Positions 1 to 64,000 of a stretch of 64,000 bases of DNA are shown here, piece after piece. Within the stretch, counting starts at the first letter, position 1. Every line of letters begins with the position of its first letter. The stretch is from assembly GCF_003918875.1 (NCBI RefSeq), contig NW_025767224.1, forward strand, positions 1,984,001 through 2,048,000. Direction: 5' to 3'. This DNA comes from Haliotis rubra. Its lineage: Eukaryota. The notes under the pieces were generated by a model. It ran no database searches, was not told the origin of the DNA, and saw only the letters and a program-made list of their open reading frames with translations. Made by a program: the position numbers and the translations under genes.

Positions 1-257
1 ACGAAATTTAAAGATAACCAATTGTTCCAGATCGTCATGTTTGATGTGGTAATAAATTCATTAAACAGAATTCCGGAAAACGAGTGTTCTCTATTAGGTT
101 TGGACGAAAGGGGTTTATGTATGTTTACTGAAAATAGATTGGCCACTCCAGCGTTGAATAAAATAATGACAGTGTATTTAGAATTTGAATTCCTTGACAC
201 ATACGAATGTCACAACTGATGTACTAGTGTGTATAAAGTGATGTCCATTTGCCTCAG

Positions 258-3200
258 ATGGCGTGGCTGTCGGCTATGCGAATTGCCAGGGCAACTACGA
301 AACGGGCGCTTACTGGGAGAACTGGCAAATCGACACTGACTGTCACAGGTCCTCTGCTAGCACACTTCCGGTCACAGATTCTGATGATATTGTACGGAAC
401 CGGAAGCCCAACATCAGTGAACCGGATCCTTTCAGAACACCGGGTTCTCATTTACCCCGTTTTCAGTTGATGCCTTCAAAAGATCTGGCACATTTAGACG
501 AGGTGTGTATTCGGAGAGCAATTTTAGAAAGCAAAAGCATTTTTTTGCATCAGCCTAATTGTGCTTTGTTGCTCTATTTTTGGTCGGCATAGACAACCTT
601 CTGCACAATGCTCAGTTTTTCTGTTTTGGTTTAGTATTTATAATCAATTACATTTATTGTGTAGATATATATTTCCAATTTTCAAGGAGATTCCAATGTA
701 TCTTTAGTGTGTAATGCGTAGCTGGTACAACCTGTCTGTCGTATTATGTGAAATGTGCGTACTATAACTGGGATACTGGGACTTTAACGTTCACGACAGG
801 ATACTGACCACATTGTTTAGATCATTTCGGAGGCACTTGGTGGTTCAAAGTTTTGTGGATATATTTTTAGCATTAATTTCAACAACAACATACATGATCA
901 TAATATTTCCTAGATTGAAATAGAAGATGGCAACGTCCGGGATGTCACGGACAAAATGGCGCAGATTCTGGACAAAACGTCAGACCTAACCGATTCCGAT
1001 ATTGACACATGTGCCGAGGTCATTGGCCGTATAGTGAAGGTCACAGCACCGTCGGCTAGCCAGGTAACTCCTCCTTAATATTGCCGTGTTTTACCCTTCC
1101 ATTAACTATATAACTATATATATGTATGTGTCATTAGTCGAAGTTCCACTTATGGAAATTGTCTGATTCCGTGAAGGACGCATAAATGGCAATGATGTCG
1201 TCTAGGTAACTTTCCGTATAACGATGCTGTTGTTTCAGATGGGTCACCAACTTCTTCACACAGTCAACAGGATCCTGGACGCTGACACTGCCGCCATTAG
1301 AAGTGCCCAACTGAAGTCTCGGGCTGCCACCAGGTATTTGCCAATGATCCACCCGATCCCATTAACTAAAATAATAGTTCATGTCATGAAATACATCATG
1401 TAATGTTAAACCAGGGTGAAATACGAAACTGATAGATTAATGAAAAGTCTTAATATTTATGTTGACTGCCCGAACAACTTCACAGATGCAATAACTGGAT
1501 TTTTTACACTAAATAAAGCTTACAAAATGGAATTTAGCGGATATGTATTCATTCAAACTGTTAAAAAGGGAATGATCTGCTCAATATAATTAACGTGACC
1601 AATAAAAATACCCTCATTTCCACGCATATATCTAATTCGTCAGTCGTATTATGTCACATTTGGCATTTGATGGAAGTAATCTGTGTTTAAATGTAAGGTT
1701 TATGCAAAAACATGAACCATTCAGCATTCGTTGTTTCTGAAATCAGGATCGTTGAGAATCTCGAGAAGTTCAGCATGAAGACCGACATCGGAACCGCCAA
1801 GAACATGCGCCTGGTGACTCCTAATGTTGCCATGGAGGTGTGGAACCTGGACGCCGGGATGGCTCCAGTAATCGGTCTTGGAGCCACTGTGGGGGGCAGC
1901 TGGAGCTCCCCTCTCACCAACCCCCGCATACTGACCATCCGAGACCGCTTGGACAGCAGTCTGGCCGAATTTGACGTGGCCATAGAGCTGCCACGGGAAC
2001 TCGTCGTCAAGAACATGCATGGTAGGCGGCCGCTCGTCGTGACATGGCTTGAAATATATCAGCGCCTTAAACGCATCCAAACTGGAAAATAACCTTAGGT
2101 TTACCATGTTACACTGGCCTCCACATCTGTAAATCGGAATATCGATTGACTCCATAATTTGACCAGTAATCCCACCAGATAGTGACCGGTAAGACTAGGT
2201 CCCCAGCTTTGCATTTCTGTCCGTAAGGGGTGGCACTGCTGACCATGTCAGTACCATGGCATACTTTGATTGTGAGTTTGCTAACCGCTGCATCAACAAT
2301 AATGCACGTAATTCTGTCGAACCCGGCTAATCCGGATTCTTGCAAATAAAGGACGCTCTTTACGGTCCCGACACATTGTGATATTTCTGTCAACCTTATC
2401 TTTATAACCTATATCTCCTGCTATTAGCTCACTGATCACTTAATTTCGTCTTACAGAAGTCCACTTTGGACAGATTCCACAGACTTTGTTAAAATTTTGT
2501 CAATTATTAGTTTAATAGTTTTCCCTACTCTCATTGTATGACTGTGTTACAGGCGAGAGTAACACAACCCGCCTCTCAATGCTCATCTACCGGAAAACGG
2601 GTCTCTTTACTCCTGTCGTCAACTCCAGTCTCGGTCTCGTCAACAGTGCTGTCATTTCCGCTACACTGGGAGGCAAGAAGATTGAAGGGCTTAACGACAT
2701 GATTCGGATGGCTTTTAGACCTTTTGTTGTAAGTGCATTGATATGGTAAACCTTGCATATAACGAATCATGATGGAAATGGTTGCTGTGCCAAAGTATTA
2801 GTTTAACCCCAAAGAAGGGATCACACGCTGGAACACGGTTCGGAGTTGCTTCCCTCTTCAGCATCCCCTGTCAAGTTCTGTTCCGATATGGTCTTGCACT
2901 GTCAGCTTAATACCATTTGTTGGTGGATTTTAGTAAATCCTGCTGCCTATACTGACACGCCGTAATAAAAAACAAAATGGTTGAATCCATCTTGCCCTCT
3001 CTTAAGTTTGAAATTGAGTATGGGAATCATTCAGTTAATTATTAACAGTGTCACGGGTATACGTGGAGAACACATGTAAAGTCTAATGTAGAAGTGTAAT
3101 ATTAATAGAATTCGTACGAAGCCTTGATATACGTAGTTCAAATTAAGGAAACGTAACATCTGTATAAACCGAAATCTGAATTTTCCTCATTGCAATATAT

Positions 3201-6200
3201 CGTCAATGTCTTGCAGGACACGAGGAACCACCTGAAGACGACGAAGTGTGCGTTCTGGGACTTCCTTGACAACCACGGTATGGGAGGATGGTCGACAGAA
3301 GGGTGTTACTACAACGGGACGATGTTTGGACTGGACATCTGCATGTGTAACCATCTGACCAACTTCGCTGTGCTGCTGGTAGGATCATACGGCCTCATCT
3401 TCGTTACATACGGCCAGAGTTACTGTTAGATACTGATTGTCACATGCTGTATGCATGTAGATTACTTCTTCGGATATTTTGTTTTCTTAGATGCCACAAG
3501 GGACACGTAGGGTAGAATAGATCAACAGTTCCAATGACTGTAAACATGGTGACTTATTAGACTAATGGACGGTGTCCAGTGTTATTCAACCACAGGTCAA
3601 GTACATATTCATACCTGTCCAATACCGGCGTTCTGGTGAATATGTCGCTCTAATAGTAAGTTTAACGACAACTTTTAGCTTGATAAGACCTGTTTATCGT
3701 ATGTTCGAATCCTAGTCTTTGGTCTGTTAGCTCCCGGTGCGTTTCGCTAAAGTAGTTACCAACCTCGACCTTTGATCTTTATTTCGTCCTTCATCTCACA
3801 CCTAATCTTGTAGAAACATTGTTCAAAGCAGTATTGAACCAACTCACTCACTCACTTTGCAATCATTTCTTCAGGACTTCTACGGACACAGCAAGCCTGT
3901 GGAGCCAGAACACGAACTGACGCTTAGCATCATCTCCCTGGTCGGCCTCAGCCTCTCCATCTTCGGCCTCGCCCTCACCATCATCACATTCATCTTCTTC
4001 AAGTCAGTAACGCTGGACTCTGTCCTTTGACTTTTCACCCAGGGGTGCAAATGATCCTGTAGTGTTGGGCGCCGCGAAGTGCTGTTCAAAGTTACATCTC
4101 TTTCTTCGGCCTTTCAAGTAGTTGCTTATCGTTGGTTCGAATATAATTTATTCTAGGTTCTTGGGAGGCACATAGAAGCTGGTATTCAAAAACAAAATAT
4201 AAGATGTCAACTTTTTTTTATTGTATACACAACGTTTCTGGGCTATTCTTTGCCCCTTCGTTAGGTGACACATTGTGTATACAATTAAAAAAGAAGTTGA
4301 CATCCATACTATTTTGTCTTATACTAATTTGCTCTAATTACGATATTTTAGGGCAAAATATAAAAAAATGCAATAAACATCTATAACATAACTCGTCGTT
4401 TATGGTTGTACAGGTCATAGTGATACCTCCATGTATCATGTATCAATACCTACCTATGATTAATCCCATGACATGACATACTGGATGATCTTTTAAAGAT
4501 GTTAACTCTATTGTCTGTCCAGGAAACTACGTCAAGGTCGCGCCCAGCTGACACTGTTCCACATGGCCGTAGCCCTGCTGTGTTCCAAGGTCGTCTTCCT
4601 CGTGGGCATCAAGCAGACCAACAACGAGTACTTCTGTCTGTCCGTGGCGGTTTTGCTGCACTACTTCATCCTGGTGTCGTTCCTGTGGATGCTGATAGAG
4701 GCCATCTTGCAGTACATGACCTTCGTCAAGATTCTTGGCACATATGTAACGCGTTATGCGCTCAAAACCGCCATTCCTGCATGGGGTAAGAATCAGAGTC
4801 CCCATTACCCTTAATTAGTATGTAAAGAAATGCATTATAGATATATACTACCCATCAAAGGTTTAGACTCACTAGTGTTAATGTAGCCACTTACTTCAGT
4901 CAACGGTTCTAAACTAGATTTTGCAAAATATTCCATACTGTTTAAAGGTACTGTTTACACATGAACTGATGTATTGTAAAACAAATTCGTAACGTTGAAA
5001 AAATTATTGTCATGAGTTCAATAAATGATGAAACTCAGTGAAAATTAGCGAATTCTTAACAAAACCTTTCACCAAAACGCAGCTGTTCACATGCACGATA
5101 TTTCCACATGCTTTTCAGCAATTTGATGCATGATCCTCGTGCAATTCATCTGCATAAGGTTTGCAGTTGGTTCCCTAAGTTAGGGGAGAAATTCATCTTC
5201 GATGGAACCACATATATATACATAACATACAGTGAATGCTTTAAGTGAGTCTAAACTTTTGATGGGTAGTATATGTCTGATGTTGTTATGTATATATGAA
5301 TATATATGAACCTTATCTTCTATACACCTGTCTTTCTATATCCAGGCCTGCCTCTGATACCGGTGATCTCAGTGCTCGCTATCGACTACAACATGTACAG
5401 AGGGCGACAGTCGTAGTAAGTTCCTTCAGGTTTTTACAAGACCATGGTCACATGGCAGCCGATTGGCGTTTGTTTCAACCAGTTACAACCCATCGTCTCC
5501 ATTTGTTAACGAGTCACAAGATTCGCTCCAGGATACAGGTCGGAATTGGTCTTCAGCATTACGTGCTTGCCGTATGTAGTCTGGCTAGCTGCGTTGTTCG
5601 ACGCCCATGATGCCAATCACTGGATTGTCTGGTCCAGAGTCGATTATATACAGACCGAGGTCATATAACTTGTATTATCACTACAACCTAGTGGCTGTCC
5701 CTGCTTGACTTAGTTTCACACTTGGCACTGGTTACAACATGTAGGCGTCAGATGGAAAGGGCATCCAACAATTCTGACATTGTGTTTCCACTCTCAATAC
5801 TGTGTTATCAACTTAGACAAAAACATACTAGTAACCCCCCAAAAATTAAAAAAAGAGAAACCATAAAACTGACCAAAATACATGATATTGCCATTTAGAT
5901 TGTTACATACTTTTACATATTTTTTTTTATGAAATATAATTATTTGGTTCTGTTTTCCTAAGTCTTAACACAACAATATTATTGCTGATTTCCTATACGC
6001 CTTTACGCCTTTTTCAACACTAACATTGCTACAATGTAACTTTACCTCCTAGCTGCTGGATGGGGATGGAAGCCTTCTATTTCGCGTTTGCTGTACCAGT
6101 CGGCGTCATCGTTGTCGTCAACATCGTCATGTTCATCATCATCCTCGTCAGCCTTGTACGACGACCCGACGGTCTTCGGAGCACCCAGTCAAAACAACGA

Positions 6201-8268
6201 CGAGCCAAGATGCAGTTAAAGGCCGCTGTCACCATTTTCATACTGCTTGGTAGGTTTCCGCCTCATTTTCGTTACAAGGAACTCTTAAAAGTTACTTCGA
6301 TGTAACAATCCCATGTTACACAGTATATCGATGCTCATGATGTTGATCACTGGTCGTCTGGTTCAGACTCGATTATATATAGACTGCCGCCACATAGCTG
6401 GAATATTGCTGAGTGTGGCGTTAACCAAACAAACAAACACAAACATGTTGCACCGTGTGTTTGGTTGAAACTGGAAGGGTTTACAGAAACCAAATGGCTG
6501 CATCCATTGTTGACAATGACATGGGCAATATGGCTTCGCGGCTTGATTTACGTGCATATAGACAGTACGACGCTCGCCGAGGCAGACCAGGGTAGCTTAA
6601 TGACTATTCGGCTCAATAAAGAAACTCAACCTGGATGTGCTCTTCCTGTTCAAACTCGTTAAAAAGTAAAACCTGCTGCCGTTTTAGCAAAATTAGAAAT
6701 TTTTAACTTACCATAACTAATGCAAAAATACCACAAATTGTTTGTTTCAACTGTAATGCAATGAACCTGTAGAATTCCTAAGTGGCAGTGGTGTGATATA
6801 TTTAAATTTGCGCTATATTTAGACAGAGTTCTAGAGGCTTCCACAGTGTTCTGACCTAAAGAATATTATCGAAAGATCTGCCTTAGTGTAGAATATTCTA
6901 GTATCTTATTCTTGTGCAAGATATTTTTATGGATTAAACTTCTTTTTTATTTCCCTCACAACGTTTCGGGACCATTCCAGGTCCCTTCATCAGTAAGCTG
7001 GTCCCCGGCTCCCTTTGCGCGTATATACGTATATTGCGATATGCGAGACGGGGTCCAGCTTACCTTCATCAGGTGAACTGACAGTTGAGACTAGGACGTG
7101 GTACAGTATAAGTAAAGTTGAAAACTTGAAGTGTTAATAACATAATGATGATAAATTCATGCTAGATATTATCTAGCATGATAATGATGATCTAGCATGA
7201 ATTTATCATCATTAGGTGGTCCCGAAACGTTGCGAGGGAAATAGAAAAGAAGTTAAATCAATAAAAATATCTTCTATATCTCTACGTACAACTTCTAAAT
7301 GCCACTAAAAGACATGATCTTATTCTTGTGGGGTACCTGTATATTGCCTCTCATCTCCAATTAAATCTCAGGTCACTACAAGATGAGCTTTGTGTGTGAT
7401 GACCATACTCTGCCTACCATCAGTGTCTATATTGGTATAATCACTGCTCTTGTATTGTAGTACCTCTGAATATCTACTGTCACGCACGTTCTACTGTCAT
7501 GGTGATACCTCTGTATTGATTCGACCAGCTTAGTAAATTCTAGAATTCAATTGTTAATTACAACACTTTTCTTTGTTATGAGTTGTTTTCACTCATAGCT
7601 CTCTTACAGCCTGTTTTCACTCATAGCTCTCTTACAGCCTGTTTTCACTCATAGCTCTCTTACAGCCTGTTTTCACTCATAGCTCTCTTACAGCCTGTTT
7701 TCACTCATAGCTCTCTTACAGCCTGTTTTCACTCATAGCTCTCTTACAGCCTGTTTTCACTCATAGCTCTCTTACAGCCTGTTTTCCAGTTTTATGTTTC
7801 AACATTGCAATCAACAAGTAAGAGTTTTCAGATTTAGGAAATCACAATATGTTGGTTAATAACAAAGTTTCTTTGCCAGTGAGTGTACATGTATTACCTA
7901 TACTTCCAGGATTGACGTGGATCTTCGGGTTCCTGCAGATTGAGGATGCTCGGATCGTGTTTCAATACATCTTCACCTTCCTCAGCTCCCTGCAGGGTTT
8001 CTTTATTTTCGTTATGCTGGTAGCAAGAAGGAAGCAGGTTCGCGATCAGTGGTACATGTTGTGTTGCAACAAGCAGGATAATCGTCGCGCTCCTAAACAG
8101 GTGTCTCCAACCAACAGCAACTCAACGTCGTCAAACGGCTCCGGGGGTAGTCTCTCCTTGCACAACAGCAGCACAAGAACTCTTCGCACCAACATAGATA
8201 GGGAGAGCTTTGACTCCGTGTACTACATACCAACACGGAGGATGCCAACAGCCTACAAGGCGCTGTAA
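258..8268 (+). CDS. Adhesion G protein-coupled receptor (GAIN/GPS + 7TM, family B2); 5' part lies left of the window
   Basis: Phase-consistent GT-AG exons 258-502, 914-1063, 1239-1333, 1747-2021, 2553-2728, 3217-3378, 3875-4002, 4523-4785, 5346-5415, 6053-6249, 7910-8268. GPS motif CAFWD...WSTEGC...CMCNHL/TNFAVLL; TM motifs LLHYFILVSFLWMLIEA, YCWM, LLGLTWIFG, SSLQGFFIF; Ser-rich C-tail ending YKAL*. Confidence 0.95.
4203..4304. repeat. Short inverted repeat resembling a Penelope-like element end
   Basis: gatgtcaactttttttt..ttgtatacacaa (4203-4232) is inverted at 4273-4304. The minus strand of the spacer reads ctaacgaaggggc..gcccagaaacgttg, a degenerate CTGANGA-stem-GAAA. Confidence 0.5.
4846..5271. 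mobile_element. Tc1/mariner-type MITE in an aGPCR intron
   Basis: TIRs tactacccatcaaaggtttagactcact / agtgagtctaaacttttgatgggtagta, flanked by TA; no coding capacity. Confidence 0.8.
6917..7316. mobile_element. Penelope-like (PLE) remnant with inverted ends and a hammerhead-like core
   Basis: About 55-bp inverted arms (6918-6975 and about 7217-7273); 14-bp direct repeat atcttattcttgtg at 6903-6916 and 7317-7330; minus strand 6993-6958 reads CTGATGAagggacc-tggaat-ggtcccGAAAcgttg. Confidence 0.65.
7586..7787. repeat. 28-bp minisatellite, about 7 copies
   Basis: Unit gttttcactcatagctctcttacagcct repeated head to tail. Confidence 0.95.
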
Positions 8269-10704
8269 GGAGTAGAGGACACACAAGAAAAGTTATTTAC
8301 TATTATAGTAATTTGACAATATTGTTGCAAATATTTGGGCAAGTCGTAGTGAAACTGTGCTATTCCTCTTTACAATTTTTATTTTCTAAATCATCACAAT
8401 TACAAACAGCTATAAAATATGAAACCAGTAAGCGAACACCACTCGAAAAACGTTGCCCAATAGGAATCTATCCTCATGTCTTTCAGTGCCCGGCCAATGT
8501 AGTAGTTGCAACCGGGGACGTAGTTTCATTTTGTTGTACCGGCAGCAGTGTCCCGGGCATCTGTGACCCTAGCTTGTGGTGTATGTATAAGCCCATGTTG
8601 TCTGTCTCAGAGTAAGGTGGTGGTATCCGATCTTAGTACACACCCCGACATCCAGGGAAACCAGAAATATTATATGTGGTCTTTGATTCGTCAGTGTGAA
8701 TCTCTGGACACACTGGCGCCACTTCCTATGCCCTTTCCTTGTCGAACAACGCGACGCTAAAACGTAACTGTAAAATCTCATGTTGCTGTTCTTTCATGAC
8801 GTAAACCAGAGGCTAAAGCACCTCATGTCCCGCTCGTGGCTGGTTTAATGACTGGGTTCCGTCTAAGCTCAAACGGGCACAGCTGAAAGAATTATCACGT
8901 GTGACTACCTACAACATATTTCGAAATGATACACTTAAAATTTCGTTCATATTACATTACAGTGCTATTTAAACACATCAGAATTAAGTTGGTATACAGC
9001 ATGACTGAATACTGTCAACTGTATCTTATGTAATATTAGCAGAAGGAGTATGTAAAATCAAAAATTATCCCCGAAGGATGGTAGTTGAAGTCATACGCGC
9101 ATTCTGATTGGTTTGTCGTATTTTCACACAACACGTAAATCGATAGGATGATGAGAATTCTTGCAGGTTGGGAATGTTGTAGTGAAAACAGAGATAAGTC
9201 ATATGACGTCACCTCCGACACGAATAACTGATGGCTACGGAGTCCACGATAGTTGTCATGGAGATTGAATACACTGGATAATCGAGGCTGGACACTGGAT
9301 AAACGAGGTTTCCCTGAAGTAATACCGTTACATGCTATACATACCAGTGATGGAAACTGTAAACAATAAAACGTGATGGATCCAGTCTGTATAGGATATT
9401 AAATGGCATAATGGCAATATTCTAACAATACAGTCGCTCAAGCATCACGTGATGCAAACTCGTCTGTTGATTGGTCTCCATAATAATATATTTGTTTTGA
9501 AGTGACAACAAATTTCACTTTTATAAAGAGGAACATATTTTCTTTGTACAAAAATGTAAATAGATGGTTAAATAAATAATTGCACGTACATAGTATTTGT
9601 TGATTATATTCTCACGTGGGTTCAATGCAGAGCTGCAGCAACTGTACATTGAATGCCATTAAATGATTATCTGGGATGTGGATGCCAGTATTGAATCTTT
9701 TCACACATTTTTCGTCTATTACATCTTGCAAAATGTGATATAAAAATACCGTTAGCCCTCAACTTATGGCCACGCATGGTCTAACATTTCATATGAAACT
9801 CTGGGCTGATTCACTTGTACCAAACTGTGTACAGTTTTAAGAGTTCTTATATTGGATTCCGAGGTATGTGGTGTGCCTATGCTTGGGCAGGTGCATTTTC
9901 CCGCAGCAAGGGAGCTAACTGACCGAAAATTTCAGCTTCAACCCAAACAGCCTCAAATTTAGAAGCTCGATCGTAGTGCCACCTATGGCTATTGTGAGAG
10001 TTATGTCCCTTCTTTGTTCGTCCAATTGAGCAACCAGATTGCACTATCTTTCACATCACTTGCATTTACTTCAAATATCATGACGTTACCCAGTCAAGAC
10101 AATCAGATCGATATTCAAACCTTCATGAAACAGGTCTTCAAATCATCTCAGCACCTTGTTTAGAAACATGAAAAGAAACGGAACAATTCTGCCTAGGCAC
10201 AGCTCTGTAAGTTCTCTACAGCTCCAACATTTGAGTGAAATGTCCACGTCTGTCACCATGTTGTTATGAACCGTATGTCGACTTGGTAGCGCCATTTTGA
10301 TTGGAAGATGCATATATACTCGATAGTTCGGCCAAAACATAACGCCATAATTCCAGCCTAGTTGTGCAAGGGTTGAAGCTGGACTTCCATAGTCAGCTAG
10401 TCCCCAGGCCGAAGAAAGGTGTATGAGATACTAAGGTTTGGGCCATCCTTCAGCTTCCTTGTTACGCAGTACCCCTTGGAGGAACCTAGTCTGAGTGAGT
10501 GAGTGGCATTTAAATGTTTGTTTCGCAGGGTGTCAGTTTGATGTCGGAAGAAGCCTGATGTACATTAGTTCGTAAACTTTGGTTAATCCCACGATCCCGG
10601 GGTATTGCTTATGTCCGGTGCTCACGTAATTAGTTACTAGGACCTCGGGTAGAATGTGTTCCCGAACCCACAATGTGATACAGTCGGAAAGCTGCGAGGA
10701 GTTA

Positions 10705-10872
10705 GACTGACTGACTGACTGAGTTTGGTTTTACGCCGCTTTTAGCAATATTCCAGCAACATCACGGCGGGGGGACACCAGAAATGGGCTTCACACATTG
10801 TACCCATGTGGGGATTCGAACCCTTCGGCGTGACGAGCCAACGCTTTAACCACTAGGCTACCCCACTGCCCG
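10705..10872 (-). mobile_element. tRNA-derived SINE, family A
   Basis: Reverse complement of ggggtagcctagtggttaaagcg (A box), ggttcgaatcc (B box), ..gctggaatattgctaaaagcggcgtaaaac plus a tetranucleotide tail. Confidence 0.85.
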
Positions 10873-11967
10873 CTAGTCAGTCGGGCATACTATGGCTGCA
10901 AGTTACTAGCCCACAAAATAATTGACTAGCCCGAGATTTGTATGTTGAAACCTAAGCAAAAGATTACAAAAATAGATGAGAATAAGATATTGTCGGCATG
11001 ACCCGGGTTTCATCATTAAGCTGCTAATATGAACATTTTTATCTGGCCATAATCATCATTTAAAAGTGTATTATAGCTTAACAAGTCGGAGAAAGTGATA
11101 AATTTACAAAACGACCCCAGCCGGGCCAGTGAATGTGGAGTGTGTGTGGCAGATCATACTGGTCTGCTATCCCACTGCCAGACCATGCGCAGTTTAACAT
11201 GCATGCTCCTTTTGTGACGCAGTACAGTTACTGGAGCAGATTGGTTCTTGTGATATCTTATCGATGCCGACCACCAGGCGGGGTGACAACAAGTACCATC
11301 TTTTAATGTCATTGGGTTTGAGACAGCCAGGGAGCTAACGATCCACCTTGAACGATCTGAGCAGACACTGCATCCACTAGACCACAGAGATACCCTTGAA
11401 GCAGATGGAAAAATAGGTATCCAAGTTGCCACAGAGAAACACTGAGTGACGTCCATGTTTCGTTTCCTAAGCCGAAACATGACCGGAATATGGACAAAAG
11501 CGCTTTTGAATATATCCCTGTTTTGAACTATATATGGCACCTAAGCATGTTCCATGTCTGTCTGGATGTGTGGCACAACAGAACACCCGGCGCTACATGA
11601 TGACATTTAATGGGACCAGTGAAGATGATTATATGGACATATTGTGTACCAACTGCCACGGACCAGGAGATCAGTCCACTCTGGACAGATGTTCCGCCAA
11701 TAACCTTGAAGCTGCCTGAAACAGAAGTACAGAATTAAACTACAAGGAACAGCTTCTGGTTGACATGGTTCATGTGTGTCATTTCAGTGCTTGAACCCAC
11801 GTGACATGACCATCTGGCAATAATTGACTCACTCACCCACCCAGCATAAGTCGCTTTTAATCACACTGTAAGGGGATGTATTACCTAACTCATCACTAAA
11901 CACACCTTAAAGGGATGTCATGCTTCACTCACTCACTACTGACCACACTACAAGGGGATGGCCTCCT

Positions 11968-12832
11968 TCACTCACTCACCTCTAAGAACACTGTGGGGGG
12001 ATGCCCTGATTCACTCACATCTAAGAACACAGCGAGGGGATGCCCTGATTCATTCACCTCTAAGAACACTGTGAAGGGATGCCCTGCCTCACTCACCTCT
12101 AAGAACACTGTGAGGGGATGCCCTGCTTTACTCACCTGTAAGAACACTGTGAGGGGATGCCCTGCTTCACTCACCTGTAAGAACACTGTGAGGGGATGCC
12201 CTGCTTCACTCACCTCTAAGAACACTGTGAGGGGATGCCCTGATTCACTCACATCTAAGAACACAGCGAGGGGATGCCCTGCCTCACTCACCTCTAAGAA
12301 CACTGTGAGGGGATGCCCTGCTTCACTCACCTGTACGAACACTGTGAGGGGATGCCCTGCTTCACTCACCTGTAAGAACACTGTGAGGGGATGCCCTGCT
12401 TCACTCACCTGTACGAACACTGTGAGGGCATGCCTTGCTTCACTCACCTCTACGAACACTGTGAGGGGATGCCCTGATTCACTCACCTGTACGAACACTG
12501 TGAGGGGATGCCCTGCTTCACTCACCTCTAAGAACACTGTGAGGGGATGCCCTGATTCACTCACCTCTAAGAACACTGTGAGGGGATGCCCTGATTCACT
12601 CACCCTTTACGAACACTGTGAGGGCATGCCCTGCTTCACTCACCTTTACGAACACTGTGAGGGGATGCCCTGCTTCACTCACCTCTACGAACACTGTGAG
12701 GGCATGCCCTACTTCACTCACCTCTACGAACACTGTGAGGGGAAGCCCTGCTTCACTCACCTGTACGAACACTGTGAGGGGATGCCCAGTTTCACTCACC
12801 TCTACGAACACTGTGAGGTGTTGCCCTGCTTC
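11968..12832. repeat. 39-bp minisatellite, about 22 copies, derived from the last coding exon/splice donor of the SH3b-only gene
   Basis: Unit gaggggatgccctgcttcactcacctctaagaacactgt. On the minus strand each unit carries cagtgttc(g/t)ta(g/c/a)agGTGAGT. Confidence 0.95.
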
Positions 12833-15800
12833 AGGAACCTGCCTGCAACCCATAACATCAGGGGAGTTGTGATTTCCTGAAACAAACCAGGACACGTCAT
12901 TCCTAACCCTGACCGCCGGTCGAGCAACATACTGAATGATGGCAATCAGGTGCGGGCGGTAGGGTAGCGTATTGGTTCAAGCGTTCGCTCGTCACGCCGG
13001 TCTGATTGGATTCCGTACATGAGTGCAATGTCTTTAGCCTACTGATGTTGTCACCCGACATAATACTGACGGCGTAAAGGGGCGGCGGGGTAGCCTAATG
13101 ATTAAAGCGAAGCCGAAGACCCGGGTTCGATTCCACACATGGGTACAATGTGTGAAGCCCATATCTGATGTCCCCCGCCGTGATATAGCTACAATATTGC
13201 TAAAAACTAAACTTACTCACTCACTGACGGCGTAAGCCTTACTCACTCACTTTACTGAGGTTAGGGGGTAGCCTATAGTGGTTAAAGCGTTGACTCGTCA
13301 CGCCGAAGACTCAGGTTCGATTTCTCCACATGGGTACAATATGTGAAGGCCATTTCCAATGTCCCCCGCCGTGTTGTTGCTGGAGTATTGCTAAAAGCGG
13401 CGTCAAACCAAACTTACTCACAACTGAGGTTACAGGCTGTAGTCTGTTGAAAATGGTATTTTACAGGCGCTTTGATGGTTTCCTTTAAGAACACAGACAG
13501 GGAAAGGAACTTACACTGTCAGTGGATATAAACCCAGCACTGTTTGACGCAATGTCCATAGATATATATAAGTTCATAGCATTCGATATTTGGAATTTTG
13601 CATGGAACAGAAAGTATGACTGACCTCATTCTTGACCATAACACTGTACCAGGAGTCTCCGTTCATCTCCAAACTCTGGCCGTTTGATCGTAGACATTGT
13701 CCAAAACTGAGGTAAGTGATGCTCTCGCTGTCGAAACCAGCTGGAAGAAACAGATTTCACATGAAACATACGCCACACAATGGGGAACCAGCTACCTGGC
13801 CTAGACCTGTGTGTCCTGCATATTTGGGTCCAGGGGCCCGTTTCACAAAGCGATCGTAGCGCTACGACTGTCGTAATTCTATGTTAAAGTATGGGAGTTA
13901 CGATCTTGGCGCTACGCTCGCTTTGTGAAATGGAGCCCAAACTTAAACTTTATTAAGGTGGTCGCGTTTGTTTTGGAACATAAGCGAACTTAGATATACG
14001 ACTGTCGCGATTCTGTAAATTTCAGCCCTTTCAACTCTTCTCGCAGTTTCTCTAAAATGGAGCCTGGAAGGCATTGTCCATGCCACAAAGTGAACAGTCA
14101 CGAGTTTCTGTAGCAGCGATCGTGCAGTATGTTGTTAGTTTCAGATATGTTTGAGTGTAATGTTGGAGTGCGCCAGGGATGTGTTTTAAGCACCCTGCAA
14201 TTTTCGTTGTTCATTAATAATCTTGCTGATGAAATAGAAAGTTCATGTTATCCTGGCATCCAGTTACATCCAGACTTGACTCATCTATTCATATTACTGT
14301 TCTTATTACGTCGTTCTTATATCTGACACTATTGGAGGATTACAAAATCGAATTAACGTGTTACAACAGTATTGTCACTGTTATTATATTTTAACTGTAA
14401 ATTTAGATAAATCTAAGTGGTTGTCTTTAAAAACGGCGGAGTTCTTTCGAGGGGCGAAAAATGGTATTTTGATGGCAATCTTATTGAATGTGTCTCATCC
14501 TATAGATATTTAGGTGTGGTATTTTCTAGGAATCTAAATTGGAATAAGCAGTTTATAAGTTCATCGTTGCAATCTAGAAAAGCATTATTTGGTGTTTTAA
14601 AATGTCTGTCGAAGCTTAGACCATTACCATATGATGTTTTCTTCAAGGGTTTTGGTAGTAAAGTGATGTCAATTGTATTGTATGGTTCTGAAATATGGGG
14701 ACTAGACTTTGATTCTGAATGTTAGATTAGCAGTGCTATTGAATGTTCATGTTCAAGCATGTAAATATTTTCTTGGTGTGAAAACGTCAACTTCAAAACA
14801 TGTTGTTCGTGGCGAGTGTGGGAGATACCCGGTATATATCTTTGCCTATAAGCGTTGCATAACATACTGGTAGAAACTGCTATCCATGCCAAACTCACGT
14901 TTACCCAAGAAAGGTTATAACATGTTAATGTTAGATATGAGCCGGGTAAATGTAATTGGGCTTCAAAACTGAGACTGTGTTATTTAAAATGGGATTTGGC
15001 TATGTTTTGGATAACCAGTGCATTGATAATATTCAGTCGTTTATATCAGAATTTATAGATAGTTCTTACCAACTGAAAATTGAGCTAAATGTATTTATCA
15101 GGAACTTGGACATGCATCTTTGTCACAAGGTTCTACACCAACAGGATAACACTTTCACCAACAGGGTAACACTTACACCAACAGGGTAACAATTACACCA
15201 ACAGGGTAACACTTACACCAACAGGGTAACACTTTCACCAACAGGGTAACAATTACACCAACAGGGTAACAATTACACCAACAGCGAGAGAAATTCCATG
15301 CTGAGTGAGATTGAGATGGTGAGAAAAATTTTGGTAGTGAATGTATCTACGTAAATGATACTTAAGCCTACTTATATAATATCAATAATCTACTTAGGAA
15401 AAGGTATCATCTAGTATCGAATCATCCTGTACATATGTCGTCATTTTGTTAAATGATTTTATTCACCACTTGGCCAACATGCTGCCAAACATCAGAGTTA
15501 AAATACAAAAAGAAACTTGCACATGTTCATTTAACAAAACTATATACATATTTGTATAAACTATGTCAAGCGTTTGTTCAAACTATATACCCTGTAGCTG
15601 GGGTTTAACTTCAAACTTCAGAACGTATCTTCTACGTTGATGTAAGTAACATCTGCGTAGATGTTAAAAATATGTTAGACTGTGACACTAATACTCTTCC
15701 ATAGAATGGAATAAAGTGGATTGTCGATTGTGTTGTTTTGGATATGTGGATCAAATAAATATATTAACAAGCACCTGTTTATAATTATATGTTGTGCAGG

Positions 15801-16474
15801 TCAGATTACATCAATAAGGGAAGTGCAATCTTTCCATTAATACGTAGACACACCTTCAAGATTCAGCCTTTTGAAGGCCTCTGTCACCATTTTCATACTA
15901 CTTGAGGTTTCCGCCACATTCTCATTTCAACGAACTCTTAAAATAATTACTACGATGTAACAATCACATGTTACACCATAAATACGTAGACACACCTTCA
16001 AGATTGAGCCTGATTTGTAATTTCACCTTAAAAACATGAATTTTGATGATATATTTACATTTTATAGTATTTGACTTCTGCAATAAAGGTGTGGTCATAT
16101 GACGCCATCTGCCCCTTACACATATAGCAGTTTTACTGTTGATCAATATATATTATTGTCCTGGTTTGGACACACGGAGGGTAGCCTACTATCGGAGAGA
16201 CATACCACTCCCGTGCCATTATCTAGAACGTTGCACGACCCACCTGCCTGATCCCACGTCCTTCGTGTCTCGGCAACAACTGGAGTTATATAATCTCTCA
16301 TGGCATATAAATTCACAGAATCAGCTAATTATACTCACGTGTTGAATATGCATCAACGAGCCCCTCCGTAACGCACACACACGCGCCGTGTTGGAGAGGA
16401 ACGCCCTCTATTGCAGCCAGGGCCAGTATGGATGACTGCAGGACGGAAAGCAACAAAATCAACATGGCGGACAT
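12802..16474 (-). CDS. Secreted stand-alone SH3b-like protein (108 aa), paralogue of the N-terminal domain of the 20792-30085 gene
   Basis: Exons 16474-16339 (phase 1), 13740-13625 (phase 0), 12876-12802 give MSAMLILLLSVLQSSILALAAIEGVPLQHGACVCVTEGLVDAYSTPGFDSESITYLSFGQCLRSNGQSLEMNGDSWYSVMVKNEEITTPLMLWVAGRFLKQGNTSQCS*. It has a hydrophobic signal peptide and the same intron positions, phases and 4 Cys as the neighbour. Confidence 0.8.
12953..13422 (+). mobile_element. Cluster of three family-A SINEs (one nested)
   Basis: Three A/B-box heads; TSDs actgacggcgtaa (13065-13077 and 13223-13235) and actgaggtta (13254-13263 and 13423-13432). Confidence 0.85.
13834..13938. mobile_element. Hairpin MITE with PIF/Harbinger-like GGG termini
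   Basis: gggcccgtttcacaaagcgatcgtagcgcta ... tggcgctacgctcgctttgtgaaatggagccc; a related end occurs at 44464. Confidence 0.7.
14129..15060 (+). mobile_element. Degenerate LINE reverse transcriptase C-terminal fragment (RTE/RTE-X-like)
   Basis: Frameshifted motifs VGVRQGCVLS..FSLFIN, VNLDKSKVVVF, YRYLGV, LYGSEIWG, CKYFLGVK..VRGECGRYP; internal stops. Confidence 0.8.
15134..15283. repeat. 20-bp minisatellite, about 7 copies
   Basis: Unit acaccaacagggtaacactt. Confidence 0.9.
15871..15976 (+). pseudogene. Duplicated fragment of the aGPCR exon/intron junction
   Basis: Aligns by eye to 6216-6321 with the donor GT deleted; bracketed by a 36-bp direct repeat (15834-15869 and 15976-16011). Confidence 0.8.
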
Positions 16475-17139
16475 AAACGCTGTCGACAAAAGGGATTGTC
16501 TGAAGTGCTGTGACCTTCGGGGCATCTTATCTAAGATTCACGATGTTTAAAACTATCCCTTGTAGTTTCGTTGGTACTCTCAGTTTTTAACGAAGCTCAA
16601 ATGCAGTTCTGATCCGCTACACGTACTCAACAATGTCCCCCTATATCTCGTCATCATGTACATAATCGAGACTGGACCAGACAAACCAGTGGTTGATACT
16701 GTGAGTAACGCCACAAACCGATGTGACACAATCAACGACAACGGGCTTAGTCACTCTGTACATTTAATTCACCTCCTACGCCAATAAATTGTCTCCAGGA
16801 ACAACTTCTACCACTGAATATGTATTGCCTGTCACACAGACACATACGCGAGTGTACGCGCACGCACGCACATGTACCGGGACTGCGTAAGTCGCTTACC
16901 AACTAAAGACGCTACTGTGGCCAGAGGTTTTATGTAGATGTGGTGTGCAAATGAAATCACCTTGAAACAATCATGTGCACGATATAACAGGTATAAAACA
17001 ACTAATAACATAAACTCAGATATACACAAATACAATTCCTATATATACTGATGATGTACTTCTACGATCAAAGACTCAGATCATATACTATGTATACTGT
17101 TGCATTGTCTATTCACGGCAGTGTGTATTCGGTTAACTC

Positions 17140-17809
17140 TAGGGGTGGGTATTGCAAGGAATTTCATATTGAGATAAATTGCGATGCGAAAGCAAGAAGT
17201 TTTCCTTAACAAAAAATACGTATAATCGAGTTAATGCTTGATTTATAAAAAAATCACAATGCTTGATTAGGCGTTAATAAAAACCTTTAATCATGACAAA
17301 ATAAAAATGTAAATAATTTTTGGCACAAATGAAACAAGGAAAGGAACAATTTAAAAAAAACGGAATTATCCGAAGATTTCCGAGTGTTACGAAGTTTTCC
17401 GAATGCATGTCAAGGTGTCCTCCCATTTGTGAGAACTCCCAGTTGTGAGACACATTAATTAATGGTTCAGTGCACATAGGTGGTGTTTCCACATCCCTAC
17501 AATGAAAGTGGGATCAGCCCAGCCCAGTACCCACAGGAGGCATAGTTCATTGATGAGTTGATTAATGAAATAGATTATCAAAGATTATATTTAAACAGAA
17601 GAAATAGTTCATTGAATATTTTATTTATTCAGAAGAATATGTAATTATGATAACGCATTTTTATTGACTATTATGAAGTTTGAAAGTCATTTTGGTTTAA
17701 ACATATTTTATTATTATTTATGAAAATGAATTGGGATTGGTGAAGTATTACTGCTTATGTTAACACCGCTACCATGCAACATAAAATATCTAATGAAATA
17801 TATTTTTAA

Positions 17810-17846
<37 letters not shown>

Positions 17847-18799
17847 TTACTTCAAATACAACTATTTTCTAAGTAGTCATAATTAGAGACTTACAGTTGT
17901 GTGTGTCTAACAAGCTATTGTAGGAATATAAATCAATCACGAGAAGGTTGTTGAGTTCATTTCCATATTACCCTGTGAAAATTTGAAGGTTGTGTCTTGA
18001 TGATATAATCATGGACGGATTCAACTATTTTCTGGTGTACACAAGGAGTGAATTCTTTGTTTCCGTTCAAAAAATTATCCAGGTTATAACGGGTAGTTGT
18101 TATCCACAAGAGCAACATGCACTGTCTATTAAATGTCTGTTATACTTATCGGCGTCTGGGTCGCTACATCCGAGCCTGAGGCAGCAGTGAACGATTTGAC
18201 AAAAACAAGAGCCATAATTAAGATCAATATAAATCTTGTTTTCGGTTTTTGTAATTAGGTTTTAAAATTCTTTGACACTGCATGACTCTTTGGAATTTGG
18301 TAGGGCATTCCATAAATTTATTGTGTCGGGTAGAAAGGGTTTGGCATAAATGGGCATTTCGACTGTAAATTTCAGAGTTATTTCTTAAACTATAGCTTGT
18401 AGTTTCGGAGACGGAGTAAATCTGAGTAGGTAAATTAATTTCTCTTTGATCACGAAGTTACCTACACAAAGTGTTTAATTATTAAAGACATTTACCTGGG
18501 TATGTTAATCAATTTATCTTATAAAGTTTCATTAGGTTACCTCCACAAGATTCAGTTACATAGCAAATCAGTAATTAGCTAGGGTGAATCCATTCTATCA
18601 GACAGGGGAGTATGGTGTGTTTTCGTTGTTAATTACCTACTCCACTGTCTCATAACTGGGAGTCTCACAACTGGGAGTTCTCACAAATGGGAGTAGACCC
18701 ATGTCAAAATACCGGTTTTCGATCAGCGTATCGCAATACGTATCGTTTTCATGTCTGAACCGGTAAATACCGGTAAACCGGTTATATTGCGCAGCCCTA
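17140..18799. mobile_element. Non-autonomous hAT-like element containing a nested inverted-repeat element (about 17414-18699)
   Basis: Termini TAGGG..CCCTA with 8-bp TSD gttaactc/gtttactc. The inner element has arms ctcccatttgtgagaactcccagttgtgagac / gtctcacaactgggagttctcacaaatgggag and the duplication catgtcaa on both sides. Confidence 0.7.
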
Positions 18800-19261
18800 G
18801 TTTACTCCCACTTAGCCAGAGTCTAACCAAAAAGGTGTTGTCAAGACAACATTGCACTATGGCTAGGTGAGAGATGCGAGCCAGGTAATTAGCATTAGCC
18901 ACTGAAGCGTGAGCCTTTGTTTAAGGGCTATGGTCTATATCTACAATGTGTGTGCAAAGAAACAACATTTCAGATAAAATAATATTGATTTACATGTTAA
19001 CATTTTCAGCCACCATTTTTCATGATTTTCTTTAATGCATCAATCATGTTGCGTGAAGCTACATGCAATGCATTCAGAGATGCAAACAGTTAGATGCAGC
19101 ATCGGCATACTGCTTCATGGTTGTCTGACCGGTGACACATCTTCACATGTTGGATTCTCGTGTCTAGATCGCCGTACGTCCTCTTGTATCTCAGTCTCCC
19201 AGATGACTGGAGTTGAATTATCTTCGTTTCAGTCTCAGCTTGTGTGTCTCTCATGGCATTG

Positions 19262-20013
19262 GCCCGTGACGGTCCGGGTTAGAATATTGATCTTCAGTAA
19301 CCCATGCTTGTCTCTACCCGTGACGGTCCGGGTTAGAATATTGATCTTCAGTAACCCATGCTTGTCTCTACCCGTGACGGTCCGGGTTAGAATATTTTCT
19401 TCAGTAACCCGTGACGGTCCGGGTTAGAATATTGATCTTCAGTAACCCATGCTTGTCTCTACCCGTGACGGTCCGGGTTAGAATATTGATCTTCAGTAAC
19501 CCATGCTTGTCTCTACCCGTGACGGTCCGGGTTAGAATATTTTCTTCAGTAACCCATGCTTGTCTCTACCCGTGACGGTCCGGGTTAGAATATTTTCTTC
19601 AGTAACCCATGCTTGTCTCTACCCGTGACGGTCCGGGTTAGAATATTGATCTTCAGTAACCCATGCTTGTCTCTACCCGTGACGGTCCGGGTTAGAATAT
19701 TGATCTTCAGTAACCCATGCTTGTCTCTACCCGTGACGGTCCGGGTTAGAATATTTTTCTTCAGTAACCCATGCTTGTCTCTACCCGTGACGGTCCGGGT
19801 TAGAATATTGATCTTCAGTAACCCATGCTTGTCGCAAGAGGCGACTAACGGGATCGGGTGGTCAGGCTCGCTGACTTGGTTGACACATTTGCGCAGATCG
19901 ATGCTCATGCTATTGGTCACTGGATTGTCTGGTCCAGACTCGATTATTCACAGACCGGCGCCATATAGCTGGAATATTGGTGAGTGCGTAAACTAAACTC
20001 ACTCACTCACTCA
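19262..20013 (+). mobile_element. SINE-like family B copy whose 54-bp 5' segment is tandemly amplified about 10 times
   Basis: Unit cccgtgacggtccgggttagaatattgatcttcagtaacccatgcttgtctcta (19262-19830) runs into the family body gtcgcaagaggcgactaacgggatcgggtggtcagg..gctggaatattg..(actc)n. Other copies lie near 5527, 6327, 16650(-), 21303(-), 23110, 38752, 54735, 60218(-). Confidence 0.8.
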
Positions 20014-20048
20014 TGCCATCGTGTATTCACGACGTATACAGTGAAATA

Positions 20049-20157
20049 TACTCATGCCAATAATGGCTGTCACCCCCTTCAATTTTTTAATTGGAGAGGG
20101 GGTTAGGGGAGGTGAGGGTTGGGGTTGGGAGGGTGACAACCATTATTGGCATGAGTT
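20049..20157. mobile_element. Small TA-flanked MITE with G-rich centre (copy 1)
   Basis: TIR actcatgccaataatgg(c/t)tgtcacc / ggtgacaaccattattggcatgagt; second copy at 31171-31305. Confidence 0.75.
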
Positions 20158-20433
20158 TACATAAACCGCATACAGAACTACCAGGTGTACTATCAAGGGT
20201 GACGACTGGGCAGAAGAACAAAAGTTCTTGTTGTCACGTACTGAAGTGCCCCGATTTCTTCAGAAGCAAGGTTTGTCTGTTGTGTTCTCAAGAACTAGGA
20301 TGGACCAATGAGTTCTCCCATGCTGTGGTGGGCCCTTGAGCTTTCACGTACAGAGGCGGACCCATATATTCTCATTTTGTCTAATGCTTAAACTGTTCCG
20401 GTTTCTAATGTGTCTACCACCCCGGGCCCGTAA

Positions 20434-20593
20434 GGACGATAGGGTAGCCTAATGGTTAAACCGTCCGCTCGTCACGCTGAGGACCCGGGTTCGATTCCCT
20501 ACATGGCTACAATGTGTTTAGCCCATTCCTGTGTTCCCCGCCGTAATATTGCTGGAATTTTTCAAAAGAGGAGTAAAACCATACTCACTCACT
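20434..20593 (+). mobile_element. tRNA-derived SINE, family A
   Basis: gggtagcctaatggttaaa..cccgggttcgattcc..gctggaat..(actc)n. Confidence 0.8.
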
Positions 20594-20727
20594 CTACAAC
20601 CCCGCGTTGGATTATATAAGGTCCGACAATCATCGAAGTTTTAGCCCCAGGCATGGGATGCACAATTCCATGTTTGATCTGAGTCTTAAATAAAAACAAA
20701 GAATGTGAAACTTGAAGATATATGTAG

Positions 20728-20733
20728 TTTATT
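20728..20733 (-). terminator. Candidate polyadenylation signal of the SH3b-peptidase gene
   Basis: AATAAA on the minus strand about 60 nt after the TGA at 20794-20792. Confidence 0.55.
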
Positions 20734-20791
20734 GTTGCTATTGAAACATAATAGTAAAGTTAACATATAAAAGTATGCATTTATGTTATAA

Positions 20792-23700
20792 TCAGTATCC
20801 GAATTGGCAATGGATATGGTCTCCTTCATTCTGCCCCCATCCGTTCATAGAAAAGCAAAGATCCAGGAATTCCTTCGACCTTGACCCGTTGTGAAGGTCA
20901 ACGGCTTGACCTCTGTAATGGCGGGAGTTACAGGTGTGGCAGGCACCAGCTATCTCATTGACCTGTAAAAGTATTCAGGTTGACGAGAATGCATAAATAG
21001 GATATTGTAATGTATGTAATAGTTTGGAAATGCAAACATACACTTTATTATAACATTCGTCGGAGACAGAAATTATAACCAAGTTAATCATTACGTTTAT
21101 GGTCATATTTATCAGTCATTTTATCATCAGGTTAACCGTCACTTTTCATCATCAGGTCATCATCATGCTTATCATCGTGATTCGGTATCAATTACATATT
21201 ATATAACATAACTTTAAAAAGATGACAAAGACAAATAATCCGATTCAATATAATACTTATGTCAGTGTCATTCATTTCTGAATAATATATATATTATTCT
21301 ATAAATGGACCAGACAATCCAGTGATCAACATCATGAGCAGTGTTCTACTCAACTGGGGTTACGATGACGTGTATATAGATTTTATATATACTGAACCGC
21401 AAAAAAACCCGCCACTCCCATTTTGAAATTGGTAATCAGTTTAATTCAAACACATGTAAATAACATAATAATTGTCGGAAAGATTTCAAAATTGACATGT
21501 TTGATAATCAATACTTAAAGACGAATTTCAGAGAATGACAAGTCAAAATGACGACAGGTGGCACGACAGTCAATAACGTATATGGCCTCCTTGAGCGTTG
21601 ACAACAGCGTTGCATCGTCTGTACATGGAGTGTATGAGGCGGTTGATGAAGGCCATAGGAACTTGCGCCCATACTCGGTGATACGCCTGAGAGAGTTCAG
21701 CTGCAGTTGTCGGCCTTGGTCGCACATCATTGAGCCTCCTCTGAATCTCGTCCCACAAGTGTTCTATCGAGTTTAAGTCTGGACTGAGGGCAGGCCATTG
21801 AAGAGCTTGTATGCCGTGTTGACGGAGAAAGTCTCTAGTTGCTCTGGCAGTATGGGCACGCGCGTTGTCATGCTGGAAGACGTGGTTTCCATGACGACCA
21901 AAATGTGGCACGACGAAGGGTCTCAGCGCTTGATCAATGTAGCGAGCAGATGTTACACCATTTCCTCTACCAGGACCAATATTCGGGAACACCATAGGGC
22001 CTAGTTTGTGACTGAGAGCAATAGCACCCCACACCATTATGCTCGGACCTCCCCACGAGTCTATTTCCAGGACACAATCATCTGCAAAACGCTCCCCGCG
22101 TCGTCACCACACTCTCACTTTCGTCGGAGAAGACTACAGTTCGCCAATTCCGATGATGTGTGGCCCACTGGAGACGAGCACGACGATGTCGAACAGTGAG
22201 GATCGGACCCCGGTAAGGCCTGCTACATCTGACGTTTCTCTGCCTTGAACGCCTCCGCACTGTGTCGGCGCTGATTGGTCTCTGGTGATTGCCAATGGTT
22301 GTCTGTGCAGTTTCCGTAGCCCTAGCGAAACGATTTTGCAGGTGATGACGGACAATCTGCCGATTTTGCCTCAACGTTGTCACAGGCGGTCTTCCACTGC
22401 GAGGACGGTCGTCTGTGCTTCCAGTGGCTTGGACTCGTTGCTGCAGGCGGTATATTGTTACATACATGAACAGAGAAATGATTTGCAACCTGTCTTGCAG
22501 TCTGGCCAACATTAAGTCTTCCTAAAGCTTGGTACCTCTGTTCCTTTGATAATCGTGGCATGTCGCTACTGTCGAACAGGGAATGATTCGGTGCATGTTC
22601 GGTGGTTCTTCTTCTTATAGGGATGACACTTCGGGATGCACGTGCATTATTTTCATGAAATACGCACAAAAACCTCGTCCCATCATTACTTTAGTAACTG
22701 CGTTTCGACGACATATTTTTTGTATCAAATACAGCATCTGAAACCAAATTTTCTTGAACATTGGCTACGAACCAGGTCTAGCTAAAATATAAATAATGAA
22801 AAACTAATTAACATTCAGAAGAAACATATCTGGCAAAATGTTTGGTAGGTGACGTTTCTTTTGCGGTTCAGTATATAAAATCAATTTTGCCATTATCAGT
22901 GAATGGTTGGGATATGCTGGATGACACTATAAGATATTTCATTCAATTAAAAACAATTACGAAAAAATATTTATTAGCAATTTGCTTCATGAGACTACAG
23001 AAACTCTAAAGATGGAGCGACTGGGGAAGAGGGTTGAATACACACTCTGCTGAACAGTTATACATCGGTATGTGAGAGTAATAAGTCGCACGTAGGCCTT
23101 AATCATCTAACCCGTCAAGATCCGAACTGATCTTCAGTAACCCATGCTTTTGTAAGAAGCGACCAACGGGATCGGGTGGTCAGGCTCGCTGACTTGGTTG
23201 ACACACGTCATCGTATTACTGCTCACTGCTCCTGCTGTTGATCACTGGATTGTCTGGTCCAGACTTGATTACTTACATATCGCAACCACATTGCTGGAAT
23301 ATTGATGAGTGCGGCGTTAAACAACAAACCAACCAACTTAACCTTTTACCGCCGTCTTTAAACCAACCATCAGCGGCAATTTCTTGGTTCGTGATAAAGA
23401 TCGGGTTCCGATTTTTATTCAATGCCAAATCGGATCCTGACACGGCTAAGGGACACAAACATGCATTACGATATTCCACAGTCGAGGTCCAACTGTGCTG
23501 AAGGCCTTGTAGCCATAGGTTTTAAGTTTATGCTGAGAGTCCGGTGGTCGTAGAACCACGAGCTGCATGTGGTGTAATGTGGGATGTCCTGATGTTCTTG
23601 TAGAACCAATGTAGCCACAAACTATCAGAACTGGTGTTGGAGCAGGTATTATGTATCATAGTGATGTCATGACGTACGACATGATGTTCTTGATAATGTT

Positions 23701-26700
23701 GGTGAAAGCGGCATTTAACCGCACCACAATCCCTGTGTTAGCACAAGCTTGTCTGTAACAACACAACTCTACACAAAAATGATAGTAGTATGAAGTCTAA
23801 AAGTTGGAGGGGAAGTGTTTCAACACGACAGCACGTTATTATATTGCTTGAGAAAGACAATGTATCCTTACATGTATGTATCCTTTCCTCGCCAGAGTGA
23901 TGAGATAGTGGACGAGGTCGTGGTTGAGGCAGATGGTGCCACCAGGAGCTGAGCAGCCATTGCAGGAGTAGCTGAAAGATTGTCATATATACGGTCCAGA
24001 CATATTCGGAAGAGATCATAGACTGTTTTAGCAGTACAGACATATCAGGACTGAGACCACAGACAGTTACAGCAGTACAGACAAATGCAGAAGAGACCAC
24101 AGAGAGTTACAGCAGTACAGACATATGCGGAAGAGATCACAGACAGTTATAGCAGTACGGACATATGCGGAAGAGATCACAGACAGTTATAGCAGTACGG
24201 GCATATGCGGAACAGATCACAGACAGTTACATCAGTACAGACATATGTGGAAGAGATCACAGACACTTACATCAGTACAGACATATGCGGAAGAGATCAC
24301 AGACACTTACAGCAGTACAGACATATGTGGAAGAGATCACAGACACTTACAGCAGTACGGACATATGCGGAAGAGATCACAGACTGTTATAGCAGTACAG
24401 ACATACCAGGACTGAGACTACAGACAGTTACAGCAGTACAGACATATGCGGAAGAGATCACAGACACTTACAGCAGTACAGACATATGCGGAAGAGATCA
24501 CAGACAGTTACAGCAGTACAGACATATCAGGACTGAGACCACAGACAGTTATAGCAGTACAGACATATCAGGACTGAGACCACAGACTGTTACAGCAGTA
24601 CAGACATATGCGGAAGAGATCACAGACTGTTATAGCAGTACAGACATATCAGGGACTGAGATCACAGACTGTTATAGCAGTACAGACATATCAGGGACTG
24701 AGACCACAGACAGTTATAGCAGTACAGACATATCAGGACTGAGACCACAGACAGTTATAGCAGTACAGACATATCAGGACTGAGACCACAGACAGTTATA
24801 GCAGTACAGACATATCAGGACTGAGACCACAGACAGTTATAGCAGTACAGACATATCAGGACTGAGACCACAGACTGTTACAGCAGTACAGGCATATGCG
24901 GAAGAGACCACAGACTGTTATAGCAGTACAGACATATCAGGACTGAGACCACAGACAGTTATAGCAGTACAGACATATCAGGACTGAGACCACAGACAGT
25001 TATAGCAGTACAGACATATCAGGACTGAGACCACAGACTGTTATAGCAGTACAGACATATCAGGACTGAGACCACAGACAGTTACAGCAGTACAGACATA
25101 TCAGGACTGAGACCACAGACAGTTACAGCAGTACAGACATATCATGACTGAGACCATAGACTGTTACAGCAGTACAGGCATATGCGGAAGAGATCACAGA
25201 CTGTTATAGCAGTACAGACATATCAGGACTGAAAGTGCAGACTATTATATGTATTTACATGGGTTAAAGATCGCATTGCATAACTATATATGAAGCCGAC
25301 CTAGATCTGCCTGCAGCATGGCCGTTGCAGGTGTCCCGGATGTTGTTGTAGGAGAAAGCGTTGTCATGGACACCAGAGGGGTGAACTTTCCACAGTTCAA
25401 TCTTGCCTGAATTGTGGAGCTGAAGCAGCTCACAAGCCCACGCCTTTACTTGGGTGTCTCCGCACGACCCTGAGCCGGTGCCAGAGGAGGCTACAACACA
25501 AACCAAATTCGAAGAGCTTCACAATGCAACATGTAACATTAAAGAGCTTCACAATGCAACATATGTAATTAAAGAGCTTCACAATGCAACATATGTAACC
25601 TCGCGCTTCACAATGCATGGTGTCACCTGGTACCTTGCGCTGCAACATGGAAAGAAAAGGATCTACTTGCAATGGAAACGCAGTACAACATACTATGCCA
25701 AACAATACAACGCAGTACAACATTGTATGCCAAAGAACCTTCACGATACAACATGATACTTCAAAGAGCTTCACGACGCAACATGATACTTCAAAGAGCT
25801 TCACGACGCAAGATGAACTACAAATAGCTTAACGATACAACGGAATGCATGATGCACCCTAAAGAACTTCACAGTGTCAAATGATGCTTCAAACATCATG
25901 TACCCCATAGACCTGGACAACGCAGGCAATGCAAATAGATACTTCAAAGAGCTCCACAATACAACCTTGTACCTCTAACAGCTTCACATTGTAACCCAAT
26001 GCAACTCAATAAACAATGATGTACCTAGGGTTCCACAAAACAACCTTGTACCTCTAACGGCTTCACATTGCAAAACAATGCAACTCAATAAACAACGATA
26101 TACCAAGAGCTCAACAATACAACCTTGTACCTCTAACAGATCCACATTGCAATCCAATATAATTCAATAAACCATGACATACCAAGCGCTCCACAATACA
26201 AACTTGTACCTCTAACAGCTTCACATTGCAACACAATACAACTCAATACACAATGGTGTACCATGCGTTCCACAATGCAACATGTACCCTAAAGAGATTC
26301 ACAATACCACGCAATACCCCAAGGAAGTTCACAATACAACCTGTTACCTCCAATAACTTCACTGTGGAACATGGTGTCACAAAAAAACTTCGAAATATAT
26401 TCATTAATTTACAGTATCTCTGTCACAATAAAGGCATCGGCAACGGCATCGTTAAAGTATTGTGTCGTAGTTTTCTGTCAGTATGAAGGTCCCGGATTGT
26501 GAAATGACAGACCATGTTTAATACTTGCTTGTACGAATGGCCAGTCCTAGGAACAGATACACAATTCAAAGGGAAACCAATAGGTGATCCAAATTTCAGC
26601 CGGAGCCTCTGAAACGTCCTTGAAAAGCAAGGATATTGTGGAATGACATATATTAATGGCCATGCAGGGATACGTACCACACTGGGTGGTTGTACCGACG

Positions 26701-29700
26701 TTCAAGTACACCCCAGCCACCCACAGGCGCTGAAACAGTGTATGTATATGTGAATCGTAATACAGGTGAGGCCGACTGTTATCTAGACCGGTATACACAA
26801 TAACGTTATATTACATGTTAGTCATCTGTTTGATTGGCATTTTAGGTTGGTGAGTAATAAGAAAGTAAGATTTTGTCATGGATAACAACTTCTTTATTAT
26901 ATATGATGCGACGTTTCGGTATGAATTCTTCTACCGTTGTCAAGCAACGGTATAAGAAATAGCCACTATACCGTTTTATACCGTTGTCAAGCAACGGTAT
27001 AAGAATCATACCGAAACGTCGCATCATATATTATAAAGAAAGTTGTTATCCATAAAGAATCTTACTTTCTTACAAGTTAGTCACCTTAATTACCAAAACA
27101 TTTATTTCAGTCGTTTAATGGTTCGATCGTCGCGTAACATGGAGCTGTTCCTAGTAAACCCCCTCAATGCTAAACTTGTGCTGCTAAAGTTTATCCTAAT
27201 GTCCCTCATATTATCGGAAGTGAGTTAAGTCTTAGAAGGCCAGTTTCGTTCAATGGCTCGATCGTCGCGTAACATGGAGCTGTTCCGAGTAAACCACCTC
27301 AATGTCCCTTCTACTGATCAATCCATCTCTCATACCTCCGGCATCTGTTTTAAACATAGTTGCTACGCTACGTTCATTCAAGACTAGTTGTCGATGTCAC
27401 AAACACTGTTGAAAACTACTTCTGAGGTGCATCAAATCACTAGAACACATAGTTTAAAAATAAAAATAATCAGATTTGGACAATGTCTGTAGTCGCCAGT
27501 AAGGTGTTAATACTGCAATCGACTGACATCCGCATGGCCATCGCCATGTTGGTTACGAACCGGATGTCGGTTACGTCATGCGTATTTTGATGGAACTGAG
27601 CATGGTCTCGTTAGTCCAGCCAATGTAAACTCCTATATTTCCACTTAGTTCAACCAGGATGGAAAAGCGAACGTGTATAGTGAGTTAACTCCCTTGCCTC
27701 GTAGTGATCAACTTCCCTGATATCACCAGCTTTAACATATATTCGCACTTAGTTGTATTTACATTGTGAACAAAAGATAGGATCTCTGTACCGTACCTGT
27801 CCGCTAACATCAAGCTCGAACCACCTATAAGCTCCCTTCGTGAGAATCCCGCCGTGGAACTTGTAGCATTGCCCAGAGTTCAGTGTCGCCTTCACAGTCG
27901 TTCCTGACGTTCCCGCTGCAATTACCGAAAAAGTCAAACGTTTAGTCCCTCACGTGTATTCGAATGCCCGTCTCCGTTTAGGACTAGACATTAATAAAAC
28001 GTCAGACACTCATGTACATATGTAACAGATTCGACCTTCGTGTACGTGTTAACACATCAAACACTCATGTACATATATGACAGATTCGACCTTCGTGTAC
28101 GTGTTAACACATCAAACACTCATGTACATATGTAACAGATTCGACCTTCGTGTACGTGTTAACACATCAAACACTCATGTACATATATAACAGATTCGAC
28201 CTTCGTGTACGTGTTAACACATCAAACACTCATGTACATATGTAACAGATTCGACCTTCGTGTACGTGTTAACACATCAAACACTCATATACATATGTAA
28301 CAGATTCGACCTTCGTGTACGTGTTAACACATCAAACACTCATGTACATATATGACAGATTCGACCTTCGTGGACGTGTTAACACATCAAACTCTCAAGT
28401 ACATATGTAACAGATTCGACCTTCGTGGACGTGTTAACACATCAAACTCTCAAGTACATATGTAACAGATTCGACCTTCGTGTACGTGTTAACACATCAA
28501 ACACTCATGTACATATGTAACAGATTCGACCTTCGTGTACGTGTTAACACATCAAACACTCATATACATATGTAACAGATTCGACCTTCGTGTACGTGTT
28601 AACACATCAAACACTCATGTACATATATGACAGATTCGACCTTCGTGTACGTGTTAACACATCAAACTCTCAAGTACATATGTAACAGATTCGACCTTCG
28701 TGGACGTGTTAACACATCAAACTCTCAAGTACATATGTAACAGATTCGACCTTCGTGTACGTGTTAACACATCAAACACTCATGTACATATGTAACAGAT
28801 TCGACCTTCGTGTACGTGTTAACACATCAAACACTCATGTACATATGTAACAGATTCGACCTTCGTGTACGTGTTAACACATCAAACACTCATGTACATA
28901 TGTAACAGATTCGACCTTCGTGTACGTGTTAACACATCAAACACTCATGTACATATGTAACAGATTCGACCTTCGTGTACGTGTTAACACATCAAACACT
29001 CATGTACATATGTAACAGACTCGACCTTCGTGTACGTGTTAACACATCAAACACTCATGTACATATGTAACAGATTCGACCTTCGTGTACGTGTTAACAC
29101 ATCAAACACTCATGTACATATGTAACAGATTCGACCTTCGTGTACGTGTTAACACATTAAACACTCATGTACATATGTAACAGATTCGACCTTCGTGTAC
29201 GTGTTAACACATCAAACACTCATGTACATATGTAACAGATTCGTGACTAACACTTTAGTCATTCGTGTTCATCTGTCAGACATTTGACATATTATATAAG
29301 AATCAATCAGATACATTTATTATACATGCAAATGAAGAATACAAAAATGATCCGCATGTACAACCAGACTGATATGACGGTTTACAACCTATTTGCCTTA
29401 ATCCTGTTGGGTATTATGCCACATTCACTTGTCAGATTGTAAAGCATGTGATGTGCAAGGATGGTGGAGTAAAGGAGCGTATTGATAACGTTCGTTACAC
29501 AGGCAAATGAAGTCTTAATAAATATATAATGTTTGGTTCCAGTGTTACTGATCAAAGAGGCATGTCCGTTCTATTCGAATGAATCTGAATGCAATTATGT
29601 TATACAAAAAGGATTGATTTGATGAACGAATTGTGTCTCCCATGTGATAAAATAATAAAGCTTGATTTCTGAATCATGCCATTCGTTGCTGCTTGAACAA

Positions 29701-30085
29701 CAATCCTCAAGGTATCTTGAATTTAACGTGCACAAATATACTGGCAATATGGATTCCCTTATGTCTTTCATCACTTCTCTTCAAGTGAGTGAGTGAGTGA
29801 ATATGATTTAAGCAGCTTTTAACAATATTCCAGCAATATCACGGCGGGGGACACCAGAAATGGGCTCTTCTCTTCTAGAAATAATAAACAATAAGAAACA
29901 TGTAATCTTGATAATGGATTGAGATCTGCCAAAGACGAACAGTTTATAGATAGCATGTGGGTCTTACGTTGGTTCCTGGCATTGACCCCCGCCCCGTGGA
30001 CACAGAGGCACTGTCCGGACTTGAGAGTGGTATGTGTGACGTCAGCAGTGACGGTGGCAACTAGGGCAAGAACCAACAGCATCAT
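20792..30085 (-). CDS. Secreted SH3b-like + zinc peptidase (M15/DD-peptidase/Hedgehog fold) protein, 249 aa; putative peptidoglycan hydrolase
   Basis: Six GT-AG exons 30085-29968, 27915-27797, 26729-26678, 25490-25301, 23971-23872, 20962-20792 (118+119+52+190+100+171=750 nt, all phases match). Translation: MMLLVLALVATVTADVTHTTLKSGQCLCVHGAGVNARNQPGTSGTTVKATLNSGQCYKFHGGILTKGAYRWFELDVSGQRLWVAGVYLNVGTTTQCASSGTGSGSCGDTQVKAWACELLQLHNSGKIELWKVHPSGVHDNAFSYNNIRDTCNGHAAGRSSYSCNGCSAPGGTICLNHDLVHYLITLARKGYIHVNEIAGACHTCNSRHYRGQAVDLHNGSRSKEFLDLCFSMNGWGQNEGDHIHCQFGY*. The gene model is strong; the function is inferred from motifs. Confidence 0.88.
21390..22873 (-). mobile_element. Tc1-family DNA transposon with frameshifted transposase (22561-21570), in intron 5 of the SH3b-peptidase gene
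   Basis: TIR tactgaaccgcaaaa.aaac at both ends with TA flanks; motifs MPRLSKEQR, DRPRSGRPPVTT, VVFSDES, FQHDNARAH, WPALSPDLNSIEHLW spread over three frames. Confidence 0.93.
23110..23337 (+). mobile_element. SINE-like family B copy
   Basis: acccgtcaagatccg..cttcagtaacccatgct..cgggatcgggtggtcaggctcgctgacttggttgacac..gctggaatattgatgagtgcggcgttaaacaacaaacc. Confidence 0.8.
24030..25232. repeat. 40/41-bp minisatellite filling intron 4 of the SH3b-peptidase gene
   Basis: Two unit variants: cacagacagttacagcagtacagacatat + gcggaagagat or caggactgagac. Confidence 0.95.
25510..26350. repeat. Degenerate tandem repeats (about 30-bp and higher-order units) in intron 3
   Basis: Recurring aaagagcttcacaatgcaacat and caaccttgtacctctaacagcttcacattgcaa. 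Confidence 0.75.
26858..27072. mobile_element. Palindrome of about 215 bp resembling tail-to-tail Penelope-like ends
   Basis: taagaaagtaagatt..ggataacaact..atgatgcgacgtttcggtatga is mirrored by tcataccgaaacgtcgcatcat..agttgttatcc..aatcttactttctta. Confidence 0.6.
28006..29243. repeat. 55-bp minisatellite, about 22 near-identical copies, in intron 1 of the SH3b-peptidase gene
   Basis: Unit acactcatgtacatatgtaacagattcgaccttcgtgtacgtgttaacacatcaa. Confidence 0.97.
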
Positions 30086-30423
30086 CGTCGACGACAAATA
30101 AATGTGACACTGGCGTGGTGAAATTCTTTATCTGAGTCTTATAGGGCTCGAAACAATGTATGGCAGCCTGTTCTGGACATAACAGAGACCATTGTTACAT
30201 GAGCGTCAAACAGAATCATTATATGCGTCGTGAACTGCCAGCTAGAACACAAGTTTCCGAAGCCACAATTGAAAAAGGTTGAGTGAACGTTTATGAATTC
30301 AGCAACATTCCAGTAGTATATCAAAGAGAACAACAGCACAGATAGTCTGCAGTTACATCAATTTGTTCAGCCTGTTACATGTATTCGGTTGCATTTAATT
30401 GTAATGTTTCGTGACTTTGCCTA

Positions 30424-31083
30424 AAGTTGTAACGTTCAGGTTGTTAAGTCAGGATGTTCCGTTCAGCGTGTAATGTCAAGTTGTAACGTTCAGTGTGTAA
30501 TGTCAAGTTGTAACGTTCAGCGTGTAATGTCAAGTTGTAACATTCAGTGTGTAATGTCAAGTTGTAACGTTCAGTGTGTAATGTCAAGTTGTTCCGTTCA
30601 GTGTGTAATGTCAAGTTGTTCCGTTCAGTGTGTAATGTCAAGTTGTTCCGTTCAGCGTGTAATGTCAAGTTGTAACGTTCAGTGTGTAATGTCAAGTTGT
30701 AACGTTCAGTGTGTAATGTCAAGATGTTCCGTTCAGTGTGTAATGTCAAGTTGTTCCGTTCAGCGTGTAATGTCAAGTTGTAACGTTCAGTGTGTAATGT
30801 CAAGTTGTAACGTTCAGTGTGTAATGTCAAGTTGTCTATCAGTGTGTAATGTCAAGTTGTTCCGTTCAGCGTGTAATGTCAAGTTGTAACGTTCAGTGTG
30901 TAATGTCAAGTTGTAACGTTCAGCGTGTAATGTCAAGTTTAAACATTCAGCGTGTAATGTCAAGTTGTCACGTTCAGTGTGTAATGTCAAGTTGTAACGT
31001 TCAGTGTGTAATGTCAAGTTGTAACGTTCAGCGTGTAATGTCAAGTTGTTCCGTTCAGCGTGTAATGTCAAGTTGTAACGTTC
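30424..31083. repeat. 27-bp minisatellite
   Basis: Unit gtgtaatgtcaagttgtaacgttcagt; explains the 9-aa-periodic ORFs. Confidence 0.97.
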
Positions 31084-31170
31084 TGGGTGTTACATCAGGT
31101 TGTTACATTCAGGATGTTACGTGAACGAGTTACATTCAGGGCAGTAGGTAATGCTTTCACGTTCAATATA

Positions 31171-31305
31171 TATTCATGCCAATAATGGTTGTCACCCCCT
31201 TCAATTTCTTTAATTGGAGAGGGTATTTGGGATGGGGTGGTGAGGTGTGTGTGGTGGGGGTTGGGGTTGGGGGAAGGATGGTGACAACCATTATTGGCAT
31301 GAGTA
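31171..31305. mobile_element. Small TA-flanked MITE with G-rich centre (copy 2)
   Basis: Same TIRs and internal cccccttcaattt.tttaattggagaggg as 20049-20157. Confidence 0.75.
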
Positions 31306-31819
31306 TATTACGTTAAGTCCTTAGTCCCAGAATGCTAGGTCAAGTTGTTCCAGTGAGGATCCAAGGTAAATTTATTACATTCGGGATGTTACTCGGGAGG
31401 TTGGGTCCTTGTGTTAAGTTAAGGATGTTACATACAGTTGCTACTGTCAGGATGCCACGTCAAGTTCTTACGCTCAGGATAGTGCGCCAGGTTTCTATAT
31501 GCAGGATGTTCCAGAAAGTTGTTATGTACATGAAGTTTAGAGTTGTTACTTGTCGTGATGCAAAATCACCAAATTGCTGGAATCAGCATATTATGTCTTG
31601 CTGGAGTTACTTCAAAGTGTCACATGTTTTCAAAAAGGTTTCAACAAGATGATGCGATGCGTTATTCTCAACAAAATTGAAAACTTGACATACTCATCTG
31701 TGATACGTGAGAGGAGAGGTAAGGATGTATGTAATTCCGTTTAGTTTCTTGATGTCCCATACACATGACAAGGACATGAAGGCTGCTTGAACAAGGTCTT
31801 CACAAAACGATAGGGATAC

Positions 31820-33280
31820 TACGAACAAGGTGTCTTCCCGAAACATTAGGGGACTATGAACAACGCATTGTCTTCCCGAAACATTAGGGTACTATGAACA
31901 ACGCATTGTCTTCACGAACGAGTAGGGGTACTGTGATGCAAAAAATTGTCTTCACGAAACATTAGGGTACTATGAACAACGCATTGTCTTCACGAACGAG
32001 TAGGCGTACTGTGATGCAAAATATTGCCTTCACGAAACATTAGGGTACTATGAACAACGCATTATCTTCACGAAATATTAGGTTACTATGAACAACGCAT
32101 TGTCTTCACGAAACATTAGGGGTACTATGAACAAGGTATTGTCTTCACGAAACATTAGGGGTACTATGAACAAGGTATTGTCTTCACGAAACATTAGGGT
32201 ACTATGAACAACGCATTGTCTTCACGAAACATTAGGGTACTATGAACAAGATATTGTCTTCACGAAACATTAGGGGTACTATGAACAAGGTATTGTCTTC
32301 AGAAACATTAGGGTACTATGAACAACGCATGAACAAGGGTACTATTGTCTTCACGAAACATTAGGGTACTATGAACAAGGTATTGTCTTCACGAAACATT
32401 AGGGGTACTATGAACAAGATATTGTCTTCACGAAACATTAGGGTACTATGAACAAGATATTGTCTTCACGAAACATTAGGGTTACTATGAACAAGATATT
32501 GGGTACTATGAACATTGACGAAACAAGGGGTACTATGAACAACGCATTGTCTTCACGAAACATTAGGGTACTATGAACAAGGATATTGTCTTCACGAAAC
32601 ATTAGGGTACTATGAACAACGAAACATTGTCTTGAACAAGGCATTGTCTTCGAATGACATTAGAAACATTAGGTACTATGAACAAGATATTGTCTTCACG
32701 AAACATTAGGGTACTATGAACAAGATATTGTCTTCATGAAACATTAGGGTACTATGAACAAGGTATTGTCTTCACGAAACATTAGGGTACTATGAACAAC
32801 GCATTGTCTTCACGAAACATTAGGGTACTATGAACAAGATATTGTCTTCATGAAACATTAGGGTACTATGAACAAGGTATTGTCTTCACGAAACATTAGG
32901 GTACTATGAACAACGCATTGTCTTCACGAAACATTAGGGTACTATGAACAAGATATTGTCTTCACGAAACATTAGGGTACTATGAACAAGATATTGTCTT
33001 CACGAAACATTAGGGGTACTATGAACAACGCATTGTCTTCACGAAACATTAGGGGTACTATGAACAAGGTATTGTCTTCACGAAACATTAGGCGTACTAT
33101 GAACAAGGTGTTGTCTTCACGAAACATTAGGGTACTATGAACAAGGTATTGTCTTCACGAAACATTAGGGTACTATGAACAAGGTATTGTCTTCACAAAA
33201 CATTAGGGGTACTGTGATGCAAGGTGTAGTCTTCACGAACGAGTAGGGGTACTCTGATGCAAAATATTGTCTTCATGAAA
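31820..33280. repeat. Minisatellite of about 39-40 bp
   Basis: Unit gtcttcacgaaacattagggtactatgaacaaggtatt; locally scrambled at about 32300-32670. Confidence 0.95.
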
Positions 33281-34541
33281 GAACAGCACTAAAGGACAAG
33301 ATTCAGCCATAAAGGAACAACAGTTCGGACAAAGAATCCCCATTCAGTCGCACTGTTTTGGCCTGGCACGTGTTTCATACTCAAACTTACATACCACTGA
33401 CCGTGGGAATGATCACATGACACCGACACAAGGTCCATTTATTGCCGTATCGGGTAAAAAGTGGTTCATGTGTCAACGCGGCAGACAGGAAAATCTTTGA
33501 CTGACTCAATCCCTAAACTGATAGTAGGTGTGAAAAGAATAGAAGCGACAAAACCCTTTCCATGTCCATATGAAATAAACCCTTGTGGTCCCCGTTTTGA
33601 TAGTGTTGTTATGTTCCTGAAAGCTAAATAAGCTACCTTCCTTGTTGCAAACTTTCTCGTTACTAAGCTGGCCCTGGTCCAAAATACTGCGGCAAGAATG
33701 TTTTACTGATAAACATACGAACATTGGACCATACCAAGAGCATTCGAATTGCACCATCGTATCATTGATCTGCACAAACAACCCTGGAAACATGCAGTAA
33801 TTGATGTGGGTGACAAGCGTGGCAAGACCAGTTCTATGCAGGATCTTCACGGGCCGTTGATGTTAAGACTTTTTAGATGATGAGTAATGCTAGGAATATT
33901 TTAGTGTCTGAACATGTGTTGCAGAACATTCTAAGTGTACAGCAAAGATTGACGCCTCATACTGATGTGTTGAACAACATGTTCACGCTTGGGACAACAA
34001 CATAATAAGATATTTATTTTTTTATTTACAATGGATTTCTATGGTGCCTGGTATCCAACTCGAAGCTATTCAACGACGCGTCACAAAGTTGACAGTTCAT
34101 TTTTATCCAGCATAACCCAAGCTACCTGTATCGCTAGAAGGTTATAATCACATCGGGTACCATTTTCTGATGGGTGAACAGAGGCAATGTTGAAAAAAAA
34201 CTCACTTGCCTTAGGCGAGACCACATGTATCGCATGTGCTTCCCTGTGGGCCAGGACTGAAGTCCTAGAAACTCTTAGGAGTCAAATATAACATATATAG
34301 TGGAATTCACTAGAAATTCAGTCATTAGGTGAACAAGCTGCCAAACACGGTCACCCATCCAACTTCAACGCACAGGACCACAAACAGCCACTTCTATGGG
34401 AAAGTTAAGATAGTTGGGATGTTGTTCTTCCGTATTCACTGAAATTAAGGTGCACATTGACCTTCCTGGACATACCTGGCAAACACCTTGTCCCATAAGT
34501 AACATTCGGGAAAACATTCACTTGTATATAGCATGCCTGCG

Positions 34542-35286
34542 CATTGACTCACATATCTCGTGTATATAGTTTACATCTAAACTGACTCACATGTCTCGTG
34601 TATATAGTTTACATCTACATTGACTCACATGTCTCGTGTATATAGTTTACATCTACATGGACTCACATGTCTCGTGTATATAGTTTACATCTACATTGAC
34701 TCACATGTCTCGTATATATAGTTTACATCTACATTGACTCACATAGCTCGTGTATGTAGTTTACATCTACATTGACTCACATGTGTATATAGTTCACATC
34801 TCACGCTGCACAGAACTACATTGACTCACATGTCTCGTGTATATAGTTTACATCTACATTGACTCACATGTCTCGTGTATATTCATAGTTGACTACATGT
34901 CTCGTGTATATAGTTCACATCTACATTGACTCATATCTCGTGTATATAGTTCTCTACATTGACATGTCTCGTGTATATAGTTCACATCTACATTGACTCA
35001 CATGTCTCGTGTATATAGTTCACATCTACATTGACTCTCGTGTTGACACATCTACATGTCTCGTGTATATTTACATCTACATTGACTCACATGTCTCGTG
35101 TATATAGTTCACATCTACATTGACTCACATGTATCGTGTATATAGTGTACATCATCTACATTGACTCATATACATTACACATGTTTCGTGTATATAGTTT
35201 ACATCTACATTGACTCACATGTCTCGTGCGTATAGTTCTCATCTACATTGACTCACATGTCTCGTGTATATAGTTCACATCTACAC
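34542..35286. repeat. 38-bp minisatellite
   Basis: Unit acattgactcacatgtctcgtgtatatagtttacatct. Confidence 0.95.
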
Positions 35287-35769
35287 TGCCAGCTGATGGA
35301 GGTGCAAACAGCCCGTGAATCATTTCAATAAAACTGAAGCAAACCTATAAATGTTTCATATCTATCGATAAACAGTGTGTTTTCAACCACGTTTATCGGG
35401 TATATCATTAAATATATTTGTATTCTAAGTGACTAGCAACATTATTAGCTCCTAGTGCATTGATTTAAAGGTCACATGCAACACAACTGTGCAGATTCTG
35501 ATACTTTTCGGTATGGACTTACAGATACAAATCATCAAAAATGCAAATTCATCTTATAAAGTTGAAAAATAACGCGATGAAAAAACCCCGCGAAATCGGA
35601 GTTCAAACGATTCACAAAATTCACCCCAGCTTGGGGTGAAAAGTGGAACAACAGCTGTCTGCGCTGTGCTCGGCTGCGGTCATAGCGCATGCGCAGTGAA
35701 TAGGTTCGCGCAGCTTGGAAGCGGGATGTCCGGATTATAAGGTCGAGAGCAGGAGTAGCCTAATCAGCC

Positions 35770-38384
35770 AACAGCAACAGCACACAACTTTTGTGTCTAT
35801 TTTACGGACAAGATAAACAAAATCAAAGAGGAATTCGATAATGTGGATAGTGAAACTAGCGACACAACAGATTCTACATTGCCTGGAGATCTCAGATTTA
35901 CACTTCAACCGGTCACTGTGGAAGACATTGTCAAGGTATATTGGAAAATCAAAACCCACTACATGTGCGCTGGACCCTATTCCTACAAAATTACTTATGA
36001 AGTATTTAGATGTACTTCTGCCTGTGATCACAAGGATCGTGAATATCAGTCTAGCCACTGATACATTCCCAAATATATATAAACTGACACTGATAAGACC
36101 ACACAATAAAAAGAAGACTTTAGATGTGCAATGCCTTGCAAACTACCGGCCAGTCTCAAACCTCACCTTCATGTCCAAAATTCTGGAGAGTGCTTTTGAC
36201 CTTCACCTGGCAAAGCACCTTTATGAGAACAACCTGGTGAACAAGTTCCAGTCCGCATATCGTCCGAACCATAGCACAGAGAGTGCTCTACTCAGGGTTA
36301 CGAATGATCTGCGGAGCTATGTGGACAAGGTTCCATTGGATCTCTTATCCTGCTCTATCTGTCGGCAGCCTTTGATACTGTTGACCACGGTATACTTACA
36401 GTACGACTACGACAGGAAGTGGGTATATCAGGAATACCACCTTTATGGATACGCTCATAAACTGACGAGCAAAAGAAAGTACACAGGTGTAATTGTTGTT
36501 GCAATCCCAAATATGCGTTCTAACTAATAAAATTATTGAAAAACATTGATTGTATAGAACGCAACCATCATGTTTCATTTGCCAAAAAGCAACCAAAAAC
36601 ATTTGTACGTGTTTTGCACGAATTTTTGCAAAATTGTGATTATTGTCCCATGCACTTTTCTGACAGAGAGTATAAAACCTGTTTGTCGTGAAGACTGAAC
36701 AATCACTAGACAGAAATCTCACGAGGAAATGCCAAGATTGACGTCGGCGCAACGAGAACGGGCCAAAGGAATGACACAAATGGGTGCTTTCAACAGCGAT
36801 ATTGCAAGGACATTGGGTTGAACAAGACAAACCATAATTCGGCTGTTTAACCGTTTCAGTACGACAGGCCAGACATGTGATCGACCCAGAAGTGGACGTT
36901 CCAGAGTCACAACACCCCAAGAGGATCGCTATCTGTGGGTTATTCACCTACGAAACTGGATGTTGACGGTGACGTCATCAGCAGCCACATCATTGGGTCA
37001 TCGCGTAAGCCGATTCACAGTGGCAAGACGACTTCGTCCTGCTGGCATGTATGGGCCTACTGACCGTTGCGTGGAATGGCCTTGACCTTCCAGCATCGTA
37101 GGAACCGTCTGCAGTGGTCATCACTACATCGCTGTTTATTGTTACAATGTCATTTTGCTGATAAAACACGTGTATTGCAGTGTGCTTCAACATACATTTT
37201 CCATTTCATCAAAAGGTTTTGTTATATTTATCTTATTGGAAGAAACACAACCTGTGTACTTTCTTTTGCACATCAGTTAATTTGAGCAACAGACGCCAGT
37301 CAGTTATGCTTGGTGTTACTAAATCTGAAAGTATCGCGCTACCCTGTGGGGTTCCCAAGGATCTGTGCTAGGTCCAGTCCTGTTTGTGCTGTACAGAAGT
37401 AGTCTCAGCTCCAGCCTCAGACAGTATGGGCTGAACCACCATGCATATGCTGACGACACCCAGCTATATCAAGGTTTCAAAGCAAGCGAGCAGTCGGTGC
37501 ACTTGCAAGAACTACTGATTGCACTAAATCAATAAAAACATGGATGGCGTCAAACAGATTAAAACTGAATGATGGAAAAACTGAGGCCTTACTCGGTGGA
37601 CCCAGACAGCGCATCAAACAGTTGAATATCACGTCAGTGGCTGTGGGAGACTCATTCATACCCATTCGCCGACAAAGCAAAGAACCTGGGTGTCATCTTT
37701 GATTCTCCCTTGTCAATGGAAGCCCAAGTTAATCAAGTGTGCCAGACCTGCTACTTCCATCTAAGAAGTATTGGTAATATCCGCCATCTTATTACCAAAG
37801 ACGTAACAAAGACACTAGTCCAACAACTTGTGATGTCCCGCATTGACTACAGCAACAGTCTGTTGTATGTTTTGAGTAAGGATCTGCTGAACAAACTCCA
37901 GAAGGTACAAAATAGGGCAGCTCGTATTGTGAGTCGTGCACCAAAGAGATGCCACATAACACCGGTATTGATGTCCCTACACTGGCTATCAATAGAAGCC
38001 CGGATCCACTTCAAGATCTTGTGTTTTGCCTACCACTGTTTGAATGGTACAGCACCGAGCTATCTATCAGAACTGATCTCACCATACCCGCCTTCACGAC
38101 GTCTAAGCTCTGAAAACCAATGCCTACTTGCAGTACCAAACGCAAGACTAAAATCCTACGGCAACAGATCGTTTCAAGTAGCAGCACCTCAGTTATGGAA
38201 CCCACTACCTCAGAACATTAAAGAATCCCCCACCCTTGAAACATTCAAAACCAACCTAAAAACCTTTCTCTTTAGAAAGTTCTATCCCCACGAACTATCT
38301 CCTCCCGTGAACTTCTCATCTGTGACTATTGTAGCGCCTTGAGCATGCACCTCTGTGGATGGAACCGAGCGCAATATAAATAGA

Positions 38385-38417
<33 letters not shown>
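35770..38417 (+). mobile_element. 5'-truncated CR1/L2-group LINE (RT ORF2 remnant) with (TTA)n tail, interrupted by a Tc1
   Basis: TCALDPIPTKLL, NYRPVSNLTFMSKILE, FQSAYRPNHSTESALLRV, WIRSY|LSNRRQSV, GVPQGSVLGP, HAYADDTQ, SRIDYSNSLL, HITPVLMSLHWL; frameshifts; tail 38386-38417. Confidence 0.93.
36460..37278 (+). mobile_element. Internally deleted Tc1-family element nested in the LINE
   Basis: TIR aactga..gcaaaagaaagtacacagg / cctgtgtactttcttttgc..tcagtt. Only the N-terminal HTH part (MPRLTSAQRERAKG..DRPRSGRSRVTTPQEDRY from 36729) remains; the LINE frame resumes on the other side. Confidence 0.88.
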
Positions 38418-38418
<1 letters not shown>

Positions 38419-39272
38419 ATAAGGGGTCACAGAGTCCCTGATCTCTCTGTAGTCGTACATGGTGCATAACGGGTAATAAGTTTCATTAGATTGTATTTGA
38501 CTACTAGATCTGTATTCAGTCGTTAAACAAAAGCACACATAACTTTGTAAAAAACAACAATTTAGTGTGCACATATATTTCTATTTGCTTGATACAAGAA
38601 TGGCTTTTAGCATGGTCACAGTACCATGTTCTGTTGATATAATGACAATAGTAATTGTACTATCACAAGACACGTACGCCCAGGAGAGGGGAGCTCCGAT
38701 GAGTTCTTGGCTTGGCTTCCGTTTGTGGTTATTGCTGTTCTTCATCAACGGGACCTGTGAAGATCCGGGTTAGAATCGTAAGAGGTAACTAACGGGATCG
38801 GGTGGTCAGGCTCGCTGACATGGTTGACACATGTCATTGTATCCCAATCCCAATCGATGCTCATAATGATCACTGGATTGTGTAGTCCTGACTCGATTAT
38901 TCACAGAGGTGGGATATTGTTGGGTGTGGCGTTTAAACAACAAACCAAGCAACAAACCAAACACCTTCACCAACAGACAACAGCACTGAGTCACTCGTCA
39001 TCTCTTTCGTGCGAACAATACAAGTAAGCAGTAATTGAGTTCACCGCATCAATACCAAGCTGGGATTTATTAGTTTAGTATTCAAACTAATAGGAGATTT
39101 GTCTGGTCATAGACCGTGAACTCATTTGTCATGAAACATGTGTAAAATCAATATTAACTGCAATTGTTGATTGTAACCATAACCAATGCTGGTGTAGTCG
39201 ATATCACAGTTAGTTAAGAAGGGATTGTTTTGTACTGAACAGACGAAGCTTTCAATGTTAGACAGGATCAGG

Positions 39273-42200
39273 ATGTGTCTTCTTGTAGCAGTGTTGTGTT
39301 CTTGTTTAGTGTTCAGTGTCCAAGGTGTAACAGTCAAAATGGTTCGAAGCGTTAGCTTTGACAATAGGCTTGATGAACGCTATGTCGTCACAGATCTCAC
39401 TGGACTTCCCCACATGGGAGCCTGTGCCTCCTTCTGTCACAAAGACGTTCGCTGTGTCGCCATCGCCTACAACATCCTCACCGGCAGATGTCTCCTCCAC
39501 TCCGTACACTTCTACAACATGAATATGGGTGTATCACAAGAGGGATGGAGGTACTTCAAGCTGTTTACAGGTGAGTTGAAGCTAATATGAATATACTCTG
39601 AGGTAAATCAAAACAAGGGTGGAGGTACTTCAAGCCGTTTACAGGTGAGATGAACCTAATATGAATAGAGGAGAATCACAACAAGGGCGGAGGTACCGTA
39701 CGCTGTTTACAGGTGAGTTCAACCTTACATGAAGCATTACAGTTCAGGTATATTTCTATGACTAACTAAATTTACAATTTCACTCTTAACTATAATTAGT
39801 ATCCTGCACAAAACGTTCGTGTCGATCGTCCGCCGGAACGTCAAAGGTTCAGTGCATTGAGTGTGCTCGTTTCGATGTTGCCTGGAGCAATATTTCAGTC
39901 ACAGCGTCTCAGTTGGATGTGGAAGTGATGTTGGTCTCGTTTACCATCTTGGTGAAAGCCACGATCACAAGTATGGAGTATCATATATTGCATTATATGG
40001 CAAATATTGTTCGACGACAAATATGACTTACAAAATTAATTTTATTACAGGGAATACAACACAAATTTGAAACTTATGTAATATGCTCGATTGTAATAAT
40101 TATTGCAGTAAAACAAACCGTTACGTAATGTCAGTCATGTATTGAAATGAACGACCCTGAAGCCCTCCAGGGTAAAGGTTGTATTACACATTTTCCTAAT
40201 GATCTGAAAGGGAATAATATCTTAACTTTGTACTTCACATTTACCTCAATCACTTCAAATATGAAGTAAAATTGGTGATATTATATTTCAGACAAATGTC
40301 CCAAGAATTACGTCTATAACAGAGTGGCAAAATTGTGCTTCCGACATTACCGGAGAGCCGATTACTGGACGAAATGTGTACAGAGGTGCAACGAAAGAAA
40401 TTCGTCGCTTCTGATCATTGACACGGCTGAGAAGCAAGCAGAACTAGTGAGACAAAGCATGTGTACCAAAGGTACCCAAATGTTGTGTACAAAATAACTT
40501 GCTAATAAGTGTGTACGTAGAGGCTGTGATAAACTGTAGTGCCCCTACCTGTAGTCTTTGTAGTGGCCTTTTATCACTGACACGCTTCTACATTTGTTTT
40601 CTTCCCTAATCATATACATTCGAGCGCACGTTGAAAGGTAACTCTAGTTCATACTGAGAGAAATGATAATATCTGTGTTCACACAGATCCAGGGTTACGT
40701 GTTCAAACTATAATTCCCTTCCACTGTTTCTACAACACAGTTGTTTATATCTGTCTTTATCTATGTCTGGCCCTTGTTTCTTTCCCAAATCAGAACTCAA
40801 ACAGCATTCACTATCTTTTCGTGAAACTTGGAGAAATGATTTGTGGCGTTTGCTTTTGAAGAATAATTAATCAATTATGAGTTATATTGGCAGTTTATGC
40901 ACTTTAGGTGTGGATTGCTTCATTAGGTGTAGTTTAGTTTAAGATCGCTGTAATACATATGGGCATTAATCATTGATAACAGTAGGAAAACACCAGATAA
41001 AGTTGTATATACTTTGAAAAATATATTCCGCATATTAAACTCTTCAAAAAACAAGAAACCCACAGGCCCAAATAAGAAAATGTACTGAACGTATTTAAGT
41101 GTACATAAGTCGATTAAGCTTGAACATAGATGAAGGAAATTCGACAGACGGATGGACATATGTATTGTTCCCATTGTCAGCATTAATTCTGATCACTCAC
41201 TGCACATGTGTGGACACAAGGGGGCGTTCAGGTCGGTACCTGGTGACAACATCCAATGCAGCCGTCACTGCTCGAGTTATTGGATAAGTCGTCGGATTTT
41301 TGTTTGACGAATTCTTTGCCATTGCTCCTGAAACGGATTTGCAAGTTCTGCAAGTGCCTGAGGACGTCCATAGATGTTCGATCGGGTTCAGATCAGGCGA
41401 TTTGGAAGGCCAGGGAAGGACACTGACGTTTGCATTGGCGAGATAGGAACCTGTTACACGAGTTGTGTGGGGTCGAGCGTTGTCGTGTTGAAACTGCTTC
41501 CTCTGGCGGTTAAACAGTGGGAGGAGGTCAAAATCTGTCCACCTGATCGGCGCAAAACGTTCGTGTCAACGTCGATAGACGCGTTGTCACCGATCCCGTC
41601 GTTGTAGGAGGAAACGCGATTCATCGCTGAACCAAACGCGTCGCCAGTTCCCCAGGTCCCATGCCTCTAGCCTGTTCCACCATTGGACACGTCGTTGTCG
41701 GTGTAGTCGTGTCAGGACAGGTCCAACTTCTGGTGGAAATGCTCGAATTCCCACTTCTCTCAGACGATTTCTGATGGTTTGGTCGGAAATTCTTTAAAGA
41801 CCAGGCACATGTCCTGCAGTGTCCTTTGCAGGGCAGGTGCCTGAATCGGTCCTGAGCAGGAGTGGTCACTTATGGGACGTTCTTGGGTAGAATTGAAGCA
41901 GGTATATCGATGTCATAATCGAAATATGGTGCTGTGGTGGACGTTGAAGTGTCTTGCAACGGCAGACTGGGACTCCCCTTCTTCCAAACGTCCAATGGCG
42001 ATATTTCCGTCAGTAGCATTCAATGTCAACATTTTACTTCTTCGTTAATTTCGCACTGAAATGATGAAATTGGTTAGGCCTCTTATAGTCGATGTCTCCA
42101 CTCACGCTTCCGACACATTGCACGGGCATTACGTGGAAAACTTCAGGTACTTTTCATGTATCGCTTTCATTATTTATGACAAACGTTTACAAACACATTT

Positions 42201-44437
42201 TGGGATGCGTTTGCGCGTAATACACAACAACCACAACAACATGATTCATGGGATTCAAACATATTCAACGATTGAAGACGATTGCTGTCAAAATATATAG
42301 AAATTAACTGCTGAAAAAGCCTGTGCCTTTCTAGTTTTTTGAAGCGTGTACAATGGTAGCTCTAACATATTGGACTTGGACTGAAGTTGAAATTGTCTTT
42401 ACAGATTACTTACTATTTGAGAGGAATATACAATAATACCAACGATGCCGGAAGTGTGGTCACCATGACTACGCCACCAACCAACCAATGTAACCAATCC
42501 TGTAGGGATAGCACCAGTCTCCTCCTCATACCGACAATCGGGTACCCCGGCAATTAAGCACCGAATCAAGCATCGGAATGTTCTACCATTCCTAGTGGAG
42601 TGCCAACGGCAGTTTCTACAAATTGTGAACAGAAAGATCTCTAGCTCCAACTTGACGGATAAGATAGTCCGAGTAATGTTTGATGGAGTTCTCTTTTAAA
42701 TCCGTTTAATCGAAATATTTCCTTAAAACTGACGGTTGGGACGGGAAATCAAACATCCTGACAACTACATTCCCCAACCCCAATCAGTTTCAATGAGGGG
42801 GGATGGCATCAGGAGAATGGTAAAGGGGGCGTGGTGGGCGAGTTTTCGAAGGCGCCAGGCTAGTGATCCAGCGAGATTGAGGTGCCGGGATCGAGCCCAC
42901 CAGTGACCGGGTGTAAAAGCCTTGGAGTCAACTTTGTGTGCAGACTCTTTCAGTGTTGTCACAACCCCTAGTGTACAGTACACAACCCTGTGCACTTAAA
43001 AGAACCCACGAATCCGTTGATAAATGACCAGATGGTGGCCACATAAATACGTGCCAACACCTAGTTGTGGGTACAACAACGTGCAGTAAACTTGGACAAT
43101 GTACTGTGACTATGTGTCCCAGTCCACCCAGCAGTGAATGGGTACCTCGTTAAGATGGGAAAGCCACATTAACTCGGTGCGCCTAGTGGCTGCAAGAGTT
43201 GTATGATCCCCAGGGAGTTGAGATTGATAATACGAAGTGCCGTTGAGATTGACATCCTATGATCGAGGGAAAACAAAAGTGCCTGTGAGATTATAATAAT
43301 GGTAAAGGTCAGGTGTTGTCATCCACAAATCCATAAAGACCCATAGATGGTTGTCAAAATGTGGCACGACGGCGAGATCCAGTTATCCTGTTGATATTGT
43401 TGGCCATGGAGTGTCCAAGGAACTTTAATGAGATCCAACGCGCAGTCAGACACCACCACTGATCCACCACCATAGGGCTCGGCTGCATGGGTCATCTCCT
43501 GGTAATATGCCTATTACGACCGGGATTAGAACCAGCGATCACAGGTCCTGCCTAAGGGACGCAACTCCACAGAGCGATTAAGACGAGACTGTGCCATCCG
43601 TGAAACCCTGACATTATTTAAACTGAGGTACAAAAGGAAACAACCCGCGCTGTTGTTATACCTCCAGCTGTTTGTGTATTACAACTGAGGACTGTCCAAA
43701 GGTAGATGAAAGTGTGGGTGTGGATTCAGTGTTGAAATAGAGCCTTGACTTGACTAGTACCACTGTGTATGTGGCCTTCTTATTAGAGTTCTTATCCAAT
43801 CCTTTTTAACGTTGCTTGGCAGGGCACTGACTATAAAGCTACGAGGTGCTTGCATACACTGTTGATGTAAAAAAATGGAGACTTTATAAACTTGTTAAAA
43901 ATACATGTATAGGTATCGTCAGATTACGAAATATAAGAGTCAGTATTCAAGCAAGGAGAGCAGAAGTAGGATTCACACATTGTACTCATCTAAGAATCAA
44001 ACCCAGGACTTCTGTGGTTAATAATAATGTATGCTCAAACTCTTTGGCAAAAATAGAGCTGACAGGTGCGTGCCGAGAGCGGACAATGACGAACAATTCA
44101 AGAAAGACCGATGCATCTGTCGTACCGATCAGTATCCATCTTCATCTTTGAGTTGTTATAACTGTCTGTACGTGGGGCTTTACGAGAAACGACATACAGC
44201 GCTGCCATTTTTGTTTATTTCAGTGTACAGCAACAAAACTACTGGCTTGGAGGTTACAAGGACAACGGGACATGGCGCTGGATTGACGGAAGGGAGATAA
44301 CTGAGACATTCTGGCATAGCCCCAATGTCAGTTTAAAAGATGGGAATGTGGCTATAGTACACAACATGGGTTTCCAGTGGTGGGTGCTCAGTAGTCGGAG
44401 ACACTATATATGTGAAACAGCAAATATACTGTTCTGA
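39273..44437 (+). CDS. Secreted PAN/apple + C-type lectin-like domain protein (exon 2-3 junction uncertain)
   Basis: Exon 39273-39570: signal peptide + CASFC-x5-C..YN..TGRCLL..GWRYF (PAN). Exon from 40292: CPKNYVY..LCF..YWTKCVQRC..SLLIIDTAEKQ. Last exon about 44231-44437: YWLGG..WRWIDG..FW..YICE. Donor 40446/acceptor 44230 are in phase; the alternative donor 40471/acceptor 44223 are not. Confidence 0.75.
41038..42348 (-). mobile_element. Degenerate Tc1-family transposon in the lectin-gene intron
   Basis: TIRs (a/c)ac.cttcaaaaaac.agaaa..cacaggc with TA flanks; minus-strand remnants AIGRLEEGESQSAVARHFNV, WFSDES, FQHDNARPH, WPSKSPDLNPIEHLW. Confidence 0.88.
42825..43290 (+). mobile_element. tRNA-derived SINE of a third family with a CORE-like segment
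   Basis: B-box-like gggatcgagccc; internal cccagtccacccagcagtgaatgggtacc; boundaries approximate. Confidence 0.5.
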
Positions 44438-44511
44438 GACCACGCTGCTGTATTATCAGACCTGGGCCCGTTTCACAGAACGATCGCTGCGTTATGACAG
44501 TCTGTGTTGAT

Positions 44512-44898
44512 TAGTGTTGGGAATTGGTTAAAATCTCATAATTGATGATTGGTTCATTACAACCGATCAATCATCGAAAATAATTGGTTAGCGTCATTTA
44601 TCAAATTTTCCTGGTTGTGTTTGTTTGCACAAAAACATAAAGAAAGAAACATACAGTTCTTTGGTGTGTTTTTGTTGTTGCAAATTGCACATCTTTAAAG
44701 GATGACTAGTATGTTAAGAACACAAAGTTCTTGGGCTCTTTAAGATAAATTCAATCATGACTTTGGAATGGGCTTGTAGTGCTCATGAAATGTAACACAC
44801 AAAACCAACCTTGTGAAAAGAATTGTTTGTGTTCGATTATTGGTCGTTTAGTCACTGCGACCAATCTTCGATTATTTCAATTAATCGGGCCGCCACTA
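44512..44898. mobile_element. Non-autonomous hAT-like element inserted in a Harbinger-like MITE remnant
   Basis: Termini TAGTG..CACTA with 8-bp TSD gtgttgat/gcgttgat; the host begins gggcccgtttcac at 44464. Confidence 0.65.
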
Positions 44899-45198
44899 GC
44901 GTTGATGAGCTGAGGTCCCTTACGCCTTGTGACAGCTTAGTGGAACGGACCACGTGTACCTGGGGCTCACCGTTACTTACTCGGATACGTATCGTAGGAG
45001 ATTTTCAGGAATATTCATTCTTATACCACCAAACACGTGTGGTAGCGGAAATGTAACTAAATGTTGACCCTGATTTTACTTAACATATATACACTTGTGG
45101 ACATGCGATAACATAGAAACAAAACGTACTGTAAAGTATGTGCCATATGGTGACACTACTCTCTCACCAAGTACTGTATTGTATGTACTCCCGTTGAC

Positions 45199-48100
45199 GT
45201 TGACCCTAATCACTCTTCACGTACAGTGGTAGGCGTGGCATGTGTTGACCTTCATCACTCTTCACGTACAGTGGTAGGCGTGGCATGTGTTGACCTTCAT
45301 CACTCTTCACGTACAGTGGTAGGCGTGGCATGTGTTGACCCTCACTCTTCACGTACAGTGGTAGGCGTGGCATGTGTTGACCCTAATCACTCTTCACGTA
45401 CAGTGGTAGGCGTGGCATGTGTTGACCTTCATCACTTTTCACGTACAGTCAGAGTCGTGGCATGTTTTGACCCTCATCACTGTTCACGTACAGTGGTAGG
45501 CGTGGCATGTGTTGACCGTAATCACGCTTCACTAATAGTGGTAGGGGTGGCATGTGTTGACCGTAATCACGCTTCACTAATAGTGGTAGGGGTGGCACAG
45601 TGGTAGGTGTGGCATGCTTTGAACATGTGTTGACCGTAATCACGCTTCACTAATAGTGGTAGGGGTGGCATGTGTTGACCGTAATCACGCTTCACTTATA
45701 GTGGTAGGAGAGGCATATGTTGACCCTCATCACTGTTCACGTACAGTCAGAGTCGTGGAATGTGTTGACCCTCATCACACCTCACGCACAGTGGTAGGCG
45801 TGGCATGTATTGACCTTCATCACTCTTCACGTACAGGGGTAGGCGTGGCATGTGTTGACCGTAATCACGCTTCACTTATAGTGGTAGGAGAGGCATATGT
45901 TGACCCTCATAAGTCTTCACGTATAGTCGTAGACGTGGCATGTGTTGACCCTCATCACTCTTCACGTACAGTGGTATGCTTGGCATGTGTTGACCCTCAT
46001 CACGCTTCACGTACAGTGGTAGGGGTGGCATGTGTTGACCCTCATCAGTCTTCACGTACAGTCGGAGTCGTGGCATGTGTTGACCTTCATCACTCTTCAC
46101 GTACAGTGGTAGGCGTGGCATGTGTTGACCTTCATCACTCTTCACGTACAGTGGTAGGCGTGGCATGTGTTGACCTTCATCACTCTTCACGTACAGTGGT
46201 AGGCGTGGCATGTGTTGACCTTCATCACTCTTCACGTACAGTGGTAGGCGTGGCATGTGTTGACCTTCATCACTCTTCACGTTCACGTACATGTTTGACC
46301 CTCATCACGAGTGGTAGCACGTCACAGTACAGTCGGGTCGTGGCATGTGTTGACCCTCATCACTCTTCACGTACAGTGGTAGGCGTGGCATGTGTTGACC
46401 CTCATCACTCTTCACGTACAGTGGTAGGCGTGGCATGTGTTGACCCTCATCACTCTTCACGTACAGTGGTAGGCGTGGCATGTGTTGACCCTCATCACTC
46501 TTCACGTACAGTGGTAGGCTTGGCATGTGTTGACCTTCATCACTCTTCACGTACAGTGGTAGGCGTGGCATGTGTTGACCTTCATCACTCTTCACGTACA
46601 GTGGGAGGCGTGGCATGTGTTGACCTTCATCACTCTTCACGTACAGTCGGAGTCGTGGCATGTGTTGACCTTCATCACTCTTCACGTACAGTGGTAGGCG
46701 TGGTACAGTGGTAGGCGTGGCATGTGTTGACCTTCATCACTCTTCATCACTCTTCATGCACAGTGGAGTCTTGGCATGTGTTGACCCTCATCAGTCTTCA
46801 CGTACAGTCGGAGTCGTGGCATGTGTTGACCCTCATCAGTCTTCACGTGTTGAAGTCGGAGTCGTGGCATGTGTTGACCCTCATCAGTCTTCACGCACAG
46901 TCGGAGTCGTGGCATGTGTTGACCCTCATCACTCTTCACGTACAGTCGGAGTCGTGGCATGTGTTGACCTTCATCACTCTTCATGTGCAGTCTGAGTCTT
47001 GGCATGTGTTGACCTTCATCACTCTTCACGTACAGTCGGAGTCTTGGCATGTGTTGACCTTCATCACTCTTCACGTACAGTGGTAGGCGTGGCATGTGTT
47101 GACCTTCATCACTCTTCACGTACAGTCGGAGTCTTGGCATGTGTTGACCTTCATCACTCTTCACGTACAGTCGGAGTCTTGGCATGTGTTGACCTTCATC
47201 ACTCTTCACGTACAGTGGTAGGCGTGGCATGTGTTGACCTTCATCACTCTTCACGTACAGTCGGAGTCTTGGCATGTGTTGACCCTCATCAGTCTTCACG
47301 TACAGTCGGAGTGGTAGCATGTGTTGACCCTCATCACTCTTCACGTACAGTCGGAGTCGTGGCATGTGTTGACCCTCATCAGTCTTCACGTACAGTCGGA
47401 GTCGTAGCATGTGTTGACCCTCATCACTCTTCACGTACAGTCGGAGTCGTGGCATGTGTTGACCCTCATCAGTCTTCACGTACAGTCGGAGTCGTGGCAT
47501 GTGTTGACCTTCATCAGTCTTCATGTGCAGTCTGAGTCTTGGCATGTGTTGACCCTCATCAGTCTTCACGTACAGTCGGAGTCTTGGCATGTGTTGACCT
47601 TCATCAGTCTTCATGTGCAGTCTGAGTCTTGGCATGTGTTGACCCTCATCACTCTTCATGTGCAGTCTGAGTCTTGGCATGTGTTGACCCTCATCACTCT
47701 TCACGTACAGTCGGAGTGGTGGCATGTGTTGACCCTCATCACTCTTCACGTACAGTCTGAGTCGTGGCATGTGTTGACCCTCATCACTCTTCACGTACAG
47801 TCGGAGTCGTGGCATGTGTTGACCCTCATCAGTCTTCACGTGCAGTCTGAGTCGTGGCATGTGTTGACCCTCATCAGTCTTCACGTACAGTCGGAGTCGT
47901 TGTGTGACCCTCATCACTCTTCACGCACAGTCGGAGTCGTGGCATGTGTTGACCCTCATCAGTCTTCATGTGCAGTCTGAGTCGTGGCATGTGTTGACCT
48001 TCATCACTCTTCACGTACAGTCGGAGTCTTGGCATGTGTTGACCCTCATCAGTCTTCACGTACAGTCGGAGTGGTAGCATGTGTTGACCCTCATCAGTCT

Positions 48101-48405
48101 TCACGTACAGTCGGAGTCGTGGCATGTGTTGACCTTCATCACTCTTCACGAACAGTGGTAGTAGAGGCATGTGTTGACCCTCATCACTCTTCACGAACAG
48201 TGGTAGGAGAAGCATGTGTTGACCCTCATCACTCTTCACGTTCAGTGGTAGGAGAGGCATGTGTTGGCCCTCATCACTCCTCACGTATAGTGGTAGGCCT
48301 GGCATGTGTTGACCCTCATCAGTCTTCACGTACAGTCGGAGTCGTGGCATGTGTTGACCCTCATCACTCTTCACGTGCAGTCAGAGTCGTGGCATGTGTT
48401 GACTG
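45199..48405. repeat. 45-bp minisatellite, about 70 copies
   Basis: Unit tggcatgtgttgaccctcatcactcttcacgtacagtcggagtcg, with a gtggtaggcg variant; explains the 15-aa-periodic ORFs on both strands. Confidence 0.97.
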
Positions 48406-48524
48406 TAATCAGGCAAGCAAATGAGTCAGGAACCTCATGTTACATATGTACCATCAGTGGTCATGGTTTCACCCTAGATATCCGGATTAGGCCTATTTTG
48501 GAAACTTGTTCTGTCGTTGTGTTT

Positions 48525-50260
48525 TACTCTGCTATGGTATTCATATATAGTGTCATTGTATTATACTGCTATGGTAATTATAGTGTTACAATTATAGTGT
48601 CATTTTATGCATACTGCTATGGTAATGTGTCATTGCATTTATACTGCCATATGTATTATACTGCTGTGGTAATTATAGTGTCGTTGTATTATACTGCTGT
48701 GGTAATTATAGTGTCATTGTATTATACTGCTGTGGTAATTATAGTGTCATTGTATTATACTGCTATGGTAATTATAGTGTCATTGTATTATACTGCTATG
48801 GTAATTATAGTGTCGTTGTATTATACTGCTGTGGTAATTATAGTGTCGTTGTATTATACCGCTGCTATGGTAATTATAGTGTCATTGTATTATACTGCTA
48901 TGGTAATTATAGTGTCATTGTATTATACTGCTGTGGTAATTATAGTGTCATTGTATTATACTGCTATGGTAATTATAGTGTCGTTGTATTATACTGCTGT
49001 GGTAATTATAGTGTCGTTGTATTATACTGCTGTGGTAATTATAGTGTCATTGTATTATACTGCTATGGTAATTATAGTGTCGTTGTATTATACTGCTGTG
49101 GTAATTATAGTGTCGTTGTGTTATACTGCTGTGGTAATTATAGTGTCATTGTATTTATACTGCTATGGTAATTATAGTGTCACTATATTATACTGCTATG
49201 GTAATTATAGTGTCATTGTATTATACTGCTAAAGTAATTATAGTGTCATTGTATTTATACTGCTGTGGTAATTATAGTGTCATTGTATTATACTGCTATG
49301 GTAATTATAGTGTCGTTGTATTTATACTGCTGTGGTAATTATAGTGTCATTGTATTGTACTGCTATAGTAATTTTAGTGTCATTGTATTTATACTGCTAT
49401 GGTAATTATAGTGTCATTGTATTATACTGCTATGGTAATTATTGTGTCATTGCATTATACTGCTATGGTAATTATAGTGTCATTGTATTTATACTGCTAT
49501 GGTAATTATAGTGTCATTGCATTATACTGCTATAGTAATTATAGTGTCATTGTATTTATACTACTATGGTAATTATAGTGTAATTGTATCATACTGCTAT
49601 GGTAATTATAGTGTCGTTGTATTATACTGTTATGGTAATTATAGTGTTATTGTATTTATACTGTTATGGTAATTATAGTGTCATTGTATTATACTGCTAT
49701 GGTAATTATAGTGTGATTGTATTTATGCTGCTATGGTAATTATAGTGTCATTGTATTATACTGTTATGGTATTATAGTGTTATTGTATTATACTGCTATG
49801 GTAATTATAGTGTCATTGTATTATACTGCTATGGTAGTTATAGTGTTATTGTGTTTATACTGCTATGGTAATTATAGTGTCATTGTATTTATACAGCTGT
49901 GGTAATTGCAGTGCTCATTTATGCATAATGCTATGGTAACTGTTGTGTCATTGTATTATACTGCTATGGTATTTTTAGTGTCATTGTATTATACTGCTAT
50001 GGTAATTTTAGTGTCTTAGAATTCATAAATACTGCTGTGTTAATTGTAGTGTCATTTTATGCATACTGCTATTGTAATTATAGTGTCATTGTGTTTATAC
50101 TGCTATTGTAATTATAGTGTCATTGTATTTATAGTGCTGTGGTAATTGTAGTGTTATTGTATTTATAGTGCTGTGGTAATTGTAGTGTCATTGTATTTTA
50201 TAATTCTATGGTAATTGTAGTGTTATTGTATTTATACAGCTATGGTAATTATAGTGCCAT
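48525..50260. repeat. 33/34-bp AT-rich minisatellite
   Basis: Unit tatactgctatggtaattatagtgtcattgtat. Confidence 0.97.
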
Positions 50261-50889
50261 TGAATTTTATGCAGCTATTCTATTACTTTGGAATGATTTG
50301 TTTTGATTTGTAAACCTAATATATATATTAAACAACTATATTTACGTCTACTGCATGACGTACAGGTCCCGATGTAACACCCGTGTAACAGATGCCTCAC
50401 ATATGTTTGGCGGACTACCGATGGAAGGGAGATAACCGGAGAAGTGGAGAAAATGTAAAATCTTGATGGTGAGATCCTATGCTTAGCAGTTGCTGATACA
50501 GAGAGAAGGTTAATAATGTAGACTGGGCAGATGTTGTGGACCAGGGCGCAATGCTTTACCACATTATCTGGAATGAGAAACGAAGTTGTAAAACGCCCGA
50601 TTGAACTGACTTGATGATGTTGTTTTTGAAGAAGTAGATGGTATGTCATAATTGACTCTGTGACGTCAGATGTCTTCATTTTACTTTACGATGACAAGAT
50701 CAAGAAGAAATGGATGCTCTCAATCTTCTTCAAGATTGCAAGGTGTGCAGGTGTGTTGGTTGGCTTGCAGGTGTGTTGGTTGGCTTGCTATTATGTCATG
50801 AGAGGAAAGTGGGACCTCCTGATACAATGATGAGAAGTCAAGGTCGGGCACTTAGATCTGTTCTGGTCAAGAGCAGGTAACAAGGAGAG

Positions 50890-51040
50890 AGTAAGTGGGT
50901 TTAGTTTTCCGCCGCTTTTAGCAATATTCCAGCAATATCACGGCGGGGACACCAGAAATGAGCTTCACACACTGTACTCATGTTGGGAATCAAACCCGGG
51001 TTTTTGGCGTGACGAGCTAACGCTTTACCCACTAAACTAG
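50890..51040 (-). mobile_element. tRNA-derived SINE, family A
   Basis: Reverse complement of the family-A body and tail. Confidence 0.8.
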
Positions 51041-51561
51041 ACGACGTATCCAGGTCAGAATATGACCAAACCAGTTGTTTTATGTATTGAGTAATGGCGT
51101 TGAGGCCACAGTCTACATGATTAATGAAATTTGAACAATGAAAGTAAAATGAAATCTCAGGCACCGAATCTATTTCTGATATGAAGGAAATGACACAGTA
51201 TTGTGGCAGTTATTGTTTGGCAAATGTATCTCTCATTTAAGGAACATAGACAGTGATAGTACGATCATCGTACTGGAACTGGGTCCCTGGGGCGAGATAC
51301 AGACATCACATATATCTCATTCCTATTCAAAGATAATGATAGTTTTGTTTCAATAACAGGTTGCGACGCGTTTAAATATTTTAAAATGTTGTAGAACCTA
51401 TGCATGGTTACAACCCGTTCTTGTATTTCTGTAAAACAATAAAGAAATCAGTTTCTGTTAACGTGTTTTACAGTTGTGATCTTCTCCTATACGCCTTTCA
51501 TTCATCAAACGCATGGCACCATGACAGCACGTATGTAGGGGTCCAGCTACAAGAACCAAGT

Positions 51562-51747
51562 TGACGTCAAGGTCATGTGTGCAGTGAAGTTCAGGTCGGT
51601 TATGCAAGAGATAGGGACCGTCCACAGGATGTTATTGAGAACTGTTCCCCTTCCAACAGATGTCCCTGCTGCCGCTAGATATATAATCTGAGTAAATGAC
51701 GAGCACAGTACATTTACCCGTTCACTTTGCTTCAGAGAAAGGTAAGT
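51562..51747 (+). promoter_or_regulatory. Candidate promoter and non-coding exon 1 of the peptide-precursor gene
   Basis: TGACGTCA (51562-51569) overlapping TCAAGGTCA (51567-51575); TATATAA 51680-51686; Inr-like acagt at about 51707; donor AG|GTAAGT at 51742; acceptor tag at 52723, 8 nt before the ATG. Confidence 0.55.
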
Positions 51748-51785
51748 AGACATTTTTTTATTCATTAAGGGGCGTTATCATAACA

Positions 51786-52315
51786 GGGGCGTTGGGGTAG
51801 CCTAGTGGTTAAAGCATTGGCTCGTCACGCCGAAGATCCGGGTTCGATTCCCCACATGGGTACAATATGTGAACCCCATTTCTGGTGTTCCCCGCCGGAA
51901 TATTGCTAAAAGCGGCTTAAAACCATACACACTCACTCCATCATAACCAAACATATAGCCAGTTTGAAACACCAATTTGATCTTCATTTGTCATAAAATC
52001 ACAATTACGTATATATTGCAATACCTTGAGTATTGCATCACTTTGCGCTTTTTCGGTCGAATGTAATGTTGTGTTCACCCAATGAATTAGTTGTTTAGTG
52101 AATCCCACAAATGAAATTGGCCTCGGCATTTATATGCTAGAAATGGTGCTCTGCAATCCAAGAGAGCGAGTGAGTTAGACGCCGTGCTTAGCAATATTCC
52201 AGCAATATCACGGCAGGGGATAATACAGATGGGCTTCACACATTGTACCCATATGGGAAATCGAACCCGGGTCTTGACAAGCGAACGCCTTAACCACTAG
52301 GCTATCCCACCGCCC
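51786..52315. mobile_element. Two family-A SINEs in opposite orientation (51786-51938 +, 52163-52315 -)
   Basis: A/B boxes and tails; the second copy has TSD gcaatccaag (52153-52162 and 52316-52325). Confidence 0.85.
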
Positions 52316-52731
52316 GCAATCCAAGCGAATCATAAGGGGAGACTACAAACGTGTGAAAGTTCCGGACGATGCTATAATATCAATGATCTGCTGACTGTAT
52401 TTTCCCCCATGCGAGGCTATCACCGTTTTCATAGGTCCTGATTTGGTTATTTACAGGCCGCTGTGATATATAGTGCTTGAATATTGCTGACAAATCATAA
52501 ATACTATTGCCACAGAAATCACTCATGCCATTATATAAATACTGAAATGGAGTGAAGCGTCTCGGTCAAAATTTAATAACACTTATGTAGCAACGTAATT
52601 CACAAATGCCTTTAATATATAAAACGATGCATATGTGTCTCCAGGCACACGCTGTGTAAAATATAGCTAGGACACCCATTTACTCACTCACTGATTATTA
52701 ATGGCTACGTTTCGTTCATATAGGATTCAAG

Positions 52732-54154
52732 ATGTCAGTAATGGTCAGTCTTCTAACAGTACTTGTCTGCACTGCCAGTGCCCTACCGTTTCAACAAGGC
52801 ATTGTCATGACACGTGACTTCTGGAGCCATCTTAAACACGAAGTAGAAAATGTCGCACACCAGGTCGGACACGCTGTCGAGGGAGCTGTTGTTGCTAATC
52901 TCGCCAATTCTGCCTCTGCCATTCTTGGTCGAAAACGTGATGTCAACGATGAAAAGCGAGATTTCTGGAGCCATCTTAAACACGAAGTAGAAAATGCCGC
53001 ACACCAGGTCGGACACGCTGTCGAGGGAGCTGTCGTTGCTAATCTCGCCAATTCTGCCTCCGCCATTCTTGGTCGAAAACGTGATGTCAACGATGAAAAG
53101 CGAGACTTCTGGAGCCATCTTAAACACGAAGTAGAAAATGTCGCACACCAGGTCGGACACGCTGTCGAGGGAGCTGTCGTTGCTAATCTCGCCAATTCTG
53201 CCTCCGCCATTCTTGGTCGAAAACGTGATGTCAACGATGAAAAGCGAGACTTCTGGAGCCATCTTAAACACGAAGTAGAAAATGTCGCACACCAGGTCGG
53301 ACACGCTGTCGAGGGAGCTGTCGTTGCTAATCTCGCCAATTCTGCCTCCGCCATTCTTGGTCGAAAACGTGATGTCAACGATGAAAAGCGAGACTTCTGG
53401 AGCCATCTTAAACACGAAGTAGAAAATGTCGCACACCAGGTCGGACACGCTGTCGAGGGAGCTGTCGTTGCTAATCTCGCCAATTCTGCCTCCGCCATTC
53501 TTGGTCGAAAACGTGCCAACGATGAAAAGCGAGACTTCTGCCATTCACGAAGTTGTCGCACACCAGGTCGGAAAGGGAGCTGTCGTTGCTATCTCGCCAA
53601 TCAACGATGTCAACGATGAAAAGCGAGACTTCTGGAGCCATCTTAAACACGAAGTAGAAAATGTCGCACACCAGGTCGGACACGCTGTCGAGGGAGCTGT
53701 CGTTGCTAATCTCGCCAATTCTGCCTCCGCTATTCTTGGTCGAAAACGAGATGTCAACGTTAAAAAGCGAGACTTCTGGAGCAATGAAAAGCAGGAATTC
53801 GAAAACGTCGGTCATCAGTTTGGGCAGATGTCTGAAGGTTCAGCTGTCATTTCAAACACTGGAACAGCAGGGTTTGAGAAACGCGACATTGCAGAAACAA
53901 TGAAGACGTTCTGGGAATGTTTGAAAGATGACTTCCTTGATATCGTCCATGAGGTTGAGGATGTGCTTGAGAACGAACTGCTAAAGACTGAGACAGGTGG
54001 TGTCGAAGACAAGAGAGATGCAGCGAACATTAACGACACAATGGCGGAATTGGCTGCTTTCAGAAAGGATTTTGTAACATGGCTGAATGAGATGTTGTAC
54101 TCAGATCAACACATGAACACAGCGAACATGGGAACTCAGACTAACGCACAATGA
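52732..54154 (+). CDS. Multi-copy secreted peptide precursor (37-aa His-rich amphipathic amidated peptide repeats); one frameshift near 53540
   Basis: Signal peptide MSVMVSLLTVLVCTASA; 144-bp units at 52816, 52960, 53104, 53248, 53392 and 53627 encode DFWSHLKHEVENVAHQVGHAVEGAVVANLANSASAIL-G-RKR-DVNDE-KR. A 94-bp damaged unit at 53533 shifts the frame. Divergent KR-delimited copies and an acidic tail follow to TGA 54154. Confidence 0.88.
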
Positions 54155-57129
54155 GCAAGTGAGTCAGCGTGTGTTAAATCTTTTACTCTTACATACATTT
54201 AAAACATAGTTACGATCGTGTTTTCTCCACAAGCGAGTAGTTATGGCCCTAGCGACCTAAGGCACTGTGCACGGTTCGTCGCCCCTTAATGTGCCAGTAT
54301 CCGCTACTTATCAGTTTCCCCAAATTTGATGACTGCATCTCTTTTGGTGATCTTTTGATCCTAGGTGTTAGATGACACGTAATGTACTAAAACACTGTTA
54401 TGTACAGAAAGTCATTATTGATATGTTTCAATTATGACTACGATTTGATTACCGAGAGGATGTATTTATTTTTTTATTATGAAAACAGCAACAACCAAAT
54501 ATGCAACATTAAAATTGCTATGATCTTTGTTTGAGAGAACAAATTATACATACTTAAGTGATTCGTACTTTCGTTTTTCTTCTTGGCATATACTGCATTT
54601 GAACTTCTCTACCGGATATCTACAACTGAACCACTATTGACCAACCTGGTCCGTTTTGGTCTATCTGGCAATGCACGGAGTCAGACTCAGATTATCTACA
54701 TTAAACTAAACCCTCAATTTATATCAAAACATAAACCCACGAAGATCCGGGTTGCAGCTGGGCTTCATCAGTCAATGCTCATCGTAAAAGGCAACGAACA
54801 TGATCGGGTGGTCATCTAATTTAGCTGATGCATGTCATATTATATCATCTATGCTCATGAGGCAGTCATAAGATTGCCTGGTCGAAACACGATTATTTAG
54901 AGATCGCCGTCATATATTGTGATGTGTGGCATTAAGCAAAAGAAATATCATGACCAAACAGATACATGTGCGCATCTTGTAGCGACTTTCTAGGATCCGG
55001 GTCGCTCTGGTATTGGCAACAACGAGTTTAGTAGTTTACTGACTCACTGGATTCTTCTCCAGACATTTTACTTAAAGATACATTGTTTTTCGTTTCAGAT
55101 TGTGTTGCATCCGTGGAATCGACTGGACAGCATGTTGAACTCAGCGAAACCTTTGTCCAATTGTACACTGTAGCTGGTGGTGGCCTGATTAAAGCGAACA
55201 TCCCCAGGTTTATCGGGGTGTTTTAGAGAGAAGCACATCTGGCTCGTCTTGTGTTTTCTTACTAAACTGATTTTAAGGCATAATGTTTCCACTCTGCTGA
55301 AACGCAATATTCAAGTTTTTCATGTTGAGCTTCGTCGGGTTGTACAGAACCAGCATTCATATAGTATTGGCAGTTTTCCATGCAGTATTTCGAAACATAA
55401 TGGATCAACAGGTTTTCTTGACAGGGTTTTCGCGATCTTTACTATACATATCCCATAGAAATTTACCACAGAAAATCAGTGATAAGTCGAATCATATATA
55501 GTCTTTTTCTCTTAAATTGTTTGTGTTAATCTCTACTTGAAACTAAACTGAAGAACAGAAGAAAGTATAGGGGTTTGGCTTTATGTAAATGAAACTTGGA
55601 CGAATTGTTAAATTTTATCAGTTCATTCATACCATGACATTCATTCCTACAACAGTTTTGGAAAAAATACAAATTCTGTACATTTGTGCCGATTATTTAT
55701 TGATTTATATCTTTGTAAGCTTTGTAAAACCAAATTATGTTGAAGCATTCTCCGAGTGCGAATTAAACACTAGTACAGGCAGTTTTGTTTTCAATACATC
55801 GCTAATTGAAGATATGTTGGAAATTCAAACGTGATGAGATCACCTAAAAGCTATAGTTTCTGATGCCCTCGGTTTAATACCAGTTGTTGTGCAATGGTTT
55901 CTGAAACTCCAGAGAATAGCCTGTCGTTAGCATGTCGCTATTCTCCACAGAAACGGATTCCAATACGGCGTGATAGGAAAGCTATGAAATATGTTTGACA
56001 GGATGACTGAAAATCAGAATTGACACCAGGCCTTAGTGAAAACGATAAGCATATCCTGCTCTGCAAAAAGACTGTTAATGACAGCCTGTTCGCTGAAGTC
56101 TATATTTAAATTTGAAAAACGACCCAAAATGCTCCCATTCAGTTCCGGAATCAAATTTGTTCCGTTTGTTTAATTGAAATCATGTCTCAATTTTACTGCT
56201 CTATGCTGAAGAAGGAAAAGGTAAAATCCAGTATAACTTTGAATTCATTCAATTAGTTACATCTCAACGAAGGTGCCAGTACGAATAGGGAGGGAGGCTC
56301 GGAGTGGCCAGAGTCGGTGATGTCAAGCTTTGACATGTGAGCCCGATGACTTCCACGGACTTGAATACCAACGATAGAGGTTTAGGAAACGTCCAAATAC
56401 TTATATTACGCACTCGCACGATCGCACGCACGTACACACACGCACGCACGCGCGCGCACACACACACACACACATTAAACAGTACCACGACTATCAAACG
56501 CTAATCTTGATTAAAAGCGGATTATTTATCGCATGTGAACTTGTTGCCGGGTATAGTTTGCTGTAGACAGCTGTGTTATTGCTTTTGTCTGCAATAGTAA
56601 TTAAACATCACTTTCACAAACGCGTGTCGTGTTTCTTCATCAGTATGACTTCAGAATAAACACTGTGTGAAGTCCATTTCTGATGACCCAAACCGTGATA
56701 TTGCTGGAATATTGCTAAAAGGACTTAAAACTAAACTCACTCACTCACTAGAATAAACACGTGTGGCGAATTATATGGGTAAATGTGTTAGCATACATTT
56801 CTAAATTTGAGTTGGCAATCTTTATTTTTCCAATTAATAATCAAAATAGGGATTGAAAAGAAGTTTCGTATGTCGAAGAGTTGTCTATCTTAGCGTGTGC
56901 GTTGTTTGAAAATAGAAATATACCAGCCAGTGTCCCCATCGTTGTAATTCCGAGTATGTTTAACGCTTAAAGACGCTATTTGCTCTTTACTAAATATATC
57001 GTACATCCGTAAGTTTGCTTTAGTCGTCAGACAGAAAGGTTATGTAAGCATGAAGAAATATGTAAATGTGCACTGTATATCACTGGAGGAAACTCTGTGA
57101 CGGAATTAATAATTCTGTTATAAAGGTTG

Positions 57130-57803
57130 GGGGCGCTGGGGTAGCCTATAGTCTGTTTGCAGTGAAAACGTACCAATGAATTTTACTTTAAACAAAAAAG
57201 TAAATCAAATAAAGTGAAAGTAAGATTGCGAATCCTCATAATTTTACCTTGCCAATTTAACATTTAAATCTCAAAATTTTATTCATATTAGGATAAAAGT
57301 TGTTTAACAAACGATCATATATTCAAATCGCTATTACTGGTCTGCATTACAAGGGGGTAAGCGCAGTAGTTGGAACAGTGAAACAAATGCACGTGCGGTA
57401 CGCGAAGAGCGTTAACTTTTAACAACCCTTGTCGTTTTCGGTGTTTCGTTTGATGTGCACACCCCCTTGTAATACAAACCAATAATAGTCATGCGAGACT
57501 ATGATCGTTTGTTAAACAACTTTTATCCTAAGTCGAATAAAATTCTGAGATTTAAATGTTCAATTGGCAAGGTAAAATCATGAGGATTCGCAGTCTTAAT
57601 TTCACTTTATTTGCTTTACCTTTTGGTTTAAACTGACATTCATCGGTACGTTTTCACTGCAAACAGACTATAGTGGTTAAAGCTTTCGCTCGCCCGGATT
57701 CGATTCCCCACATGTATACAATGTTTGAAGCATATTTCTGGTGCCCCACGCTGTGATATTGCAGGAATATTGCTAAAAGCGACGTACACCTGAACTCACT
57801 CAC
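57130..57803 (+). mobile_element. Family-A SINE split by a foldback MITE
   Basis: Head ggggtagccta at 57138 resumes as gtggttaaagc at 57673; SINE TSD tataaaggttg at 57119-57129 and 57804-57814. Confidence 0.85.
57149..57670. mobile_element. TA-targeting foldback MITE with inverted arms of about 210 bp
   Basis: tagtctgtttgcagtgaaaacgtacc.. / ..ggtacgttttcactgcaaacagacta; the arms match inward to ttacaagggggt/acccccttgtaa; TA duplication. Confidence 0.9.
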
Positions 57804-58975
57804 TATAAAGGTTGACTTCTAATGTGGAAGAGTGTAACGTAAAGGTCTTCAGATTATCTCCCTTTGGCTGTGGAGTTTCTCCTCTCTACCAGAGAATGGT
57901 AGACAAACATGTTTGATGGTGGCTAAAAATGAAACATTCGCTACTCGACGGTGAGGTTGCTGATACAGGTTTCATAGTAATATTTTAGACCTTAACTTTA
58001 CAGTGTTTCAATCCAATAACCCTATCAGTTTTGGTCAAATCCCGTTTTGAAGTGTATACTTTCTTTTGGTTCACACAAAATGTTGATCATACATACCCTG
58101 GCAGCAGAGTTGTCTCCGTATCCAGGAACCACGAGTACAATGGATTCACCAGTTCCTGTCATACCTGTGACAACATGGTGTTACAGCTGCAGCAGTTCAG
58201 CTGTATCCGTGCTGGTGGAAGAGCCACACATACATGTCTGACAGCACATCTGTTATGTTGCATCAGCAGTCAACACGTGGTAGGACGTTGTAAACCGTCG
58301 CTGTGTCAAAACACTTTGTAACGTAAATGTCTTCAGATTATCTCCCTTTGGCTGTGTTTTTAAAACAGATGGCAATAGTATTTTCACGTTTTAGAATATT
58401 TACTCAGTGAACGCAAACACTCTATCACTATCACTTGTCAAAAATGAAACGGATGAAAAACCAAGACAGTATCTTGAACGGACTGTGTAAGATGTGTCGA
58501 ATCTAAACATGACAGCTGCCTGTGGTGAAGGTACTACCCTGGCCGCATGGAACTCTGGGTAGGACACTCGTGTAAAGAATCTAGTTTGCAGGATAGAAAC
58601 CAGTGGTTGAAAGCCTAAGCAACGATTCACTCCATCGGGTTACAATGACGCGCTAGGTCCCACATTGTAACCGTAGGTTTCTCATCACTCAAGGTCACCT
58701 GGGAGTTGTGATCTGACCAATGACCACGTTCTGCACTTTCAGAACTTTGAATTTTCTGGCTATCGTGGTAAGGGAGTCCACTATTGACCTCGAATGTCAT
58801 TAAAATATATAACAGTCATATTTACCTGATCTTGCTATATGTGACCATACGAACATACATGTATTTCATTTTCTGTTTGTGTAAGGGTTTAGTTTACAAC
58901 AATCAATCATACATGGACATACTTTAAGGGGGAGAGGATTGTTGTGTATACGTCGTCGTCAATAACGGCACGGTG

Positions 58976-61701
58976 TCAATTGACGTGAATTCCAAGCATG
59001 CCGAACAACGGGTTCCAGTGAAGCAGTGCTGGTGGAATGTTTGACGCCTCTGCGATCAGGGCCTGAAACAGGAAATCATGTGTAAACTGGACCAGGAACC
59101 ACATCCTGCATACCGCCACCAAGATACGGAGGTGCTGAAATGTAACTGCCATGGCTTCAGCAGATGACGAGAAGCGGTACTACCCAGGTTAACACAATAT
59201 ACAAGTTAAAACATTGATGCAACGGTCAGTTTAAAGAATCATGGGACCTCGGCATTGTTTACCTAAGCTATACCGTAACGTATGGCAGAGTTGCGTCCCT
59301 TGGGCTCACCAGAACCCTGTGATCGTCGGATAGACGCACGGTTTGTCACGCTTATGTTTCTAGGTTTGTCAGCACCATGTTGCTGTGTTTCTAGTCGGTA
59401 CAGTGTATATAATACCACCGTTTGATTCTCGGTACAGTGTATATAACAGCAACGTTTGATAGTCTGTACAGTATATATAACACCACCGTTTGATTCTCGG
59501 TATAGTGAATATAACACCAACGTTTGATTGTCGGTACAGTATATATAACACCACCGTTTGATTCTCGGTACAGTACATATAACACCAACGTTTGATTGTC
59601 GGTACAGTGTATATAACACCAACGTTTGATGGTCGGTACAGTATATATAACACCACCGTTTGATTGTCGGTACAGTGTATATATAACACCAACGTTTGAT
59701 AGTCGGTACAGTGTATATAACACCAACGTTTGATAGTCGGTACAGTGTATATAACACAAACGTTTGATAGTCGGTACAGTGTATATATAACACCAACGTT
59801 TGATTGTCGGTACTGTTTTTACAACAGCAACGTTCGTGCCAGATCATTTGACAGTGTCAACAAAATAATGGTTATCTTACCTGGCTGAGATAACGAGTCA
59901 AGTTGTGGATGTGCCTAACTGGCAGATCTGTGCAGAGAAAACATTGAACAATGTAGTCATCATAGCAAATATGGAACCGGCATATCTTACTCTTGAAAGA
60001 GTGAGATCTATGAAACCACAATCATCTTATATATAGATCGGTAAAAGATTCCGAGTGATATAAAAGTGATGACTTCAACTTTCAAATAGTGCACTTTCTC
60101 TTTATGTCGAGCAAGAGCACATATTTCATTTGTTGATAGGGTTTGTCGCTTTTGTTTTAAGATCAGTTAATATCATTCAACATGCAAACTTAATAGCTAA
60201 AGTCTTTGTTCTAGGGATATGGCGGTGGTCTGTAAATAACTGAGTCTGGACCAGACAATCCAGTGACCAACATCATGAACGTAGATCTACGCAATTGGGA
60301 ACCGATGACACGTGTCAACCGAGTCAGCTAAGGTAAGCTTTAAGACGACATGGCTCCCACACGAGATGAACTGTACGACAGCTAATGAAACCTCCCCCTT
60401 CCTGATATGAGCTGTGAGACAGTCAATGACCCCTACATGTTTCAGCTATCAGACATGTAATATCTCTAACCGAGATGAACGGGAAAACAGTCAATGAACC
60501 CTACGTGATATGAGTTGTAGGAGAGTTCACGACCCTACGTGATATGAGTTGAAGGAGAGTTCACGACCCTACGTGATATGAGTTGAAGGAAAGGTTACGA
60601 CCCTACGTGATATGAGCTGTAAGAGAGGTCATGACCCCTACCTGATATGAGTTGTAGGAGAGGTCACGACTCTAGCCGATATGAGCTGTAAGAGAGATCA
60701 CGACTCTACCTGATATGAGTTGTAGGAGAGGTCACGACCCTACATGATATGAGTTGTAGGAGAGGTCACGACCCTACATGATATGAGCTCTAAGACAGGT
60801 CACGACCCTACATGATATGAGCTGTAGGAGAGGTCACGACCCTACATGATATGAGTTGTAGGAGAGGTCACGACCCTACATGATATGAGCGTGATATGAG
60901 CTGTAGGAGAGGTCACGACCCTACATGATATGAGTTGTAGGAGAGGTCACGACCCTACATGATATGAGCGTGATATGAGCTGTAGGAGAGGTCACGACCC
61001 TACATGATATGAGTTGTAGGAGAGGTCACGACCCTACATGATATGAGTTGTAGGAGAGGTCACGACCCTACATGATATGAGTTGTAGGAGAGGTCACGAC
61101 CCTACCTGATATGAGTTGTAGGAGAGGTCACGACCCTACGTGATATGAGCTGTAGGAGAGGTCACGACCCTACATGATATGAGTTGTAGGAGAGGTCACG
61201 ACCCTACGTGATATGAGCTGTAGGAGAGGTCACGACCCCTACCTGATATGAGTTGTAGGAGAGGTCACGACTCTAGCCGATATGAGCTGTAAGAGAGGTC
61301 ACGACCCTACCTGATATGAGCTGTAAGAGAGGTCACGACCCTACCTGTTATGAGCTGTAGGAGAAAATGGCCCCTACCTGATATGAGCTGTAAGAAAAGT
61401 AATGGCCCCTACCTGAGATGAGCTGTAAGAGAGGTCACGACCCTACCTGTTATGAGCTGTAGGAGAAGTAATGGCCCCTACCTGAGATGAGCTGTAAGAG
61501 AGGTAATGGCCCCACCAAGTCCAGGAACTCCTTCAGCTCATTTTTTTCAGCTGTAGCCACCAGCTGCGCCAACAGGACCCTCTCCTGCTGAGGCAGCCCA
61601 GCCAACACATGTCCTTGTACAAACTCCTGCAGCTTATGCTCTAGCTCCGTAGCATTGCAGGCAACACAGAAGACGATCAGGACAATCACGCTCAGCCTCA
61701 T
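58976..61701 (-). CDS. Small secreted, probably all-helical protein of unknown function (117 aa)
   Basis: Exons 61701-61482, 59927-59881, 59062-58976 (220+47+87 nt, phases match): MRLSVIVLIVFCVACNATELEHKLQEFVQGHVLAGLPQQERVLLAQLVATAEKNELKEFLDLVGPLPLLQLISDLPVRHIHNLTRYLSQALIAEASNIPPALLHWNPLFGMLGIHVN*. An acceptor ctctttccag lies just before the ATG. Confidence 0.75.
59393..59815. repeat. Minisatellite of about 37 bp
   Basis: Unit tcggtacagtgtatataacaccaacgtttgat(t/a)g. Confidence 0.93.
60490..61512. repeat. 34-bp minisatellite derived from the exon end/splice donor of the orphan gene
   Basis: Unit gatatgagttgtaggagaggtcacgaccctacat. The minus strand reads ctctcttacagctcatatca(g/t/c)GTAGGG, matching the real junction at 61482/61481. 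Confidence 0.93.
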
Positions 61702-61917
61702 TCTGGAAAGAGGTCAACTAAACAAATCACACTTTGGTCTCGCAGTCTCTCAGGTGGGCGATGTTCATAATGTAGCAATCATTGGATTGTTTGGTGCACA
61801 CTTGATTACGTACATGTCGTGAACTAGACAGAATACAGCTGAGTCCCTATGACTCAGTAGCGCCACCCCATCTCCTGTAATCCTGTATACACTCACACAT
61901 ACACACCCCAACCCCAT

Positions 61918-62180
61918 TGTCTCTCTTTTTTCATTCTCCCTTTTCTCTCTCTCTCATTTCTCTCTCTCTCTCTCTCTGACACTCTCGCTTTCCCCCTTTC
62001 TGCCTGTCTCGCTCTCTCATTTCTCTCCCTCTTCTCGCTTCTCTGTCTCCCTACCCTTTTCTCTGAATCTATCTTTTCACCTTCTCTCTCCCCTTGGTTC
62101 CCAATTTCCTCTTCACCGCACCCTCCATCCTCCCCCTCTCTCTCCTGTCTTCTTCTTCTATCACTTCCCCCTCTCCCCAT
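61918..62180. repeat. CT-rich low-complexity tract
   Basis: (ct)n and polypyrimidine runs. Confidence 0.9.
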
Positions 62181-62419
62181 GCAGTGATGTATTGTTGGAT
62201 CAGCCCAACATACACATCTATTTGGAATAATGTCTTATGTATTTTTTAATCGATCCCCGGTCAGATGTTCGTCGTGTCCGCAGTTGGCTTGTTTCACACG
62301 AGTGTCAGTGTTTACAGACATTCAGTCTCTGCTGATGATGAGCCATAGATGGGAGTAGGCAGATAAACTGGTGACTATGTAGCGGTCATCTGGTCAAATG
62401 ACACACTCATTACAAGAAG

Positions 62420-62790
62420 CGCACATGAAACACACGTGAAACACTCAAGCAACAAACATGAAGCACACATGAAACACTCATGAAGCACACGTGAAACAAT
62501 CAAGACACACTCAAGAAACAAACACGAAACACACGTGAAACACTCATGAAGCACACGCGAATCAGTCAAGACACACTCAAGAAACAAACACGAAACACAC
62601 GTGAAACACTCATGGGGCACACATGGAGCACACATGAAACACTCAAGAAACAAACATGAAACACACGTGAAACACTCATGCAGCAGACTGGAAACACGCG
62701 AAACACTCAAGGAGAAAACATGAAACTTACGTGAAACACTCATGAAGCACAGACGAATCGCAAATGAATACATGAAGCACAAATGCAGCA
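62420..62790. repeat. Degenerate CA-rich tandem repeat
   Basis: Recurring gaaacacacgtgaaacactca(t/a)gaa. Confidence 0.8.
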
Positions 62791-64000
62791 CACATACACG
62801 TGAAGCAGCTTCAGGTATTTCATTAGTCGTTGGAAATTAACCTGTATTGCATAAATGTTCTTCAATGTTGTACCACAGCAGTATGTTAATTATGGTAACT
62901 ATGCCAGACAAACTAGCGGGAGACTGCATGGTCTCACCATCGGTACACGATCAACTATCTCCAGGTTAATCTTACAAATATTACTTCTGGCCTCTTGTAT
63001 TTCATAGGCATTATTGAAGACGTTGGTACAGCATAAGGACAAAATTGTTGACCTTTGGTCAACAACAGGATATTGTAGAACTCTAGTTTGCAAGATATCG
63101 TCACGTGAGAGGGTCACATTCAAATGTTCAAATGTTCATTCAAACGGTAGGGGTATGCCGGAGATACAAATGGCACTGTACACTCTGTTTACAGCAGAGA
63201 CACCATATGGCGCTTTCACTCCACATATCATTGACGTCATATCAGAAATGTCAGAACATTGAAAAATATAACCGCTCTCTAAATGTGTCTCACATTTCAT
63301 GGATCTGACTGAGTAGGGTTTGCCTGCGTCACTCCTGGCGCCAATTCGCGTTAAGCTGACGCAGTTATGAACGGGGCTAGCAAAGAAAATGCCAGAGATT
63401 CAGCAACGAATCCAATGTTTCGAACAGAACATGTTAACAATTAACAATCGTGTTGCTATATGAAATATGAGTGGTTATAAAGTGGTGCTATTCCGTTATC
63501 AAGGCTACATACAAAATCCTTCTACACTATTGGGTCCATATGACAAGCGAACATAGCGCTCAGACCACCGTAACTCTCATACCTTAACATACACAGTCTG
63601 AGCGTTATGACCGCTTTGATGGATTGAAGTGTGTGTATATTAGTATAGTTTCATGTAATGAACTATAGGTACCTGCTGCTCAGAAGACTGCGAGCTGTGA
63701 AGAAGAATGACAACGTGTCAGTAGCGCAGCTTGTCAGATTTCGCGAGATCTCGTCAAAGGACGTGACTTATCACCACACTGACGATTCCCACTGCGTGGG
63801 AGGTTTCACATTTGGCTGTGTATATACAAGTTGTTACCGGTGGTTCCTGGTGGGATATCAGACCCTATCTAGTACCACGGAGACAGACGTCGACAGAGGT
63901 TGTTGTGCAGGGTTCCGTCGCCAGTCATGAGTTCGAATCTGTATATAAGTCTCGCGGTGTAAGCACACATCAAGTTCTTGTATCACCCAAATATCAAGTA

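Follow-up and report, generated by a model that had tools for sequence, protein, structure and literature searches.

The window analysed here, a 64,000-nucleotide stretch of the Haliotis rubra genome, carries two neighbouring genes on its minus strand that encode related SH3b domains. The first, gene A (30085-20795), encodes a signal peptide, a four-cysteine SH3b domain, a linker and an M15/LAS-like zinc peptidase whose S-x-H-x-x-G-x-A-x-D and H-x-H motifs lie in the last exon; its first three exons are at 30085-29968, 27915-27797 and 26729-26678. The second, gene B, has its ATG (16474-16472) 4.3 kb downstream of the gene A stop codon (about 20795), a spacing and orientation that agree with those given in an earlier sequence-only reading of this DNA. 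Exon 1 of gene B (16474-16339) encodes the signal peptide and the first SH3b strands (G-A-C-V-C-V) and ends in phase 1 at the donor C/GTGAGT (slashes mark exon boundaries), exon 2 (13740-13625) encodes the middle of the domain (PG...GQC...SWY) and ends in phase 0, and the coding part of exon 3 (12876-12802) supplies the last strands (LWVAGRFL), the last cysteine, a serine and the stop codon TAG (12804-12802); the exon itself extends past the stop to 12800. The product is a protein of 108 amino acids, made up of a signal peptide and one four-cysteine SH3b-like domain of about 84 mature residues, and it matches H. rubra RefSeq LOC124252968. The 125-residue RefSeq model starts further upstream, at an ATG at 16525; this start was rejected, since in H. 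asinina the ATG is not in frame with the rest of the gene. A search of the H. rubra genome with gene B exon 2 returned only gene B itself and no other close copies. Intron 2, which is rich in repeats, was scanned for tRNA genes with ARAGORN and gave none.

Gene B is homologous to the SH3b part of gene A. The two mature domains are 33% identical over 82 columns (BLASTP E 2.8e-13), and their Smith-Waterman score of 114 compares with a mean of 24.4 for shuffled sequences (z 19.7; none of 5000 shuffles scored as high). All of the peptide fragments quoted in the sequence-only reading were located, the four cysteines are retained in B, and the three exons with their shared intron positions and phases lie where that reading had placed them. 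Intron 1 falls at the same alignment site in both genes in phase 1 (NQ/PG in A versus ST/PG in B), as does intron 2 in phase 0 (...GQ/RLWVAG versus ...NE/E...LWVAG). The genes part company where A enters its linker, also as previously described: after the last cysteine gene B has one further codon and then TAG, whereas gene A exon 3 ends one base past the same cysteine codon. B has the signal peptide, four-cysteine SH3b domain and intron positions of the gene A-type family and lacks its C-terminal zinc peptidase. The description of B as catalytic-free likewise holds, in that its reading frame is closed at the TAG and tblastn with gene A exons 4-6 against the sequence that follows B, in each of H. 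rubra, H. asinina, H. rufescens and Gigantopelta, gave no match better than chance.

A single assembled contig from one public run (run type unrecorded) joins 16501-16339, 13740-13624 and 12875-12799, and so provides a correctly spliced gene B transcript of the kind the earlier reading had proposed to look for. The contig bears out the exon 1 donor boundary, gives a minimum 5' untranslated region of 16475-16501, and includes the TAG. When the whole 3.9-kb gene B was used to search for runs, two were returned at a share of 0.27, neither recorded as RNA; the contig's run came from a query with exon 1. Two bases past the stop codon lies a splice donor, GTGAGT (12799-12794), at the site homologous to the phase-1 intron 3 of gene A, and it is at this donor that the contig leaves the genome and continues for 119 further bases. 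This exit fits a 3'UTR intron homologous to gene A intron 3. The region also holds a minisatellite (12833-11972, minus strand), whose 39-bp unit consists of the last 31 bases of gene B exon 3, stop included, plus the donor; there are 22 copies in H. rubra, about nine in H. rufescens and about three degenerate ones in H. asinina. A jump of the contig between minisatellite units, in place of splicing, was rejected because the alignment stops at AG/G and not after the nine further bases that all units have in common.

From the contig and the genomic sequence together, the 3'UTR intron would run from 12799 to 11716, spanning the minisatellite, and would be followed by a candidate non-coding exon 4 at 11715-11596, with acceptor CTGTTTCAG/G and an ATTAAA signal at 11611-11606. 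The length of this exon agrees with the 119-120 off-genome contig bases beyond the donor. Three Haliotis species have its acceptor and its ATTAAA without any change, and no reading frame in it is common to all three. The last point bears on whether the end of gene B has been mis-called, such that an alternative donor skips the TAG and a longer protein is read into exon 4 or beyond. A weak GT (TC/GTAGAG) does stand just ahead of the stop, and two candidate exon 4 frames are open for about 35 codons or more in H. rubra alone; those frames are, however, broken in H. asinina and H. rufescens, the transcript contig carries the TAG, separate gene models from three species share the stop, and the downstream sequence has no catalytic-domain similarity. 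We regard a longer product as extremely improbable.

The mature part of B is, as modelled, one SH3b (SH3_3-like) beta-barrel. In a phmmer search of 1.84 billion proteins with the mature sequence, matches included the bacterial protein P0005 (E 4.8e-8), which has four SH3_3 domains (Pfam E 1.6e-41), and P0006 (E 1.6e-7), whose own SH3_3 domain is recognised at E 1e-14; B can be aligned to bacterial SH3_3 over its full length. In direct Pfam searches H. rubra B gave no SH3_3 (PF08239) match, its best-scoring orthologue, that of H. asinina, reached 14.1 bits (E 0.054) against a gathering cutoff of 27 bits, and the individual exons of A and B, which are too short for such a search, gave no match. 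No PGRP/amidase_2 domain was found by Pfam in B or its orthologues. The AF2 model of B is all-beta with a pLDDT of 90.9. Its top Foldseek matches in the PDB are SH3b domains of cell-wall hydrolases (probability 1.0, TM 0.54-0.66, E at least 7.8e-3), and in the ESM Atlas it reaches TM 0.73-0.79 to SH3_3 proteins. Among the best 50 fold matches most are bacterial-type SH3 domains, with a few lower-scoring cytoplasmic eukaryotic SH3 domains. Since these 50 include no MIA or OTOR structure, we do not favour an extracellular SH3 domain of the eukaryotic MIA/OTOR kind. The four cysteines of the barrel are kept in the mollusc relatives that we compared and are missing from the aligned bacterial homologues.

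The stop codon of gene B is not peculiar to one assembly. The orthologues of H. asinina and H. rufescens, with 108 and 109 amino acids, terminate at the matching position, the separate gene models from the three Haliotis species all finish at the same stop, and the stop with its donor context (TAGAG/GTGAGT) is kept in all three. In H. asinina and H. rufescens the gene order is A (orthologues of 249 and 253 amino acids), then B, then a GPCR gene on the opposite strand. The vent snail Gigantopelta has a short B orthologue in synteny, next to an ADGRA3-like receptor (GPCR) gene; its exon 3, with the last repeat copy, ends ...WAAGRFLNTANSSKC-stop, and of the roughly nine repeated acceptors there the last alone gives a complete SH3b domain. 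The 10 kb upstream of this orthologue contain no A-type gene. Given a short orthologue in the same synteny in both gastropod lineages, we infer that the shortening of B predates the split between them. These observations answer the concern, raised with the original proposal, that the TAG might be an assembly lesion in a longer gene. The relationship to A is less settled than that proposal had it. In a tree of 15 SH3b domains the B clade is well supported (99/98) on a long stem branch (1.36), and A as the sister of B is neither placed nor excluded. Moreover, introns 1 and 2 are also present in a mussel relative, so they are not markers of a duplication specific to A and B.

Gene B is evolving under constraint. 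Pairwise dN/dS among Haliotis species is 0.16-0.24, well under 1, with bootstrap 95% upper limits of 0.30-0.47, no replicate at 1, and Fisher p values from 7e-5 to 3e-11. Frame, start, four cysteines, splice sites and stop are all intact in four species (the three Haliotis and Gigantopelta), and the sole coding indel is in frame and within the signal peptide. A broken frame, neutral evolution and the lack of a proper transcript, the marks of a pseudogene, were all looked for and none was found. It might still be supposed that B is a transcribed relic, a truncated duplicate that is spliced yet functionless: it is a shortened copy adjoining a gene of full length, its 3' end has been overgrown by a minisatellite, and it evolves faster than A (its omega is 3-4 times that of gene A's domain). 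Set against the intact structure in four species, the dN/dS values and the single in-frame indel, this explanation is disfavoured and we consider it very unlikely. Gene B is functional and transcribed in H. rubra, and the evidence supports the earlier view of it as an old, selected, catalytic-free paralogue; the peptidoglycan binding, the opsonin or modulator role and the binder + hydrolase module with A that this view also proposed are putative.

The domain of B nonetheless differs from that of A in ways that may concern its ligand. At the SH3_3 'LNVR' motif B reads LVDAY and so lacks the N-x-R, a loss common to the B clade. B of Haliotis is acidic (pI 4.5-5.1), in contrast to the SH3b domains joined to a peptidase in A and P0006, which are basic (pI about 9). 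To judge from sequence, the acidity and the change of motif point to a ligand or role unlike that of the targeting domain of the neighbouring hydrolase, and together with the higher omega they indicate that the ligand of B may have changed. The acidity of Haliotis B also argues against a generic attraction to anionic bacterial envelopes. Taken further, these features could mean that B is a neofunctionalised SH3b domain that binds not bacterial walls but some component of the animal's own matrix, mucus or shell, or else the basic hydrolase A, whose activity it would tune as inhibitor, chaperone or competitor. The charge reversal, the acidic or neutral character of stand-alone bivalve relatives, the loss of N-x-R throughout the B clade, the long stem branch and the elevated omega would all accord with this. 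On the other hand, acidity is not clade-wide, given the nearly neutral B of Gigantopelta (pI 7.9), contact between A and B is purely hypothetical, and the structural neighbours of B are all wall-binding modules. We think it rather unlikely that the domain was so redirected.

The explanation that we consider probable, if by no means assured, is that B is an expressed and selected SH3b-only gene, cut down from a longer ancestor, whose secreted product is a putative binder, likely of bacterial wall. The ancestor, either a longer gene itself or a duplicate of such a gene, would have been cut short by a stop that arose where exon 3 ends. Its old intron 3 would survive as the 3'UTR intron, enlarged by the 39-bp minisatellite and spliced to the short non-coding exon with the ATTAAA signal. 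The protein would be secreted and would putatively act through binding alone; the likeliest putative ligand is a bacterial cell-wall component, and B would then be a soluble recognition or coating factor. A broader proposition, which we advance tentatively and at clearly longer odds, is that B is a wall-binding module captured by molluscs and kept enzyme-free in gastropods for hundreds of millions of years, serving either as a putative soluble microbe-recognition or coating factor of a new kind or as an acidic regulator or decoy of the neighbouring peptidase, for example one that spares resident bacteria.

Bacterial wall-degrading genes that animals have captured are currently of interest in the study of innate immunity. 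At this locus one genome holds a natural pairing of an enzyme that has a targeting domain with an enzyme-free copy of that domain, separated long ago and kept under selection. Should B bind microbes, it would be a small recognition module stabilised by disulfides and would add a new class to the pattern-recognition proteins of molluscs, which would matter for disease in farmed abalone. Should it regulate the hydrolase, it would illustrate how a captured weapon is kept under control. The locus is also a clear case of gene shortening by a stop just before a retained donor, with the old intron left in the 3'UTR.

SH3b wall-binding domains (PF08239) occur in Bacillus subtilis YrvJ, clostridial autolysins, phage endolysins and lysostaphin. 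Compared with these, B has the same predicted fold and keeps the G...V-x-V, PG, G-x-x-W-Y and G-W-V-A-G-x-x-L elements, but it comes from an animal gene that is split by introns and encodes a signal peptide, has four added cysteines, lacks N-x-R, is acidic and falls below threshold in Pfam. Compared with gene A, B is alike in strand, adjacency, signal peptide and four-cysteine SH3b domain and in three intron positions and phases, and differs in having no linker or peptidase domain, a stop ahead of the third donor and the opposite net charge. Oyster PGRPs with an SH3b domain are known (PMC11810698), and mollusc SH3b immune proteins bind and agglutinate microbes. Our literature search found such oyster PGRPs only, and no paper on gene B or on stand-alone animal SH3b proteins. 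The logic of catalytic and non-catalytic PGRPs is similar, a wall-directed enzyme family with binding-only members, although binding by B is putative, B is not homologous to PGRP/amidase_2, and the catalytic domain is wholly absent in B where in PGRPs it is inactivated. Bivalves, too, have SH3b proteins that stand alone (Pinctada fucata A0A194ANY6 and Mytilus californianus LOC127703070). These form a separate clade in the tree and are not orthologues of B, and they differ from it in an extra cysteine-rich C-terminal tail and an exon 3 that reads past the last cysteine; they are nevertheless secreted, acidic or neutral proteins that carry the same four-cysteine module without a peptidase, with introns 1 and 2 placed as in B.

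Gene B, the minus-strand gene at 16474-12802 (RefSeq LOC124252968), consists of three exons bounded by canonical splice sites: exon 1 (16474-16339) ends in the phase 1 donor C/GTGAGT, exon 2 (13740-13625) lies between the acceptor TTCTTCCAG/ and the phase 0 donor GAG/GTCAGT, and exon 3 runs from 12876 to a TAG at 12804-12802 (slashes mark junctions). The sequence-only reading had described such a gene, with four cysteines and this stop, and every detail proved accurate when the window was re-examined. The 108-residue product comprises a hydrophobic signal peptide, probably cleaved (as judged by eye) near A-L-A/A or after I-E-G, and about 84 residues that carry the four cysteines. The same sequence forms the C-terminal 108 residues of RefSeq's "uncharacterized protein LOC124252968" of Haliotis rubra; the gene is thus annotated already but unstudied. 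That 125-residue model has a 17-residue N-terminal extension, which is probably wrong: a 1-base indel puts its upstream ATG (16523-16525) in another frame in H. asinina (L003:9949-10003), and the conserved start is therefore the ATG at 16474. Very high-copy interspersed SINE-like repeats occur in intron 2 (12960-13480 and 13750-14010), with a summed contig depth of up to 1.3e7; ARAGORN found no tRNA in them.

None of the public sequencing runs is recorded as RNA; one of them, X4 (41 million letters), contains a 476-base contig that aligns to 16501-16339, 13740-13624 and 12875-12799. It joins the three B exons exactly at the predicted sites and is therefore a spliced B transcript, derived from an allele that differs from the window by about 2%; lack of expression does not tell against the gene. 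The contig departs from the genome one base past the AG/ that follows the stop, leaving 119 further bases unaligned. Continuation into the adjoining minisatellite was considered and rejected, as at least 9 more bases would then have matched. An acceptor, CTGTTTCAG/G, sits about 1.1 kb farther downstream; it is invariant across three Haliotis species and is followed by about 105 bases and then an invariant ATTAAA (11611-11606). The candidate exon, 11715 to about 11596, is 120 bases long with G as its first base, which fits the unaligned length plus the one-base overhang; its identity among the three species is slightly higher than that of its flanks, and no reading frame is open in all three. 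We infer that B has a 3'UTR intron at 12799-11716, which would be homologous to intron 3 of A, the upstream minus-strand neighbor (30085-20795). Nonsense-mediated decay, for which 50 nt is the usual rule, would not be expected, because the stop lies only 2 bases ahead of the junction.

In database searches the exon 1 open frame matched a 108-residue H. asinina protein, which as query returned the H. rubra model and a 109-residue H. rufescens protein. All three B proteins finish one residue beyond the last cysteine, and the genomic loci read TGT TCG TAG AG/GTGAGT in H. rubra and H. asinina and TGT GCT TAG AG/GTGAGT in H. rufescens. At the stop, neither the X4 contig nor the covering genomic contigs of runs X1 and X2 have a listed difference from the window. 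The TAG is thus no allele-specific lesion, but a real and old stop. Gene order is also kept in H. asinina and H. rufescens, with A (249 and 253 residues, respectively) and B on the same strand and an ADGRA3-like adhesion GPCR on the opposite one. The GPCR 3' end (about 7840-8665, plus strand, and below) is convergent with B; GAIN, GPS and 7tm_2 are present in the GPCR of orthologous loci, and the neighborhood is conserved out to the vent snail Gigantopelta aegis.

An exhaustive phmmer search gave one further B-type protein, of 106 residues and 55% identity, from G. aegis; its gene adjoins the same ADGRA3-like GPCR and is therefore the positional orthologue of B. There a 47-bp minisatellite (L005:11740-12144, 8.8 copies) has a unit that comprises the splice acceptor and the opening 32 bases of exon 3. 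LWYINVLNCRN-stop is encoded by several full-length copies; two copies further on are degenerate and stop earlier, and a full SH3b end (ELNHQVLWAAGRFLNTANSSKC-stop), closely resembling Haliotis and again with GTGAG a few bases beyond the stop, comes from the final copy alone. The deposited model takes an earlier, truncating copy and so has a different C-terminal end. Haliotis and Gigantopelta, which share the short form, belong to two deeply diverging gastropod lineages, Vetigastropoda and Neomphalina, and the short form is therefore ancient.

Pairwise dN/dS (NG86, bootstrap 95% interval in brackets) is 0.16 (0.08-0.30) for H. asinina and H. rufescens, 0.23 (0.10-0.47) for H. asinina and H. rubra and 0.24 (0.12-0.46) for H. 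rufescens and H. rubra, far from the value near 1 that would have counted against a selected gene. No bootstrap replicate reached 1 (Fisher p 7e-5 to 3e-11), maximum likelihood estimates are 0.20-0.29, and the sole coding indel in Haliotis B affects a single signal-peptide codon. For the region of A homologous to B, omega between H. rubra and H. asinina is 0.06-0.08; B is therefore constrained, yet 3-4 times less than A's domain. Contigs of X1, X2 and X4, which carry the same species label, depart from the window by 2-5%. Translation of the X4 differences at 12864, 12860 and 13730 gives P to A, L to R and D to E, R being the residue found in H. asinina and H. rufescens.

The mature domains of A and B are 33% identical (BLASTP E 2.8e-13; Smith-Waterman z 19.7, a score reached by none of 5000 shuffles). 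As had been claimed, the first three A exons (30085-29968, 27915-27797 and 26729-26678) agree with B in intron positions and phases. The last A exon carries S-R-H-Y-R-G-Q-A-V-D and D-H-I-H, which we take to be the LAS/M15 zinc-peptidase signature; a Tc1/mariner-type transposase remnant (21573-22690, minus strand; DDE_3, E 1.1e-12) lies inside an A intron. A mussel relative has introns 1 and 2 in common with A and B, but not the third, so only the third intron position and adjacency tie B specifically to A. In a tree of 15 SH3b sequences the B clade has support of 99/98 and a long stem, while A, B and bivalve stand-alone proteins cluster weakly, their branching order not settled. The duplication is old, and B is probably a tandem paralogue of A.

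Retention of a donor at the position of A's phase 1 intron 3 suggests that B descends from a gene with additional exons in which a stop arose at the end of exon 3, and not from a copy disrupted within an intron; tblastn for relics of A exons 4-6 downstream of B found nothing above chance in the three Haliotis species or Gigantopelta. Within the putative 3'UTR intron sits a 39-bp minisatellite (11972-12833, 22 copies) whose unit combines the donor with the stretch of 31 bases that ends exon 3. H. rufescens has about 9 copies and H. asinina about 3, which are degenerate, so the array dates from the common ancestor of these species and expanded later. It is one array among many at this locus of a repeat-rich animal genome: others lie in A and B introns and between the genes, at 23997-25232 (41 bp x30), 27995-29243 (55 bp x23), 30424-31112 (27 bp x26), 19263-19833 (54 bp x8) and 15134-15284 (20 bp x8).

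SH3_3 is not called in B at the Pfam threshold (best 14.1 bits). Mature B directly matches bacterial SH3_3 repeat proteins (phmmer E 4.8e-8) and a 2xSH3b-peptidase protein, P0006 (E 1.6e-7), and aligns end to end with both. Its AlphaFold model is confident and all-beta (pLDDT 90.9), and its best PDB neighbors are SH3b domains: YrvJ, a B. anthracis SH3-like domain, phage endolysins, Trichomonas NlpC/P60 and lysostaphin (prob 1.0, TM 0.54-0.66, with E-values weak, as expected at 84 residues). SH3_3 proteins in the ESM Atlas give TM 0.73-0.79. All mollusc relatives compared have the four cysteines, which the aligned bacterial sequences lack; these cysteines probably form two disulfides, as would befit an extracellular protein.

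That B binds the cell wall as such is a tentative reading, favored by its predicted secretion, by the fact that every structural and sequence neighbor is a wall-binding module, and by oyster PGRPs with SH3b domains, which bind and agglutinate microbes (PMC11810698). The L/V-N-x-R of bacterial domains and A is replaced by LVDAY in Haliotis B and FVDAF in Gigantopelta B, and Haliotis B is acidic (pI 4.5-5.1), in contrast to the basic peptidase-linked SH3b domains (pI about 9) of A and P0006; both features argue against a mere copy of A's targeting function and would suit B having acquired another ligand or a part in regulating A. We consider such a change of role less likely than wall binding as such. 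Bivalve stand-alone SH3b proteins are likewise acidic or neutral, but Gigantopelta B is near neutral. In a small sample (P0006, P0019, P0021, A and B), peptidase-fused SH3b domains have pI 8.9-9.1 and stand-alone ones pI 4.5-7.9. Compared with bacterial SH3b wall-binding modules, B is an animal, probably disulfide-bearing form that stands alone and has been retained over a very long period next to an enzyme-bearing relative.

Follow-up and report, generated by a model that had tools for sequence, protein, structure and literature searches.

The DNA analysed here (the window, a stretch of 64,000 nucleotides from the abalone Haliotis rubra) contains on its minus strand the gene LOC124252983, in which six exons between 30085 and 20792 are separated by five GT..AG introns and give, when spliced, a coding sequence of 750 nt and an open reading frame of 249 amino acids. 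All of the splice sites are canonical, with acceptors AG and donors GT, and the spliced product is identical at 249/249 residues to RefSeq XP_046542652.1 (P0102; "uncharacterized protein LOC124252983", Haliotis rubra). This bears out the proposal of a first-pass annotation, made from the sequence letters, that six exons splice in phase into one 249-residue protein.

The exons, all on the minus strand, divide the product as follows. Exon 1 (29968..30085) begins with the start codon, encodes residues 1-39 plus 1 nt and ends at a GT donor in phase 1, with a signal-peptide-like segment MMLLVLALVATVTA before DV and the first SH3b strands CLCVHGAGVNARNQ. Exon 2 (27797..27915) encodes residues 40-79 with the SH3b core TVKATLNSGQCYKFHGGILTKGAYRWFELDVSGQ, has its 3' end in phase 0 and matches the family SH3b HMM at E 8.8e-15, and exon 3 (26678..26729) encodes residues 80-96 with the final SH3b strands RLWVAGVYLNVGTTTQC; as a pair, exons 2 and 3 make up a phase 1-to-1 module. 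Exon 4 (25301..25490) encodes residues 97-159, in which a Ser/Gly linker leads into the N-terminal portion of the peptidase domain (helix KAWACELLQLHN, HPSGVHDNAFSYNNIRDTCNGHAAGRS), exon 5 (23872..23971) encodes residues 160-193 in the middle of that domain (SYSCNGCSAPGGTICLNHDLVHYLITLARKGYIH), and exon 6 (20792..20962) encodes residues 194-249 and the stop codon, with the putative zinc and catalytic motifs C201-H202, S206-x-H208-Y-x-G-x-A-x-D215, E239 and H242-x-H244. Against the catalytic HMM the last three exons score E 3.5e-19, 9.3e-10 and 4.5e-26, respectively. The product has 14 Cys in its 249 residues and contains the motifs VNARNQPGTS, YRWFEL, GQRLWVAGVYL, SRHYRGQAVD (H208, D215) and EGDHIH (H242, H244), all as quoted in the first-pass annotation.

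The introns are filled in part by host repeats. Intron 1 contains a satellite of a 55-bp unit repeated 22.7 times (27995..29243, no strand assigned), intron 3 one of a 79-bp unit repeated 4.4 times (25947-26292) and intron 4 one of a 41-bp unit repeated 30 times (23997..25232, no strand assigned), while intron 5 contains a Tc1/mariner transposon remnant (21570..22669, minus strand) with the transposase split across at least two ORFs and with Pfam matches to DDE_3 (E 1.5e-12) and HTH_Tnp_Tc3_2 (E 3.7e-8). The satellites and transposon that had been described in the introns are thus present. A neighbouring paralogue at 12802..16474 on the same strand has a signal peptide and an SH3b-like domain only, with weak per-exon HMM scores (E 0.012, 0.12 and 0.0076), and a search for catalytic exons in it found none.

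LOC124252983 is a real, conserved, intron-bearing abalone gene, far beyond what chance would give. A chance ORF or a pseudogene is rejected by the identity to the RefSeq model and by a dN/dS of about 0.1, and contamination of the assembly by bacterial DNA is rejected by the introns, the host repeats and the orthologues with common intron phases. Compared with two other abalones, H. asinina and H. cracherodii, in which the exon borders are as in H. rubra, dN/dS is 0.073-0.123 overall and 0.06-0.09 in the catalytic part, which is the most constrained half, so that the gene is under strong purifying selection. The intron positions and phases (1,0,1,2,0) are common to Haliotis, Gigantopelta, Dreissena and Biomphalaria, those within the catalytic domain being common also to Patella. 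Intronless contigs of ~0.9-1.4 kb with full-length relatives resemble spliced transcripts, and the two members labelled 'E. coli' (P0079, P0103) were rejected as bacterial homologues, since they are mollusc-type, full-length, intronless and on ~900-bp contigs, that is, contamination.

All the named eukaryotic matches are from Mollusca and every named family member is from a gastropod or a bivalve, with no named non-mollusc animal among the matches of three large searches; this taxonomic pattern rests on a limited sample, the sole exhaustive search having had a 56-residue exon as query. Within the family, the catalytic domain keeps its three introns while its N-terminal partner, attached at a phase-1 exon border, varies between SH3b, beta-defensin-like Cys repeats (in members from Patella, Littorina and Batillaria), vWA, and none at all. 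The vWA-fused members P0033 and P0035 have lost the HxH. It is noted that 'lysozyme 1-like' proteins of Lingula have Cys repeats together with a Hedgehog/DD-peptidase superfamily domain, and they may extend the family beyond molluscs.

For the protein encoded in the window, the AlphaFold2 (AF2) model has two domains, with pLDDT 88.4 and pTM 0.71; the pLDDT is below 50 for residues 1-9 and exceeds 90 in the greater part of residues 110-249. The N-domain (residues ~22-95) is predicted to have the SH3b beta-barrel fold, as the first-pass annotation had supposed along with the signal-peptide-like N-terminus, which is also found. It matches the SH3b structures of the phiSM101 endolysin (Z 8.4) and B. 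anthracis GBAA_2967 (Z 8.2), together with those of LytB, lysostaphin and others (Z 8-9 to endolysin/autolysin SH3b), in searches that include one independent of Foldseek, where it should be noted that PDB fold-match Z values of 7-9, here and below, are 'middling' on the search tool's own scale. At the level of sequence, the family SH3b profile matches Ly7917, PlySb and phiSM101, all of them phage lysins, with E ~1e-3, and Pfam SH3_3 is matched in 24 of the 69 family members (best E 1.1e-8), P0102 itself giving E 0.11 with 13 bits against a 27-bit cut-off.

The C-domain is assigned, on the model's fold and the zinc motif, to the LAS / Peptidase_MD clan, in agreement with the zinc DD-peptidase fold that had been proposed; the structure search that had been named beforehand returned both the SH3b and the Hedgehog/DD-peptidase folds. 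The domain superposes on ShhN and IhhN with Z 7.4-7.9 over ~102 residues and on 1lbu with Z 5.8-7.2, and bacterial clusters named 'Peptidase M15 family' or 'putative carboxypeptidase' superpose on it with TM 0.65-0.72 and rmsd 1.8-1.9 A over 134-138 residues, bacterial M15A-type models in AFDB matching with E down to 2.5e-10. The zinc motif of Shh is matched in register by H208-x6-D215 and H242-x-H244, and in the HMM alignment E239 and Shh E177 are displaced from each other by one position. For the residues H202, S206, H208, Y209, G211, A213, D215, E239, H242 and H244, conservation ranges from 47 to 60 of the 60 mollusc rows and is complete in the nine bacterial rows; among the molluscs H208 and D215 are invariant, and H244, H242 and E239 are kept in 52, 50 and 47 of the 60 rows, respectively. 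Eight Cys of the catalytic domain are mollusc-specific and missing from the bacterial relatives, as would be expected of the disulfide-rich domesticated form that had been suggested.

Current domain libraries miss this catalytic domain. In P0102 it matches no Pfam model at threshold, neither Peptidase_M15_3 nor Peptidase_M15_4 giving any match, and NCBIfam gives nothing; across the 69 members M15_3 is matched in nine (best E 0.0039, below the cut-off), M15_4 in four (best E 0.032) and HH_signal (PF01085) weakly in two (E 0.021), and single-exon queries of Pfam, the PDB sequences and the protein atlas gave nothing useful. In the absence of a threshold match to M15_3 or M15_4, the protein is placed in the clan and in neither Pfam family. 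It is also because of this gap in current libraries that the family's genes are annotated as 'uncharacterized' or mislabelled as 'lysozyme 3' or 'lysozyme 1-like'.

How the conserved zinc site is used deserves consideration, since Hedgehog N-domains act mainly as ligands despite having the same motif, so that an intact motif is no proof of peptidoglycan hydrolysis. It is conceivable, though unlikely, that the product has no catalytic role and serves in pattern recognition or agglutination, binding peptidoglycan via SH3b and a peptidase-like cleft without cutting it. Consistent with this are the SH3b-bearing mollusc PGRPs such as MgPGRP5, which are reported to act as receptors that bind and agglutinate (PMC11810698), the non-amidase PGRPs, which bind without cutting, the example of Hedgehog, in which a LAS cleft can serve binding, and P0033 and P0035, which without HxH show that non-catalytic uses exist in the family. 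Against it, the metal ligands and the proposed catalytic residues are each retained in most or all of the mollusc rows, and the catalytic half is the one under the strongest constraint.

The only PDB sequences matched by the family profile are Hedgehog N-domains (E 8e-5, zinc motif in register), with the match spanning ~50 residues around the zinc motif in the C-terminal half of the domain. This match could be taken to suggest that the zinc peptidase targets not bacteria but extracellular components made by the animal itself (matrix, mucus, shell or a signalling precursor), as others have suggested for the zinc site of Sonic hedgehog; a matrix association dependent on the zinc centre is proposed for Shh (PMC8052667). 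We consider such a role very unlikely, because the N-terminal partners in the family are of wall-targeting or antimicrobial type (SH3b, beta-defensin-like repeats), the bacterial homologues are parts of wall-degrading proteins with several hydrolases, and the product has no Hint/Hog domain, terminating with residue 249 directly behind the HxH motif.

The nearest relatives found outside molluscs are wall-hydrolase domains of Patescibacteria/Saccharibacteria (P0040, P0041, P0050-P0056; loci L001-L011), in agreement with the bacterial kinship claimed in the first-pass annotation. The mollusc and Patescibacteria domains align over the whole domain (137 columns) with an hhalign probability of 99% and E 2.7e-18, and the Patescibacteria proteins carry in addition PG_binding_1, SLT-like, M23, phage-tail lysozyme and GDSL domains. 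A bacterial homologue used as query in a word-indexed search gave four matches only. The resemblance to actinobacterial proteins that the first-pass annotation had suggested holds only loosely: structural look-alikes come from Actinomycetota and Verrucomicrobiota, with Actinomycetota as the commonest phylum of the structure-based clusters, but by sequence the closest found are Patescibacteria and no actinobacterial nearest relative was found. The search for a phage origin was negative. The catalytic domain had no tblastn match among 50,697 phage records, and no relative appeared when viral contigs were scanned with a pattern made from the bacterial domain, the mollusc alignment being too variable for such a scan.

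A quick tree separates the molluscs, as one clade with 100% support, from the nine bacterial rows, which form another at the far end of a long branch; with a single bacterial lineage and no Hedgehog or other M15 outgroup in it, this tree speaks neither for nor against nesting within bacteria or a direction. As for the signs by which a transfer would be recognised, the gene is truly part of the animal's chromosome, as its introns, the host repeats within them and the orthologues with the same phases in gastropods and a bivalve show, and its distribution among animals is patchy at the limited search depth, the named eukaryotes being all Mollusca and the next matches Patescibacteria. Based on these sequence comparisons, the catalytic domain is most likely an ancient capture from a bacterium by a gastropod/bivalve ancestor. 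An account with no horizontal transfer, in which an old, vertically inherited animal LAS/hedge-type domain was lost in most phyla, or in which the family is universal and best sampled in bacteria, has in our view a low probability. It would fit with Hedgehog N-domains being the best PDB sequence match, with the Lingula proteins mentioned above, with the rusticalin-like MD-clan proteins of chordates, coral and placozoans (PMC6339383) and with the limited search depth outside molluscs. However, the Hedgehog match is far shorter than the bacterial alignment, the bacterial models superpose on the whole domain, and the three large searches named no non-mollusc animal; moreover, the rusticalin-like domains are described as matching M15C (2VO9, PF13539; PMC6339383), and the matches listed here contain no 2VO9 chain.

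Taken together, LOC124252983 appears to belong to a mollusc-wide, unstudied family the nearest outside relatives of which, as found here, are bacterial, and it is for this reason that we see in it most likely an anciently captured bacterial gene that is now used against bacteria or to digest them. Specifically, we think it rather probable that the product is a secreted, disulfide-rich SH3b-plus-LAS zinc peptidase of bacterial origin that serves as an antibacterial or digestive effector. The signal peptide (~aa 1-14) would direct secretion, the SH3b-type domain (~aa 24-96) would attach the product to the peptidoglycan of bacteria, and the Ser/Gly linker would lead to the LAS-type (MD clan, M15A/Hh-like) zinc peptidase domain (~aa 105-249), where zinc would be held by H208, D215 and H244 and where H242, E239 and H202 would catalyse the cleavage of a peptide bond in the peptidoglycan stem or cross-link. 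After the passage of the catalytic domain from a bacterium to the gastropod/bivalve ancestor, introns and eight extra Cys would have been gained. The autolysin/endolysin-like domesticated effector that had been proposed is thus supported in its architecture, its LAS fold and its bacterial kinship; its expression, secretion, zinc binding, activity on peptidoglycan, role and transfer are what we infer, and a 'DD' specificity is putative.

Molluscs live without adaptive immunity while immersed in bacteria, and the effectors known in them are lysozymes, PGRPs and antimicrobial peptides. If the above reading is true, a conserved family of secreted peptidoglycan peptidases would be an unrecognised effector class across gastropods and bivalves, in which one captured catalytic domain has been recombined by phase-1 exon shuffling with SH3b, beta-defensin-like repeats and vWA. 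The matter would also be of practical interest, since farmed abalone, oysters and clams suffer bacterial disease. The novelty claimed in the first-pass annotation was nevertheless overstated, because, besides the RefSeq entry, animal captures of the M15 clan such as rusticalin (PMC6339383) and mollusc SH3b-PGRPs (PMC3308963, PMC11810698) have been published.

That the family comes close in sequence to the zinc motif of Hedgehog is relevant to the debated bacterial roots of the Hedgehog ligand. There is a slim chance that the catalytic domain is a free-standing, catalytically intact animal 'Hh/DD-peptidase', derived from the bacterial peptidase lineage of the Hedgehog ligand or from a second independent capture out of that lineage; if so, the family would provide a natural animal enzyme with which to test the function of the ancestral Hedgehog zinc site.

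Finally, we compare the abalone protein with known systems. With bacterial and phage hydrolases that combine SH3b and LAS/M15 (M15A 'Peptidase_M15_3'; Streptomyces albus G 1lbu) it shares the two-module logic, the fold and H-x6-D plus HxH, and AFDB models align across both domains (e.g. 'Peptidase M15A C-terminal domain-containing protein', query residues 25-257). It differs from them in the five introns, the eukaryotic signal peptide and the eight extra catalytic-domain Cys, and from the M15A enzymes in missing the Pfam M15_3 threshold and in an H202-x5-H208 spacing that is of Hedgehog type and not of 1lbu type. With the Patescibacteria/Saccharibacteria wall hydrolases the alignment covers the whole domain and every proposed catalytic residue is identical, whereas the identity is ~22-30% and the bacterial proteins, 170-950 aa long, have neither the mollusc Cys nor SH3b; in L007 the domain adjoins a TraG/VirB4-like ATPase. 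The Hedgehog N-domain (ShhN, IhhN), taken together with the 'Hh/DD-peptidase' group of Roelink (PMC6027127), has the same fold and the motif HxxxxxHYxGxAVD...HxHC in register, while the abalone protein has no Hint/Hog and no lipid-modification context and has SH3b as the partner domain.

In tunicates, amphioxus, coral and placozoans, the rusticalin-like proteins (PMC6339383; PMC7379824) are secreted, ~250-270 aa long and equipped with an MD-clan peptidase domain for which a bacterial or phage origin has been proposed, as would also apply to the abalone protein. As described in those papers, their domains match the M15C/VanY type (2VO9, PF13539), as against the M15A/Hedgehog type of the mollusc family, and they have Cys repeats where the abalone gene has SH3b. 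Captured bacterial wall enzymes are known in other eukaryotes, such as the tick Dae2 amidases and the Trichomonas NlpC/P60 proteins with SH3b, and an action on bacteria is presumed or demonstrated for such enzymes. Among molluscs, the phage-type lysozymes of bivalves are domesticated bacterial wall hydrolases (PMC5303276), and SH3b modules are known in PGRPs (PMC3308963, PMC11810698). The abalone gene resembles Dae2, the bivalve lysozymes and the Trichomonas NlpC/P60 proteins as a putatively captured bacterial enzyme to which introns and a signal peptide have been added, and it differs from them in its host clade and in its enzyme superfamily, which is here that of the LAS zinc peptidases.

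On the minus strand, translation of 20,500-30,300 recovers every peptide motif quoted in the first-pass annotation, and six pieces with five canonical AG...GT borders are joined into a 750-nt coding sequence of 249 codons. As placed by the translation and the AG...GT borders, the exons, all on the minus strand, lie at 30085-29968 (exon 1), 27915-27797 (exon 2), 26729-26678 (exon 3), 25490-25301 (exon 4), 23971-23872 (exon 5) and 20962-20792 (exon 6). The intronic satellites form three arrays, with a 55-bp unit repeated 22.7 times, a 79-bp unit repeated 4.4 times and a 41-bp unit repeated 30 times. In intron 5 lie the remains of a Tc1/mariner transposase, broken into two or more ORFs, with matches to DDE_3 and HTH_Tnp_Tc3_2. 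The window contains no N runs. The spliced product is identical at 249 of 249 residues to XP_046542652.1 (P0102), "uncharacterized protein LOC124252983 [Haliotis rubra]", which identifies the window as DNA of the blacklip abalone. Thus, the six-exon, in-phase ORF that had been read by eye among satellites and a transposon is borne out by translation, splice borders, repeat search and RefSeq, with its 14 cysteines confirmed by the minus-strand translation, and it is the model already in RefSeq. Note also that the N-terminus, MMLLVLALVATVTA followed by DV, resembles a signal peptide by inspection.

The same 90% cluster takes in the orthologues from H. rufescens, H. asinina (96% identity) and H. 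cracherodii (92%). When the coding sequences of H. asinina (L016) and H. cracherodii (L017) are rebuilt from their loci on the H. rubra exon borders, all acceptors are AG and all donors are GT. The dN/dS values relative to H. rubra are 0.073 and 0.123, respectively, with 0.06-0.09 for the catalytic part in the same comparisons, so that the abalone gene is under strong purifying selection. The intron phases in Haliotis are 1,0,1,2,0, with positions and phases common to Gigantopelta (L012), Biomphalaria (L014) and the bivalve Dreissena (L013), the last having one intron more. For many relatives the only source is a contig of 0.9-1.4 kb on which the entire protein is encoded with no introns, a transcript-like arrangement.

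Searches with the single protein give little: Pfam gives SH3_3 alone, below threshold (E 0.11), NCBIfam gives nothing, and single exons as queries give nothing in Pfam, PDB or the protein atlas. An exhaustive phmmer search with exon 6 (a 56-aa query) returned 41 proteins, which served as seeds of the alignments A1, A2, A4, A5 and A6. At the level of the family, 24 of the 69 members match SH3_3 (best E 1.1e-8), nine match Peptidase_M15_3 (best E 0.0039), four Peptidase_M15_4 and two HH_signal, and these Pfam matches mutually agree. The AlphaFold models of the abalone protein (pLDDT 88.4, pTM 0.71) and of the Gigantopelta orthologue (pLDDT 88.1) both have two domains, of which the first, residues ~22-95, is a beta-barrel. 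In a fold search independent of Foldseek over 48,161 PDB chains, its matches include two SH3b domains, one from the phiSM101 endolysin (Z 8.4) and one from a B. anthracis protein (Z 8.2), together with LytB, fungal muramidase SH3-like domains and the lysostaphin SH3b; by sequence, the family SH3b profile matches the phage lysins Ly7917, PlySb and phiSM101 at E ~1e-3. The proposed N-terminal SH3b fold is supported by the fold search.

For residues ~105-249, the PDB fold search gives Z 7.4-7.9 over ~102 residues for the N-domains of Sonic and Indian hedgehog and Z 5.8-7.2 for 1lbu, the zinc DD-peptidase of Streptomyces albus G. The PDB sequences matched by the family profile are Hedgehog N-domains only (E 8e-5). 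Predicted structures match much better than the PDB (rmsd 1.8-1.9 A over 134-138 residues, TM 0.65-0.72), and their clusters are bacterial "Peptidase M15 family protein" or "putative Carboxypeptidase", most commonly of Verrucomicrobiota and Actinomycetota; in AFDB, bacterial entries named "Carboxypeptidase" or "Peptidase M15A C-terminal domain" reach E 2.5e-10. Since the protein fails the thresholds of M15_3, M15_4 and HH_signal, it is filed in the LAS/MD clan rather than in any of these Pfam families. The motif CH-x3-S-x-HY-x-G-x-AVD is in register with Shh HH-SEES-LHYEGRAVD and the final H-x-HC with Shh H-I-HC, with E239 offset by one position from Shh E177 in the HMM alignment. Alignment A6 shows no variation at H208, G211, A213 and D215 and almost none at H202, S206 and Y209; E239, H242 and H244 are each retained by 47-52 of the 60 mollusc rows and by every one of the nine bacterial rows. 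The LAS enzymes have an established scheme of zinc ligands and catalytic residues, and by alignment to this scheme zinc would be expected to be bound by H208, D215 and H244, with H242, E239 and H202 expected to act in catalysis. The Hedgehog/DD-peptidase fold claimed for the C-terminal part is supported by the fold matches and the conserved H208, D215, H242 and H244. Eight of the ten cysteines in the domain (106, 116, 151, 163, 174, 204, 229 and 245) are mollusc-specific in A6 and would fit a disulfide-stabilised secreted protein.

We thus favour, with moderate confidence, a mechanism in which the protein would be secreted, its SH3b would dock onto peptidoglycan and its zinc centre would cleave some peptide bond in the stem peptide or the cross-link, in an antibacterial or bacteria-digesting role. 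Bond specificity varies within the clan, whose enzymes comprise DD-carboxypeptidases, L-Ala-D-Glu endopeptidases and LD- or DD-endopeptidases among others. A different possibility is that the protein recognises its target without catalysis. Some metagenome or transcriptome proteins of the family (P0033/P0065 and P0035) carry one to four vWA domains and have lost the HxH (SVTC, FITC), which suggests that these vWA-fused members are a non-catalytic offshoot; for the abalone protein, which has both histidines, a purely recognising role is considered unlikely.

The nearest sequences outside molluscs are domains of Patescibacteria, mostly Saccharibacteria (L001-L011), and the alignment of the mollusc profile with the bacterial one spans 137 columns, i.e., the whole domain (probability 99%, E 2.7e-18). 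There the domain is joined to PG_binding_1/3 (P0051), to an SLT-like region as read by eye (P0056), or to M23 and a phage-tail lysozyme (P0117 and P0118). On a Candidatus Saccharibacteria MAG contig (L007, CAMTYB010000001.1), a 753-aa "polyvalent" wall hydrolase at 5785-8046 has this domain first, followed by a GDSL esterase, a phage-tail lysozyme and M23. Its neighbours are an Amidase_2 protein of 1045 aa and a TraG/VirB4-like ATPase; such a locus may be part of an epibiont host-attack or secretion machinery. A similar run of four same-strand ORFs of comparable sizes is seen in Nomurabacteria (L004). No phage relative was found, either by tblastn of the catalytic domain against 50,697 phage records or by a scan of viral contigs with the bacterial-domain pattern. 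The bacterial context of the domain is uniformly cell-wall-degrading, and that the abalone protein is instead a peptidase of host substrates, as proposed for Shh, is regarded as very improbable in spite of the Hedgehog register. The alternatives considered here, including vertical descent (below), can coexist with some parts of the main reading.

All species-named matches to the family are gastropod (Haliotis, Lottia, Patella, Gigantopelta, Littorina, Batillaria, Babylonia, Pomacea, Biomphalaria, Physella, Lymnaea, Bradybaena, Candidula and Plakobranchus) or bivalve (Ruditapes, Mactra, Mercenaria, Mya, Dreissena, Mytilus, Ostrea, Crassostrea, Saccostrea and Sinanodonta). Two entries filed as E. 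coli proteins, P0079 and P0103 (MCI3756291.1 and MCI3325484.1), were rejected as such: they are full-length, intronless, mollusc-type SH3b-plus-peptidase proteins, 57% identical to the abalone protein, on contigs of 898 and 894 bp, and are almost certainly mollusc cDNA contaminating bacterial assemblies. In a quick maximum-likelihood tree of the mollusc family and one bacterial lineage, which is indicative only, molluscs form one clade with 100% support. Because the named matches are mollusc-only, the bacterial homology spans the whole domain whereas that to Hedgehog is partial, and both domains are bacterial in nature, the most economical account is that the catalytic domain was probably transferred horizontally from a bacterium into an ancestor of gastropods and bivalves, an account resting on one exhaustive search with the 56-aa query and on that tree. 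Vertical descent without transfer is judged improbable.

The N-terminal partner of the catalytic domain is SH3b (in gastropods and bivalves), beta-defensin-like Cys repeats, vWA or none, the Cys-repeat members being from Patella, Littorina, Batillaria and Lottia, with the NCBI names "lysozyme 3" or "lysozyme 1-like". The clear case is the "lysozyme 3" gene of Patella caerulea (L015), where each Cys repeat is one phase 1-1 exon (3299-3427 and 6691-6828) and the catalytic domain has the same three introns as in Haliotis. Together with the phase-1 introns that flank the Haliotis SH3b module, this is the hallmark of a catalytic cassette that stays fixed while exons are shuffled around it. In the quick tree the vetigastropod and patellogastropod SH3b genes adjoin those of bivalves while the Cys-repeat forms are scattered, which suggests that the SH3b form is old and the module swaps later. 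The SH3b may have come with the peptidase in one transfer, for which bacterial AFDB models aligning over both domains speak, or may have been added later by exon shuffling, for which its presence in Mytilus and oyster PGRPs speaks (PMC3308963, PMC11810698).

Elsewhere in the window, a same-strand paralogue at 12802-16474 (minus), ~4 kb beyond the 3' end of the gene, apparently has a signal peptide and an SH3b-like domain only and ends with ...LWVAGRFLKQGNTSQCS and a stop; its three exon-like pieces match the family SH3b HMM weakly (E 0.012, 0.12 and 0.0076), and the window has no second catalytic exon set. The ORF at 52732-54154 (plus) has a signal-peptide-like start followed by many near-identical His-rich peptide copies (DFWSHLKHEVENVAHQVGHAVEGAVVANLANSASAILG) with RKR/KR sites between them, and gives spurious repeat matches only in Pfam; it looks like an antimicrobial-peptide-style polyprotein near the hydrolase gene. 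ORFs with reverse-transcriptase-like wording at 35841-38342 (plus; e.g., ...YRPNHSTESALLRVTNDL...) suggest a non-LTR retrotransposon fragment, and large satellite blocks lie at ~11900-12900, 30400-31100 and 45600-49200.

Taken as a whole, the initial interpretation is supported as far as computation allows, and the kind of gene is already known, namely cell-wall hydrolases that eukaryotes have taken over from bacteria, as in tick Dae2, the bivalve phage-type lysozymes (PMC5303276) and the Trichomonas NlpC/P60 enzymes with SH3b. The abalone gene is an unnamed, family-level member of this kind, which RefSeq already has as "uncharacterized"; in the literature library searched, no paper names any of the gene and protein identifiers looked up, and molluscs are absent from Roelink's review of the "Hh/DD-peptidase" group (PMC6027127). 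The gene would gain in significance if its product were shown to be an active enzyme or to be linked to how the Hedgehog ligand arose. Relatives of the Cys-repeat branch have been catalogued and not recognised as a family, since the supplement of PMC7379824, the follow-up to PMC6339383, enters Lottia and Crassostrea Cys-repeat proteins as "no domain found" and gives "lysozyme 1-like" proteins of Lingula (A0A1S3KGF4, A0A1S3ITZ8 and A0A1S3IU05) as having Cys repeats together with a domain of the Hedgehog/DD-peptidase superfamily; the family may thus extend to brachiopods. The nearest published counterparts are rusticalin-like proteins, known from tunicates, amphioxus, coral and placozoans, which have beta-defensin-like Cys repeats and an MD-clan peptidase proposed to be horizontally acquired, with a domain that, according to PMC6339383, matches M15C (2VO9, PF13539). 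The matches listed in the PDB sequence and fold searches with the mollusc family include no 2VO9 chain; by contrast with the rusticalin-like proteins, the mollusc family matches the M15A/Hedgehog type.

What the first reader, a model, noticed from the sequence alone, without database searches (positions are those of the whole stretch)
52732..54154. Polyprotein precursor releasing many copies of a 37-aa His-rich amphipathic amidated peptide
Seen: a signal peptide, then near-identical 144-bp units, each a 37-mer followed by G-RKR and an acidic DVNDE-KR spacer. There are six intact copies, one damaged and two diverged (DFWSNEKQEF.., TFWECLKDDF..). Hydrophobic residues at 2,3,6,10,13,14,17,20,21 give an amphipathic helix, followed by a Gly hinge and a hydrophobic C-half. 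His sits at 5,8,15,19. Net charge is about -2 at neutral pH and about +2 with His protonated. Established: Gly plus basic residues signals convertase cleavage and amidation; tandem copies with acidic spacers occur in magainin and apidaecin precursors; this length and layout match cecropins; His-rich clavanins are pH-activated. Inference: a pH- or metal-switched membrane-active defence or toxin peptide. A novel neuropeptide or pheromone is the alternative. I do not recognise the sequence.
Basis: partly seen in the sequence, partly recalled or inferred. Interest (0 to 1): 0.82.

Follow-up and report, generated by a model that had tools for sequence, protein, structure and literature searches.

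The report
Abalone multi-copy amidated peptide precursor gene
This is an abalone (Haliotis) gene for a secreted precursor that should be cut into six copies of a 37-residue, histidine-striped, helical, amidated peptide; the peptide belongs to an undescribed abalone-specific family and its role (defence or chemical signal) is still open.

Summary
Window 52732-54154 (+) carries a start codon, a signal peptide, six near-identical 144-bp units, one short damaged unit, two diverged units and an acidic tail. Each intact unit encodes a 37-mer, then G-RKR, then DVNDE-KR.

As assembled, the gene therefore lies in two reading frames, and the first stops after five copies.

The gene is the positional ortholog of an intact, single-exon "uncharacterized protein" of Haliotis asinina (346 aa, four copies). 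A paralogous locus in H. rubra encodes a second 37-mer type, also ending Gly-Lys-Arg.

Between species, 10 of 12 unit differences are at third codon positions. dN/dS is 0.09 for the 37-mer. The basic sites and the amide-donor Gly are invariant. This strongly supports prohormone-type processing and amidation.

Residues 1-22 form a significant amphipathic helix. Net charge is about -2.4 at pH 8 and +2.5 at pH 5.

Pfam, PDB sequences, Foldseek and the literature gave no match. It is not a cecropin, magainin, clavanin or latarcin relative.

Function is unresolved. I favour a secreted peptide gated by pH or metal. A signalling peptide is nearly as likely.

The parts
52710..52723 (+). Polypyrimidine tract ending in AG just upstream of the ATG; probable 3' splice site of an intron in the 5' UTR
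   Evidence: Conserved in H. asinina while the sequence further upstream is not alignable. Inference only; there is no transcript evidence.
52732..52782 (+). Start codon and signal peptide (17 residues, MSVMVSLLTVLVCTASA)
   Evidence: Hydrophobic core plus A-x-A before Leu-Pro. The same layout occurs in H. asinina and H. rubra.
52783..52815 (+). Short N-terminal propeptide LPFQQGIVMTR ending in a single Arg
   Evidence: H. asinina has LPSQQGIAVTR.
52816..53532 (+). Five intact repeat units in frame with the ATG (starts 52816, 52960, 53104, 53248, 53392). Each is a 37-mer + Gly + RKR + acidic spacer + KR; unit 5 is one codon shorter in the spacer
53533..53626 (+). Damaged unit: 94 bp instead of 144, with several internal deletions. 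Its length is not a multiple of three, so the reading frame changes here and frame 1 stops at 53617-53619
   Evidence: Absent from the H. asinina ortholog.
53627..53770 (+). Sixth intact unit (spacer DVNVKKR), in the second reading frame as assembled
53771..53884 (+). Diverged unit A (DFWSNEKQEF...GFE-KR, 36 residues + KR, no amide-donor Gly)
   Evidence: Orthologous unit in H. asinina.
53885..54016 (+). Diverged, strongly acidic unit B (..TFWECLKDDFLDIVHEVEDV.., ends KR)
   Evidence: Predicted helix with pLDDT 65-79.
54017..54154 (+). C-terminal tail (45 residues, contains a third degenerate F-x-x-W-L helix) and the stop codon at 54152-54154

Best explanation
**What it is.** The locus is a Haliotis gene with one coding exon for a secretory pre-pro-polypeptide.

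**Inferred pathway** (established prohormone biochemistry applied to motifs that are shown to be conserved):
- Signal peptidase removes about 17 residues.
- Subtilisin-like prohormone convertases cut after each KR/RKR.
- A carboxypeptidase trims the basic residues.
- Peptidylglycine alpha-amidating monooxygenase converts the exposed Gly into a C-terminal amide.

**Products.** This gives six 37-residue peptide amides (five in the frame as assembled), small acidic DVNDE spacers and two or three longer acidic helical peptides from the 3' end.

**The 37-mer.** Its first 22-24 residues form an amphipathic helix. A heptad-spaced hydrophobic stripe (W3, L6, V10, V13, V17, A20, A24) lies opposite a stripe of metal- and proton-binding side chains (D1, H5, H8, N12, H15, H19, E22). 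A small-residue hydrophobic tail follows.

**Favoured function.** The peptide is made in bulk and secreted, as an exocrine or humoral product rather than a classical neuropeptide. At pH 8 it is soluble and anionic. Protonation of His below about pH 6.5, or Zn/Cu binding, would switch on its association with itself, with membranes or with surfaces.

**Confidence by step.** Real gene encoding a processed, amidated multi-copy peptide: about 0.85. Gated secreted-effector function: about 0.35-0.4.
For: **Real gene.**
- The H. asinina ortholog is intact and collinear over about 21 kb.
- Only + frame 1 is open in all four Haliotis genes.
- 10 of 12 interspecies differences per unit fall at codon position 3.

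**Processing.**
- K40-R41 is invariant in all ten aligned units, and the preceding Gly is kept in all eight canonical units of both peptide types. The spacers differ in sequence but stay acidic and end in KR.
- dN/dS is 0.09 for the 37-mer plus Gly, against 0.47 for the tail.

**Bulk production and lineage-specific dynamics.**
- Copy number differs between species: 4 versus 6 plus 1 damaged.
- Copies are homogenised within a species but carry fixed differences between species.
- There is a second locus of two divergently oriented genes in H. rubra.
- No relative was found outside Haliotis among 1.8 billion representative proteins, apart from ambiguous look-alikes.

**Helix and switch.**
- The hydrophobic moment is 0.46, p = 0.0006. 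The charge runs from -2.4 at pH 8 to +2.5 at pH 5.
- The His residues fall within an 80-degree arc opposite the hydrophobic face.
- AlphaFold2 gives a helix with pLDDT about 80 for residues 1-20.

**Against a classical neuropeptide.** The peptide strings are absent from the ganglion transcriptome and peptidome supplements of H. discus hannai.

**Precedents.**
- Spider cytolytic linear peptides are made from complex precursors with anionic linkers that begin and end with Arg (PMC8290080).
- Anionic helical antimicrobial peptides exist in invertebrates (PMC11767717).
Against: - There is no expression, peptide or activity evidence of any kind.
- The peptide has one Lys and four acidic residues. 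At the pH of seawater or haemolymph it would be repelled by bacterial membranes.
- 20 of the first 24 residues, including polar ones, are identical between the two paralog types, and 35 of 37 between species. That conservation is more typical of a ligand with a specific partner than of fast-evolving membrane-lytic peptides.
- The clustering of His on one face is only weakly significant: p = 0.03 over all positions, 0.15 among polar positions.
- Repeat units have low AlphaFold2 confidence in the context of the precursor.
- In this assembly the gene is interrupted, so this particular copy may be decaying.
Confidence: 0.4

Rival explanations
1. The 37-mer amide is a signalling molecule: a lineage-specific neuropeptide or hormone, or a water-borne or mucus-borne pheromone. 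It would act through a specific receptor, and the multi-copy precursor would simply raise the yield, as in FMRFamide-type precursors.
For: - The prohormone grammar is canonical: KR, G-KR/RKR, acidic spacers.
- Purifying selection on the exact sequence is very strong, polar residues included (dN/dS 0.09; 20 of 24 N-terminal residues shared by the paralog types).
- An anionic, soluble peptide suits diffusion in seawater.
- Abalone hypobranchial mucus is reported to release three major water-soluble peptides in large amounts, and tentacles respond to mucus proteins. This comes from PMC5403342 and PMC7069403 summarising Kuanpradit et al. 2012.
Against: - No relative was found in any other mollusc, whereas most neuropeptide families are shared across molluscs.
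- The strings are not in the ganglion peptidome or transcriptome supplements of H. discus hannai.
- By my own knowledge, 37-residue peptides in many tandem copies are unusual for neuropeptides.
- The Kuanpradit sequences could not be read, so the mucus link is untested.
Confidence: 0.35
2. The protein is not cut into peptides. It would work as a whole, as a secreted repeat protein of amphipathic helices, for example a metal-binding, lipid-binding or matrix-associated protein. The basic pairs would then be incidental.
For: - The whole product is predicted helical.
- It has a heptad-like hydrophobic stripe and a His/acid stripe.
- His-rich secreted proteins that bind metals are known (own knowledge).
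Against: - The basic pairs sit at exactly the same unit boundaries in both paralog types while the sequence between them changes. The Gly before the C-terminal pair is kept.
- That pattern is what selection for cleavage and amidation predicts. It has no obvious reason in an uncut protein.
Confidence: 0.08
3. In this genome the locus is a recently inactivated or truncated copy (a pseudogene, or a five-copy truncated allele). Alternatively, the frame break is an assembly artefact in a tandem array.
For: - The damaged unit changes the frame, and frame 1 stops soon after.
- No gene product identical to either ORF is on record.
- In H. rubra the annotated 161-aa model also ends early inside an array that continues for about seven unit-length matches. 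Frame disruptions in draft assemblies of these arrays therefore recur.
Against: - The 175 codons downstream are still open in the second frame and 76% identical to H. asinina, with dN/dS 0.47. Any inactivation must therefore be very recent.
- Five peptide copies would still be made from the first frame.
Confidence: 0.15

Closest known systems
Haliotis asinina 'uncharacterized protein' (P0001, 346 aa; GCA_037392515.2, CM074534.1) and H. rubra LOC124277455 / LOC124277456 (P0012, P0002)
   Same: These are true relatives. P0001 is the positional ortholog: 80% identity, collinear flanks, and the same signal peptide, units, diverged units and tail. The H. rubra genes encode a second 37-mer type with the same N-terminal 24 residues (20 of 24 identical), Gly-Lys-Arg ends and acidic spacers ending in KR.
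   Different: - P0001 has four copies and no damaged unit, and two residues of the 37-mer differ.
- The H. rubra genes lie at a non-syntenic locus and lack the long acidic tail.
- Their C-terminal half is different, and His5 is replaced by Asp.
- None has a described function.
Complex precursors of spider venom linear (cytolytic) peptides: latarcins, cupiennins, lycosins, oxyopinins (Pfam PF10279 Latarcin; PMC8290080, PMC7889660)
   Same: The architecture matches: signal peptide, short propeptide, then many helical amphipathic peptides joined by short anionic linkers that begin and end with Arg. This is a device for cheap mass production of peptides.
   Different: - Spider peptides are cationic, and they are released at monobasic PQM/iPQM motifs rather than dibasic KR.
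- The window protein gives no Latarcin hit at E<=1. Only the metagenomic look-alikes P0003 and P0006 do, and without any single matching stretch.
- The phylum is different.
Amphibian skin magainin/PGLa-type precursors and insect apidaecin multipeptide precursors (own knowledge)
   Same: Tandem copies of a defence peptide separated by acidic spacers and dibasic sites.
   Different: There is no sequence similarity. Their products are cationic or Pro-rich; this one is anionic and His-rich.
Cecropins (Pfam PF00272)
   Same: Similar length (35-39 residues), an N-terminal amphipathic helix, a more hydrophobic C-terminal part and a C-terminal amide.
   Different: - No Pfam or PDB sequence hit.
- Net charge is about -2 rather than strongly positive.
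- This precursor is multi-copy; cecropin precursors are single-copy.
- No hinge is predicted.
His-rich pH-dependent peptides (clavanins) and anionic helical antimicrobial peptides (dermcidin; theromyzin, PMC11767717)
   Same: They share a design idea: activity tuned by His protonation or metal binding, or an anionic amphipathic helix that needs a cofactor. This is a lead from memory and from the review read.
   Different: No sequence or fold-search hit to any of them. They come from single-copy precursors. Nothing has been tested for this peptide.
Molluscan multi-copy neuropeptide precursors (FMRFamide, myomodulin, pedal peptide) and fungal KEX2-processed repeat proteins (PMC6339444, PMC7329392)
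   Same: A signal peptide plus repeated cores flanked by KR sites. In the animal cases Gly serves as the amide donor.
   Different: - Neuropeptide cores are short (4-15 residues) and conserved across molluscs; this one has 37 residues and is seen only in Haliotis.
- The fungal proteins belong to another kingdom.
- The one fungal hit (P0007, Ptychographa) is only motif-level similar.

Membership tests
Haliotis FW-helix 37-mer precursor family (undescribed; P0001, P0002, P0012) | Significant full-length sequence similarity and shared unit architecture | tested here: met
   E = 5.7e-132 and 80% identity to P0001. The unit alignment has invariant W3, S4, K7, E9, E11, N12, Q16, G18, E22, G23, N31, K40 and R41.
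Haliotis FW-helix 37-mer precursor family (undescribed; P0001, P0002, P0012) | Orthologous genomic position | tested here: met
   L001 (H. asinina) is collinear with window ~39.5-62.4 kb. The H. rubra locus is not syntenic, so it is a paralog.
Prohormone-type multi-copy amidated peptide precursors (functional class) | Signal peptide, repeated cores flanked by di- or tribasic sites, Gly before the C-terminal basic site | tested here: met
   The sites are conserved across species and paralogs.
Prohormone-type multi-copy amidated peptide precursors (functional class) | Processed, amidated peptide actually present in tissue or secretion | not testable with these tools
   No peptidomic data could be reached. 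The strings are absent from the one supplement set searched.
Cecropin (PF00272) | Match to the family profile | tested here: not met
   No Cecropin hit at E<=1 in Pfam. No PDB sequence hit.
Cecropin (PF00272) | Strongly cationic N-terminal amphipathic helix | tested here: not met
   The helix is amphipathic (moment 0.46), but net charge is -1 to -2.4 at pH 7-8.
Latarcin / spider linear-peptide complex precursors (PF10279) | Match to the Latarcin precursor profile | tested here: not met
   No hit for either window piece at E<=1 or for P0012 at E<=0.01.
Latarcin / spider linear-peptide complex precursors (PF10279) | Peptides joined by anionic linkers starting and ending with Arg | tested here: met
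   The linker RKR-DVNDE-KR fits the form described in PMC8290080. This is analogy, not membership.
Conserved molluscan neuropeptide families | Orthologs in other molluscan classes or orders | tested here: not met
   Only Haliotis proteins were found by the word search, the profile word search and the exhaustive HMMER search.
Conserved molluscan neuropeptide families | Expression in neurons | not testable with these tools
   No expression data were available here.
Wider family with metagenomic P0003 / P0006 and fungal P0007 | Unit-level similarity beyond what repeats and composition give | tested here: inconclusive
   - Whole-protein E-values of 5e-22 to 3e-5 are inflated by repeats.
- Single-unit Smith-Waterman scores give z = 8.5-9 for P0003 and 4.8-7.7 for P0006.
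- hhalign probabilities are 69.5% and 51.5%.
- By my estimate the single-unit scores (about 25-28 bits) would not be significant on their own across the whole database.

The most novel reading that the evidence does not exclude
The 37-mer would be the founding member of a new class of animal secreted peptides: anionic, amidated helices with a stripe of His and acidic residues. Metal binding or acidification would assemble them into oligomers, pores or surface films. Alternatively they would be the abundant water-soluble mucus peptides of abalone chemical communication. The class may extend beyond abalone. Metagenomic proteins of unknown eukaryotes (P0003, P0006) and a lichen-fungus protein (P0007) show the same signal peptide, then ~50-residue units that start with F/I-W..K, carry V-G-H and end with (G)KR plus an acidic spacer and Arg.
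Probability: 0.15. Interest if true: 0.7.

Novelty: new member of a known kind. Interest (0 to 1): 0.5.

Why it matters
Abalone are farmed and threatened animals, and few of their defence or communication peptides are known. The reviews read here list only hdMolluscidin, mytimacin-6, haliotisin and LGBP-derived peptides.

This locus adds an undescribed, abalone-restricted gene family. It is built to produce large amounts of one precisely conserved 37-residue amide with unusual chemistry: anionic, with four His on one helical face.

- If it is a defence peptide, it would be a rare anionic, switchable type.
- If it is a mucus or water-borne signal, it would give a molecular handle on aggregation and spawning behaviour.

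Either way it offers a clean case of concerted evolution and copy-number change in a coding tandem array. It also shows how such arrays are mis-annotated or broken in draft genomes.

Tried and rejected
- **Pfam hits on the two pieces** (WH_GTF3C1_N, DUF6507, Secretin_N_2, Peptidase_S39, DACZ_N and others). Almost none has a single stretch that passes on its own, and the scores are summed over repeats. Rejected as artefacts.
- **Exhaustive HMMER hits.** P0004 is a phage tape-measure-like protein with W-rich repeats. P0005 is a Kelch-repeat protein annotated as N-acetylneuraminic acid mutarotase. P0008 is a TPR-like repeat protein and P0009 an algal repeat protein. All are repeat-inflated chance matches.
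- **PDB and fold searches.** The PDB sequence searches with one piece and with the unit profile gave nothing meaningful. Foldseek of the unit model against the PDB gave 0 matches. The larger model was too low in confidence to search.
- **Exact-product look-ups** of both window ORFs: not on record.
- **Metagenome DNA scan** with the family alignment: 122 pattern matches, none confirmed.
- **Literature.** Peptide strings were absent from 8.4 million papers and from the H. discus hannai ganglion supplements. The H. laevigata genome paper has no supplements held. Kuanpradit et al. 2012 is not held.
- **Antisense ORFs.** The ORFs of 253 and 256 aa across the array are by-products of a stop-free repeat. 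One antisense frame also shows few amino-acid changes between species, but only + frame 1 is open in all four Haliotis genes.
- **Paralogs in the window.** tblastn found none.
- **Intron across the damaged unit.** I did not look for one, since no tool or relative predicts it.
Full report
**1. What is in the sequence**

The + strand from 52732 has an ATG followed by a 17-residue hydrophobic signal sequence ending A-S-A. An 11-residue propeptide ending in Arg comes next.

A tandem array follows.
- Tandem Repeats Finder reports period 144, 5.1 copies and 98% matches at 52816-53540.
- The first 37 nt of the unit occur six times with at most 1 mismatch. Shuffled sequence gives none.
- Each intact unit translates to a 37-mer (DFWSH...SAIL), then Gly, Arg-Lys-Arg, an acidic pentapeptide and Lys-Arg.
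- Units differ from each other by 0-4 nucleotides.

Between the fifth and sixth intact units lies a short unit, 53533-53626. It is 94 bp instead of 144 and has several internal deletions. Its length is not a multiple of three. Frame 1 therefore runs into a stop at 53617-53619. The rest of the gene is readable only in a second frame. That rest comprises the sixth intact unit, two diverged units and a 45-residue tail ending at the stop at 54152-54154.

I searched the two frames separately throughout. I never joined or repaired them.

**2. It is a real, conserved gene**

The word-indexed protein search found one relative. This is an "uncharacterized protein" of Haliotis asinina, 346 aa, 80% identical.
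- Its gene is a single uninterrupted coding exon.
- It has four 144-bp units, then the same two diverged units and tail.
- Its 21-kb neighbourhood is collinear with window ~39.5-62.4 kb at 65-90% nucleotide identity.

The window therefore comes from another Haliotis species, or a very close relative. This is the positional ortholog.

Of the 12 nucleotide differences between a window unit and an H. asinina unit, 10 are at third codon positions. Nei-Gojobori estimates are:

| Region | dN/dS |
|---|---|
| 37-mer plus Gly | 0.09 (6 synonymous, 2 non-synonymous changes) |
| Whole unit | 0.08 |
| Diverged units plus tail | 0.47 |

One antisense frame is also open across the array. However, only + frame 1 is open in all four Haliotis genes examined. 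A polypyrimidine tract ending in AG directly before the ATG is conserved in both species. This suggests an intron in the 5' UTR.

**3. A small gene family**

An exhaustive HMMER search of 1.84 billion representative proteins with the H. asinina protein found one further abalone protein. This is H. rubra LOC124277456, 132 aa. A profile word search added H. rubra LOC124277455, 161 aa.
- Both lie on one 54.8-kb contig, about 11 kb apart and in divergent orientation.
- That contig is not syntenic with the window.
- They encode a second peptide type, again 37 residues followed by Gly-Lys-Arg and a spacer EISAD-KR.

In the alignment of units of both types and the first diverged unit, these positions are invariant: W3, S4, K7, E9, E11, N12, Q16, G18, E22, G23, N31 and the basic pair K40-R41. 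F2, H15 and V26 are nearly so. The first 24 residues are 20 of 24 identical between the two types. The C-terminal 13 residues and the spacers differ.

Three observations together are what selection for proteolytic release and amidation predicts.
- The cleavage sites and the amide-donor Gly are conserved.
- The spacers diverge.
- The released core is strongly constrained.

Within a species the copies are almost identical, while all copies share fixed differences between species. Copy number also differs: 4 versus 6 plus 1 damaged. That is concerted evolution of the array.

The H. rubra array continues for about seven unit-length matches beyond the point where the annotated 161-aa model stops. 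Frame disruptions inside these arrays therefore recur in draft assemblies. The break in the window may be an assembly error or a real, recent lesion. One assembly cannot decide this.

**4. Properties of the peptide**

- Residues 1-22 have a helical hydrophobic moment of 0.46, against 0.165 +/- 0.08 for shuffles (p = 0.0006). The C-terminal 15 residues are moderately hydrophobic with little moment.
- On a helical wheel the hydrophobic stripe W3-L6-V10-V13-V17-A20-A24 spans 100 degrees. The stripe D1-H5-H8-N12-H15-H19-E22 spans 100 degrees on the opposite side.
- The four His fall within 80 degrees. This is modestly unusual: p = 0.03 over all positions and 0.15 among polar positions.
- The computed net charge of the amide is -2.4 at pH 8, -1.1 at pH 7, 0 at pH 6.5 and +2.5 at pH 5.
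- AlphaFold2 with the unit alignment gives a single helix over residues 2-47. Mean pLDDT is 72, about 80 over the first 20 residues, and there is no break at Gly23.
- In the context of the precursor the repeat units score below 50. The two C-terminal helices score 65-79.

**5. Comparison with known families**

Nothing known matches by sequence or fold.
- The Pfam hits are repeat artefacts without a convincing matching stretch. No antimicrobial-peptide or neuropeptide family appears at E<=1.
- The PDB sequence searches with a piece and with the unit profile give nothing. Foldseek gives nothing.
- The peptide strings occur in no paper of the library. They are also absent from the supplements of the H. 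discus hannai ganglion transcriptome and peptidome study.
- A 2025 review lists hdMolluscidin, mytimacin-6, haliotisin and LGBP-derived peptides for abalone. None is like this.

By architecture the closest animal analogue is the complex precursor of spider venom linear peptides. There, many amphipathic helical peptides are joined by anionic linkers that begin and end with Arg (PMC8290080). Those peptides are cationic, use monobasic motifs and are unrelated in sequence. Fungal KEX2-processed repeat proteins are the analogue in another kingdom.

**6. Possible distant relatives**

The exhaustive search also returned three proteins with a strikingly similar plan: a signal peptide, then about five units of 50-56 residues.
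- P0003 comes from a JGI metagenome.
- P0006 comes from an ENA metagenome. Its units end in Gly-Lys-Arg plus an acidic spacer ending in Arg.
- P0007 comes from the lichen fungus Ptychographa.

Their units start with G/F-F/I-W-x-x-L/V-K and carry V-G-H at about the same distance. P0003 and P0006 give whole-protein Latarcin (PF10279) scores without any single matching stretch.

Their E-values are inflated by the repeats.
- Single units give Smith-Waterman z-scores of 8.5-9 for P0003 and 4.8-7.7 for P0006.
- Profile-profile probabilities are 69.5% and 51.5%.
- By my estimate the single-unit scores, about 25-28 bits, would not be significant on their own across a database of this size.

Homology is open. 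Convergence on one design is equally possible. The other four hits (phage tape-measure-like, Kelch, TPR, algal repeat protein) are noise. A DNA-pattern scan of JGI metagenomes found nothing more.

**7. Mechanism**

Shown:
- A conserved secreted repeat precursor.
- Conserved cleavage and amidation motifs.
- A strongly constrained 37-mer.
- A significant N-terminal amphipathic helix.
- A charge that flips sign around pH 6.5.

Inferred from established prohormone biochemistry: signal peptidase, prohormone convertase cleavage after KR/RKR, carboxypeptidase trimming and amidation by PAM. These would yield six identical or near-identical 37-residue amides (five in the frame as assembled), plus acidic by-products.

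The function is inferred only. I favour a bulk-secreted peptide whose self-association or binding to membranes or surfaces is gated by His protonation or metal binding.
- For this reading: the multi-copy, lineage-restricted, copy-number-variable gene family, the His/acid stripe, and absence from the ganglion peptide lists.
- Against it: the anionic charge at physiological pH, and the residue-level conservation, which looks more like a ligand.

A signalling role (neuropeptide, hormone or mucus or water-borne pheromone) is almost as likely. Secondary sources say that abalone hypobranchial mucus releases three major water-soluble peptides and that tentacles respond to mucus proteins. The primary paper could not be read. 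An uncut structural protein is unlikely, given the conserved basic pairs at the unit boundaries.

**8. Verdict**

The processing interpretation is well supported. The cecropin-like label is not supported. The defence-versus-signal question needs expression and peptide data. The peptide family is new, and its sequences are annotated only as uncharacterized. The kind of gene, a tandem multi-copy amidated peptide precursor, is well known.

- No conclusion rests on them.
- The comparisons with those families rest only on the negative tool searches cited above and are marked as leads.

All short strings typed into tools were copied from tool output for the window or its relatives.

Noticed in passing
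window 7584-7786, 11972-12833, 19263-19833, 23997-25232, 27995-29243, 30424-31112, 31796-33280, 34542-35285, 45199-48403, 48639-50266, 59394-59834, 60498-61504, 62413-62751: The window is unusually dense in minisatellite arrays with periods of 27-55 bp and up to 72 copies. The long ORFs in them (for example 11915-12880, 45656-46714, 46754-47917, 48306-49232) look like by-products of periods divisible by three. They have no signal peptide and no credible Pfam hit.
   Followed up: partly
window 45199-50266 versus L001 2965-3878: The 45-bp and 33-bp satellites upstream of the gene exist at the orthologous place in H. asinina, where they occupy under 1 kb against about 5 kb in the window.
   Followed up: partly
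window 21570-22037 (-) and 35841-36527 (+): These are fragments of mobile elements: a DDE_3 transposase piece (E = 1.5e-12) and a weak reverse-transcriptase (RVT_1) piece just below the Pfam threshold. They were not analysed further.
   Followed up: no
L005 10001-11040 (H. rubra contig QXJH01002215.1): The annotated 161-aa model LOC124277455 ends early inside its own repeat array. Unit-length matches continue to about seven in all, and the middle two are disturbed. The gene model is probably truncated by frame errors in the draft assembly.
   Followed up: partly
L001 9313-9926 versus window ~52657-52688: H. asinina carries about 600 bp between the conserved upstream block and the coding exon that the window lacks. 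In addition, the H. asinina annotation starts at the second of two conserved in-frame ATGs.
   Followed up: no
window 52783-53561 (-): Two antisense ORFs of 253 and 256 aa run through the array. One antisense frame shows as few interspecies amino-acid changes as the sense frame, because third codon positions coincide. It is interrupted by stops in the relatives.
   Followed up: yes
L003 571-1473 and L004 88-1041: Two metagenomic proteins of unknown eukaryotic origin (P0006, P0003) share the same repeat-peptide architecture. They score on the Pfam Latarcin precursor profile only when summed over repeats. The L003 flanks have only 24-28% G+C.
   Followed up: partly
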